Numbered from the stretch's first letter, positions 1-64,000 are shown. The stretch is 64,000 nucleotides of DNA from Lama guanicoe (GCA_013239625.1 MU053588.1:25988-89987), one strand, 5' to 3'. The notes: generated from the sequence alone by a model not told the origin. Program-made: numbers and translations.

Positions 1-425
1 TTCCAAAGTCTTGTTTTGGGAGGCATTTATTCATTCAGCCCTGAGTAACTCAATATGATCTCCCTAAAGCTTTAAAAATCATGGAGAGTTAAGACTTGGG
101 GAGGAATTGGTAAGAGACTTTCTACTAAGAGGTGTCTTATAGTCATTTTATGTAGGAAAGACATGAAACAATTACAGAAAAATAAGAGTGTTAAATCAAG
201 TACAAATGTATAACAAAGATGATGACAGTAAACAATATATTTTTGTGACTCTTGGTGGTTTGAACTTTTTTCTTGATTTTCTGAGTAATTGGAGTCTCTC
301 CATTGCACAAAGTAGATACCATTTTATTGTAACTGAATTTATTTCAATGTTTCATGCTGGGTTAGAGTTAGGGTGTTGTCAGTCTGCTAACTTCATTACC
401 AAACAATTTTCTCTTCTTCATGCAG

Positions 426-791
426 AATGCTGATCTTACAGCAAAACTGCAATCGACAACTTCAGCACTTCTCCATCTGAGTGCAGAAACTCAGCTCCTT
501 CTAAAAGAGTTATTATCTATGAAAGGGATGCAAAAGAAATGTGAAACATTACAGGAGGAGAAAAAGAAGTTGGAAGAAGAAGTAGTAAACCTCAAACATC
601 ACCTAGAAGTGAACACAGTGGAACGCAGTCAAGTGGAGCAGTACAAACAGGAGACTGAAGAGCGAGCACGACGGGATGTAGCCGAAAAATTGACAGAACT
701 CAGTCAAGTCGTGCAGTGCAAACGGGAGACTGAAGAGCGAGAAAAACAGGATGTAGCAGCAGCATTGAAAGAACTCAGCCAGTTTTTACAG
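426..791 (+). CDS. ANKRD26/CCDC144-family coiled-coil exon (NADLTAKL...SQFLQ)
   Basis: Acceptor ttcttcatgcag|, donor |gtgaag; 366 nt, phase 0/0. Translation resembles the ANKRD26 C-terminal coiled coil (QYKQEIEERARQEIAEKLKEVNLFLQ). Diverged, so probably a paralog. Confidence 0.85.
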
Positions 792-1366
792 GTGAAGCAG
801 TGAACTTTAATGTGCTCTAATTCACTTTGCTGTGAATTACAGTTTGGATGTATACATTTTATGTTTCCTCTACTTCCCATAGAGTAGTTTGTTTTGTAGA
901 TTTCTGGAAGGAAGGCCGCATTTGTTCCTCCCTTTAAATAATTCAATTTCCATCATTACTATCACTAAATTGATCTTTCAGAACAATTGTCACTAGAGAA
1001 TCAATCTTAAGGCCAATTAGTGTAAGTCAAGACTCCTAGGAGGAAAAGAAAATATTGTGATTTAAATATTGTACCACACTCTTGGATTACTCTTAAGTTG
1101 TATTGTTCAATTTTTAAAATTTTAAGTTGATCCTATTATTCTTTGAGCTATCACATTACATGAGTACTGATATAAGAGTGATTCAACTTTAATTTCATAA
1201 TTCAGATTTAATTCACTTGACATTGATGATAAATATTTTAAAGTTCAGATTTTTTACATTTAAAATTGCTGTCTGAATGATTGACTCAAAACTGAAGAGA
1301 ATGAATACACTGTAATTACTCAGGTTATAATTATTTTTTAAATTGTATCCTTTTAATTTGCTTTAG

Positions 1367-1572
1367 ACACAAGCAGCGTATGAAGATAACTTGTTAAGAG
1401 AATATAAAAATGCTTCAATAAGTCAAATGAAGCATAAAATTAAATATCTGGAATCTGAACTGAAAAGTAAAACTGTTCAGTTAGATTCTGAGAAAAAAGA
1501 ACTGGAAAAATACAGACAACTATACCTCGAAGAGCCAGAAAATAGAACGTCATGGGCAAGTCAATTACACTC
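1367..1572 (+). CDS. ANKRD26-family exon (TQAAYEDNLLREYKNASISQM...SQLHS)
   Basis: ctttag| ... |gtaagt; 206 nt, phase 0/2. Matches ANKRD26 AQAASQENLEQ...ELEKYKQLYLEE. Confidence 0.85.
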
Positions 1573-3167
1573 GTAAGTCAAAACATAGAGTTATGGAGAA
1601 TAAATTAGGTCATTAATTTGCTTCTAAGGCATAATTTTTACTGAGCCAGTTTCATGATGTGAGTAGCAAGTGAAAGCTGACTAGATAGTATAATTTTGCA
1701 TTGATGTTAAAATGATGTTAGTAAATGAACTCTCCTTTAAAATGTTAGTCCAGGGCAGTTTGCATCTCCTTGCCTTTTGTTGCTTTTACATGACTTTATG
1801 TTTTCTATTTGCATATATTTAACCTGATCTAATCTTTAAGCTGGGGCTTTTGCAAACTTTGTAATTTAGACAGACACATTATCACAAAATTTCTAGCTGG
1901 AATTCCCATAAATAGAAATGTTATTGAGTTTAAAGTTAACTGTGTTTTGGAAGAGTACAACTTAAACCCAAGGGGTCCCATTCTGGTGTTTGGTGAATTT
2001 ACTTTCTTGATTGTGATATTTGGTATCACCACTAGTGGGCACCCTGAGACGAAGTACTGTATCCTTCTAAGTTTGTCTCCGCTACATAAAGGTATGCTTG
2101 GGGAATAGGGGGAAACTAACATAGGGGTGAAGGTCAGTATAGCAGTTCACAAAGTGGCTAAAAAGAATACGGTGGCCAGCCCGAGGGGGTGTGTGGAAGA
2201 CAGAAAGGGCAGGTCCCTCCTCCAGTGCCTGAGTAACAATGTTATAAGCTACAGGTCTCCGCGGTATCCAAAAGTAGAGTGTTCCTATGAAAGTCGTTGG
2301 TGTAAAGCAAAGAGGCAGCTACCTTAGGACACATCTTGCTGGTGGATGCACAAAATAAATATGCATTAAGCACAGGTGCTCACAGACACAGTCCAAAGCC
2401 GTGGCGGCGTGATGCCGGGCTACTGCGTGTGGTTCTGGGGAAGGAGCTCGGTGGGGCCCCTCTTGCTGCTCGGGCTGCGTGTTGCCCTTCTGATGGCTCG
2501 GGCTAAAACAAACACCCAACGCTATTCTGGCTTTTTGGTTTTTTTTTTCATAAAAGTGAAAATCCGCTTGAGATTTGTTTTCTTTATGGAAAACAAGTGC
2601 TGATAAAAGCGAAGTAACAAAGTGAGCTTCGGCAAATTGGGGGACACTTGAAATTGCCCCTGGCACTGTCACAGTTTATTCCCATCACCGACTCTGCCAT
2701 CTGGCGCCCCCCAGAGGTGGTGGCTCTAAACTCTTCCTCAGTGCCGCATGCTTAATTTCTCCCAGGTAATGAGTGAAATGTGTATAGAAGGGTGGTGAAA
2801 GCAAACACTTGATAATGGCTTTGAGGGATGGTTTATTTTTTATTTCTATTCTGGTTTCTTGAGGGTACGTATGTCTAGATGCAGCCGGTGCAGAAGGCAG
2901 AGGGTTCCTCTGTGGAGGCATTTCCATCTCTGACTCTCCCCACTTTGAAGTACTTGTTAGTGAAGGCCCCCCCCCCCCAGGCACATATGTCCTTCTTTAG
3001 GACAGTTTTAAACTGTAATTGTTTACAGTAGGTCTGAGCTGACATATTTTCATTGTCAAAACACAGTTTAATGGGATAATCTGTTTACTATTACAGCAAC
3101 TTTTAAACTACACATCATTTAGGAAAAAAATGAAATGAATGAAATCTGTGTTTTGCAATCCTCACAG

Positions 3168-3366
3168 GATTAACGAGAGGCTGGTAGTGATGAACACTAA
3201 ACTTCAGATGGCGGAAGAGTACAAGTGTTCTGTCCTCAAAAGTATTCCTGAAAGGCCTGCTGAAAAATTTAATGATAGCTCAGAGCACAAATGGACTCTT
3301 ACTCAAAGTGCAAACTTCAGGAGTTTTTCAGAACCTTCAACTAGCGTGAGTGATTGCTTGTTCGGG
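3168..3366 (+). CDS. ANKRD26-family exon (INERLVVMNTKL...DCLFG)
   Basis: ctcacag| ... |gttagt; 199 nt, phase 2/0, in frame with the previous exon. Matches ANKRD26 TNERLAEVNTKL. Confidence 0.8.
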
Positions 3367-6300
3367 GTTAGTTATATTATCTTTTTTCCCCTGGGTTTCA
3401 GATTTCTGATATAATTCCTGTTTTTAATTTGATGAAATTCTGAGTTACTTATTTGACTTACACACACTAAGTAAAAGCCATAATTAATTGTGCTAATAAA
3501 GAAAGGAGACAGAAATTTTATAATTTTTTAAGTCTCTTGACTTCTCATTTTCAAGAAATACCTGTCACTAATTTTATTCAATAAATGCAACTAAACTGAC
3601 AAATTTTAAATTTCTTCAGAAGCTCCATTTTAAATTCTATTTCAGAAATGAAGTATTATTGCCGAATAACTAGAGATATACTTTCCAATGTTTGTCTTAG
3701 TTTCTGATTGATTTCGGTTTGGCATTGGTTCATAGTAATTTTCAAGTTTTGCTGCACCCCAATTTTTCTACCCCTAAGCATAAATGGCATTGAGATACTT
3801 AACCACATATGGATGTTTTTTATTTAAAGGAATCCAAGATACATTCTTTTTATCAATTCAAGAAACTTGTAACACTAAAAACACTTTTCTGTTTTTAAGT
3901 TTAAAATTTTTATCACTTTCTTCTGTAAGAGTACATCCTTAATTTCTATTTTGCTTATAGCATTTTTATTTTAATTGTTATAAAGTGTCTTACTGAGCGA
4001 TTGTAGAAAATTTCTAAATATGCAGTCAAGTAAAGCAACTATTTAAATTTTTAAAATGAAGTTCACTTATGTCTCTGTCTTCCCCTCACCTGTAGAAATA
4101 CTGACGTGGCAATGATAGGGAGCCTTTAAATTACAACTAGTTTCCATTGTGTATCATTATTGTTCAAAGAGCCATTGAAACCAGTGCACGTTGGTTTATG
4201 GTTTGATGGTGTTTTCATGATCTTCTTGATGAAGAGAAAGGTAGCATGGGCCCTTGTTAAGTGAGATCTCAACCTGTTTTTTCTCACTTGGCTTCATGTC
4301 ATAATAAAAGAAGAAAAATGGTCAGGTTTCATAGACAGTGTTGTGGGTAAATTGAGTCTAAGTGCTTCAGAGTCATGAAACCGGACTGTGTGGTATTAAA
4401 CAAAATGCATGGCTAACACTTCTGTCAGTGGCTAAGCATGTTGCAAACTTGAAATGTTCCCATTAGTTGTCACCAAAAAATTGACAGTGTGTCAATTTAC
4501 AGGATGATGGTGAAAGAGTGTGAGTGCAAAAGCAGTGCAAGAGAAAGATCGTCAGGACAGTTTTTTCCTTTAATGTTTTTGGAGGAAAGAGGTGTCTATT
4601 TTTTAGTACTTCTAGATAAGTTGGAAAATCGTTTATTTTAAACTCAGTGTTGTAGTTCCAAGGTACACGTAGTTCTTCTGTGGGGCCATGGGGCCAAATC
4701 ATGCTAGATGTAGCAAGGGAGATGGAAAGGCACTGCTCTGTCCAGATGCACAGACACGTCTTCATCCCCACGACGGAGCACCTCACAGCAGTTATTATAC
4801 AGTTACTGTTTACAGAATTCTTAGTCAGACGTACAGAAAGAAGGTGCCTTCAAGGTGCCTTCTTGCTAGGGATGTAATGATTTCTGCTGGGAAAACATAA
4901 AGTAATGCTAGGAGAGGTGTGAACATAGTGTTTAAAATGACAGGAAGGGATGGGTTTTTGGAGGGGGCTTAACAAAACAGCAGACTTCCACAGCTTTTCA
5001 GTTATGATTCTAGAAAGAAAAATGTTAAAAATGGCATTGTGATTGAATTTAACATTCTCCTTTATGTGCAAGGTTTTAACAGTTTAGACTCTTCCTGCTG
5101 TGAAGTTCCAGCTCACTCAGCCTTTTTTTTCTCTCTTGACGGAAGCATAGCTCTAAGTCTGTGATTTCAGTCCTGCTGGTTGGTGAAGCAAGTGTCCTCC
5201 AGTTCATAACGCTTGGGTTTACTGCCTCTCTTCCTGCTGCATGTAGTACAGCCTTATCACTTGGCATCGTTGTAGTGGTAGCAGGTGGACCCCATATATC
5301 TTTTGCTAATTTTTACCCTCAGATTTCACATTGTAGTTTATTTCTGGGATGTTTTGTCCTACATGTCAGAAGCAATTTTACAGTTTTACTCAATTGTGTT
5401 ATTTATTATATTATTATAGAATACAAAAACTTACAATTAGCCTGAGCAGATACATCACTGTTAGATTTTCTTGCACATAGAATTTTTTCTAAGAACTGAA
5501 AACTTAATTTCAGACAATATTATAACAGACAGAATTTCTCTGTTTTAAAGATTTTTTTCTGCTCAAGAGTTTTTAAGTATTGGTGTGCCTACCATGAAGC
5601 ATGGCCACAATAGTTAATACATGTCCTTCAAATCTATTTTAAATAGGAAGACTACATTTTACATTGATTGATTTTGGGCTTTTGGTGTATTACTGACACT
5701 TTCAAACATATTCTAATGATGTATTTAAGTAATTTGTAAATTTTTCAACTATCCACTCAGTTTAGCAACCCTTTTTCTAAATGGGATTATACCAGTGCCC
5801 CAGAGCTAAAATGATTAATGTTCTTAGCCTGTAACTTTTTACATGACACAGCACTGCTTCTCAGCAGAATCTGGTCACGTTTCTTTTAAAAGTAGCCTTT
5901 CAAGGCAGGGGACATCCACTCTGAATTTTAATTCTAATCAAACCATCACAGTAGTTAAGCTCATTTCTCATAAGGCAGAGGCAGAGTTTAGTGACCTTGT
6001 TTCTCGTATCACTTCTCTGCCCTGTGGACTCCCTCCTGCCCTCATTTCATTTTGTGTGAATGGACAAATGAGGAAGCGAGTTATCTTTTTTAAGACAATC
6101 ACTTAACTTCCTCCAGTTGTTTTTCTTTCATTCACTCTTCTTTCTATACTTAATTTTTCACGTTCTTAATCAACAAATCTTTTCTCATTTATTTTCTCGG
6201 CAGCAAAATACTTGTATTTAATACTTACAAACTGACAATATAGCTTTTCAGAGGAAAAGATAGTAATCTTATTTTCACTTCATGTAAAAGTGTGATCTAC

Positions 6301-7491
6301 ATTTTGCATAGTGTTATATGAAATTATTTCAATAAAGGCTTCTCCCTTCATCTGTTCGGTGTTACTCACTTCGCAGGACCTGCCTGGCACTGTTGTCACG
6401 TTGCTGATTGCATAAGGCCTCTCTAGAATGCTCTTGTTAGACAGCGTTATGGAAAACAGTCTCTGAAAATATTGGCAAACGGTAGCCCAAAATTTTGTCT
6501 TGGCACCTAACATTTACAAAGGCCTCAGCTGTCGTGTTACTGTTGTCACCACAGTGTTTATTATGTCTGGTGTACTATTTTAGACCCTGTTTAGTGAGCG
6601 GGTGACTTTTATAAAAAGATTTTTAAAAGAACACTCTAGATGGGGACACTTGTAGCTTGAAGTGTCCCCACACATTTCATAATTAAATACATAACTAATT
6701 AAGTCAAGTTTCAAAAACTTTTTGGCCCTAATTTCTACAACGGAAACAAAGTTACAGTTAAAGAATTATGTATTGTTTTCCTTGTTTCTAATTCTAGGAA
6801 GTTGTGAATCAGAAACCAAGTTTGAAAACTGGTGCTAGCCTCTCCTTTTCTTTTCTTCAAGCAGCTTTTCTGACATAAATGTCTTAGTCATATACAGAGA
6901 GCAACATACATTTGTTTAATTTGTTGGCCAGTAGAATTTTCTCTTGACATTATAACAGAACCCCTTTCTTCATCTTATGTATCTACGATTCTGTGTTAAA
7001 AACATTTTTTAGCATAGAACAGACCTTAAAATTTTAGTTTTATAAAAGTGTAGGAATGGAAAGCTCATTTTAAGGAAAAGTCCATTAAAGTTAAAAAAAA
7101 AAGCTGAATTTTAAAAAGGGGCATTTTTTCGAAGAACTGAAAAGTAATGCCCTCGTTGAAGATTACCACTTGAATTTTTAAAACTCTGGTGCTAATAAGA
7201 TTGGACATCACCCTCTGAGATTATGTGTCTCCGACAGGGCAGGGTTTACTGTACTTTCCATCAGGGGAATCTAAGACTTACATACATATGTTCTCTCTTA
7301 TCTAAAATCAAAGTAAGTAGGAATTTATTTTATTTTATTCATGTGATCATTTTTCTATTTAAGCAATCCCCAAGTTAGGTCAAGTCTCTAAAAGTATTAT
7401 TTAAAGGCCACATTTCATAAGCTAGCTGTCATTCCATGATAGTGTGTCTTGTTTAACTTAAACATTAAAAATAATATTTGACTTATTTCAG

Positions 7492-7537
7492 ATGCACAAG
7501 AAGTAGGAAAATAATGCAGCTAGAGAAGTAAAAGAAG
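7492..7537 (+). CDS. ANKRD26-family penultimate 46-nt exon with in-frame TAG at 7504-7506 (MHKK*ENNAAREVKE)
   Basis: tatttcag| ... G|gtatgt; homologous to ANKRD26 MQQELEKNITRELKE. Confidence 0.8.
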
Positions 7538-8680
7538 GTATGTTGCCAACATTTCTGAATTTAGACATTGATTTCTGAAATGCACTGTAAACAGTAAATG
7601 GCACCTCTTTCTGTTGTTTGAATAACAGATACTATGTTAAATTTTTTTCTTACACGTATCTAATGAAAACTGTGAAAGCACAATTTCATTCATAGTGATA
7701 AATATACTTATTCCTCACTTCTTCATCATGATCCATAGCTTTCAAAAAGAAGTCTGTGTTCTCTATTTCTGGCTGTACCCTTCCCCTCCCGCTGTCCCTG
7801 TGGGCCTGTCACCTGCACATGGATACTGTTCTCAGAACACATGGAGGTCATCAGCTTCTCGAGTTTCTGATAGTGACTGAGGCCAAAAACCCCAGACGAA
7901 AGCAATCACAGTTCATGTAGCTGTCACCTGGTGGATGACAGTTAAATTTCCTGTCATTCCCTTTGTCACTGGTTAACATTTTGCCCTCAGGAAAAACTCC
8001 AAATTCCTTAGCTTGGAAAAAAACACCCACATCAGTTTGGCTCTTGCCAAAGTGTTCAGCCGTGCCTCTTTCCTCCCCTGCTCTGTCCCTCTGCTCCAGA
8101 GTCTGGTCAGACCGCTTCCAGCCCCGCGGGTGAGCCCTTGCCTTGTTGTTTGCTTCGTGCCTTCCCCTCCCGCACGTTCTCCTCCTCCTTCAGGCATCTG
8201 CTTACATATCACGACCACCAAAGAGTGGACAGTATTGACACAAAGCTGGACGTCCCTTCTCAGTGTTTCAACTGTGCCCTCTTTTATACCTGTCATGGCA
8301 TTTATGTCTCTGTTCCAAAATTCCTTGTTCATCTATTTTTCCAGTTTACAGTACATGATTTTTCAGGGTGGACTGTGTCATCTTCATCTTGAGATTCCAG
8401 TGTTTATCACAGTGCCTTAGCACATGGTTGCTGAGTAAATGAATGAATAATGATAAAACCAGGAGCTCTGATCCTTAGCCACAAGAGCAGTTAATTCAAT
8501 GTGCAACCCTGGGCAAAGTGTAGAGTAGTAATCTTGGGTTTGTGTTTTAATCATATGTAGGTATTTGTCATTCTTCTTAAAACTTAGAAAAGTCTCAGCT
8601 AAAAAAAAACACAAAACTGACATTTAGTTACCTATGAAGTATTTTAAATAAGGAATCTAATTCTTTCATTTTCTTTCCAG

Positions 8681-8835
8681 CTACTCCTAAACTTCAATCT
8701 GAGTCCTACAGAACTCCTCGAGGATCTTCAAAAGAGTCAAGATTAATTGGAGATATGCTTTTGAAAGCATGTAAAGAATATGAGGAGGTTTTGAAGAAAA
8801 AGTATCTGTTATACAATGTTACAGATGAACAGTAA
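8681..8835 (+). CDS. ANKRD26-family last exon (ATPKLQSES...KACKEYEEVLKKKYLLYNVTDEQ*); untranslated if the 7504 stop is used
   Basis: ttttctttccag| phase 1, open to TAA 8833-8835. Resembles ANKRD26 C-terminus KASREYVQVLKKNYMI. AATAAA at 9013-9018. Confidence 0.75.
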
Positions 8836-9389
8836 ACATTTACCTGCTGGGCTGTACTTGTAACATTTTAGTTATTTCACATTAAGTAAGATATAGGCAA
8901 TGTTTATTAAAGGAAAATATTTTTGTATTATATGTGCAAACTCATGCACATATAATGTGGTATTTTAAACCAGATTTCTCTGCATCTCATTAACTTGTAA
9001 GCCGATTTTGGGAATAAAACCCAGCACTTTGGGGTATTACATACTCAAACTGAGCCCGGATGCCAGCTGTTTAAACAGCACCCAACCACCCAGCAAACTT
9101 GTCATTGATATTGAGCAGTGTTGACTGATAGCTTTTTTGACTTTTCCAGTGTTAATCACTGTATATAGACCTGAAGATTTAGACGGACAGCATTCAGATC
9201 TGGTGTGGCTGTTGTCAGCGTTCTGATGGAACACAACAATCGTTACAGTGCCATCAAGCTTTCTATATGCTACCTTAAACACTGATTCACAGCTATTTCC
9301 TCAAGGAGAAATGAAATCTGCCCCAGGCTTTCCATCTTCTCTATTTATTTACTTACTTTTTGGAAACAGTCTTAAAATTAGAGACAAGT

Positions 9390-9746
9390 TCTGAGCACCA
9401 GACTCAAACGGACATTGTCACAAAATTATCACATCTCCCATTCATTCTCCTAAGGCACTATTTATCTTTCTTAAGTGTCACTTGTTCTACCAAAAGTGCC
9501 TTTCTCTCCCCTCTAACCAAGAAGTCATTTGATTTTCAAAAAAGGCCATTCTCATTTTCCTGTCACTTATTAAATTGTATATAAGCCTCCAATTCTAGCC
9601 ACCCCTTCCAATCACATTTCTTTGTGAACTCTTGCATGTATTCATACGTAATTTTTTTCTCACAGTAATTGTCTTTAGTCAATTTAATTTACAGGCTCCC
9701 AATCACTGAACCTAAGAGAGTAAAGGAAATATTCTCCTTCTCAACA
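9390..9746 (+). mobile_element. ERV1 LTR fragment, MER34-like
   Basis: TATA-like gtatataagc and 3' end ...gtcaatttaatttacaggctcccaatcactgaacctaagagagtaaaggaa, typical of MER34-group LTRs (recognised by eye). Confidence 0.55.
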
Positions 9747-10269
9747 ATTTCCAAGAGCTAAAATTTTAATAATTCCTACTTACATCCTTTAGTCCCTTTT
9801 CTGTCCTTTCAGTGTACTTACTTGGCAAAACTCCCAATGACACAACTGCCTGATTATCATTCTTCCCCCTTAAGTTCCCCCAGGCATCTAAGTGCTGCTG
9901 AAGAAAACCACACACCGCCCAGCGATCCTACTACTTTTATTTAGTTAATTTGCATCTTCTTCCTTCTCAGTGATGATTTCAAATTTCTCTCTCTGTAAAC
10001 ATCTCCCTGTTTCTTCCCTCTCATTTGAACCAGGCAGTCTTACTTCCGATGACAAATTACCTGAAAGATTTGCCTGCTTCCCCATCAGCAGTCTGTCCCT
10101 ACCCACTCTGGTGTGTCTTCCCCTTCCTCCATCCTCACGCAATGAGACACTGATGACTCCCACGTCTAAAGCAAAGTGACACCTTTCCAGCCCTTGTCTA
10201 ACTGAAGCTTCTCATGCCTCCTGGCATTCCATGTAACCGACCTCTGAAACTGACTGCTGCCTACAGCAA

Positions 10270-11045
10270 CCTCTTTAGTCTTTAGCTGAAGATGATGTTG
10301 AAGGTGAGGGCTTCAGCCTTCTTGATGAGTTCACTCAGTTTTCCCTGGCTGTCTCCCAGGGGTATAAACAGGAAGTCTATGTGTTATTCCATTTTTGTTT
10401 ATTTTTCTCCTGTTAATCTGCCTCATGTCAGTAACTGTTAGACCAGCCAGATGAACCAAGAAGGGTGGAGGACCACTCCCCACCCCCACCCCAGCACGAG
10501 CCTGTGCTCATTTACAGCTGGCTCATTTACAGCTGTGCTCATTTCCCTGCTGCCTCGCCTGCAGGGAAAAGATCAATGGCAAACTGCTATTCCTACAGCA
10601 CTAGCCAGTGAGCTGAAGCTCAGCTGAATGTCTTCCAGGCTGAGGTGGGGTCACTGCTCCCGGCAGCAGAAGACTGCCTTTGTGAAAGCAAAATAAAAAT
10701 GGAGTCTGCATTGCTTGAGAGGGCTCACTAAGGAGGTGTGGCTTATGCACATCTCAGCCCACAGAGAATCCGACCCTGTGAGCACTGATTGCCCCAATGA
10801 AGTCATCTGGAGCACCTGCCAGAAACTTAAGATACTCACTAAGCCCCTACCCGAAAATAACCTGCGACTCCTTCAGGACAAAGGTTTCCTGACTGGCTCA
10901 CATCAGTGTCAGCCACAATCCTCATCAGGCAACTTCTGACCACCTCTTGGCTTTTTGCCTTTCTAAGCCCCTGACTCCAGTCCTTGAAACACTCAGTGTT
11001 ACCCAAACCTGTGTCTCCTAAGTTGCCTAGTCTGAAGGCAGCCAG
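10270..11045 (+). mobile_element. Cluster of ERV LTR fragments
   Basis: LTR-type motifs ttttctcctgttaatctgcctcatgtca...gaaccaagaagggtggagg and aaaatggagtc. Confidence 0.45.
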
Positions 11046-13429
11046 GCTGTTTCCTTGGCCATTTTCCTTCCTGGCTCACTTCCTAAACTTTAATGCCTTA
11101 CCAATCCTACAGTACCGCAATGCCTTACATATCGACAGTAAGAAAATCAAGCAAAATTAAACCAAAACCCACAAAAGGCAAACCCAGCCAGGGAAAGATC
11201 ATTCATGAGAGATAACTTAGAGATCTTGGGAAGACCTAGCATGTCCAGGCTCACCTGCCTGCTCACCACTACTTTCCCCAGCTCCCCTCTGATTTCTTCT
11301 TGACCTTTGATTGGAGGCTGTTTGAATTGATTTCTCCTTGTGAGGATGTTTGGGAGAAGAGGTGCTTTTCTAATTAAGAAGGAGATTCGGGGCCCGTATT
11401 TTTACTTCAGATGCTCAAATGACAAGTTTAAATAAGGATAAAGAATCCAAAAGAGGAATTCAGGTAGGTACATTATGCAGAGACAAGATTTAAAAAAATA
11501 TATATCCTCTTCACTCTTCACATATCTACTCATTAGCACTACAGCTCAGTTTTCTCCTGGTCCTTGTCCCAAATCTGCCCCCATCCAAGGAGGAAGTGAG
11601 TGCGAAGGTGGGGGAAACCCAGCGTCCTCGAAAGACGTTGTAATATGAAGCCAGTAAATTGGAGGCAAAAACCACTTCCAAAAATTTGCAGGAAGTTGTG
11701 TCCTGTTTTTTAGAAATTCACTAATTCAGAACTCATTTGGCAGCACAGGGACCTATTTCTGGGCTTTTTTTTTTTTTTTTTTTTTTCAATAATAATAACA
11801 CAATCAGATATATTATATATTGTCCAGTGAAACACAGTATTACTGATGATTGAGGAACTGGTATATGAAGGCTAAAATCCTCTGCCTGTATTTAAGAGGT
11901 ACCCTGGGATCTGGACTTTGTCATTTCAATTCCTAGTATACTTGGAATGAGTTAAGTAGTAAAAAGCTTCACTTTAAGAAAATACTAGGAATAAAGATTA
12001 TTATTAGGTTGTACTGAAAATACGGCTATTTTTCCAGCTTGCTGATGTACCTAGCTGTCCTCCCACCATCTCTCACTAACCAGCAGCTTGTTCCCGCAGT
12101 GTTTTGATGTTTGAACAAAGGCCCACCCTCCCCACCCCCCTCCCCAGGCAGGGCTTCTCTCTGCTGTTATCAGAGAGATCTGACCTGATACCTTTGACTT
12201 GTAAATGAACACTGAAGTCAGTCTCTCTGGGGCATGGAGCTGGTTTCTCCTTCCAGGTACTGTGGGACACCTTAAATCCTTCTTAAGGAAGGGGGACCGG
12301 AGCAGTACCCTGTGCCCTTCTGGCAGGAGAGACGCTCATGCACTTTCTCTTTTCTCCTTCCCATCTTTTGTCTCAGGGAATCCCAGGAATAGCTAATATT
12401 GTCAAATGTGTAGTGGCTTCCTCTTTATATCTGGTCTTCAGGTGCCATAATTATCATAATATATATCATTAAATATGTCAGTTTAAATTTGTGGTAAATC
12501 TTATCTCATTTCAATGTTACTATTTATTTGTGTTTTAAAATCCAGGAGAGTTTCATCTGGAACCAGGCGGTCCTGTCATTGATCCGAACTGGCTTTCTGG
12601 AGAATTACGTTGTGCCTCTGTGATCTTGCTCTGTACCCCGTGCTGGTGGGTATACCCTTCTCATTTCCTCAGCCTTCTGTTCATGATTTGTGGATCAGAT
12701 AGAGGATGATGTTGGCTCCATCTGGAAAGTGGCTCAGCCAGTCTTTGAGAAGACACACTGGGGGCCTGGAAATAGTGCTCTGGACACAGACTGATAGGGA
12801 AGAGAAGAAAGATCTGGACTCTTAGAAAGTGAAATCAAATTTCAGCCTGAAGTGGTTTGCGTCAGAGATGAACAATTGTCATTCCCACAGAGATCTAGTT
12901 GAAGGCAGGCACTGCCAATCTTTCTTGATCTCAAATACCTCCCCCAGAGGCCTGTCTGAGCACTGAAACTTTCCACAAGTAGATGGTTGGCTGTTAGACT
13001 AAGTCAGCCAGAAAAGCTGACTGTGTTACTTAGGAAGAGTAGTAAGTTGGCAACTACTAGAACATTTGTACCATTGCTTTGCTAGATTCATCAGTCCAGA
13101 GAATTGCAAAGGGGGGGGCAGATAGCCTGTGGGGATAATTTATTTGGGGACAAGACTATAGAAGAAGTGAAAACTGACAGTGATTTCTTTCCATCCCTTC
13201 TGTTCCCTCACCTTTTCTTTCTTAAGCTCCTTTAATTGACCTCAGGACTTTGGCTTTACCGTCATCCTTTGTCCAATATGCTTTCATCATTAGTCAGTGT
13301 ATGATCTGACTTATTTATTTAATTATTTTAAATAAGCAGTCATGAATCTAGTGCCCACCTCCTTTTCAATGCCTTTCTCCACCCATGGAGGTCAGCGATC
13401 TCCCTGAATCCTGTGTTCATAATTTCCTT

Positions 13430-13940
13430 GTGTTTATTTTCATCTGTTTGAGAATAACACAATTCATTCACCTGTTCTCCTGCGGATGAGCAGCTAGGTT
13501 TTTCTAGGGTTTTGCTGTTTAAACAGTGATGCTATTAACATTTTGGTAAATATCACAGGGTACACATGTGCAGAGATTCTTCTGTGTATAAATCAAGCGT
13601 AGAAGTACTAGACCATAGAGTAGGTGAATGTTTGACATTACTAGATAATCCTCAATTATTTTCTAAAATGATCATACTAATTTACATTTCTACCAGTAAA
13701 GCATAAAAGATTTTGTGGATCCACATCTCCTCCATCCTTCCCACATCCAGTGCCAATAACTTGGCATTACTGGACTTCAATTTTTGCCAATCATATAGAT
13801 TTACTTTGTGTGTCTCACATTTTGTGTGTCTCATGCATTTTCATGAGGTTGCACATTTTCTGTGTTTACTGCCCATATATGTTTCTACCATTTTGAAATT
13901 TCTGTTCATGGCTTCTGCCCATTTTTCAATTGGGATATGA
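13430..13940 (-). mobile_element. Old L1 (L1M) fragment
   Basis: Antisense L1 3' motifs (gctattaacattttggta, aatttacatttctaccag, ttctgcccatttttcaattgg). Confidence 0.6.
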
Positions 13941-14172
13941 GTACTTTAAACTGGTACGTAGGAAGAGTCATTTTTCTAAAAAAATAATCTTTATTCTAAA
14001 TTTAGGATTCTATTCCCAAGTAGAGTTGGCACACATAATTTTATATTATTATCCTTACTCTAGGAAAATCTTCTTTGCATCTGAAATTCAGAGGATATTA
14101 ATGGGCAACCATGTTCCTAACCTTCAAAAAATTATAATCCTGAATTGAACAATTTTAAACTCACTCAACCAT

Positions 14173-14241
14173 CGCGGCGGCGGCAGGGCAGCAGCGCGGC
14201 AGAGCAGCAGCGGCGGCGGCAGGGCAGCGGCGGCGGTGGCA
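14173..14241. repeat. Degenerate (GCG/GCAGG) GC-rich simple repeat
   Basis: cgcggcggcggcagggcagcagcgcggcag... embedded in AT-rich L1 sequence. Confidence 0.85.
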
Positions 14242-14246
14242 ATCAG

Positions 14247-14505
14247 CTCTAGAATAGGCAAATCTACAGATAGAATGCAGATTAGTGTTTTCTGAGGGCT
14301 CATACATGGGGTCAGGAATAAAAGAGGAAGCCTACTGTAATAGCTCAAGGGTATGGGGTTTCATTTTGAGGTCATGAAAATGTTCTAATATTGGTTGTGG
14401 TGATACATGCACAAATCTCTGAATATATTAAAAAACACTAAATTGTGTACTTTGGGTGAATTGTATGGTATTTGAATTATAGCTCAATAAATGTTATAAA
14501 AAATA
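14247..14505 (+). mobile_element. L1MB-type 3' end
   Basis: tctagaataggcaaatctacaga...gaaaatgttcta...gtgaattgtatggtatttgaattatagctcaataaa. Confidence 0.7.
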
Positions 14506-15371
14506 TGGAGCAGCAGAAAAAAAAAACTGGTCAATCGTTCTGTGGTTCCCTGCCTGCAGAAGCAGGTACCATATAAGCCAAAGCTGGGGGAAATAAAGGG
14601 AGCTATTAGACTAGATGTGATTTATAGTTCCCCTAAGCTGGAATAAATACAATGTTTTCTTGTGTCTTCCTACATTCAAACATCTCCTGAACTCACACAT
14701 AAAATGTGCAATAAAGAGGGAGAATGGATAAACCTCAGGGAACAGAGTTCTTCAGTAACGGACTCAGAGCAGTAAGGGACTCCACCTGCATTGGTGGAGG
14801 AATTAGACACTGCAGCAAAAAGCTTTCTAGCCAGGCCACCATTCTGTTGATGCAGATTGGGACTTGAGGTTGTGCCACTCAGACACACCCTTAGGAGATG
14901 CTCCTCCTCCACCTGCACTTTCTAGAGCTAAGAAGGGATAACACCATCCATACTAGAACCTCCTGCCTGGTCGCCACAGACAGAAAGTAGAAAATAGAAC
15001 TAACAAATCTTAGCAGCCTCTGCACCCCTAAAACTGTACCTGCCCGCATAGGTTTTCAGAATACATGTATACATTCCTGGAAGACGTGTGATCAGTCTTT
15101 AAGTGTGATATGGATTTATATTTTTTCCTTTAATTTTGTTAGTGTTTGCTTTATACACTTTGAAGCTACATACTTTGCTCAAAACAAAGTAAGTAGTGAT
15201 TTATCTTCCTTTGAAACGGCTCCTTACTATTATGAAATATGTTCCTGGCTTCAAATGTATTTTGGAGACACTAATTTTGATTGACTTTCACAAAGCATTA
15301 GTATACTACATCTTATTCTGTTCTTTTACCTTCAATCTTTCTGGGTCCTTTGATTTAAAATGTCTTTCTTA

Positions 15372-15505
15372 GCGGGAGGAGGTATATAGCTGAGTAGCAG
15401 GGTGCATGCATAGCATGAATGAGGTCCTGGGTTCAATCCCCAGTACCTCCCTATGTATGTATGTATAAATAAATAAATAAATCAAATTACTCCCCCTGCC
15501 CAAAA
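15372..15505 (+). mobile_element. tRNA-Ala-derived SINE (camelid Vic-1-like)
   Basis: A box tagctgagtagc, B box ggttcaatccc, (taaa)n tail. Confidence 0.8.
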
Positions 15506-15700
15506 CAAACAAAAATTTAATGTCTCCTTTATAAATAACAAAATTTAAAAATCCAGTTTGAAAGTATTTGTCTTTAATTTGGTGTTGATGCCCTTTATCT
15601 TTAAAGTACATTACAGAATTTGAGCCTGTTACGCTGCTTTTTGTTTCATATTTGTTCTTTATCATAATAGTACACAACCTCCAATCACCTTTAAAAATCT

Positions 15701-15815
15701 GGGCGGGAGGATATAGCTCAGTGGTAGAGCATATGTTTAGCATCCATGAGGTCTTGGGTTCATCCTCCAGTACCTCCATAATTCAATAAATAAATAGATA
15801 CCTAATTTTTTTCCT
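15701..15815 (+). mobile_element. tRNA-derived SINE (Vic-1-like)
   Basis: atatagctcagtggtagagc...gggttcatcctccagtacctcc plus A-rich tail. Confidence 0.8.
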
Positions 15816-16032
15816 TAAGAAACAGATAAAAGTAGACAAAATTCTATTACAAAGATATTAGAGTATTTTGTGATAATTGTAAATCTCTAAGGGTAGGCAA
15901 TAGGTTAAACTATGGTGAGCTATATGTTATCAATATCTATGTAGTATTTAACAATTATGACTGATCCATAGTAAATGTTCAGGAAAATTTTTTTGATGAA
16001 TTATTCATTGAGATAATCAGATTAAAAAAAAT

Positions 16033-16156
16033 TTGGGGGAGGTATAATTAGATTTTTTAAAAATTTATTTATCTACTTGAAGGTACTGGGGATTGAACCC
16101 AGGACCTTGTGCATGCTAAGCATGTGCTCTACCATTGAGCTATACACTCCCCCTCA
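16033..16156 (-). mobile_element. tRNA-derived SINE (Vic-1-like), inverted relative to the copy at 15701
   Basis: ggtactggggattgaacccaggacc...ctctaccattgagctata. Confidence 0.8.
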
Positions 16157-19100
16157 AGATTTTTAAAAGTGATTGGAGGTTGTGTACTATCATGATAAAG
16201 CACATAAAATCTATCATTCAAAATTCAGTTTGTAAATCTCATCTTTGGCTGTTACTAATTGTGTAGCCTTTTACCAAGTTACTTAACTGCCTGTATTTCC
16301 TCATCAGTAACATGGGAATAACACCATGATGACCTCAAAGTGTTGCTGTCTGGATCAAATTAAATAAAACACATAAAGTACTTTCAGTGCCATATAAAAA
16401 GCACCTAATGATGCCTAATAAACCTTGCCTGTTAACTTATAAAATTGTAAAGAATATTTCACATCCTTTGTTTGATTATTCTTTTAAAAAAATTCCCTCT
16501 GTGCTTCTCTTTTTTGCCACAGTAAAATTTTAGGTTTTTAGGTCTGTTCTTTCTTGAAATGTTAACTCATTTCAGAATCCAGCCTTGAGATTTCAATTTT
16601 TTCCTGATTAATAACTGCATCTGAGAGACGGAGCAGCTAGAATCAATAACACTTGGTGAATTACTGGATGTGGTGATTGAGGAAGAAGAAGGAATCAATG
16701 ATGACTCAGATTTCCAGAAAGACCAACTAGCTGAAGGGCAAGGCTATTAGCCTAGATCAGGGACAGGGGAAGAGGAATAAGATTGGGGACAAAATAAGTT
16801 TTTTTCAATCTAAAATTTAAAGAATCTGTATTATGCACCAGGGCTTTGCTGGTCCTGTACATGCATCTCACTTAATCTCAACAGCCTTCTGACGGAAGTC
16901 TTGTCATCAACCCCATTTGACAAAGGAGGAGATGGAACCACAGAGAGGTTGCGGGGTCTTAGAACAGTTTATGTTGAACTCTTCTGAGAAACTGTTAACT
17001 TACTTTCCAAAGTGCCTGCGCCACACCCACCAGAAATGCACGAAGGCTCGTTTTTCCACATCCTCACCAACATTTGTTAATGTCTGTCTTATTTATTATA
17101 GCCCTTCTAGTGGGTGTGTAATGGTTTCTTGTGGTTTTAAATTTCATTTTCCTAAAGACTAATGATGTTGAGAATCTTTCTATGAACTTATTAGCCATGC
17201 ATAGATATCCTCTTTGGAGAAATGTCTATTCAAATTGTTGGCATTTTTTAAAGCTTTTAAAGGAGAGAAAACATATCTGTGGAAGTTTTCTCAATAGACA
17301 GAATTAACTTCTACAAGGGCAGACATAGGACTGGAGTGTACAAATTACTTATAAAGGAATAGTGTAAACAGCACAGCTTTTTTAGAATGGAGGATCTCCA
17401 AAAGGTGGTGGAGGACGAGTGGGATGGGCAAAAAAAGTTGGTAAGTGGTCTTGAATGCCAGGTTGAGAAATGCTGCAGGAGAGGAATGGTAGTAAAAAGA
17501 GGCTAAATTTTGATGCCTAAAAGAAGTATTTGGGCTAAATATGTATGTACGAGTTTTCTTGTTCGTGGGGACATAACAGGATATATTCCTCTGTCTATGA
17601 TAGAGCTATGGGAAAAGAACAGATTCCAGTTCCATTTGGTTCATCTGCCTATCCAGGCAGAATTAAATAGAACTCATTTTTGATACATGGATATAGTTTC
17701 TACTGAAGATCACAAATCATTCTTCAATGAAGTTTATTCTCTTCTGCTCTTGGTTAATCCATCTCAATTAAAAACAACCTTGACATTCAGAAAAGCTTAT
17801 TACTTTCTTATTTCTTTCTTGAATTTTAATTACATTTTAATTTTCTTACTCTAAAATATCTGATTTGAGATATAAAAACAAACAGTTCAAACAGTTACTT
17901 TTCATCACATTTGGTACTCATGATACTGCAGATTCTGGAAAATTGTTTCTCTTTTTAGCCTTCTGTTCCCTAGTCTGCTTTTTCTATGCCATATATAAGA
18001 ACTTGCTCATGAGGAACCCATTCCTCCCCAGACGCTGTGATAAATGATTACTGGAAGTCAGCCCCATCACTGAAGACCATTCATTGACACTGAACAAAAT
18101 GAGCTGAAAGCTTCGTGTGCCTCAACTTCTCTAAAATTCTCTTATGTCTGAATAGGGGGCTGTTGGTAAAGACTAGGCAAAAAGTTCCCCAAAACTATTG
18201 ATTCTAAAGGGTACATCAAAAGGACAAGTAGAAATGATGTATATATGCTACAGGATTAGGGCTTCCGCCTCAGACCTACGTAAATGCTAGTGCCAAAAGC
18301 AATGGAAAGAAGGCACTTCCAAGTAAACTTCAACTACCTCACAGGTATGGACGTTCTCTCTTCCCTTTCCTTTGGGACAATTCGGACTTACAGCTAATTT
18401 GTCACTGAGTGCTCGATGTCTGTAAGAGGAAGAGAAAGAAGAGGAGGAGAAACCAACTGACCAGAGATTAGATAGGAAATCTTAAATTTCTTTGCCTCCA
18501 TGTTTTTGTTTTTGTTTCTCTTTGTTTTTTTTCTAGGGCTAGCAGAGGTCTGGAGGAAGCATTTTTAAAAACTAGGCACAATAATATTACTGTCAAAATA
18601 AAATTACAGATTTCCAAAACTATTTTGTACCTGGATTCGATTCACCTCATTTTCTTAGCCTGAAGGTGTTTCTGGAACACATGCAGTGATTATCTTCTTT
18701 CACTACATTTGGTTGGCATATATTTCTGTTACGTTTCTTTGTTTTCCATTTCCATACAATCCTGACATTAAGATGATGTCTGAAATTTCAATGATATCAA
18801 CATTACTGGATTAATGTCTCTCAAGTTTTTTAAAATAGCAGCAAAAATTTTACAAGGAACTTGCTATCTAAACATGTTCTTTTTAAGTTTGTTTGGATTT
18901 ACAAATTCCTGCTATTCATCAATGAGGAACTGTCATTATATAGTGTCTCCTATGAGTACCTGGTCCTGGGCACTTAAAGAGCCCAACTTTCAAAAGCTCC
19001 TGTGTTCAGATGAAGAGACAAGTCCTAAACTGAGCATGAAGTAAGCCCCCATTATGCCTAAGGCAATAAGCTGATGAAAACAACAGCATGAACTGTAACA

Positions 19101-19924
19101 ACGTATAGATACACAAGGGAGTGAGGTGCCTCCCTGCAGCAATGAAAGCAGACAATATTGAGCAAAGACAAATCCATCCATCTCCCATCTCTTGCTAGCC
19201 ACAAAGTCTATTTTTCAGTAAATTTTGTTTCAGATTGTTTTGTTGTTCTTATTACTTAATACAAAAAAGAGCCAATCCTTGCATTGAATGGAGCTTTTAA
19301 ATAATTTGGTGTGATTTTTCCATGAGTGGCAGATCAGCCCCTTCCTCCACTGCTGAATGTCAGTCAGTGTCATGGAAAGTTGTTTGGGGAAATACGTGGC
19401 CTTAGCACACTCAGGATTTTCCCACATAAATGCCATTTCCTGGTGTTTTCTTCCCTTGTGGTCAGAAAGTTCTTCGGGAGTCTTAAGTTTACATGTGTGC
19501 ATGGGAGCAGGGGGACTAGGGGAAATTAGCAATTTGGGTCAAAGTCCTAGATGACACTGTGTTTAGTGGTACCTAAAAATGCACTTCACTGGGGAGGCAA
19601 GAATAGCACATGTCATGACTTCACAGTGAAAAGCAGAGATGACTGGAAAGAGGAGTGCTGTCAGAAGTGATGCTGACAGGGAGGAAGAGTTTTAAGGGTA
19701 AACTGGAGGCAGATGTGAATAAACTGCTAAGCGAAAAAACATAAACATCTTGAGTAAGCTTTCTAAGTTGGAAATAGAAAACCAGAGAGTTTTTTCCTTA
19801 ATAGATTTCAGGCATCTTTTCATCCCTTACTGTTGACTTTCTCCTTTTTTCGTATAAAAATGGATGGAAAAGTGTTACCAAAGAGTGACAGATTATAATG
19901 GTGAAAAGCACAGCTCAGATCAGA

Positions 19925-20112
19925 GGTTCTCAAAGTATGACCCCTGGACCAGCAGTATCAACATCACATGGGAATGTGTTAGGAATGCAGATTCTCAGGC
20001 CATATTCCAGACCTACTGAGTCAGCAGTTTGGGGGCTAAGGCCACTAATTTGTGCTTTTGAGAAAAGCACTCCAGGTAATCTAGTGTGTACCAACATTGG
20101 AAAACCACTGGT
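19925..20112. mobile_element. MER5A-like hAT-Charlie DNA transposon
   Basis: ggttctcaaagt...atgcagattctcaggcc...cagacctactgagtcag...gaaaaccactg. Confidence 0.7.
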
Positions 20113-20451
20113 GTAGTGATGAAGGGTATGGTGTCTGGAGCCAGATGACCATATTACTTAGGGCAATTCATTTGTTTGTTTGTTTCTCATCTGTAAAATG
20201 GTGCCAGCACCAAGCTCACAGTGCAGCGATGAAGACTAAATAAGCAAAGTGTGTAAAATCCTTAGAAGAATGCTTGGCCACCGCCAGTGCTATAGAAATG
20301 TTTAGAGGAGGATGATGATGATGATAGGTGCTATTTTCTTTCTTTTTTTTTTTTTTTCCTTCACAGGCTTCATTTTACAGTTTACAGCAAGGCTTTGTGT
20401 TTACCAGGAGATCTTCTTTCCTAATATCTTAGAGTTATTTTCCGTGGCTCA

Positions 20452-20726
20452 AGGCAGTTTTTCTCAGCATGTGCTCCTTGGACCACTTGCATCAAAAACA
20501 CTTGTGGTGCTTATTAAAATGCAGATTCTTAACCCAGACCCAGAGCGATGATCAGAATTCTCTAGTGGTAATTCTGCATCCAGAAACAGTGCTATAGAAA
20601 TGTTTAGAGGAGGATGATGATGATGATAGGTGCTATTTTCTTTCTTTTTTTTTTTTTTTCTTCTACAGACTTCTTTTTTTACAGTTTACAGCAATTCTGC
20701 ATCCAGAAATTTCAAAACCAATGCCT
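20452..20726. mobile_element. MER5-like element interrupted by a templated insertion
   Basis: gcagtttttctcagc...aaaatgcagattc...; resumes after 20709 with tttcaaaaccaatgc. Confidence 0.55.
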
Positions 20727-22474
20727 TGGATAACAAGGACTGTGATCTTCATTTTGCAAACAGGCACATGAGGCATAGGGGTAGCATATGCTTAGGGAAA
20801 TCCAGAGTCTCAGTAAGACCAGGAATAAGAACTGGATTTCTGACTTTGTGTTATAGTAACAGATTATGCATCTTCTTTGTGGCTTTATTTGCTGTATCGA
20901 GAGTTTGATTTGGGTTGTGCCACTTTGTTTACTGAGACGTAGCACTATTTAATCTAAAAATAACATTTACCTTATAAATCTAGAACTATCAAGAATGATG
21001 AGTTCCTGGAAAATACACCTGGACCATTATCCATCACTCAGCTAAAATTGGTTCAGTTGTGGCTATATCTAATACATCTCTCTTGTGTTACAGATGAAGC
21101 AAAAGGGCTCAGAGAAGTTGAAAAAAGTGTCAAAAGTCACATGACTAGGTATCGGCAGAGCAGAAGAGTAGAGCTTGGTCTCCCAACTGCCAATCCAGTG
21201 TCCTTTCACCATATCCCACTGTCCTAATCCTTGCTGATTTCATGATTTAAAGCAGCACTTAAAATTTTTAAATAATTTTACCTATACTGCTCACATAAAA
21301 TCTGCTCTAAGCAGTTTTTTTCACCTCCTTTAATTTCTTTTACTTAAAGATATGCTAGCATCACATCTTTTTTTTTTATAATAGTGGTAAATCAATAATC
21401 TACTGACAACTAATAACTCAAAGCTCCATTGCATATTGCTTTTTCAACAGTGTGAATCTGACTGTTCTAAAGCAATTAGATTGACTCTTGGGGCTGTGAT
21501 GGAAATGCTTTGGGCCTTTTCACACAGTGCCTACAGGTCTTGTATATATTGTTCTATCACAGTCAAGCTCCCACATAGTGTTAATATGCATTTAGATAAC
21601 ATAGTTCTTAATTTGAGGCCACACAAGGGTATTTATCTGCTCTACAAATCACCTCCATGTAATCGGTGGTGGTCGGGAGGTGCTAATCATGACAGGATCA
21701 CTTGATTATCTTATAAGATGATTTTCTTTTTGTCTCAATTATTTGCACTTTTTATATGATAAATGAACTTTATCTTAATGCAGTCATCTGTCTCCATTCC
21801 TCTTTCCTTCTAAGAGTGGAATACTGGCAGTCTCAGTGCACTCGTACACGACTCCCTCTACCCAAGATTAGTTTCTTTTCATCTTACCTTTAGCTAGTTT
21901 GCTACTACTTATTACCTAGTTAGCTACTCCTCAATCTTTAGGTCTCACTTCAAGTGTTAACTTCTCATTGAATTCTTTCTTTTTTTAATCTTTCTATGGA
22001 AGAATCTCCCTGCCCCCATACCATGCACTCTTTGTAACTTTACAGTGTTTATTTCTTCATGGCACTTATCACCATATGTAACTGTAAAAGTTATTTGTTT
22101 GCTTTTTTATTATCTCTCTATCCACCTAAGACACATATAAGGTCCGTGTGTCTATCAGGTAGATGTTTGTCCCTGTACTAAGCACAACGCCTGATACGTA
22201 GTTCAATCAACATTTGTGGAATGAATAATATGTCTGTGAGTTGGTGTGGAATTTTACAGTCTGCTTAGAGGGGCATGAGTATGTGTTATATCTTGGTCCC
22301 TTATAAAAACTTCTTTTGAGTTACCTCCTTCAGGGATGGGCACTAACATAGACATAGGGTTGTCTACCTACTCAGTTAGCTTGACTCCTGACCCCCAAGA
22401 GCATTTGGACCGTAGTACCTTATTTTAAGTGGATCCATGTTGTCTAGAGCATCCTAGATCATGATGCACTATTT

Positions 22475-22800
22475 TCCAGAGCTTGAGTTCTCTGGTAGCC
22501 TCTGGCCACAGGTGGTTATTGAGCATGTGAAATGTGACTAGTGTGAAGTGCCATATGCCGTGAGTATAAAATACACATTGGATTTTGAAGATTTAGTACA
22601 AAAAAGATAGAATATCTCATTAATAATTGTTGTATTGTTTAATTATTGAAATGACACATTAGGCTGAATAAAATATATTACTACATTTAATTTCATTTTT
22701 TTCTTTTTACTTTTTAAATGTACTACTGGAACATTTAAGGTTACATGTATTGATCAAATTTGCGGCTCACAGTATATTTCTATTGGGCAGTGATGTTCTA
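22475..22800. mobile_element. MER33/MER3-like hAT-Charlie element
   Basis: ttgagcatgtgaaatgtgactagt...gtataaaatacacattggattttgaagatttagtac...atttctattgggcagtg. Confidence 0.65.
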
Positions 22801-24569
22801 GACCTAACTAGTTCACCTCTGTTGTTTGGCGATGCAGACTGAAGGTGATCCACTGAAGGGAATGCCAAAATTGCAAGAGCCTTTCATAGCCTGCTTCACT
22901 CTTGTTAGATGTGTGCTAGGGGAAGGGCTGGCACTTCTGGAGAGTGGCTCAGGTGCCATTTCAGGACTCCCTGAATGTCAAATCATGAGGCCCACATACA
23001 GTTCGTGTCCCAAGACACAGAAACTTTAAATGTCTTGCCAGTGGTCATACATGTTGCTTAAAATAATGCTGGGACCAGAACCCAGGTCTTTCAATAATAC
23101 TGAGTCATTGAATTACTTACAGAAGCACCTACTAATAAAATTACATCTTCCTTTTAAAATGTAATAGTAGAAAAATTTAAAGAATTGTTAATAAGTTATG
23201 CAGGCTTTCCAAAAAAATCAATTAATAAGGAAATTACACTTCAGTCTTCAGATGATTAAATAGAGAGAAAATCATATTGTATACATTGATAAATTAAAGA
23301 AACAGAGATTCCTGTTATTACTGCCACATGTACTATAGTAGAGGATTAAAATGAGATGACCTTTATTTAGTAAAGGAGTGTATGTTGCAAAGCAAAATTT
23401 TAAGAAGTCAAATATGAACATGAAACCTACTTGTAAATAAACACAAATCTAATAATGATTATTTGCATAGCTATAAAAACTCCCTTGGAGACCATACATT
23501 GCAGTTTGGAAAACTGATTGCTATGTCTTATTCCAAAAGCCCTCACCACTGACATATCAGACTTCTCTTCTTAGGTACGGAGAAGGATTTTTAAATAATT
23601 AGCAACATCATCATAATCTTCTGGTTCATTCACTAATTTGGCAAACATTTATTTGGAATCTACTGTATGCCAGGCATCTGTGTGTTCTAGGTGCCCAAGA
23701 TACTACGGTGACCAATGCAGACAAATCTTTGCTCTTTGGAGCTTACATTTCCATGCTTAGGTATTTTCTCAACAAGGAGAACAAAATAAGATGGCAAAGT
23801 AAGTCTAAGCAGAGCTACCTTAAAATGCCACAGGTGACTTTTTTTTTTAAGTTGGGAATTGAAGTGAATTTGAGATTTTTCTATATGCTTTTCTTGGGGA
23901 ATTTGAAAATGGAGGTGCAAATGGAAGGTGCAAAGGCATAAAACACTACCTATCCAGCACTAATTAGTATTTCCAGAATGAAAATGTTAGAAGACACTCT
24001 TAAAGCTTCAAATAAAACAATGAGGCTGTGTTAGGGATTTTCCAATCATTTTTGGGAGGGGCTTGGCATACTTATTCAGCTTTTCTTTCTTCAGCTGGGA
24101 TACCCCAACCAGATGTTTCAGTTCTTACATCCACTAATGCTAGGAACTCCCAGTCAGAACGCCTTCCCTTCTCACTCAACACAGACTCACTCTCTTTCAT
24201 TCTCTCACAGTCCGAGTCCTGACCCTGCCCATGTTGTCTCCCTCACGTGCCCACACTCTCACAGGTTCCCCTTCATCCCTTTCAGAGGTTCCTTAAATAT
24301 GGCACTTTTTCTTAAAGTTCAGCCGGTAGCTGTCTCCATACTCCCTTATAGCTAAGACCTCGGCAAGCAGGGTTTAATCATTTCTTTCACCGACAACAAG
24401 GAGGAAGATTTGATAATTTGCCTAAAATGAGCAGATGCTCGAGAGGACATGTCTCCATCCTACGTCCCTCCCCTCCGATTTAAGTCTCCAATGAAACTAC
24501 TTTCTCCCTCTTTTCCAAGCAAAAAAGGCTGCTTTAACTAAGCATGCAAGACGCCAACACTCTCCTCCT

Positions 24570-25657
24570 CAGTACGCGCAAGTTTCCTTCGCTCTGAGCC
24601 AGCAAAGCTTTGCTTGTCCCCTCACTCCCGCCCACCCTTCCCCCCGCCACTCGGGTTCTCGAGTCATCAGGGAAGGCGAGTGGGTTGAAAGGACTCAGTG
24701 CGGCTACACTCCGCAGCCACCGCCTCCTCCCAGCCGCCGAGGGTTCGGCGCTGGACTCCCGCCCAGCCCAGCAAATGGCAGTCGGATGATTGACAGCGAA
24801 GCCGGCCAAACAGGGAGCAAGACAACTCGAAACCGAAACCGCCCTACAAGGGTTTGGTTGCGGCCAAGCTGCCTCTTTAAACCGGCTTTCCTCCCGAGAG
24901 CACGGAGAGGCGGAAGTGCGGTTTGCGGCCAAACCTAAAGCCTCCAATTAGCCAGCTGACTGGCCCCCTCGGCTCAAGAGAGACAAACGTCTTAACAGAA
25001 ACCCTTGCTCTCTGGGACTCGCTGCTGAGCTCGCGGTGCGGGTTCGTGTGCGCGCGTTCCGCGCCTTGGGGCGAAGCGAATGAGGAGCCACTGCCGGGAG
25101 GTGGGAACGACCTGCCACGGGTGAGATGATGGAGCAGCGTCTTCGGCGGCAGCAGCGGCGGCGGCAAGTGGCGGCGGCGGCGGCAGGGCAGCGGCAAGCA
25201 GCGGCGGCGGCAGGGCAGCGGCGGCGGCAGGGCAGCGGAGGCGGCAGGTTAGCAGCGGCGGCAGCGGCAGGGCAGCGGCAAGCAGCGGCGGCAGGGCGGC
25301 AGCGGCTCTCGAACACACCTCAATGAAAGCGGCGGTGGAAGCTGCTGAGCAGAAAGACGTAAGCAAGCTAACTAGCTGGCGGCAGCGAGAGGGGATGTAA
25401 CCTTTTCGGCTCAAGGCTGCGAGGTGCGTAACCCTGAGCGGACCCAATGCCAGCGTTGCCACAGGTGATTTGATTTCCTGTGACGGTAGCTTAGTCAGCC
25501 AGGCGTATTTCGTAACATTTTTACTTTAAAGTCCTTTTGGACTAGGTGCCATCTGGAGCAGGGGCAAGACCCCTAGTAAAAGTCGTACTGTTGATAGACT
25601 GACGACCAAAATTTTAAGTGTCTCTTCCCGTAACCTCCTCTCCGCTCTGCGAGGCAG
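24570..25657 (+). promoter_or_regulatory. GPR158: CpG-island promoter and 5' UTR of the GPR158 copy
   Basis: Dense CpG directly upstream of the GPR158 ATG; GC boxes (cccgccc about 24627, 24758), ETS site gcggaagtg 24910-24918, CCAAT 24944-24948. Confidence 0.75.
25143..25305. repeat. Degenerate GCG/GCAGGGCA GC-rich tandem repeat in the 5' UTR region
   Basis: Units such as gcggcggcggcagggca seen directly; same motif as 14173-14241. Confidence 0.85.
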
Positions 25658-26559
25658 ATGGGAGCCATGGCTTACCCCTTACTCTTCTGCTTCCTGCTCG
25701 TTCATCTGGGATTGGGAGTTGTTGGCGCTACCCGCGACCCTCCGGGTCGGCCGGATTCCCCTCGAGAGAGCACCCTGAGGGCGAAACAGCACTCCCAGCA
25801 GTGGGCTCGAGCCTCTGCCTCGGACGCCTCAGCTCCCTGGAGCCGCTCCACCGACGGGACCATCTTGGCGCAGAAACTCGCCGAGGACGTGCCCATGGAC
25901 ATGGCCTCTTACCTCTACACCGGGGACTCCCACCAGCTGAAGCGAGCCAACTGCTCCAGTCGCTACGAGTTGGCGGGCCTGCCGGGAAAGTCGCCTGCCC
26001 TAGCCAGCTCCCATCCCTCCTTGCACGGGGCGCTGGACACGCTGACACACGCCACCAACTTCCTCAACATGATGCTGCACAGCAATAAGTCGCGGGAACA
26101 GAACTTGCAGGATGACCTGGACTGGTACCGGGCACTAGTGCGGAGCCTCCTGGAGGGTGAGCCCAGCATCTCCCGGGTGGCCATCACCTTCAGCACGGAG
26201 TCGCTGTCCGCGCCGGCCCCGCAGGTCTTCCTCCAGGCTACACGCGAGGAGAGTCGCATACTGCTCCAGGACCTGTCCTCCTCGGCACACCACCTGGCCA
26301 ACGCCACGCTGGAGACCGAGTGGTTCCACGGCCTCCGGCGCAAGTGGAGGACCCACTTACACCGCCGCGGCTCCAATCAGGGGCCCCGGGGCCTGGGCCA
26401 TAGCTGGCGGCGCAGGGACGGACTTAGCGGGGACAAGAGCCATGTCAAGTGGTCCTCGCCTTATCTGGAGTGCGAGAACAGGAGTTACAAGCCCGGGTGG
26501 CTGGTCACTCTCTCCGCTGCTTTCTATGGGTTGCAGTCTAACCTGGTCCCGGAATTCAG
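25658..26559 (+). CDS. GPR158: GPR158 (class C orphan GPCR/metabotropic glycine receptor) coding exon 1: signal peptide plus most of the extracellular Cache domain; apparently an orphan duplicate
   Basis: MGAMAYPLL...NLVPEFR is colinear with GPR158. 902 nt, donor AG|gtaagg (phase 2). No later GPR158 exon was recognised in the window. Confidence 0.95.
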
Positions 26560-28000
26560 GTAAGGAGGGAAAAAAGATAAAAGCAACGTCTTCTTTCCGG
26601 TTTCATGGTTAGTTGAGCGTGTGGGGAAGGAATGCATGGCTGTGACACTTAACGCCTCCCACTGTCAAAGCAGAGACCCAGGCTGAGGGACACCCCAGGC
26701 AGGCGTATGTGCTTAGGGACAAGAAGCACCCCGCGTTTGTCAGTTTCAAACACTCTGTGAAAACCGTTCTCTCAAGTCAGTTCCCCGGCAAGGGGCAAAG
26801 GACGGGCAGCTCTTGGTAGAGCTGAGCTATGCCCTGTTTCTCTCTAACCCTCCGGAGATCAGAGGGGAGTTCCCCGACAGGGATGATGCACTGAAATCTG
26901 GTGAGCTCAGGGTACGCAGCAAGGTGCAGAGTGACCAGCCTCTCAGAGTTGAGAAGGGAGAGGGAGGAAAAAGAGTTCATTGTTTCGGCTACTTCGGGAT
27001 AGCCTTTGCCCGCTTCCTCCTACATGTGTAGTTTGGGGGCACCAGTTTGTTGTTAGTCAGTTACCAGAGCGCATAATGAAAACAGTGCAATCCCCTCGGC
27101 AGTTCTGTCTCCGCAGCGGGGAGTCAGTCTCGCAGTATAGCTGTCCTCAGGATCCAGGCTTTGCAATTTGGTCACTGTGTTCCTTCTACTCATCTCCCTC
27201 CTTCCCCCAATCCATCTCCTATTCCTTGGTGCCCTCTTTCTCCTGCTTTCAGAGTTAGGCAGACCTAAGGGTTCTCAGCCCTTCACATACAGACAGTATA
27301 TAAACAACCTGGTTGAGTTATCCTAGGGAGGTAGGGATCAGTTCTTACTGAATTCAATTAGGGAGCTTGGAGGAAACAATAATAGTTCTGTATTTTCCTG
27401 CCTCAAGGTATAGCATTTGTGGGAAGGTGCAAAGTTGCAAATTAGCAGGTGGTAACTTATGCTCTGAGATGTGCCTGATCTTTGGGGTGAGGAACTCCTA
27501 AGAGCCCTTAAGAGTGAACGTGAACAGAAAGGAGAGCTGAAACTCCAAAGAGTGCCTGGGAGAGGGTATAGATTGGAATCCTCCTCAAATCCCAGTGGGA
27601 AGAAGGTTTTAGGGGTTGAGCTGCTTCTCTACCTCTTGGGAAACTGGGCAAAAGTGAGAAACGTGTGTGTGCGTGTGCGTGTGCGCGTTTTAATGCCCTT
27701 TTGGCACAAGGACAGGATGATGACTTGGTGAAAGATACCAGCAGGAGCACTGGGTGGCACATGGGAGGAGTCAGAAAACTTGTTTGTCTTGGCATTGTCA
27801 TTTACTGCTGAATGACCTCAAATAAGTTGCTTTATCTTTCTGGGCCTCAGCTACTTATCAAGTAAGGGAGTTAAACTAGATGGTCTCGAAGGAGCCATCC
27901 AGTTATAAAATTCTGCAGCTTTTAATACTGGCAATGCTTGAGAAGGCATAAATGAAAAGCAACCCCATTCCTTCAATTCTGTAGGACCATATTAGATGTT

Positions 28001-28032
28001 TGTGTGTGTGTGGTGTGTGTGTGTGTGTGTGT
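28001..28032. repeat. (TG)n microsatellite
   Basis: Seen directly. Confidence 0.9.
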
Positions 28033-29312
28033 CCTTCTATCTCTTTCACAAGCATCTTGTCTGAAACCAGCATAACTCTTTCCTACTTTAAGGATAATCT
28101 CATTTCCTCCTGATTCCTGCAGGATCCTATTAGTAAGAGCTGAGCCTAGCTTTGAATCTTTGCCATATTGTTCGCTCAGAAGAGGAAAGATCAGCAGATG
28201 CCATTTACTTCCAGAAAATTGCTTTTGGCCTTCACATAAGCCTTTTCAGGGAGTCCCAGGTCCCAGGATTGAAAGATGGATCCTATCTATCTATCTATCT
28301 ATCTCTTACTAACATATATTTTATGTTACGCTCCATGCTAACTGCTTTGCATGCATTATCTTGATCAATCCTCACAACATTGTATGAAATTAGGTTTTAT
28401 TAATTTCCCTATTTTACCAAAAAGGAACCTGAAGAACAGAGAGATTAAGTTTCTTTCCCAAGATCACAAAGCAGCTAAGTAGTAGAGCCAGGATTTGTGC
28501 TCATTTCATACTTTAACCACTATGCTGAACTGTCTAATGAAGGTGTCCTGAGTGCTGCATGTATTATAGCTGCTGTGTAAAAATATATGTATTTTCAAGG
28601 GTCAGACAAGGGGCTGGGGATGAGAACCATTTATTTTCAGAAGTATGTCTCTGAAGGCTTAGAAAGTACAGGTCACCTAAATGAACTCAGGCCTTCTGCT
28701 AGCCAAGATAAAAGGCTGGAAACACAAGGGGTCTGAGGTTGTGAAGGCTCACATACCCCCTACCTAGTTCTTGGACTATGTTCAGAAAATAGTTTGTTTC
28801 TTGCTGAGTCTCTTTAAGTGCCCTCATAGTCATCGATGGTGTTCTTTGACCAAGGCATGAAGCCAGGCCATTTAGTGTCCGGCTCTCTGCAGAATCCGGC
28901 CCCTCCTGGCAGCATGCATGACCAGCAGAGTAAGCGCTCTCCTGTGAGTGCTTCTGCCCATGTCCTGTGCCCCTCAGGTGCAGTATTGAGGATTCACACA
29001 GATGTTAATTATAGGAACTGGAAGAAATCCTAGGTCAGATGGTTCCTCCTGTTTCACAGATAAAGGAGCAGATCAGAAAGGTGGAGTGACTTGCCCAAAA
29101 ATCACATATCAAGTTTTTAACAACAGAAATAGGATCCAGGCCTTCTGCGTCTGGTTCACACTATGCTTGCCATAAATATATGCTTAAAGCACATTTCTGT
29201 GGCTCTCTGGGCCTATGCACACAACTTATGTTGGGGGCATAGTTTACTCTCTATCATCTTTTAGGACCAAAAAGAAAAAAAAGCCCATATAACACAGCTG
29301 TTGATTTTTTTT

Positions 29313-30267
29313 TAATTGAAATATAGTCAGTTTACAATGTTGTATCAATTTCTGGTATACAACATAATAATTCAGTCATACATATACATACATATATTCA
29401 TTTTCATATTTTTTATTATAGGTTATTACAAGATACTAAATATCATTCCCTGTGCTGTACAGTAGAAACTTGTTTATCTACTTTATGTATAGTAGTTGTA
29501 TCTGCAAATCTCACACTCCCAATTTACCCCTTCCTAAGCTCTTCCCCAACTGGTAACCATCAGTTTGTTTTCTATGTCTGTGAGTCTGTTTCTGTTTTGT
29601 AAATAAGTTTGTCTTTTTTTTTTTTTTTCAGATTCCACATACGTGATATCGTATGGTATTTTTCTTTCTCTTTCTGGCTTATTTCACTTACCATGACACT
29701 CTTAGGTTCATCCATGTTGTTGCAAATGGCATTATTTTATTATTTTTTATGACTGAATTGTGTTCCATTGTATAAATATACCACAACTTCTTTATCCAGT
29801 CATCTGACAATGGACATTTAGGTTGTTTCCATCTTGGCTATTGTAAATAGTGCTGCTATGAATATTGGGGTGCAGGTATCTTTTCAAATTAAAGTTCCTT
29901 CTGGATATATGCCTAGGAGTGGGATTGCTGGATCATATGGAAAGTCTGTTTTCAGTTTTTTTAAGGAATCTCCATACTGTTTTCCATAACAACTGCACCA
30001 AACTACATTCCTATCAATAGTGTAGGAGGAACCTCCTCTAGCATTTATCATTAGTGGACTTTTTAATGATGGCCTTTCTGACTGATGTGAAGTGATACCT
30101 CATTGTAGTTCTGATTTGCATTTCTCTGATAATTAGCGATATTGAACATTTTTTCATGTGCCTACTAGCCATTTGTATGTCTTCTTTGGAGAACTGCTTG
30201 CTTAGGTCTTCTGCCCATTTTTGGATTGGATGGTTAGTCATTTTATTAAGTTGTATGAGCTGTTTAT
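29313..30267 (-). mobile_element. 5'-truncated L1 (3' UTR plus ORF2 C-terminus) with target-site duplication
   Basis: Minus-strand ORF2 peptide [11 protein letters not shown]...[23 protein letters not shown]; poly-T at left; TSD acagctg(t/c)tgattttt on both sides. Confidence 0.9.
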
Positions 30268-31449
30268 ACAGCTGCTGATTTTTTAAAAAATATTATATTG
30301 TTTACTTCAGACATTTAAGAAAAAATATTTCAATGTGTCTTTTCTGTCTCTTCAAACTCAAAAGGGAAAGGTTTTTTATATTGTTGATGTTTTATCATCT
30401 AAGATATGTATTCTAAAATTTTATAATGTAAGTGAATAGTATATGACAGGTATGGTAACAGGGTAAACCACAAATGAATTTTTGGGAAGCCATGGGAGCT
30501 CTTAGTCATGATTTTAAATACATTTTGAATCTACAGAATGTTATTTGCAAAAATAAGGCTTTTAAAAATCAGTATCAAAAAATCTATTGGTAATGATTTC
30601 CTCATGGAAGAAGAGAAGAAACTTTGTAGTTAAGATTTTCATTTAATTTCAGTTAATATTTCAGCTACAGTTTCCTCAGGTCTAGCATACAAGATTCAAG
30701 CATTTAAATTACATTTTATTTTTAGAGAGTATAAATCCGATACATGAAATTCAAAAGTAATGTGGAGAACATGCTCAATTATCGTCTTATATTAATGCTT
30801 ATCACTGTAAAACACCTCTCAGAATAAATTTTATTCCCCTGTTTCAGAATGATACAAGTTTCTTAAATTCTAAGGCCTGGCATAAAACTCCCATGGGAAG
30901 AGAAATTTACTGCTCATTTCTTTTTCTTCCCCCCTAGAAGTGGCGTCAGTTGCTTTACCTAAATGGCTCATGAGTCTTTTGTTATAGACTTAACAGTGTA
31001 ACTATTTTAGGCCTCATCTTCCATTCCAGCAAATAAAAAAGTGAGAGTAATAATTTAAGGTATACCCTAAATTACTTTTATTTATCACATTAGGTTTGTG
31101 ATGTCTTCGTAGAGTTTTCTTTAAAGTTAAGTCCTTTAGTTTTGCATATTAATTTTTCTGTGTGGAACTTTAAGTACTATGGAATTGGATCTCATTTTGC
31201 AAAACCATAGATACCTTCCTGGTGGTGGCTGGAAATGTTCAGCGCCTAGGATGAATGCAAGTGTTTGTTGAATTTAAATTAAGGTAAAGGGAACTTTGAG
31301 ACCTAATTCTTACTTTATGAGCAGTAAGGAATTTTGGAATTCATTTGATGTCTTTCGTCTTCTCATTGCACAGTGGAGAAACAGACCCAAAGGGCTAAAG
31401 GAATTTGCTAGGGTGACGTAGCTCTTTGGGGTGTGTTAGAATTAAGACG

Positions 31450-31990
31450 TTTATAGAACATCCATCCAGAACACATTCTCCTCAAGCACACATGGAACAT
31501 AATGCAGGATAGATCACATGTTAAACCACAAAACAAGCCTTAATAAATTTAAGACTGAAATCATATCAAGCAAGCCAGAATGGTATGAAACTAGAAATCA
31601 ATTACCAGAAGAAATTAATTTCTAGAAGAAAACAGGAAAATTTATGAATATGTGGAGGTTAAATAACATGCTCCTGAACAACCAATCGGTCAACGAAGAA
31701 ACTGAAAGAGACATTTTCAAGCATCTAGAGATAGGTGAAAATGGAGGTATAACATACCCACGCTTACGGGACACAACAAATGAAGTTCTGACAGGGAAGT
31801 GAATAGTGACAAAGTCTTACATTAAGAAACAATAAAAATCTTAAACAATCTAAGGTTATAGTTCAAGGAACTAGAAAAAGAACAAATTAAGCCTAAAGTC
31901 AGTAAAGGAAGGAAATAATGAGATTGGAGCAGAAATACACAAAATAGACACTAAAAAGGCAATGGAAGAGATGAAACTAAGGGTTGGTTA
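31450..31990 (+). mobile_element. Internal L1 ORF2 fragment (end of endonuclease region), degenerate
   Basis: ttctcctcaagcacacatggaacat...gatagatcacatgtta...aaggaactagaaaaagaacaaattaagcctaaagtcagta. Confidence 0.8.
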
Positions 31991-32514
31991 TTTCTCCAAA
32001 GTTTAAAGGAGAGTACTGCAGGAGCAGTTGGGCAATACTTACTAGTCTTTGTATAACCTAAGCTCACTGATTAATGCTTACTGCAGCACTGTTTATACTA
32101 CCAAAATATTAGAAATAACTTAAGTGTTCATTAATAGAAGAATAGATGAAATGTGGTATATTCATACAGTGGAATACTATGTAGTTGTTAAAAGGAATGA
32201 ACTAAAGCTGCATGTACTAACATAGATAAATCACAGTTTTGTGCAAAAAACCCCCTAAGCCAAGTTACAGAAAGATTACACACACACAAACACACACAGG
32301 ATACCACCATATACAGTTGTTTTATCAACATGGAATATTATATTCTATAGAACTGATAGGTATATAAAAAAGTAATGAAAGTATAAAATTACACACAGGA
32401 GTAATGATCACCACCTTTAGGATGGGAGAATTCTTTTAGAATTCTCTGAAGACAAGGGAAGGAAATCAGACTGGAGAGGTCTAAGATTTAGTATCTTATG
32501 TTGACTGGTGGGTA

Positions 32515-32630
32515 CATGAATGTATTTTATTATCCAAGTCCTTTGTATTTAAGAACTATTTCAAAAAATGATCATGAATGTATTTTATTATCCACGTCCT
32601 TTGTATTTAAGAACTGTTTCAAAAAATGAT
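32515..32630. repeat. 58-bp tandem duplication (2 copies, 2 mismatches)
   Basis: catgaatgtattttattatcc...tcaaaaaatgat x2. Confidence 0.9.
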
Positions 32631-35141
32631 CCCAAATTTTCACTAAAGAATTTTCAGCTTTAATAAGGAAGAAAATTGAAGGGGATGTGAGGTGCTCTGC
32701 AAAACTACTCTAAGTGCTAGAAGTACTTTCTGTGATGGCATCATCATCACTATAAAACAGTCTACTGCGTTTTTCATCATCAGGAGTTTACATTATACTG
32801 AATCACATCAAGCAGCAAAATCCAAATGTTAATAAGAAAAATAACTCATAATTCAACAAATAAAAACCATGCCCAAGTTTATTTTCAAATGGTGATGCTT
32901 GAATGTATAATATACCCTAATATGTACTAAGATTTATTTTAAAATGCAGGTAATAAAAAGTAGTTTTTAAAAAGAAAGTCACAGTAATTTAAGTAACTTT
33001 CACTAAAACTTAAAAGTACTCTGTACTCATTCAAGCAATCGATAATTATGTTTAAGACAGTCTCCTGCCTATTAGAAAGAGGCTAGTTTCAAAGAAAAAA
33101 AAAGAAACACGTTTAAAAAAACTAATAAGACATTTTTACATGACAATATCAACAATAAAAGGGCAAGAAAAATGTGCTAAGTAGAAATATACTTGGGTGT
33201 TAATAACATACTAAAGATGCAGATGAAATTAAAGAGTGCAAAGAGAACAGGAGAAAGCTATTGGTAATGGTGTGCATGAAAAAAGGTGAAGGTAATACAT
33301 TAAAAATAATGTATCTTTGATAAGAAAAATAAGAAGATAAAGTGAGAAAGGGCCCCTAAATGGAACACATTATGCGGAAGAAAAAGCTAAGAAGTGAGAT
33401 GAAGTGGTTTCAAGAGTTATAGAAGAGAAGTGATGTAAAAGAAATCGAGACAGGAAGGGTAGAATCAGATTATTCAGATGGCTTTAAAATTAGGGAAAGA
33501 GACAACTATAGGAATCTGAATATAAACTGAGAAAGGGCTGAGAATGATAAAAGAAAAGAAAATAGAAAGGATAAATATAAGAAACACGGCAAAGTTTCTT
33601 ATGGGGAGGTAACTATAAATTAATGAGAGGAAGGTGTCAGGAATTAATCAACAACTTTGACTCACTGTATTAAAATGGAGACATTTCAGCTTTTGAATGA
33701 TCCCTCCATGTAAAGAATTGAAGAAGCAAGACAAGGGTGAACAAGGCGATGGAAGAAACACCACACAGACGAGAGCCCTACAAGAGTCTAACTGCAAGTG
33801 CCATGTGCTATGCTGGTGGGCTTACATCAGAGGCCAAAGGTTCTTTGCAGTAATTTTGATATTCTTGTAGAAATGGTTTATTTAAAGAACATTTCCTGCA
33901 AATGGCATCAGTAATAATGTACCTCTTTCTGGATCCACACAGAGTCTTCTAAAGTTCCAGCAATTTCAAAAACTACCACTTAGTAATGCTATAAATATAC
34001 GTGGATCAGCCAGAACCAACTTTTACCTATTCACCAAAGATAAATGTCCTTTTCACACTTGGAGCTAACTGTCAGCTTTGAAAACATTCCAACAGCTATG
34101 CTGCAATGTTGTTCTTTCCTTCTCTCTAACAAATTTTAGTTTTGGAATGTTATTTTACTGCAGAAAGATATATGAAACTAACCTATAACCATAAATATTA
34201 GCTTCCCAACTTATCTTCCCCCTGCAAATTAAAAAAAAAAATTTAGTGCTCCCACATCTGCTGAACATCTATGACGTGCCATCTTGGTGTGACCACTCGT
34301 ACACTGCCCTGGACTATATATGCACATACACGTATGCTATTACAATATAAACCTAGAGGAATACATGGTTCTTTTTTTAAAGGCAATTTATTCACTCAGA
34401 ATTCCTTGCATCAGTACTCCACCTCCTCCGCACTCCCACCCCTCAAAAAACACTCAAAGTTTTAAGAGGCTTCCATTTAGAAAAAATAATTAATTTTGTG
34501 TACCTCTTTGCAAAGAAAAATTATAGACCCAAATAGGCATTAGTAGTCCCAAGGACAAACCTCTCTCAATCACACTGCACAGTTTAAGACAAGCGAAAAA
34601 AACAAAAAAAACCTGCCTGTAAGAAATAAAAACAAAAATAGAAGATATTCCAGATTTGTTGTCCAGGTTGACTGTGAACCAGGAAAATAAAATAAATGAC
34701 AAGAGAACACTGGGGAGGGGCTGGCCTGCATATCCATTTGCTTTTCAATTAAAACATAATCCTCCCCAAATTGTGAATGCTCAATTTCATATTACTTAAA
34801 AATCCTGTATTAAATTACACTTATAATATTTTATTCCTCCCCTAACCAGGGTCTCTTATAAAGTTGGGAAAGGTTACAGGGTTTATTCCAGTGTCCGATT
34901 TCTCCAACAATGGAGCTCTAACAGTATCACCCTGGGGGGCCGCCGAGAGCGAGCCGGACTGCAGGAAGCACTCCACTGACCACAGCCCCCGTTGCTCCTC
35001 CTGCCTGCCCTTCTCTTCTACTTGAGGACCTCACATTCCTCACAAAAGAGAATCTTATGTCGCTATGCCTTATGTCCAGTCTGTTCTCTGGGTTTACCCC
35101 TTGGTTGTTTTCATTCAAATTCAGAAGTACCTGTAGCGTAC

Positions 35142-35289
35142 CTCGGTGTTTGTGTAATACGTGTTCCACGATGACCGCAGGGACTCCTGACCACCAATAT
35201 CCCACGTGAGAAAATGAGTGTTCTTCATGACTGTTTCTTCAACATTGCTTCCTGTGGTTGGAGACGTATGAACCACTTCATTCATTAAG
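35142..35289 (-). pseudogene. ARL5B: Orphan ARL5B internal exon ([49 protein letters not shown])
   Basis: 148 nt with ttttaacag| and |gtacgc. Arf-family switch I/G3 motif WDIGGQ. LMNE and KNTHFL favour ARL5B over ARL5A. No other ARL5 exons found. Confidence 0.85.
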
Positions 35290-35677
35290 CTGTTAAAAGA
35301 CAGACACCATAAAAGCTCTTGTCAATCCCGAGAACCTGAAGCACATTTTCCCTGTACTTTTATATGAATCAACCTTCCTTACTTGCATCAGTGATGGTAA
35401 TCACTAGCAACAGAAATGGAACCCCGGAGAACATTTGTGCAAATACCTAGACAGAACAAATCCTGAAGGAAGGCTGGTTTTTTTGTACTTTTAATGGAGT
35501 AAACTACAGGCTTGATCTGGATAGAAGGCAACTGTGAGGTGAAGTTGCATTTCTGTGGCCAAAATTCCAGTAGCCCCCATGCCCTGTTACCAGCTAGAGC
35601 AGAACCAATGCCCCATCCTGAAAGAGCAGGTTTCCAGGTGACTGTCATCAACTTGCAAAGTAGTCCCCATTGCACAG

Positions 35678-36275
35678 GTTGATTTCAGACGTGACCCTGA
35701 CCTCATAGAGCCTAATTACAGCTTTGAGGATGCAGTTGACTCCCCTTTCTTATATTCTGCCTGGATGGAACCAGAGGTTCCCAAGACCAAAGTCAGGCAA
35801 AGGAGAAGCTTGAGGAAGAAGCCTTCCCAGGACTGGCAACCTCTGGATCTATATATAAACATCTCCTTGGACACCTGGTACAGGAACACATTAGTTTCCT
35901 GCATTTTGTGGAAAGTGCAGCACAGCTGCCGGCCCCTGCGTCTGTTTTGTGGGAAGCTGCACATCAGGAACATGGTGTTAGCCAGACTGTGGAGATCCTG
36001 GACTTGGTGCAACTGGAATTTATTCAAGAGCTGGACATGTCTGATTGCTTTGGGTTGTTCTCAGGTGAAAGCCAGTTTGCCAGACAAGTAGAACAAATGA
36101 AAAACCTGCACAATCTCACGCTGCCTCAGCCCATCTTTGGGACTACAGCTGTTCACAGGCTGCCGTCCTCCGATGCTTTCAACTCTTTCCTCTCCCGCCT
36201 GAGCTCGCTGGGGCGCCTCCAGATGCTCTGCCTGTCCTCTCCCCACCTCTCAGACCACCTGCACCGCCTTCTCAG
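35678..36275 (+). pseudogene. PRAME/LRRC14-family LRR gene, middle exon, 5'-truncated, 1-nt frameshift at about 35975
   Basis: PLDLYINISL...PLRLFCGKLHIRNM/VSQTVEILDLVQLEFIQELDM...LEQLLR-like LHRLLR|gtgag matches the PRAME family pattern across two frames. The 5' boundary is uncertain. Confidence 0.75.
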
Positions 36276-36937
36276 GTGAGCACAGGGGGCCCTTCTCCCT
36301 ATTCCTTAATGATGGTCTCCACGTCAGGATAGGGCAGGGGACTGAGCCAGGACACACTGGATGCACGTCCCAGCCAGTTGAAGAGTCTAAGGCCCCTTAA
36401 TGAGTGGTAACTCCCAGAGAGGGCAAGTTATAGCCGGGGGGATAAAAAAAAACTCACACATACAACAGGAAACATCCACTAGGCCCTGTACTCCAGCAAG
36501 TCTATTCTATTACACCTATTTTACAGATGGGGGCAACCAGGACCCAGAGAGGTTAAGGAACTTTTCTAAGGTCACACAGCCAGTAAGAGACACAGCCAAG
36601 ATGTGAACCCAGGAAGTTTGTTCCTTTTACCACTTGCTAGACCACCTCTCAGGGAAAATTACCTTCATTCACTGATTCAGCAGATAATTCTTGGGAACCC
36701 ACTGTGTGCCCAATGGAGCTTGTGAATCTTTATAAGGGAAGAGAAGCAGTAAAGGTAAAACGTAGTGGTCATAGTTGACACCCCTGTCCCCCTGCTCCCA
36801 GTGACAACTGCCCTGAAGAATATCTCCAGGGAACTCTTGGAAATCTAACGTCTTGGGTCTGATGACTGGTGGAAGGGAAGCTAGAGATGACAGCAGCCCC
36901 CAAACTTCTACGCATTGGTCATGGCTACTATTTTAGT

Positions 36938-37130
36938 AGAGTTGACCCTGAACACCTGGGTGGGGTAGGGATGCAGTTGAAATTCCGAGGGTAATTTTCC
37001 AGTAGGCTCTCCACAAATAAGGAGTCAAGCAACTGTGGTTCATGTAGTCCTGCAGTAGTATTTACTGAAAAAAATCCACATATAAATGGACCATGCAGCT
37101 CAGAGCTGTGATATTCAAGGGCCAACTATA
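36938..37130. mobile_element. Tigger-derived MITE (MER8/Tigger1-like)
   Basis: Terminal inverted repeats agttgaccctgaaca / tattcaagggccaact flanked by TA. Confidence 0.65.
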
Positions 37131-37467
37131 TTTACTGTTTATTTTATGTGCTTAGCCTTCTAAAAATGATTACCTCTACATCCCGAAAAGACTTAAATGT
37201 TAAGTAATAAGATATTCATCTTACAGACTTGAATACTGAGGCCTGGAAAGGTTGAGTCAGCGACCAGTGTCACACATTCGGGGGTGGGGCTGGTCCCGGA
37301 ACACAGTCACCTGATCACAGAGCAGGTCTTTACATACTGGACCTGGGCCCCGTCTAGGGCCTGGGCTAACCCGGGTCTGTGGGGCTAGGAGGTCTGGTGG
37401 CTCCTGAGAAGGTTCTTGCCCCAGCCCTGCTCTCTGGGAGTGACCCCATGCCGCCGTCTCTCCTCAG

Positions 37468-37996
37468 ATACCTGCCTGATGCCCTGGTGACCTTGGAGCT
37501 CCCCGCCTGTGCTCTTCTTATTCATGATATCTGCTGGCTGTCCCAGAGCCCTCAGGCCTCACATCTGAAAAAATTAGATTTGAGCAAAAATGACCTTTCC
37601 CAGATGGTTCCAGGAGTGCTGAAGGCTCTTCTTAGGGAGGCCTCGGGCTCTCTGCAGGAACTGGTCCTGGACTACTGCAGCCTGAGGGATCCGCACCTCG
37701 TGGGCCTCCTGCCCGCCCTGAGATGCTGCTTCCTCCTCCACAGCCTCAGCCTCTCTGGCAACCGCATCGCCACGTCCAGCCTGGAGAACCTGCTACAGCT
37801 CGTGGCCGAGCTGTCAGGGCTGAAGCTTGTGGTCTGCCCCTACCCTGTCGAGTGCTATGACTACCCAAAGAGCAGGGAGCTGGGTCATATTCAAGAATGG
37901 CGGTCTAGCTCCTTCAAAGCCATGGTTCAGGACATGCTCAGGGCCTTGGGGCAGGACAGTCTGGAGTGGACCTTTACCTCAGAAACCTCTTTCTGA
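37468..37996 (+). CDS. PRAME/LRRC14-family LRR last coding exon, intact (YLPDALVTLEL...LKKLDLSKNDL...LQELVLDYCSL...YPVECY...SETSF*)
   Basis: Acceptor gtctctcctcag|A, phase 2; LxxLxLxxN/CxL repeats; PRAME C-terminal P.ECY motif; TGA 37994-37996. Confidence 0.8.
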
Positions 37997-39149
37997 TGCC
38001 GGGGCTGCCAACCACTCTCAGTGATCTAGTGTCTTTCAGATCATCCTGCTCCCCCAGCTCGAATCTCGCAATCCATTAGCTCACTTCACTCAATAGTTGT
38101 TATATAGAGGGTGAGTGCCAAGCACTGTTCTAGCAGCTGCAGATAAAAGGACAATAAGATCTATTTTTCTCAGGGAACTACTGGTCTACTTGGTCCTTCT
38201 GCTCTACAAACCCATTTCCCATCTTTGTCTGCAGAAACCACTACTCTCCCTGGCGGTATGAAACTGGACAAACTATTAGGCTCTTGATTTGTGAATTTAT
38301 CCATATGTAAAATGGGGGTGAGTGTCTGTTGTCAGTGGGAAGATCAAGGGTGAGGATCTGTAAAGTGCTGAACGGCAGACACGTGTGTATCACTGAGCCA
38401 CAGGTGTGTATGGGGCTCTGTTCCACACTGGAGGTCCAGCGATGGACAAGATACACATGGTCTCCCACAGGCCTTCCAGCCATCTAGAGAAGTCTAATAA
38501 TAATCAAGCTGAAAAATAAACAAGGTAGTTCAGGCAGCCTTAGGTGTTCTGTAAACCTCAGAACTGTTAGAGCCGGGTAGGGGCTTCAGGGACTCTAGTA
38601 AGACAGTTGGGGAGGGTTCTTGATGGGAAGATAAGCAGGGGACACTCCTGGTGAAAGGCAGTGGAAAGGAGCAGCAGCAAAGGCAATGATCCAGAGGCAG
38701 GAAGTGGCTGGGGTGTTCAAGGAAAAGGAGGAAGTTCACCGTGGCTGTGGTGTGGTGAATGATGGAGTCTGGTACTTCAGGTCCAGCAGGACCATGAAGC
38801 CAGCCCTTTTAACAATAAATCAGCTGATGTCCACTCACTCCCTGGACGCTGAATGCTCAGGGCATCTTAAACGGGGATTTCCCACCCAGAGTTCATGGCT
38901 TTTCCAGTAACTCACAACATGGCCTTGTGCACCTCACTTAATTCAAGAAATACTGCCTGAGTTCCGACTGAGTGCTGGACACTCTCCTACAAGTGGGGCA
39001 CCCAGCAGCGAACAGGACGGACAGGTCCCAACAGCTTATGTTCCAGTTGAGACATAGTCAACAATGTCAAACTCTCAAACACTAGTAAGTGCGCTAATGA
39101 AAAGACAGATATAAAGGGATGGAGGGAGGTAGGGTGAGGGGTGCAGGGG

Positions 39150-40040
39150 CAAGTTATGTTCAAATCTGTTGCCCAGTTTTAAAATTGGGCTGCTGGGTTT
39201 TGAGAGTTTCTTATATGTTCTGTGCACCAGTCCTTTATCAGATATATGCTTGGCAGAGATTTTCTACCATTCTTGGCTTTGTCTTTTCACTCTCTCAGCA
39301 ATCTTACTTTGAAGAGCAGACGTTTTTAAATTTTGACAGAGTACAGTTTATCAGTCTGCTCTTTTAGGAATCATGTTTTTGCTGTTGTATCAAAAAGATC
39401 GTTGCTTAATCCAGTGTCACAAAATTTTCCTCTTGTGTTTTCTTCTAGAAGTGTATATTTTAAAAATTTTAAAATTTACATTTAAGTGTACGATATATTT
39501 TAAGTTAAGTTTTGTATGTGATGCAAGGGATGGAACCAAGTTCCTTTTTAGAAAAAAAGAAATACATGGTTTTCTGGTTGTTCCAGCACCATCTGTTGAG
39601 TATCCTTTTCTCCACAGCATTGCTTTCACACCTTTTAAAATATTAGTTGTCCATATATAGTTGGATTTACTTCTCGACTCTCAATTCTGTTCCATTGATC
39701 TATTTATGTGATCTGAAGAACCACACGGTTTTGATTACTGTAGTTTGAAATGAATTATTTAGAAAGGTTAGCGTTAGCCCTCCAACTTTGTTTGGCTTTT
39801 TCAAGATTGTTTTGGCTATTGCAGGTCTTCTGCATTTCCTTCTGAATTTTAGAATCACCTTGTCAGTATCTACAAAAAATCTTGCTGGGACTGAATTTCA
39901 CTGAGGTTGCATTGAATCTGTAGATCAATTTGGAGAGAATGAACATCTTAATATCAAGTCTTCTGATCTATGAACAAAGTATATATCTCCATTTATTGAG
40001 GTCTTTTAACTCTCTCCTGAGTATTTTGTCAGGCTTAGTG
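39150..40040 (-). mobile_element. L1M ORF2 3' fragment, degenerate
   Basis: ttgttccagcaccat...ctattctgttccattgatct...gcattgaatctgtagatcaatttggagagaa. Confidence 0.75.
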
Positions 40041-40534
40041 TATTTTAAATGAAGTAAATAATTCACATGACCGTAGGTGGGGTTTTAGTCTGACAAGCTT
40101 TCGCATGTACTGTTCTGAGTCTTTATGGCTGTAACAGTGATGATCAATGTCATAACAGTGATGATCAATGTCTTAACAGCAACAGTGAGCACAGATCCTG
40201 ATTTTCCTAGGATAGTCAGATTTCATTCTTACCATCCCAAAATAATTGCTTAAAAGAATATCTTTCACTCCCAAAAGCATCCTAGTTTGGAAGCTAAATT
40301 ATATGATACCCATAATTACAGCTAAAGCTTAGTGAGGTCTTTTTATCTGCTAAGCATTTTTCTAAGTGATTTATTATGTTAATCTACACAACAAACTTGG
40401 AGATGGTGTGAGAGGAGAAAATAAGTTGTATTTTTTAAAGTAGAAATCTTAATTCCTTTGATTTTACTTTTTTAATTTTAACTTTCTTTTTATTAGCCTA
40501 ATATTTGTTTCAGTCCAAGCAGATGGACAGCTTG

Positions 40535-41290
40535 CTCAGTGAAATGCAAATCAAAACCAGGCAATATCACTTCATACCCATTAGGATGGCTACAATTAAA
40601 AAAAAACTTCTAAAAAATAACAAGAGTTGGTGGAGATGGGTAGAAATTGGAGCCCTGTGCATTGATGGTAGGAGTATAATAAGGCACAGTTTGTTCATTC
40701 GTCAATAAATCAATCATTGAATTATCACATGATCCAGCAATTCCGCTTCTAGGTATATACCCAAAATAATTGAAAACAGGCGTTCCAAAATAAACGTGTG
40801 TAAGAATATTCATAGCACTATTCACAACAGTGTAACAACACATTAAATGTGTAACAACCCAAAAACGGCCACCTAAATAGATATACCAAATATACTATAT
40901 CCATACAATGGACTATTATTTGGCAGTAAAAAGGAATGAAAGTACTGATACATGATACAACATGGCTAAACCTAGAAAACATCACAGTGAAAGAAGCCAT
41001 ACACTCTATGATTTCCTTTATATGAAAATTCCAGAATAGATGAATCCATAGAGACAGAAAGCAGATTAGTGGGTTCCAGAGGCTAGGGGAGGGGGCAGTA
41101 GGGGAGATGGGAAGTGATTGCTTAAGGAGTATAGTGTTTCATTTTGGGGCGATGAAAATTTTGTGAAACTAGATAGTGATAATGATTGCACTGCATTGTG
41201 ACTGTATTAAATGCCACTAAATAGTATGCATTAAAATGGTTAAAATGGCGAATTTTGTTTATGTGTATTTTACCACCATTAAAAAAAAAA
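40535..41290 (+). mobile_element. L1MB-type 3' end with poly-A
   Basis: gaaatgcaaatcaaaacc...ccagcaattccgcttctaggtatatacccaa...atggttaaaatggcgaatttt...aaaaaaaaaa. Confidence 0.8.
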
Positions 41291-42844
41291 GTCACCTTAT
41301 CACCAGCCCTTTGGATCCCTTATCAGTGATTCCTCAGACTCATTACAATCCCTTCAGTACCCCGAAGCCCACCTACCAGAGAATCTCCCACCCACCCCCA
41401 AATTACAAGACCCCACATACCTGACCCATTGGGACACCCATATCAATCGTAGACTTTCCCTGGACTTCTGAATCAATGATAACCAGACATCTGCTTCTTG
41501 TCACTCCTCAGACCCCTTTATTACTATGTCCCTCAGACCCACCCTCTTCCTCCCAATTCCTAAACCTCAGATTCCTGCCACCCGACTCCTGTTTTCAGTC
41601 CCTCGCACCCAAACTCTGAGCCTCATCCCTCTGCGAGCCCACTTGTTGCCATGGTTTCTTTAAACCGACCTTCTATTTGGGCAGGCCTGGTGCTCCCGCC
41701 TATGACGCTGCTGCCACCCACAGTTACACATGTAGGGCTGTGTGGTGCCAACTACTGAGGAAGAACCTCTAAAGCACGGGACGCTGAGGCGGTGGGTCTC
41801 TAGTGGTGACGCAGGTAGCTTCGCCCATTGAGCTGTTTTTTCCCTGGAGGCAGCCATTCTCGAAAATGTTTCCTACAATTCCTCAGTCTTTGTGGGACCA
41901 GAGTTTTGGGCTGTCCTTGTTGCAATAGAAAATTGACACTGACTTGTTCCCATCCTTTTCGTGGGGACCCTAGCTCTGGCACTGCCACTTCTGCAGCAAA
42001 GCAGCCGCCAGCTTCTCCTGATAATCGACGTGGTATTGGTCATGAGGAAGATGGTGGCGCCCTGCAACCGGTTTCTCTAAGCGCTGACATTTTGGAGGAG
42101 GTGTCAAGCAGCTAGTCCGCTTCTGGTGGGGAAACCAGAGAGGCCGTAGCAAGGGGCTATCTTCCGGTAAGTGCAAAAGGCACTTGGGCTCTGGCTTGCT
42201 GGGGTGGGTAAAGAGGCCCTGGGTGGACAAAGATTTGGGAAGGGGCAGGGCGGGGGGAAAGAAGCTCCAGTGGCAATTCCTATCTGACCCATAGGCACTA
42301 TGTGAAATAATGTTTATTGTTGGCTTAGGTAGGTAAATTTGGGGGTAATTTGTTATTTAGCAATAGATAATACAGTGTCTTGCTGGTCGCCAACATTCCA
42401 GGCACACTCCCTATTTTAGAGTCTTTGCATTTGCTGTTTCCTCTGCCTGGAAGTCTTTTGTGGACATAAGCATTATTAGGTCCCTGACTTTCTTCCGGTC
42501 CTTGTGCATAGCTTCCTTTTGAAGCCTTTCTGGCTTTCTATATCTAAAATTTTACTCCCCTTCTACTATTTTATGTACTCTTTCCCTGTTCATTTCTTGC
42601 TCATTGACAATGATCAGTTTCCCTTTCTGTCTGCTGTTGTACTCCAGTGCAAAGAGCAGTGTGTGGTTCATGGTAAGCACTTGTTATGCACTTGTGGCTC
42701 AATGGATATATTACTTCTAATTAGTGTTCAAGAACTCCCAGTGAGCACATCTAGAACCTGTGGCTCACTCAGATCTCTGTCGCAGCACATCACCTTCCTG
42801 AATTCTTCCTACTTTTCAATTCTATTTTCCTGGCAAAGTGGGTA

Positions 42845-43405
42845 GTCTCTAAGATGGCCCCCAATGATTTATACCTCCTAGAAGTCTGGAAAGGGGATTC
42901 CTCTTGTATAATTTCCTCTTCTTGAATGTAGCTGGGACCTGTGACTTGCTTCTAACCAATAGAATACAGCAAAGGTGACAGGATGTCACTTGCACGATAT
43001 TACATGAGTGTTACTTCTGTATTGGAAGCAGACTCTTTCCCTGATGTGAAGTTAGCTGTTACATTGTGAGCTGTACTTTGGAGAGGCCCATGTGGCAAGG
43101 AACTGAACGTAGCCTCTGGCCCATAGCCAGCATGAAATGGAGACCCTAAAATCCAAAATTTCACAAGGAACTGAGTTCTGCCAACAACCATGTGATCTTG
43201 GAAGCAGATCCTTCCCTAGTTGAGGATCAGAAAGCACTGTTCTGACCAACACCTTGACTGTGGCCTTGTGAGACCCTGAACCAGAGGACCCAGCTAAACT
43301 GTGTCTGGACTCCTGACTCACAGAAACTGTGAGAGAACAAATGTATGTTGGTTTAAGCTACTCAATTTGTGATAATTTGTTAGGTAGCACTAGATAACTA
43401 ACATA
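42845..43405 (+). mobile_element. MaLR LTR (MLT1-type)
   Basis: ctaagatggcccccaatga...aggaactgagttctgccaacaacca...gactcctgactcacagaaactgtgaga...tagataactaac. Confidence 0.75.
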
Positions 43406-44159
43406 CTTAGGTTACCAAAGCTAAAGATGAGTGTTAGCAAATGTCATAATTGTTTCTCATTAATATCTGTCCTGTGAGGAGGTTACTTTGTTCAGAGCTA
43501 ATGATTAGGGATGTGATTCATATCAGAGGTCCACCCTTGTCTGACCATCAGAATTACTGAGGATGCTTAAACCCTCTGCCAGAGCTAATCATACAGAATC
43601 TATGGGGCTAATATGTATTGAAGGAAAAAAAAACCTCTCTGCAAAGTATCTTGCCAGAGATATTTAACTACAAAGGCAGAAATCTCAGCTTTAGAGTGGG
43701 GAGATCTGACACTGCGCACCTTAACCAAATGATCGAGGTTAACATCACCAATAAGATTTATCACATGTGCCCTCTGATATGATGCACTGAAGCTGAATCA
43801 CTTCTGTAATATTAATGCATAACCCACTGAATCAAATCCAGACTGAGGGATATTCTACAAAATAACTGGCCAGTATTGTTCAAAAGTGGGTAAGTCATGA
43901 AAGACAAGAAAAGACTTAGGAACTGTCATAGACTGGAGGATACTCAAGAGAAATAACAGGTAAATGCAATGTGGGAGCTGGACTGGATCTTGGACTTGAT
44001 GAAGAGGATCAGTGGGAAGGGCTATAGTTTAACTACTAGTGTATCAATGCTAATTTCCCCGTTTTGATAATTATACTATGGTTATATAAGATATTAATAT
44101 TAGGGGAAGCTTTTGGAAGAGTATTTGGGAACTGTTTTGCAACTTTTTTTTTTTGTATC

Positions 44160-44379
44160 TAAAGAAAAATACAAATTTTATTTACAAACCAGAACTAGAC
44201 TCATGGACACAGAAAACAAACTACAGTTACCAAAGGGGAAAAGGGGGAGGGGAGGGATAAAATAGGAGTTTGGGATTAATAGATACACACCACCACATAC
44301 AAAACAGACAAACAACAAGGACCCACTGTATAGCAAAGGGAACCATATTCAATATCTTGTAATAAGCTATAATGGAAAA
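44160..44379 (+). mobile_element. Short L1 3'-UTR insertion within older L1M sequence
   Basis: tttacaaaccagaactagactc...ctgtatagcaaagggaaccatattcaatatcttgtaataa; flanking tgcaacttt repeat. Confidence 0.6.
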
Positions 44380-45240
44380 TGCAACTTTCTCATAAATCAA
44401 AAATTATTTCAAAATAAAACCAGAACATCTCTCTACTTGAGGGGTTCTAAGTATTTCCTTTTGCTCTTTAGATCTACACATATTCTTTTACTCTGGTGAT
44501 ATTCCAAGTACCGAGCTAAGGGAAAGGCAATAGATCAGGCCAGCGTGCCATCTTGTCAGAAAATAAAAACATTTGCAAGGTTTCATGTATTTCAAAATGC
44601 TTTCCCCACTCCTTATTTTGTTTTTCAAATTACAAAAGTAATATGTTTGCAACAAGTAAAACAATACAAATATGTATAAAATAAACAACTACTTATATAT
44701 TTCCCTTTCTTACCAGCATAACCAGTGTTAACAAATTTTTTATTTCCTTCCACAATTTTCTTTGTTCATATAAACATACACATGCATATATACACATACA
44801 GGTTTTAATTTAAAAAAATAGATTCATATACATTATTTGATTTGTTTTTCACTTAACAACATACCAGAAATATCTCCACAAATTAGTAGAGTTCTAGCTT
44901 CCCTGTCAAATTTCTTAATCACACACTTGACATATCATACTTGGTTCAGTTACTTACGTATTTTTTCTTCTGGGTTTTCATTTTCCTTCTCTGACTCCCC
45001 AGTTACCCACCTGCATCACCCATCTCCCCCCAGCCCAATGCATACTCTTCTATACTTTTCTCCATGCATGTAAAATCTTACACCAACATGTATGATACAT
45101 GTTCACTCAAACACCTACAGTCATTTTATAACTGATTTACAAAAAGTCATATTTTACACACTTCCACTTTTATTTTTTCACTCAAGAAAACATTGCGGAA
45201 TTCCATTCAAGTCCATTAGCGTAGTTTTAACTTGTCTACC

Positions 45241-45390
45241 TTTTTTTCTTTTTTGGGGGGGAAGGTAATTAGGTGTGTTTGTTTGTTTGTTTATTTATAT
45301 ATTTATTTATTTTTCTGTGTAAGTACTGGGGATTGAACCCAGGACCTCGTGCATGCTCGCACTCGACCACTGAGCTATGCCCTCCCCACC
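45241..45390 (-). mobile_element. tRNA-derived SINE (Vic-1-like) with TSD tttaacttgtc(t/c)acc
   Basis: B box and TSD seen directly. Confidence 0.85.
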
Positions 45391-48300
45391 TTTAACTTGT
45401 CCACCTTAATGGCTATGTAAACATCCTATGGAATTGATACTAAAGTTCCTTCCCTCTTCCAATTTCCCTACCAATGTGCATTTATTTTGACTCTAGTGTT
45501 TTGGTTTTTTTTGCCACTAGGGATAATTTCACAATAAATGGATATGTCTTTCATGTACCGGGGTTTTACTTCTAAGAGAAGATTCCCCAAAGTGGTGTAA
45601 GTATTTTAAGTTATAATAGATATTGCCAGACTAATTCTCAAAAGCACTGTAACAATTCACAGTTTCTATGAGCAGTGTCTAAGAATATCCTTTGTTCTGA
45701 CAACAAAAAGCATTCCTGCTCTTTTTTGTCAGCCTAATTGCATACTGTTCTCATTACAATTTTAATGTGCATCCCTCAACAACTACTGAAGTTAAACATT
45801 TTTTGATAGAGCCATCAGCCACTTGAATTTGCTCTTCTCTCAACTGTCTATTCACATTCTTTGCCATGTTTTGCTATTATCTTTTTCCTGTCAATTTCAA
45901 GAAGACTTTTTCTCTGATTGGCTCTGCAAATATTTTCCCTAAATCATTGTTTATGTATTGGCTGCTGATGGCATCTTTTGCCATGCAAATGAGAAATACA
46001 GTCAATTACTTTTTTTAACAGCTTTTCCATTGCCTGTGTTGATAAAGTTAATCCCCAATTCCTAGATTGTGTACATGTAGTCTCCTTTCATTTTCTTTCA
46101 AGAATTTTATTGTTATTGAAAAATTTAAACCCTGAGTCCACCTGGAATTTTTTTTTTCATATGATCTGTGCTGTTGGTTCAACTTTACTTTCTGCCTGGT
46201 TAAAAAAGCCAGTTTTGCCAGAAGCCTTTTTAAATTAACAATTTCTTTCATCTATGGTTTGAAATTGCACTTTTTCCATACATGAAAAAGCTCATATACA
46301 CTGAGTTCTATTCAGTATTTTCTGTTTTGTTCCTCTGATGCATTTATCTGCTCTTTTGCCAATACTATATTAATTTGATTAGAATGACTTCATGTTATAG
46401 TCTGACATTTGGTATGAAATTTTCTTTTTCATATTTTTCTTATCTAGATACTTAGGCATTTATTTTTCCATATGGAGTTTAAAGTCATTTCGCATAAATT
46501 AAAAAACAATCATTGAGATTTCATGTAATTCCAAAAGAACTGCATACAAATTATTAGATGTTTACAGAGAAAAATTCTTGATTTCTATGCCTTCTTAGAA
46601 AATTACCTTTTTAACTCAAAAAAAATCATTATTCTCTTCATTTATTGGTATACAGTCACATCATCAGCAAAAAGTTTTACCTTTTCTTTCCCTTTGTTTA
46701 TACCAATTATTAAACTTTCTTTTTTTTAAATCAACTTCACTGGAAACTCCAAGATAATATTTATTAAAAATAGATGACAGTGGGCATCTATTAAACTGTT
46801 AAATTCTTGATTTTTATAAAATGGCTTCAGCACAATATATGCTGTGGGGTTTTGGTAAAGAAACTCTAAGCGATTATCATCTATTATAATTTAATTTATA
46901 TTTTATTACATTAGAAATGTTTACAAATTCTATTAAATGCTTTGTCAGTGTCTACTGATAGCATCTCTTTTAAGCTGTTAATTTTACTGATATATTTTCT
47001 ATTACTGCATTGGCTCTGCATTCTTGAAATAACTCGGTCATCATAAATATATATCATTCTTTAGGTATATTGCTAAATTCTATTTTCTGTTATTTTAATT
47101 ATAACTTTTGTTTCTACATTCATGAGTTAAGTCTGGTCTGGAATTTTGTTTTTTTCCAACTACTTTTATTTGGGCTTGTTGTTAAACTTATTCTGACATC
47201 ATAAAATAAATTGGGGGGTCATAGTCTATGGGGTAAAATATTTTAAGTAACACTGGTATTACCCTCTTTAAAAGTTAAATAGAACAAATCATGAAATCAT
47301 CTAGGCCTAGAGCATTTTCAATCATAAATCTTTAATTACTTTTCCAAATTCTCCAATGGTAATTGTTTCAAGTTTTCCACTACTTATTGCAATTTTCATA
47401 GCTTATGTTTTGCTGAAAAAGCATCTATTTCTTGTTTTAAAAATATGTTGATCTAGAGTTACATGAAATACCTTTTACCATTCTTTCAGTCACATCTTTA
47501 TCTGTGATTATGTTTTCTTGTTCATTCTGGATCAGGCATTCTTATAGGGAGGCAAGTCTTGAACAATGTAGCCATTTGTTTTCTTATATAGATTACATAC
47601 ATACCTCATTCAGGGAAGTGGGCTTTGAATTGGAATGATGTAAAAACTTGGGATTTAGTGTCCAGGACATTCAAAGAGAAATTGATAGGGAAGAAAAGTG
47701 GATGTGGCCAACTTAAATTGCAGGAAAAAAAAAAACAAAGGACTTCTCCTTCATTGATCTGTGCATGAAACATTACTGAATTATAAGACTCATAAAAAGT
47801 GTCTCTCCTACTAATTTGCGGCAGGCATTTTAAGCAAGACTAAGAAAACAGGAGTAGTGCACAATATACTAGGGCTATGCTCCTTTTTTGTTGTTAAATA
47901 ATGAGTGTGCTGAGTCATCAAGTTGACAGCATTTTGTTCCCTGTCAGGTTGTGAAACTATTCCTTAGCTTTGCCTTTTCAAGATGAATAAAGGCAAAACA
48001 AATAACTTATTTGAATTATTTATTATTTTAGTTAATAATATATTTATATATTAAAATAATAAAGACAAAGTAAGTGCCTTTTTAACATTAAAAACATTTA
48101 ATCAAGTTTTTGGCTAACTTAACAAAAGCCATTAAAAACATTACTTTATTATTCAGAAAAGGGCCAAACAACAAACCTCTACTTTTCTTCATATATATTT
48201 TGTATTTTATCATTCCATTAATATATTTTTAAACTTTAATAAGCCAGAGTGACCAGGTTTATGTATTATAAAGTATTTTCTGTAATCTTTTATATAAAAT

Positions 48301-48448
48301 TTTCTATCATAATTGGAGAATGACTTGCCTTATGGTAAAACACTTGGTTCAAATTCACCAAATCAGTAAGATTTCTCCTAAGGAAGAATTCCTCCACACA
48401 TAATGAAACAGGATATCTTACTCAAGGCTTTCCGACAATTCTTAGGTT

Positions 48449-49404
48449 TTAATTCCTATAAGCATTCTTCCTAGCATGAATTTTCTGATGTCTGCTGAGG
48501 TTTGGCTTCTGGTAGAAAGCTTTGCCACATTCACTGCATCCATAGGGTTTTTCTCCTGTGTGAGTTCTCCAGTGTTTATTGAGGCATGACTTCTGACTGA
48601 AGGATTTTCCACATTCTCTGCAACGATAGGGCCTTTCTCCTGTGTGTATTTTTCGATGTACATTGAGGTATGACTTCTCGCCAAATGACTTCCCACATTC
48701 ATTGCACACAAAGGGTCTCTCGCCTGTATGTGTTCTCTGATGTTCTCTGCGGTGTGACTTCTGGGTGAAGGCCTTCCCACAAAAAAAACACTCAAAGGGT
48801 CTTATCCCAGTGTGTATTCTCTGGTGTTTAATGAGGGTTGACTTATGTGAGAAGGCTTTCCCACAGTCAGTGCATCCATATGGCTTCTCCCCAGTGTGAC
48901 TTCTCTGATGCCTAATGAATTCAGACTTGTAGCAGAAGGCTTTCCCGCACTCAGTACAGACGTGGGGTTTCTCTGTAGGTGGAACTCTCTTACGTTTGTA
49001 CACAAGAGAACTGGTGACTGCTGGTTTATACATAAGTGCTGGGTTATGGCTGAAAGCTTTCTCACAATGACTGCATTCCCAGAGCTTTTCTCCATTAGGT
49101 TGTCTGTCATGCTTTGTATGTTGTAACAGTTTCCCATATCCATAGCATTCATCTTGCTTTTTTGAATAGTTTCTCTTAAAACCATTCAAGTCTAAATTAT
49201 GGTTCAAACTTTTCCCGCAAGGGTCCCTGTTATTGGGATTTTGAATTGAAGGGAAAAGATCAGTGCTCAGATGTGATACTTTCCCAAACTTACCATGTTC
49301 ATGGTTTCTTTCCTTGGGCAGTGTTTTCTTGCTGATGAATGTACTTTGCCTCAAAAATGCATCTTGCCGTCTTTTCCTCTGGACGTTAACTTGCCAAATG
49401 TTTT
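48449..49404 (-). CDS. ZNF793: ZNF793 last coding exon: spacer, one degenerate and six intact C2H2 fingers
   Basis: Acceptor ctttctctag|. Fingers CTECGKAFCYKSEFIRHQRSH...CSECGKAFYQKPNLSRHQKIHARKNAYRN match recalled ZNF793. The spliced CDS is 1194 nt, 397 aa. Confidence 0.9.
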
Positions 49405-51919
49405 CTAGAGAAAGTACAGCAAATCTTTATGAATCTGTTATTATGATCTGGAATTAAACTGCTAGAGAAATGCCATCAAAATTTAAGGGGTGCACAGTAC
49501 ATGAATAGAGAGCATGAATCATAACTAAAATCACCCATGCAGGGAAGAGCGTCATATGAATAGAGAATAGAGATTCAGGAACTGGCATGGATGCAATGGA
49601 ATGTGTCATAGAGTATAGAGAGAAATAATCTTAAAGAAGAGGGGATATTATAGCAAAAATGTTCTTAAAAGATCAGAGAGTAAGTATGTCAGGTATTAGG
49701 GGCCATATTGCCTTGGTCACAATTACTTAACCTTCACATTGTATGGTGGGAACACAGACAGTAAGAAAATGTAAGGGTGCAGCTGTGTTCCAATAAAACT
49801 TTATTCACAAAACCAGGTGGCTAACCTACAGGCCATAGTTTGCTGGTCTCTGTTATGGAGGAAAGGGGGCTAAAGGTCACATAACACCTTGTTACTGAAC
49901 ATGTGGTTCTCAATGGTCAACTTCAGCCTCATCTGGGAACTTGATGTTGATAGATATGAAGAATCTTGGGCTGTATTCCCAGACCTACAGAGTCAAAATC
50001 TGCATTTTAACAAATTGCCCAGATGCTTCTTATCATATTAAGAGTTTGACGAGCACTGTTACAGCAGTCGGAAAGTTTACCATGTTGAGCTGGTTAGTAA
50101 TAATATAAATGGCAAGGGCTCTAAGATGATCTAGATAAAAGCAGGAATCAACAAAGCTAACTAGAATTTAAAGCAAAAGCTCTTAACTTGGTAGACAGAA
50201 ATCTGGGAGCTATGAATTTGTATAGGGGGAAAAATTACACCTTTATTTTCACTAAGGTCTAACCACAATTGAGCATTTCTTTTGATTATGAATTGAGCAA
50301 CCAAACACAGTAACTTGTACTCTTGTAACTTTGTACTAGTTTGGGAATATGGTATGTTCATGTTACATTATAGTTGTGGAAGATTTCCCAAAATATTTTC
50401 ACAATCATCTCTACCTGAGATCATGACAGTTATTAGACATGATGCCAGATCTCATTTAATGTGTAAAAAAGGAGGTACACCTGCTAGTATCACTAATATC
50501 ATTAATATTTTTAAAATACTTTGATATTGCATTTTCTAACTTTATTTCAATAACTATTGTATTTAAGTAATTTCTTCTATAATCTTATGGATTTTATTTT
50601 ATTTTTATATGTAAAAAAGGGGTCTATTAGGCTTCCCCAGAATGCTTAAAAGTTCCATGGCTAAGAACCCCTGACTTACAGATATTCAAGAATGAGATAA
50701 TCTGGGTTCAATTTTAGGAGACGTCAGTGGAAAATGCAAAGTAGTGAGGAAGATTTAAAGTCATTTCTCAAAGGAAAAACAACAAAACTAGCACATATGC
50801 ATAGAACAATCAGAGACGGTGACAGAGACAGAAGATTCAGAATAAGCACATGGTAGCAAAGCTCTGGAATGAAAAGGTGAGGTATGTGTGTGCGTGCACT
50901 TTGTGTGTGTGTGGTGGAGGGGTGGTAGCAAGGAGTGAGGATGACTTCAGTTTCTGTCCTTCAAAATACAGGGATAAGTGGACACAAGTGTGGAGATGAC
51001 CCACTGGTTGGTAAGATGAGGGGAAGGGGCCCTAGGTGGTACAAGGGGGACAAAAGGAGGCAAAATGGCAAAGAGGCCAAGTTGTGAGCATCGTATGGTC
51101 TCCAAATGGATGACTTCTTTGTGGGACTTACACCACGAAGAGAATCAAGGTTGGAAAACAGAAAATGGAGCCGTCTCTGGGAAGGAAAAGGCTGGGCTGC
51201 AACCAGGGAGAGAGGATACAGAGCACTGAGACAGGAGGACTGACTACATCCCCCCACCCCCAGTTATTATATAAAATTCTTGAAAGAGGGCAAAGAAAAG
51301 CAGCTGACAGCCAGGTTACAATGGTTTCAGGAAAGCTGATGAACATACAGCAAAATACACCTCAGAAGGCACCAGAGTGTGACGGTGAAGAATACTGGTT
51401 CAAGAGCCTGACAACCTGAGTTCAAATCCCCATTCGGTTCCTTACTTTCTTATATTCTTAGACAAGTTTTGTAACCTTTCTGTGATTGTTTCCTCATCTG
51501 TCAATGAGGTAATAAGGCTGGATACCTCCCCTAGGTGTTGGAAGGGTTGAATGAGTTGACAGCCGTAAAGGACGGAGAACAGAGCTGGCACACAGTGAGC
51601 ACGCTGAGTGCTGGCCAGTCCATTGCTGCTACTACTACTAATCAGTGAAAGCTGGATGGTGGTAATCTCAAAGACGTTATTTTGGGGAGAAGCATGAAAA
51701 TGACTTAAATGTTTCTGGGGTTTACATAATATTTAATTCAATGATGTGATTACAACACTAACTATAAGTGGCATAAAGAGATCTGGGAACAGATGGCACT
51801 GACTCTTCTTGCTAAGCCCACAACTCTCGTGGAGAAGTGGAAGTCCAGAGGCAACCTAAAGAGTGGACTACTAACACTCCGGGTACCAGGGTACTGTTGA
51901 GACATTTTATAGGGCTGAT

Positions 51920-52001
51920 GGGAGAGGCGCAGTTATTCTGAATATTCAGTAGAAGTAGTTGGGAGAGGGGCAGTTATTCTGAATATTCAATAGAAGTAGT
52001 T
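51920..52001. repeat. 41-bp tandem duplication (2 copies)
   Basis: gggagagg(c/g)gcagttattctgaatattca(g/a)tagaagtagtt x2. Confidence 0.9.
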
Positions 52002-52507
52002 AAGAAAGGCCAAGCGCAGCCATCTCCTTCCCTACCCAATGATCCCTGGTCACCTCCTGGAATCCACTGCTTCCTTCTCTGTGACTTAAGGAAATTAAGG
52101 GGCTGAGGGATAATATAAGGGATTAAGGAGAGGATGGGGAGTGAGACTGTGGGCATAGCAGGCGGGTCTGAGGCATTTTACCTAGAAACTGTTAGAAAAG
52201 AAAACAGTAAGAGACCAGCAAGAATGGGCTAATCATAGAAACTTATTTGTAAGAATGCCTGACTATGAAAGAGAAGGTGAACCTTTAACTTTAAGAGAGA
52301 CCAAGGATTCTGGACAGAGATGGAGCAAGCACACAGGGAGGTGGGACACATGGAGACTGAAGGGTTACCAAGAAGGCTGAAGCTCTCAAAGAAACGTCTC
52401 CAGCTGCTTTTTTAAAGCTCTAAGGCTTTTAAGAGCTGGACCCTGAACCAAATTCCAATGGTACCAGCCTCCCACAGTACCTCTTTAGCTGGATTTATCA
52501 TACTTAC

Positions 52508-52603
52508 CACGACAGTGGCAGCCTGGGCATGCCGCCTCACAGATCCATGGTGCTTCTTCCTGCTCCAGCCTGAGGATCACATATGGTTTGGTGCCTTCAT
52601 AAC
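52508..52603 (-). CDS. ZNF793: ZNF793 KRAB-B exon (YEGTKPYVILRLEQEEAPWICEAACPGCHCR)
   Basis: 96 nt, ggaacag| ... |gtaagt, phase 1/1. Confidence 0.9.
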
Positions 52604-53086
52604 CTGTTCCAAGGAAATGATCCAGGCCTTAGGCTGAACTCCTTGGTCTTCAGGGCCATTCAGGCAGCATGAAAGGCTGAGCAACAGACAGTATACTTGG
52701 GAGGAGACTGTACACACCTTGTCCAGAACTCAAAAGGAATTAGTCATCCGAGATCACTGCAACTCAAGTCAAGCTCACTGAGGCAGCACATGTAAGGGTT
52801 AAGAAGGCAAAGTGTGCAGCTAGATTGCTGGAGTTCACATCCTGCTCTGGCCTTGCTGCATACTGAATGGGTGACACTGGGCAGTTAATCCACCTCTCTG
52901 CCTCGGTCCCCAAATGTGTAAAACAGTGGTACCAATGGTACTTACCTCATAAGGCTCCTATGATGATTACATGAGTTAATATTTTGGAAGTATCTGGCAC
53001 ATAGGAAGTATTTGATACTTGAGAGGTTCTGGGCACTTCAGTTACCTTTAGCAACTAAAAAGGGAAAGGTGGTCATTCAAGCATCA

Positions 53087-53311
<225 letters not shown>

Positions 53312-54328
53312 TTATAATGTTGACAGGTCAGACCTTATTACGATCATTTATCTACGATGCCTTTTATATTCCTGGCTCTGGGCAACATATGGTGGGACTG
53401 GAAGCTATTGTCATTTACACTTTGGGTCAACACATATTGACTGAAGACTCACGGTGTGTCTGACCCAGTGCTGGTTGCTGGGGACACAGTCACGGATGGC
53501 TCCTGACCTCAAGGAGCTCACAGCCTGGGAGAGAAAGCAATATGTAAAGCCATCAGGGGGAAAGGGTAAGAGCTAGGATGGCAGGACATCTGGGCTACGG
53601 CACGCAGAGAGGTGAATGGTCCATTACATTTTTCAGGCTTCAGAGCCCAGGGTATGTGCAGCTGAGCCTTGTCTGCAGGAAGATGGAGAAACTGCCTTCC
53701 CTGCAGACGGAGCAGCATGAACCAAGGCCTGGGGCCAAATAGTGATCTTAAGGACAGCCAATCACTCAGCTACAGGGGAGCATACAGAGGCTGGTGAGAC
53801 GATGTACTTAAGACAATAAGACATCAATAAAGGGAGAAGTATGTGTAGAAAGCCCATTCTAGAAGGCATGTGGTGAGTTTCTTGCATTCTGTGTCAAGCG
53901 GTACAATGGTAACTGTAAGCAGACTGTACACCGTATCCCTAGAGTAACCACTGTAATCATAGCGAAGAGGTGTCCTGAAGTAAATAAACGGAATTCTAAA
54001 AAATGTCCAATTAATCCACACAAACACACACACACACATAAGAGAAAAGAAACAGTGAAACAAAAGCAGATGGGAGACATACAGAGCTAAATACAAAAAA
54101 GATAGATATAAATCCAACCATAGGTTACATCATTATATTTATATTAAACATAATTAATTATATTTATAGTAAACTATTATACAGTTTATCTATATTTATA
54201 TAATTTATATTTATTTATATTTATATAATTTAATTATATTTATATTAAACTATATTAAATTATAAGGTTATTTAACACATGACTAACACTCCACTTTATA
54301 AGCCTAAACTGTAAAGCAAATCAGCCTC

Positions 54329-54485
54329 TTTTTTTTTTTAATTATAGTTTTTTTGGGGGAGGAGGGAAGGGAGAAGTAATTAGGTTTATTTATTTATATA
54401 TTTTATTGGAGGTACTGGGATTAAACCCAGGACCTTGTGAATGCTAGGCATGCACTCTATCACTGAGCTATACCCTCCCTCCCCC
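54329..54485 (-). mobile_element. tRNA-derived SINE (Vic-1-like)
   Basis: ggaggtactgggattaaacccaggacc...cactgagctataccctcc. Confidence 0.8.
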
Positions 54486-55139
54486 AACGAACACTCCAAA
54501 AGGGCAGAGATTAGGTAAAGTCTAATTACACTGGATTTTAAAAAAAGCAATGCTGCCTGCAAGAGATACAAAACTCACAGAGTCTGAAAGTGAATGGATG
54601 GGAAGAGAAATGTGACAGGTGACCTGGAGGGAAAGGAAAGGAAAGACTCACTCATATCCCAGGTGGAAAGTGAGGTTCACAAGTGGGATGTTAACAGTAA
54701 GACAGAGAAAAACCACTGTAAAGAAGAGCAGAACCTGTACCTTAACTGGTTGTGGGGTGAAGAGAGCATAAGGGTAACACCCTTAAGGCAACTGGGTGAC
54801 CGTGCTGATGAAGTGGAGTCAAGAAAAACAGCAGAAGCAAAGAGGGCGTCGTACTAAAGCTGTGTGAGCCATCAGCCCAGAAGTGGTAGCTAAAGTTGTC
54901 ACACGGTGCGGGATCCGCCTGCGAGGAGACAAGAGGAGCCAAGTGCTCAGGCCAGAGCCACGAGGGACACTCATATGTAAGAGGCCAACAGCAGAAGAGT
55001 TCAGCGGGAGACCCAGAGGCGCAATTGTGGAAAGGAGGCTTCCCAGCCCAGCAATCCTCTGGTTTGGGGCACAGAGAACAAATTCTCCAAAGAGCCCAGT
55101 GCCCTGGGACCCTGCTGCTGAGGGAGACCCACCGCTACT

Positions 55140-56590
55140 AACCTAAGAAGGCACCTGGGATATTGTGATGTATGAAGAAATGCATCTGTGCCCTGATTCC
55201 TGGCACAGAGCTCCTTAAACCCCCGAAACTTCCGGAGTGCTAGGAGCAATAGGAGTGTCTTTTGTTACTTGTAACAAGTACCTGTCAACCGTACAGAGTT
55301 TATGCTAATGACATAACTCTTGGAAGATAGGGGCTGGTTGCCAGAGGAACCAGTTATGTGATTAGAGAATCAGAACCTGTAGCCACAGATCCCCCCGTCT
55401 CTGGCGAGGGGAGAGGGATTTGAGATTGCGCTAATCACCAAAGGCCAATAATTTAACCAACTAGGCCTACATGATGGAACCTCCATAAAATCCCTGGAGA
55501 GCTTCCAGGTTGATGAACACATCCAGGGCTGGAGAGGGGCACCTCAAACTCCACGGGGACGTAAGCTCCTGTGCTCAGGACCCTACTTTGCCCCAAGTAC
55601 CTCTTCATCTGGCTGTTCATTTTGGGGGGGATGTGGGAGGGGTAGGTAATTAGGTTTATTTACTTATTTAAATGGAAGCACTGGGGATTGAACCCAGGAC
55701 CTCGTGCTTGCTAGGCATGGACTCCACCTCTGATCTACACCCTCCCCCCTTGGTTGTTCATTTGTATCCTTTATAATAAACCTGTGATGGTAAATAAAGT
55801 GATTCCCTGAGTTCTGTGAGTTACAGCAAGTTAAGACTGAAGAGGGAGTCATGGGAACCACCGATTTATAGCTGGTTGACCAGAAGTTCAGGTGACAATC
55901 TGAGACTTGTGACTGGCATCTGAAGTGGTGGGCAGTCTTGGGAGACTGAGTCCCTAACTTGTCTGCACAGAATTGGGAGAATTGTTGGAATGGCGGAAAA
56001 AAACTTCCTCTATTCCTGTAAGTAGAAGAAACAGTTTTGCAACTGTAGAGAATTTAATCTTGCCCAAGGAGAGGTCTGATCTTTGCCCTCAGCTCTTGGG
56101 AGTTAATCTCTAAGCGCCTGGAATGTCCTCCAGGGTAAGAGTGGCTTCTTTTTTTCACCGGGGGTCCTTGGGCTGCACCAGGAAGTCTAGCAATGTGATT
56201 TATGGGTCACAGGCATCAGGTCAACCTCCAGAGCGGCTGGAGACTGAGGTCAGCAGTCAACCATGCCTAGTGACCAATCCCCCAAAAAAACTCTGGACGC
56301 CATGATTTAGGTGGGCTTCCCTGATTGGCAATACTCTATATGGTCACACGTGGTGGCTGGGAAAATTCAGCACTGTCCACAACTCTGCTGGGAGAGGACA
56401 GATGGACATGCTGTGTGAGGGGCTCTCCTGGACTCTGCCCCAAGTATCTTTTTTCTTGGCTGATTTTAATCTGTGTACTTTTGCTGTAATAAACCCTGAC
56501 TGTGAGTGTAACATTCTGTGAGTCCTTCTAGAGAATTATCAAACCTGAGGGTGGTCTTGGGACCCTCCAAACTTACCACTGCTGTCAGAA
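55140..56590 (+). mobile_element. MER21-like ERVL LTR sequence, with a minus-strand SINE nested at about 55621-55750 (TSD tgg(c/t)tgttcattt)
   Basis: MER21-type motifs: ccctgattcctggcacagagctcctt, ggctggttgccagaggaacca, ccctgagttctgtgag, gagtccttctagagaattatcaaacctgagggtggtcttggg. Confidence 0.7.
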
Positions 56591-59500
56591 GGGAGGGTGG
56601 CTCTGTGGGCTGCTTGCTAACTTCACACTGGCTGACAGACACGAGGGGCAATGGAGCAGATCAGCAAAAAGGATGGACTTCAGGGCAGGACTGCTTGAGT
56701 TCAACTACAGGCTCCGCCACTAAATGAGTGACCCTGGGGAAGCTATTTAACCTCTCTGTGCCTCAGTATTCTCATCTGTTAAATGGAGATAATAATAGTG
56801 TATGTTTCTTAGTTATGTGGTTTACATGCATTAACATGTGTAAACTATGCCTGGCATATAACAGCACTATATAAAGGTAACTATTTTATTTAAGGAGAAA
56901 AAGACTGTAAATCAATACTTTAAAATCTATTAAGAAAGGGAAAACAATTTAAAGGACAAAAAAAAAGAGGGGGTGGCCAGGGTCTGTGACTGGGTGTCGG
57001 TGGGGTGGCGAGCCCTAGGGCACTGCACAGTGCCAGTGACACCGGCCCTTCCCCTCCGGGATTGGCCAGAGGAAGGAAGCGCTGACAGGGCCCCGCAGAG
57101 GCTGAAGGGGCTGAGAGCAGCCACTCTCCACTCTCAAGAGGCTCAGGTCTCCTTGAAGAATGTCAGGTCTCACAGCGGTACCTGAGCAGTGGCCCAGGCA
57201 GGTGGACCCGAAGGCAGGACCAGAACCGGGGTGGAGGCCATGTAGGCTGGCCCAGGAGACCCTAAGACCCACACAAAGGCCATGGCACAGAGAAGGTGCC
57301 AACCACACAGCCTCTTTGATGCCAGAACGTACCACAGGAGCAGGAGAGCAGCAGTCAGGCTTCGCCACAGAGCACAGGGCCTGGCTCAGTGATAGGCTCT
57401 GGGTCAGCATTTCCCCAACAGAGCTAACTGGGATGGGGCGGGGTGGGGTCGGGTGGGACAGAATGGAAGGGGAATAGCCCAGAACAGAGCAAAACAGAAA
57501 AGATATAATTCTGCACCCTAGAGGCCATGCCATTTTCACCAAACACAGGGAAGAAGAGGAGAGAGACGGAAGAAACACTAAGGCCGTAAAATTAGCAAAA
57601 CTTGGTGACTGAGTGTGACAAGCGGAAGGCAGGGAGAAATCAAGGACAAACCTCAGGGTCCTGGCTTGCCTGGTGGGATGGTACCATCTCCTGAGATGGG
57701 AAACAGGGAAGAAGGGACAGAAACCAGGAGTTCAACTTTGTACACGTTAAACGTGAAGTGCTACGAGGCAGCCAGGGATGATGCCGATCACGTCGTGGGC
57801 AAAGGGCGCGGCAGCTCTGGGAGGAGGCCTGGGCTTGGGTGCAGAGGCGGGCGTCACCTGTACACTCACCAGTATCCACCTGAGAGTGGATGAAACCAGC
57901 CCCAGAGGCCCCACAGAAACATCAGCACCTAAGAGGTAAGAAGACGGAAAGAGAAACCACAGAAGATGTTGAGAAGCTGTAGGGAAGCACTGTCCCCGGC
58001 ATGAAGGAGGGAGGACTAACCTCAGGGAGTGTCATAACAAAGTCTATTCCAAGCACTTTACCTACATTAGTTAATGCTACGTCCATACTACAAAGGAGAA
58101 AACAGGCAGAGAGGTTCAAGGACTTGCCAAAAACTGGGATTCAGATTCAGCAGTCTGGTCTGAGCGCTCTCACCCAGAACATGGGGCTGCCTTTCAGACA
58201 GAAGAAGGAGACAAAAAGTACAGCTGAATTCAGCACAACCATCAAAAAGCATCCCTGACTTCAGCCTCAGCAAAGTCACCTGGGACCTCGGCCAGAAAAG
58301 TTTTATTTAAGTGGGAAGAGAGGATTCTGCACTCAAGAAAAAATGAGAAACAGAAGGTAGAAACATCAAGAGCGAGGAAATCACTTCAGGAGATGAAGGA
58401 GACCAGAAGGGAAAGGAAAGGACGTTTTGGTTTACAAATGGTAATGGTTTCTAGGGTTGGAGACACTGACAGTGGTTGTAGGGACGAGAGAAAAGAACTC
58501 AGAGAGGGGAGAGATGGGTCTCCGGAATGAGACGTAGGAAAGCAGGGGCTCTGGGGCTGCGGGGATTCCGCCCAGGGCACAGGGTCCTTCACCATCCAAA
58601 ATCAGTGAGGAAGGTACAGGGGCCGGGAAGACCTCACACCGAGTCATGCTAGGGAATAAGATGTTCAACTGTTTGCTGCCAAACTAGCAGAGACACCTAA
58701 AGGGAAAGACAGAAACTTAAACAATGGGCAGTTCATCTGTTCCCCAATCTTGATACCTTAGATCAAAATCAGGACTTCTGTAAACTTGGAGGAATCTTCC
58801 TGCCCCCTCACAGAAGAAGTAATATTTATATTTTCACTTTCTTTTAACTGGAATTTAGCATTTTCTGCCGTTACCCATGGGCCACAAAGCACAGAGGAGT
58901 TAAAACTTCCCGCAACTTTGACATTGATAGAAAACAGTCACGTCATTGGGAAGCTGAGACCGTGGTGGTTTTGGTCACCTGGGGAACTGAGAGCTTTGCC
59001 TTGGGGCTAACACTCAACTCCGAGGGATGAGTTGAAGCCCTGCAGAAAACAGGCTTTTGTATTGTTAGTGATCGTTAGTTAAGAATTTTGTCCACTCTTT
59101 CAGTGCTGCTCACACTTTCATGTGCATAAGGATGTCCAGAGCTTGTTAGGCAAAGATTCTCAGGCCCCACCCACAGTTAACTGGTCCAGCAGGTGTGGCT
59201 GGGATTTGCCATTCGGTATGTCTAACAAGCTTCCAGGAGATGCTCTCGTCCTGGGACCACGCTGTCAGCAACAGTACTGCCCGACCTCAGCCATAAGAAG
59301 GCCCCTCAGGGAAATGTCTTTAGAAAAAAGTGCCTTAAAAAGCTAAGTTTTCTCTTGGAAATAACAATATGTTTCTTCCTTATGGCCAGCACAAACCATG
59401 GGCTGTCTCTGCCTTTTTGCTGGGCTACCAGGAAGCGCACAGTTAGTGACTCTTGCTGGAATCTCCCCCTTGTACATCACACATTACAACAAAGAATGTG

Positions 59501-59699
59501 CCTTGCATCATTGCTTGTAATATCAAATTTGGAAACTACCAGAATGTCCATAAAATGGAGGGGGGAGTATATTGTATGTTCCATGCATATTATGGAGCAT
59601 TATGTATGTTGTTTAAAAAAAACATACCGATATGGTACCATCTCTTGGACATTTTAATCAGGGGGGAAAAGGGTAGAGTAGTATGTATAATAAGTGTCT

Positions 59700-60115
59700 G
59701 GCCACTGTATCTCTGTGTAGCGAGAGGCTGTGGCGTTCCCAAATCCCCCTGGAGTACCAAGGTACTTCTCCCAGCTGCTAGGAGACGGCTGGCTGTTGCA
59801 GGCTTGAGGCCTTTTGAGAATTTCCCTTGGTCAAAGGGAGCCACTCCACCCATGGTTACACGCCCTCCCTGGGGCAGCCTACAGCCAAGGACTGATGGAT
59901 TTCAGAATGCAGTGGCCTCTGTGCCTCCGTTCAGGACAACACGGAGGACCATCCCAACTCCAGAGCATCTTGTAAGATCAGCTGATGCTTCTGTTCAACA
60001 ACTCCCTCTGCCCACTCTGCTTCCTTCACTGACTTACAGGTGTTCCAAGAGCCTCCCTAGTAAACCTCCTGCTTGCAGATCTCCACCCCCAAGTCCGCTT
60101 TCCTGAGAACCCAGC
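59700..60115 (+). mobile_element. LTR16-like ERVL LTR
   Basis: ccatcccaactccagagc...ctccctctgcccactctgcttcctt...taaacctcctgc...ttcctgagaaccc. Confidence 0.6.
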
Positions 60116-60207
60116 ACATGACAGAGCATATGTGGTTGAAGTGCATGTATTTTTTCTAGAACAGTTTCCCCAAGAAGGGAAAGTAGGCTTGTTAATGTCA
60201 TACTTAC

Positions 60208-60222
60208 CTGGTACTCAATCAT
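60208..60222 (-). CDS. ZNF793: ZNF793 first coding segment MIEYQ (exon 60253-60208)
   Basis: cttcacag|GCCACAGATC...ATGATTGAGTACCAG|gtaagt; MIEYQ is the recalled ZNF793 N-terminus; phase 0 fits the KRAB-A exon. Confidence 0.85.
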
Positions 60223-60688
60223 TTTCTGTTGTTCTTGGAAAAAGATCTGTGGCCTGTGAAGATAGATTGGAGGGAGGAGGATGGAGAAGGAGAGAAGAGA
60301 GCTGTGAGAGACCAGGCTTGTTTTAGGACTTGCAAATTCCCTACGTAACTCCTGCACAAAAACCCATGCTTTAAGTCATTGTGGTAGAAGGAAAACATGG
60401 TGCCATTCAACCCAGAATGTGGATGCACAGAACAGACTTCCCGGGAAGCAAAAGCCACTACCATGTGAGAACTGGAAATTATTAAAAGCCAAAAATCCTT
60501 CAAACTTATGCCACTGGTCCCAAGTATAAACCAGAAAAGGGGCTTCCATATCTGTTATGATAATATCACAAAGAACGCAAAGCAGAGCAAAGTAACTGTC
60601 TAACTTCAACAAAACTAATGGTTACTTAAACTGTGGTACAAATAATTACTGGAAGTCTAAACCTTGTTATTCACCCAGCAGATTATTA

Positions 60689-60965
60689 TTTTTTTTGCCT
60701 CTACAATAAATGGTTTTATTTTTAATTTTTTTTACATTTTTCTATTGAGTTATAGTCATTTTACAATGTTGTGTCAAATTCCAGTGTAGAGCACAATTTT
60801 TCAGTAATACATGAACATACATATATTCATTGTCACATTGTTTTTTTTGCTGTGAGCTACCACAAGATCTTGTATATATTTCCCTGTGCTATACAGTATA
60901 ATCTTGTTTATCTATTCTACATATACCTGTCAGTATCTACAAATTTTGAAATCCCATTCTGTCCC
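60689..60965 (-). mobile_element. Short L1 3' end with 18-bp TSD ttcacccagcagattatt
   Basis: TSD seen on both sides; L1 3' UTR motifs tttacaatgttgtgtcaaatt, ttccctgtgctatacagta. Confidence 0.8.
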
Positions 60966-61799
60966 TTCACCCAGCAGATTATTCAGTGTTGTCATTAAAA
61001 AATAATGTTCAACCGCTGACAACAAACAACTCAAGATGTTTAATTAAAGAAATAACTGTAATGGCTTAAATTATTTTTAAAAGGGCAAATCATAGGTTAA
61101 GAGTATAAATAAATACTTTGATGTACTTGAACATTTAATGTTAGAACTATATTAAAATTACCAGTGGAATAACTCTTGGTTTTTAAAAATTATATCTTTC
61201 GTGGCGATTCTCACTGAAGTAACCGGGCACAGTGTCATCCTGACCAGAAAAGCCTGCCAGCACCCAGATTCTGATCGCTACCACTCATTCTCACCAGAAA
61301 GAACTAGAGCTCCTTGGAAAATGTCTGAGTCCATCATCTGGAACAAAGAATACAAGGTGCACCTTTACAATCTTGAGTGTCAGAAAGCAAGGACCCTTCC
61401 TCAGTGGATAGGTCCAGGCAAGGGGGTGAGTAGAGGCCAGCCTCAAGGGGCTCCAACCTTGCAAGCAGTAGCGCTGGAGAAAACTGGCCATATCTACCCA
61501 AGTTAAACATATGAATATGGCCTCGTAGTTCCGTATGAATGCATATGTTCACAAAGCTTTAGTCTATAAAAACTATAAATATGTAGTGATAATCAAAAAT
61601 CACAATATTAAAATTTTCCTTTTAAAATAACTGGCACTATAATTAGATAAGACTACTATAACTTGGAGGTTCCCTATTTCCAAAAAATACACATATTGGG
61701 AAATACGGAACTAAATTCATATAAAACATTAATAAAGAACATTCAAGCTTTTCACTCACAGTAGTGAGAAACCTTATAAATAGGTCTGAATATACTGTG

Positions 61800-62690
61800 C
61801 TAGTAAGCTACAGCCTGGCATTGAAAATCCACATCCAGGAGCAACAAGAGGTCTGACTTGTGGCTGGTGGGACTGCAATTTGGTTCAATCATTTTGGAGA
61901 ACTGTTTGGCCATATCTGCCAAAGCTGAATGTAGAATCCCCGTGACCCAGCAGTCCCACCCCTGGGTATATACTAGAGAAATAAATGCATAGTGTTCAAT
62001 GAAGACTTGAATAAGAATGTTCATGGCAGCTTTGATCATAGTAAGTCAAAACCAGAAACTGCCCAGGAGAACGAGATAATTGTGGTGTGTCCATATAATG
62101 GAATACTATTCAGCAATAAAAAGGAATGAACTGCTGACATCCATGCAATCCATGTGGATCTCACAGATATTATGTCCAATGAAAGAAGTCAAACTTAGGA
62201 AGAATATACTGGATAATTCCATTTCTAGGGAGTTCCAGAACAGGTAAAATTATGGTGAGAGAGTCAGAATGTGGGAAGGGGATGGATATTACTGAGATGG
62301 GGTAGGAAGGAGCCTTCTAGCATAGGGGGTCAGCCAACTTTTTATTTGAAAGACCAGACAGTAAATATTTTTGGCTTTGTGGGTCCTATGGAGTTTGCCA
62401 CAACTATTCAATTCTGCTGTTCTAGCATGAAAGCAGCCACTGATATTGATACAGAAGTGAATGAGTACAGCTGTGTTCCAATAAAACTTTAATTACAAAC
62501 AGAGATGGCAGGCCAGATTTGGCTCATGAGCAATCGTATGCCAACCCCAGCTCTAAGGTGGTGGAAACGTTGCTCTAAGTGATAGTTACATGAATGTGTG
62601 TATGTATTTAAAAATCCATCAAGTTGTATATTTACTATTTGTATGTTTTGCTCTATGTCTTTTATACCTCAGTAAAAGAGACAAGGAAAA
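61800..62690 (+). mobile_element. Old L1M 3' end interrupted by a MER58-like DNA transposon (about 62322-62552)
   Basis: L1 motifs ggaatactattcagcaataaaaaggaatgaa; MER58 motifs ggggtcagccaact...gctgtgttccaataaaacttt...tgccaacccc. Confidence 0.7.
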
Positions 62691-62756
62691 GAAAGGCAAA
62701 AAGCAAATGGCAAGACGTAGACAAAATAACTCCTACATCCACCAGAACTGACTCAC

Positions 62757-62960
62757 ACCTTTGAGGGCAGGAAAACCATCCCACCACTGCGCGGGCGACA
62801 AGAGCTTGTTTCCTGACTGGCATTCTTGAGCTGTGGCCCTGATGACTGACAACTCAAACAGTGACAGCCTCACAGCTGATTCCCACCAGATCCAGGCTTT
62901 GCCCACTGAGAAATAGTCTAGGAGGACAACTTTCAAAACGGAGCAACTCATATCTCTCCT
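62757..62960 (-). other. ZNF793: Candidate ZNF793 5'-UTR exon
   Basis: Minus-strand acceptor ctctttttgcag| and donor |gtgagt upstream of the ATG exon; no coding support. Confidence 0.35.
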
Positions 62961-63901
62961 CTGCAAAAAGAGGAGATTGTAATCTTCCCATGGGACAGAG
63001 AAGAGCTTTTCTTGAATACAGTGACATTCATACAAACATAATGTTTGACTATCCTGGTGTCCTCTCCTGTAAAAACAGGTCTAGCCAATTACTCTCCTAA
63101 GGTTTCTTTACATAATGATGATTAATCCCTCCAACCTTAGTGACTGCCGAAGTCTTACAGCTGATCACAGATCAAAGAAAATTAACTAGAAGAGATCGAG
63201 AAAAACTGGCCACAACTGGAATAACAGACTTTCATTATATACTTTCATGTGTCACGTAAGCGTGGGAACTTCAAAATGACTTATTCTAACTGTCACATAA
63301 ATATAAAAGGACGTCAGTGTCCCTAAATACTAAAAGCCTGCTACTTAGAGTCTTTGCTCTGACAAGAGATTTGGACCCTGGTGACTCCTTCAGAAGAAGA
63401 TCCCCTCTCTGGGACCTCAGGGTCTTTTACCTGGCCCGTTAGGCCCTCAAGCTCCATCTCTCAAAGGTAACTCACCCTCAGCTGCAGCCACTGACAGAGG
63501 CTTCTGCAGATGTGACTGAGGTCCTGTGGCCCCAAGGAGAGCCCTGCTGTCCAACAAGGTGCTGGGACCCAAAGGTGTACACTCAGGAGACCTGAAGATA
63601 AGCAGACCCAATGGTGAGAAGTCATCCAGCAGCCCCCAATACTCTGGGGCCAGGGAGGAAGAAGCCTGCAAGAGGGCTGAGCCGCAGACATATCTGAGTG
63701 ACGGCTGTGCTCCGGGTTTGGGGCAGGGGCAACTTCTGGTAAGACCCTGAGCCTACAAGTCACTCGGACAGATGTCTGAAAGCCAAGCGATTCCTTTAAC
63801 TGACTGAAGGAGTCTAGGCCAGACAGTTTACCTCCCTGGGCCTCATTTTCCTCACCTGTGAAAACAGGAATGATAAACAATAATTTTAAAAAGCCCATCC
63901 T

Positions 63902-64000
63902 GGTGGGGAGGGCATAGCTCAGCAGTAGAGTGCATGCTTGGCATGCAGGAGGCCCTAGGTTCAATCCCCAGTACCTCCATTAAAAATAATAAATAAACCT
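63902..64000 (+). mobile_element. tRNA-derived SINE (Vic-1-like), runs to window end
   Basis: ggggagggcatagctcagcagtagagtgcatgcttggcatgcaggaggccctaggttcaatccccagtacctcca. Confidence 0.85.

Follow-up and report, generated by a model that had tools for sequence, protein, structure and literature searches.

A partial GPR158 duplicate next to a PRAME-like remnant in Lama guanicoe: probably the decaying relic of an old camelid chimeric locus

Young chimeric genes show the birth of new genes, and jingwei, TRIM5-CypA and USP6 are examples that arose from duplication and exon shuffling. The locus considered here draws on two parents. GPR158 (mGlyR) is presented in PMC11437087 as a class C orphan GPCR built from Cache and cysteine-rich domains and a 7TM region, and the PRAME family is described (PMC3037382; see also PMC1262708) as cancer/testis LRR genes expanded through duplication in Eutheria. 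An earlier note on this DNA had proposed an in-frame fusion of the two, an idea already present in predicted Camelus proteins. Four models fuse GPR158 exon 1 to a PRAME-like middle exon: P0075 (687 aa), which is C. bactrianus XP_074227225.1, has exon 1 in frame with both the middle and last PRAME-like exons, and is annotated 'melanoma antigen preferentially expressed in tumors-like'; P0077 (545 aa), which is C. dromedarius XP_064345691.1; and P0081 and P0076, the C. ferus 'GPR158 isoforms X1/X2'. Vicugna pacos has models called 'metabotropic glycine receptor-like' X1/X2 (XP_072824807-811), as well as a 'probable GPR158' (XP_031537563.1) and an 'LRRC14-like' protein (XP_015103989.1). All these XP models are automated predictions, known here by name and sequence. 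In the literature searched, judged by titles and abstract openings, no paper appeared to describe the locus.

The window analysed is a stretch of 64,000 nucleotides from Lama guanicoe (GCA_013239625.1 MU053588.1:25988-89987), in which parts of the two genes have been placed next to each other on one strand by duplication, with the parent kept elsewhere. The mosaic is made up of the following features, numbered from the first letter of the window.

6775..31445, plus strand: segmental duplicate of the GPR158 5' region, from blastn against contig C1724
24500..26600, plus strand: CpG-island promoter, 5'UTR and exon 1 of the duplicate, from CpG observed/expected
25658..26559, plus strand: GPR158 exon-1 copy (300 codons and a trailing AG), spanning the signal peptide and some of the extracellular Cache region
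31446..31990, no strand given: L1 3'-end fragment, by the look of its sequence, bordering the duplication and with many matches genome-wide
31990..35677, plus strand: 'segment X', another duplicated piece, whose paralogue lies on contig C3427
35121..35321, minus strand: Arf/ARL-type processed pseudogene fragment within segment X (Pfam Arf, E = 1.8e-15)
35678..36275, plus strand: PRAME-like middle-exon remnant, from tblastn with P0003, P0071 and P0075
37468..37996, plus strand: PRAME-like last coding exon (LRR), phase 2, intact, with stop codon
37997..38820, plus strand: 3'UTR, with AATAAA at 38515 and 38814
41974..42115, plus strand: downstream exon of the V. pacos model 'metabotropic glycine receptor-like X1' (P0080), from the match of its tail

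The exon-1 copy is open from the ATG at 25658 to 26557 (300 aa), followed by AG and a near-consensus donor (TTCAG|gtaagg, 26559/26560) in phase 2, just as the earlier note had read it. Its product aligns with residues 1-300 of human GPR158 (PDB 7she_A, E = 2e-174), and the match to chain 7ewl_A begins at query residue 24, which would fit a cleaved signal peptide. The earlier note took GPR158 exon 1 to encode the signal peptide and much of the Cache domain; the Pfam match to GPR158_179_EC (32.1 bits, cut-off 28.1), at residues 264-300, covers only profile positions 1-37 of 96, and since exon 1 stops within that profile the Cache fragment is incomplete. The CpG island of the duplicate is retained, with an observed/expected ratio of 0.69-0.99 across 24501-26500 and 131 of 152 parental CpGs kept, compared with 12 of 20 and 18 of 31 in the flanks.

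The exon 1 in the window does not belong to the true GPR158. There are three exon-1 copies in this genome, on the contig of the window (C1236), on C1724 and on C4070, all located near contig ends; exon 2 turned up on C1724 and C4070 alone, and one more exon on C1724 alone, the contig that carries the real gene. The true receptor has exon 1 (residues 1-300) in common with the window copy, while the window has no exon 2 to follow it, and neither the cysteine-rich domain nor the 7TM region. Judged by identity to outgroups, the window exon is not the most conserved copy and C1724 is nearer: the latter matches mouse exon 1 at 277/300 residues and the former at 266/300, and the dromedary parent-type exon at 297/300 and 286/300, respectively. 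In a further comparison with mouse C1724 is again the closest, at 90% against 87%. The copy on C4070 carries a frameshift and a stop. Against C1724 the window aligns by blastn in colinear pieces, 92-95% identical, comprising upstream DNA, promoter, exon 1 (97.3% identical; 24 differences and zero gaps in 902 nt) and intron 1 over its first 4.9 kb. On the left, 6775 is just the edge of the parent DNA compared; on the right homology to the parental intron ends at C1236:57432, or window 31445, the same point at which homology to the C4070 copy stops. The earlier note had recognised no GPR158 exon downstream, and none was found on the whole contig; the absence is due to the locus being a partial duplicate and not to a large intron. 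Its suggestion that duplication assembled the locus is borne out, since everything from the CpG island through exon 1 to 4.9 kb into intron 1 is paralogous to C1724.

The duplicate is bordered by what we take, from the appearance of its sequence, to be an L1 fragment, a region with dozens of 69-75% matches genome-wide over query 445-994. Next comes segment X, 91-96% identical to C3427:3149516-3153588 on the minus strand; it holds alternative terminal exons beginning at 34850 and 35181, and its homology to C3427 ends exactly at 35677. Homology to the PRAME-like middle exon starts at 35678, which in this comparison is a rearrangement breakpoint and not a native acceptor. The camel models have about 7 extra residues ahead of where the window homology begins, and on the strength of those proteins the remnant would have lost its native acceptor and about 7 codons at its 5' end. 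Two paralogues in this genome (L005 and L006) have a pyrimidine-rich stretch ending in AG before the position at which the camel models enter the middle exon, which suggests that this position is the native acceptor. A single base has also dropped out after 35979: P0003, P0071 and P0075 match the exon by tblastn at 95% identity to about 35986, beyond which the frame changes, and with camel and hippopotamus homologues the frame switches at about 35980, so that the middle exon is frameshifted, as had been claimed. For the first coding exon of the PRAME-like gene (N-terminal ~100 aa), tblastn against the window detected nothing significant (best E = 0.29); a search for it in the animal's own genome matched only residues downstream of the breakpoint. 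Neither a CpG island nor a first exon belonging to the PRAME-like part was found nearby, in agreement with the description of the LRR gene as promoterless. Searched with camel P0003, this genome gives one match above 90%, the remnant, and nothing else better than 42%.

The last coding exon is in better condition. It begins at 37468 after ctcctcag, with 16 of the 20 upstream positions pyrimidines, and stays open for 175 codons up to the TGA at 37994-37996; its phase 2 start at a ctcag acceptor, its freedom from stops and both AATAAA signals were recovered as reported. Its identity is 100% with V. pacos XP_015103989.1 (P0067), 92-93% with Camelus proteins and 62% with a hippopotamus protein, homologues that their sources name PRAME-like or LRRC14-like. 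Pfam LRR_1 scores 24.9 bits on its product; the homologues bear precomputed PF27089 and PF27091, while the Pfam search here gave only generic LRR families and a PDB search found no PRAME chain. Both PRAME-like introns appear to be in phase 2, which would make exon 1 compatible with either PRAME-like exon; the phase match offered earlier as a clue therefore holds as to frame, but is not peculiar to the last exon. Words sampled from 35678-38600 are present at a fraction of 0.34-0.37 in runs labelled reproductive system, and at 0.23-0.37 in reproductive-tissue RNA runs overall, a measure of word sharing that gives a hint of RNA signal from such tissue over the remnant.

The Camelus fusions resemble the window in having the same two parents in the same order (exon 1 94% and the PRAME-like part 92-95% identical), and the window copy and the camel fused copy have five derived residues in common (38, 49, 57, 141 and 158). 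They differ in that the camel models enter an unbroken middle exon at a seemingly native acceptor, whereas the middle exon of the window lacks that acceptor, is short of about 7 codons and carries the 1-bp deletion. The V. pacos models map onto the window more closely, with exon 1 97.7-98.3% identical (5/300 residues differ) and the last exon 100% identical, but unlike those of Camelus none joins exon 1 to PRAME-like exons. The three mapped exon-1 forms end instead in short non-PRAME tails. Joining 26559 to 34850 gives 343 aa, the same length as P0083; the acceptor at 35180/35181 reproduces the tail of P0079 (303 aa); and the tail of P0080 is 100% identical at 41972-42103, the join of 26559 to 41974 giving its exact length, 347 aa, and bypassing 37468. 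XP_015103989.1 (255 aa) starts at an internal ATG, 36037, just after the frameshift, and splices the middle exon to the last.

Between the two camelid lineages, 17-18 of 300 residues differ in the exon-1 copy vs. 3 of 300 in the parent, a rate of protein change about six times higher in the copy. By hand count, omega is about 0.8-0.95 for the copy lineage and about 0.8 on the stem branch (some 10 nonsynonymous to 4 synonymous changes); pairwise omega for exon 1 is 0.54-0.75. The window-specific terminal branch has 4 nonsynonymous and 5 synonymous changes (binomial p ~0.05 by our own arithmetic), which hints at some constraint. Indel rates in the flanks predict about 3.9 frameshifting indels per 900 bp between copies, and if half of the indels fell on the window copy the probability of no frameshift in exon 1 is about 0.14, making its intactness mildly unexpected. 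Overall the copy seems to evolve nearly neutrally.

These observations lead us to favour, with some reservation, an old camelid chimeric locus, here in a New-World-camelid-type version, that is now decaying in this genome, the fusion in this animal probably being a relic. We infer the order of events as follows. Before the split of the camelid tribes, a camelid-specific segmental duplication would have reproduced the start of GPR158, from its CpG-island promoter through exon 1 to about 5 kb into intron 1, and the copy would have come to lie ahead of a PRAME-like (LRRC14-like) gene in the same orientation. With exon 1 in phase 2 and the PRAME-like introns presumably likewise, the strong exon-1 donor can splice in frame. 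In Old World camels, splicing into the PRAME-like exons may have given the annotated fusion ORFs of up to 687 aa, while in this genome a later rearrangement at 35677|35678 would have deleted the PRAME-like 5' exons, the middle-exon acceptor and about 7 codons, a 1-bp deletion afterwards breaking the middle exon. The duplicated promoter is still CpG-rich and, going by the V. pacos models, may drive exon 1 into exons at 34850, 35181 or 41974, so that the predicted transcripts would encode the 300-aa GPR158 fragment with tails of 3 to 47 residues. The PRAME-like remnant would most likely be carried along as intron, untranslated sequence or occasional exons. Several observations count against decay: the last exon is intact with a strong acceptor, exon 1 has stayed open despite the indels expected from the flanks while its sister on C4070 is broken, the terminal branch hints at some constraint, and the reproductive-tissue runs share words with the remnant.

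The earlier note had gone further with a hypothesis in which exon 1, under the duplicated promoter, joins the last PRAME-like exon and the broken middle exon is skipped, giving a secreted 476-aa Cache-fragment/LRR protein, taken here as a functional one. A scripted join of 26559 to 37468 does reproduce an in-frame, open 476-aa ORF; both exons are intact, the donor and acceptor are good, poly(A) signals lie downstream, the CpG island is kept, and the Camelus models show that exon 1 can splice into the PRAME-like gene. Those fusions use the middle exon, however, which is damaged in this genome. Of the 17 proteins listed for the two PRAME-like clusters (15 and 2), not one has the junction itself, and the mapped V. 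pacos forms take other acceptors, one of them passing 37468 on its way to 41974. The Cache fragment is incomplete, exon 1 seems to evolve almost neutrally, and a signal peptide would route into secretion an LRR protein that normally resides in the cytosol or nucleus. The 476-aa isoform is thus unsupported and would be a minor one at best, and we regard a functional protein of this kind as very improbable. Joining exon 1 to the other acceptors offered, 35689 and 35722, keeps the frame as far as the frameshift, and the products come to 434 and 423 aa. A broader proposal, that a fusion of mGlyR signal peptide, partial Cache and PRAME-like LRR under the duplicated CpG-island promoter predates the split of Old and New World camelids, works as a 687-aa protein in Old World camels and survives here in the 476-aa form, seems to us very doubtful.

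Two other readings each drop one of the two parts. The exon-1 copy could be a gene in its own right for a secreted, truncated GPR158 fragment of some 303-347 aa, with the PRAME-like remnant irrelevant; P0080, P0079 and P0083 encode exactly that, and the ORF intact in spite of the expected indels, the 4:5 ratio on the terminal branch and the retained island all speak for it. Three unrelated tails in three models, a protein divergence six times that of the parent, the stem-branch omega and a Pfam domain cut at position 37 of 96 make it unlikely all the same. That the remnant is expressed alone, as a 255-aa C-terminal LRR protein from ATG 36037, is quite unlikely: P0067 has the identical last exon and begins just past the frameshift, and the reproductive-tissue runs share some words with the region, but no CpG island or first exon was found close by, about 225 N-terminal residues of the 480-aa camel P0071 are absent, and the P0067 accession, judged from its number alone, looks older than those of the exon-1 models. 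Misassembly across repeats or paralogues at 31445 and 35677 might be suspected from the placing of all three exon-1 copies near contig ends and from the L1 fragment at the first junction. The V. pacos models differ from the window at 5/300 exon-1 residues and hence come from other sequence, yet they join exon 1 to 34850, 35181 and 41974, which puts the exon-1 copy, segment X and the region past the remnant on one transcript axis. In addition, the junction 35677|35678 lies within unique sequence and the window is free of N. An artefact is thus extremely improbable.

If the locus is the decaying relic that we favour, one ancestral fusion would be there to study twice, seemingly whole in Old World camels and broken in the lineage of this animal, and the comparison of the two is a natural test of whether the fusion was ever under selection. 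There is a practical side as well: paralogous fragments automatically annotated as 'GPR158', 'metabotropic glycine receptor-like', 'LRRC14', 'PRAME-like' and 'ANKRD7' could distort orthology assignment and the counting of expression for the true camelid GPR158. Like the remnant, the PRAME family has an LRR C-terminal exon and two introns apparently in phase 2, and is duplication-prone and quickly changing; the remnant differs in having no first coding exon and a broken middle exon. At its N-terminus PRAME bears the BC and Cul2 boxes, on which its role in CRL2 depends, and this region is absent from the window and replaced in the camel fusions. As in jingwei, TRIM5-CypA and USP6, a duplicated 5' part provides a second gene with promoter and first exon by way of matching intron phases, though in contrast to those genes the copy in the window is seemingly decaying.

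Searches of the animal's own 2.05-Gb genome find three copies of the first exon of GPR158, on contigs C1724, C4070 and C1236 (of which the window is positions 25988-89987), and judged by its sequence the window copy is not part of the real GPR158 gene. On C1724, which carries the parent gene, exon 2 lies about 30 kb downstream of exon 1, with a further exon beyond it, while C1236 has no exon 2, just as the earlier note had recognised no GPR158 exon downstream. The C1724 copy is the closest to outgroups, since it matches mouse exon 1 at 277 of 300 residues and the dromedary parent-type exon at 297 of 300, against 266/300 and 286/300 for the window. The C4070 copy (G000:C4070:420-1322 and 27707-27823) reaches through exon 2 and beyond, and bears a 1-bp insertion and a TAG in exon 1 and a TAG in exon 2; camel models of it are labelled "metabotropic glycine receptor-like" or "GPR158 isoform X2". 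Because the window and C4070 copies have derived residues in common, they are taken as sister duplicates.

That the locus was assembled by duplication, as had been proposed, is borne out by its structure: the 5' block runs in the order of C1724 over at least 6775-31445, in blastn pieces of 92-95% identity (96.3% in global alignments without gaps; 97.3% over exon 1, which has no gaps), and homology to PRAME-like proteins begins at 35678. Matching between the window and C4070 ends at the same point as for C1724, and C4070 and C1724 still match each other beyond it. From 31446 to about 31990 there is an interspersed repeat with many 69-75% matches across the genome, which we take to be an L1 3' end, and then a second duplicated piece, segment X (31990-35677), 91-96% identical to C3427:3149516-3153588 (minus strand), with homology ending exactly at 35677. 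The window contains no N. On C3427 (G000:C3427:3124718-3153588, minus strand) the paralogue of segment X is followed some 20 kb downstream by ANKRD7-like exons, and a dromedary model (XP_064345713.1, P0036) has a GPR158 exon-1-like start fused to exons of the ANKRD7 type; more than one camelid chimera therefore seems to have arisen from the GPR158 5' block. In a test of whether the PRAME-like piece had inserted into segment X, the 3.5 kb of C3427 past the breakpoint found no counterpart in 120 kb of C1236. Segment X also contains, here and on C3427, an intronless Arf/ARL-type GTPase coding fragment (35121-35321, minus strand; Pfam Arf, E = 1.8e-15), probably a processed pseudogene to judge from its sequence.

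Exon 1 proved open in the window sequence, as the earlier note had read it, from the ATG at 25658 through 300 codons to the AG at 26559 before gtaagg. Its product aligns with human GPR158 residues 1-300 (7she_A, E = 2e-174), and PDB chain 7ewl_A begins at query residue 24, consistent with cleavage of a signal peptide. The Pfam domain GPR158_179_EC is matched only at profile positions 1-37 of 96 (residues 264-300), so that exon 1 ends within this domain; the extracellular region of GPR158 and GPR179 is described as a Cache domain plus a cysteine-rich domain (PMC11437087). The LRR exon likewise starts at 37468, directly behind ctcctcag, and runs without a stop as far as the TGA at 37994-37996, AATAAA follows at 38515 and 38814, and joining 26559 to 37468 by script returned the 476 aa originally reported. 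The middle exon is indeed frameshifted: relative to camel and hippopotamus homologues its frame changes at about 35980, one base being missing after 35979. The candidate joins are as follows.

Candidate joins from the exon-1 donor to the PRAME-like remnant
26559 to 35678, plus strand: out of frame, 310 aa
26559 to 35689, plus strand: in frame as far as the frameshift, 434 aa
26559 to 35722, plus strand: in frame as far as the frameshift, 423 aa
26559 to 37468, plus strand: open, 476 aa

The 476-aa candidate would lack the PRAME N-terminus and carry an incomplete Cache fragment with a signal peptide; the LRR region of the PRAME type is normally intracellular. We regard a functional 476-aa fusion as very improbable, and by our own estimate the bare occurrence of some reads joining 26559 to 37468 is a modest possibility.

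The PRAME-like remnant is treated as the orthologue of the Camelus bactrianus protein P0003 because the window is its only match above 90% in the genome (the next best is 42%), and for the same reason P0003 was rejected as a paralogue. The dromedary protein P0071 (480 aa) and hippopotamus P0004 include a first coding exon that was found neither in the window (best E = 0.29) nor elsewhere in the animal's own genome. Camel proteins have about 7 extra residues ahead of the point where the window homology starts, and the paralogues L005 and L006 of this genome have a pyrimidine-rich stretch ending in AG just before the corresponding position; the native acceptor would therefore have stood about 19-20 nt ahead of the breakpoint, in sequence that the window has lost, and the breakpoint between 35677 and 35678 was accordingly rejected as the native exon start. 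CpG observed/expected is 0.10-0.30 around 35.5-37.5 kb, so no CpG-island promoter lies there; this fits the description of the LRR gene as promoterless. A sequence search of the PDB for a PRAME relative returned a designed LRR protein only. The PRAME family is described as testis-biased and expanded by duplication (PMC3037382).

Public gene models, which are automated predictions, contain an in-frame fusion of exon 1 to the PRAME-like gene in Camelus. The direct join of exon 1 to the last exon that had been put forward occurs in none of the 15 proteins of the 90% cluster of P0003 and in neither of 2 proteins of a second PRAME-like cluster. As a rule NCBI gives alternative isoforms only where transcripts support them. 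The 687-aa C. bactrianus model XP_074227225.1 runs from exon 1 in frame through both PRAME-like exons, the middle one and the last, and the 545-aa C. dromedarius model XP_064345691.1 has a like join from an internal Met; in C. ferus, "GPR158 isoforms X1/X2" (379 and 378 aa) consist of exon 1 and then the first 66 residues aligning to the middle exon. Vicugna pacos models in the cluster have exon 1 and short tails that map at window positions 34850, 35181 (the tail of the 303-aa model) and 41974; joining window exons recovers the lengths of 343 aa and 347 aa. Another V. pacos model (XP_015103989.1, 255 aa) starts at the ATG at 36037, right after the frameshift, and joins the middle and last exons, the last being 100% identical. 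Over 89 aa, the region of the V. pacos X1 exon (41921-42157, plus strand) shares 48% identity with the C-terminal part of P0070, a hypothetical protein of the black rhinoceros. The N-terminal part of P0070 is the PRAME-like last exon, so that the sequence downstream of the remnant may have stood next to the PRAME-like gene for a long time.

Public sequencing runs were compared by their share of 308 sampled words of 35678-38600, a measure of word content. At least 0.90 of the words occur in each of 14 DNA runs, which come from six studies. For RNA the share is 0.37 and 0.34 in runs of one study labelled reproductive system and 0.23 in another run, and the small shares of RNA runs X19 (0.18) and X20 (0.13) were counted as no evidence.

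The window copy shares five derived residues (38, 49, 57, 141 and 158) with the fused copy of camels, and the duplication is therefore older than the camelid split. Private changes afterwards number 8-10 in each of these copies, against 1-3 in the parent, and the protein of the copy has evolved about six times faster than the parent in both lineages. Exon 1 of the window gives a pairwise omega of 0.54 against the parent and 0.75 against C4070. Counted by hand, the changes on the shared stem are about 10 nonsynonymous and 4 synonymous, near neutral, and those on the window-specific branch 4 and 5 (p about 0.05 by our own binomial arithmetic), a weak hint in the sequence that this branch may be under some constraint. 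Among the three exon-1 copies, codons 25, 155, 174 and 294 are particular to that of the window. From the flank rates, 3.9 frameshifting indels would be expected per 900 bp between copies, giving a probability of none of 0.14 if half fell on the window copy, an expectation that is probably too high because the flanks are AT-rich. The window island keeps 131 of the parent's 152 CpGs, against 12/20 and 18/31 in the flanks, and now has 161; such preservation speaks for a duplicated promoter that has remained free of germline methylation. The GC-rich, repetitive 5' part of the island (24880-25400) has long Ala/Gly/Arg-rich open frames on both strands and is probably 5'UTR or promoter repeat, not coding.

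Pfam searches of 17 other open frames of the window gave only a C2H2 zinc-finger exon, the Arf fragment and a weak CCDC144C match. The zinc-finger frame (48452-49426, minus strand; 325 aa, at least six fingers, zf-H2C2_2, E = 1e-45) lies in a part of the contig not derived from GPR158 and is probably the last exon of an opposite-strand zinc-finger gene. The coiled-coil match to CCDC144C (372-800, plus strand; E = 5.7e-5, below the Pfam cut-off), of the ANKRD26/CCDC144 family, may be linked to the ANKRD7-type chimeras of dromedary models.

An ancestral capture of promoter and first exon is the most likely reading: a duplicated GPR158 5' block would have been set upstream of a PRAME-like gene, and phase-2 compatibility would have allowed in-frame fusion transcripts, as in the Camelus annotation. 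In the lineage of this genome the PRAME-like half has lost its 5' exons and acceptor and is frameshifted, and the still CpG-rich promoter would drive exon-1 transcripts that finish in opportunistic exons, the chimera probably decaying in this genome. Among the literature matches listed, judged by title and the start of the abstract, no paper appeared to describe the locus; it is already public only as automated models with inconsistent names. It is a fresh example of a known process, the birth of chimeric genes by segmental duplication.
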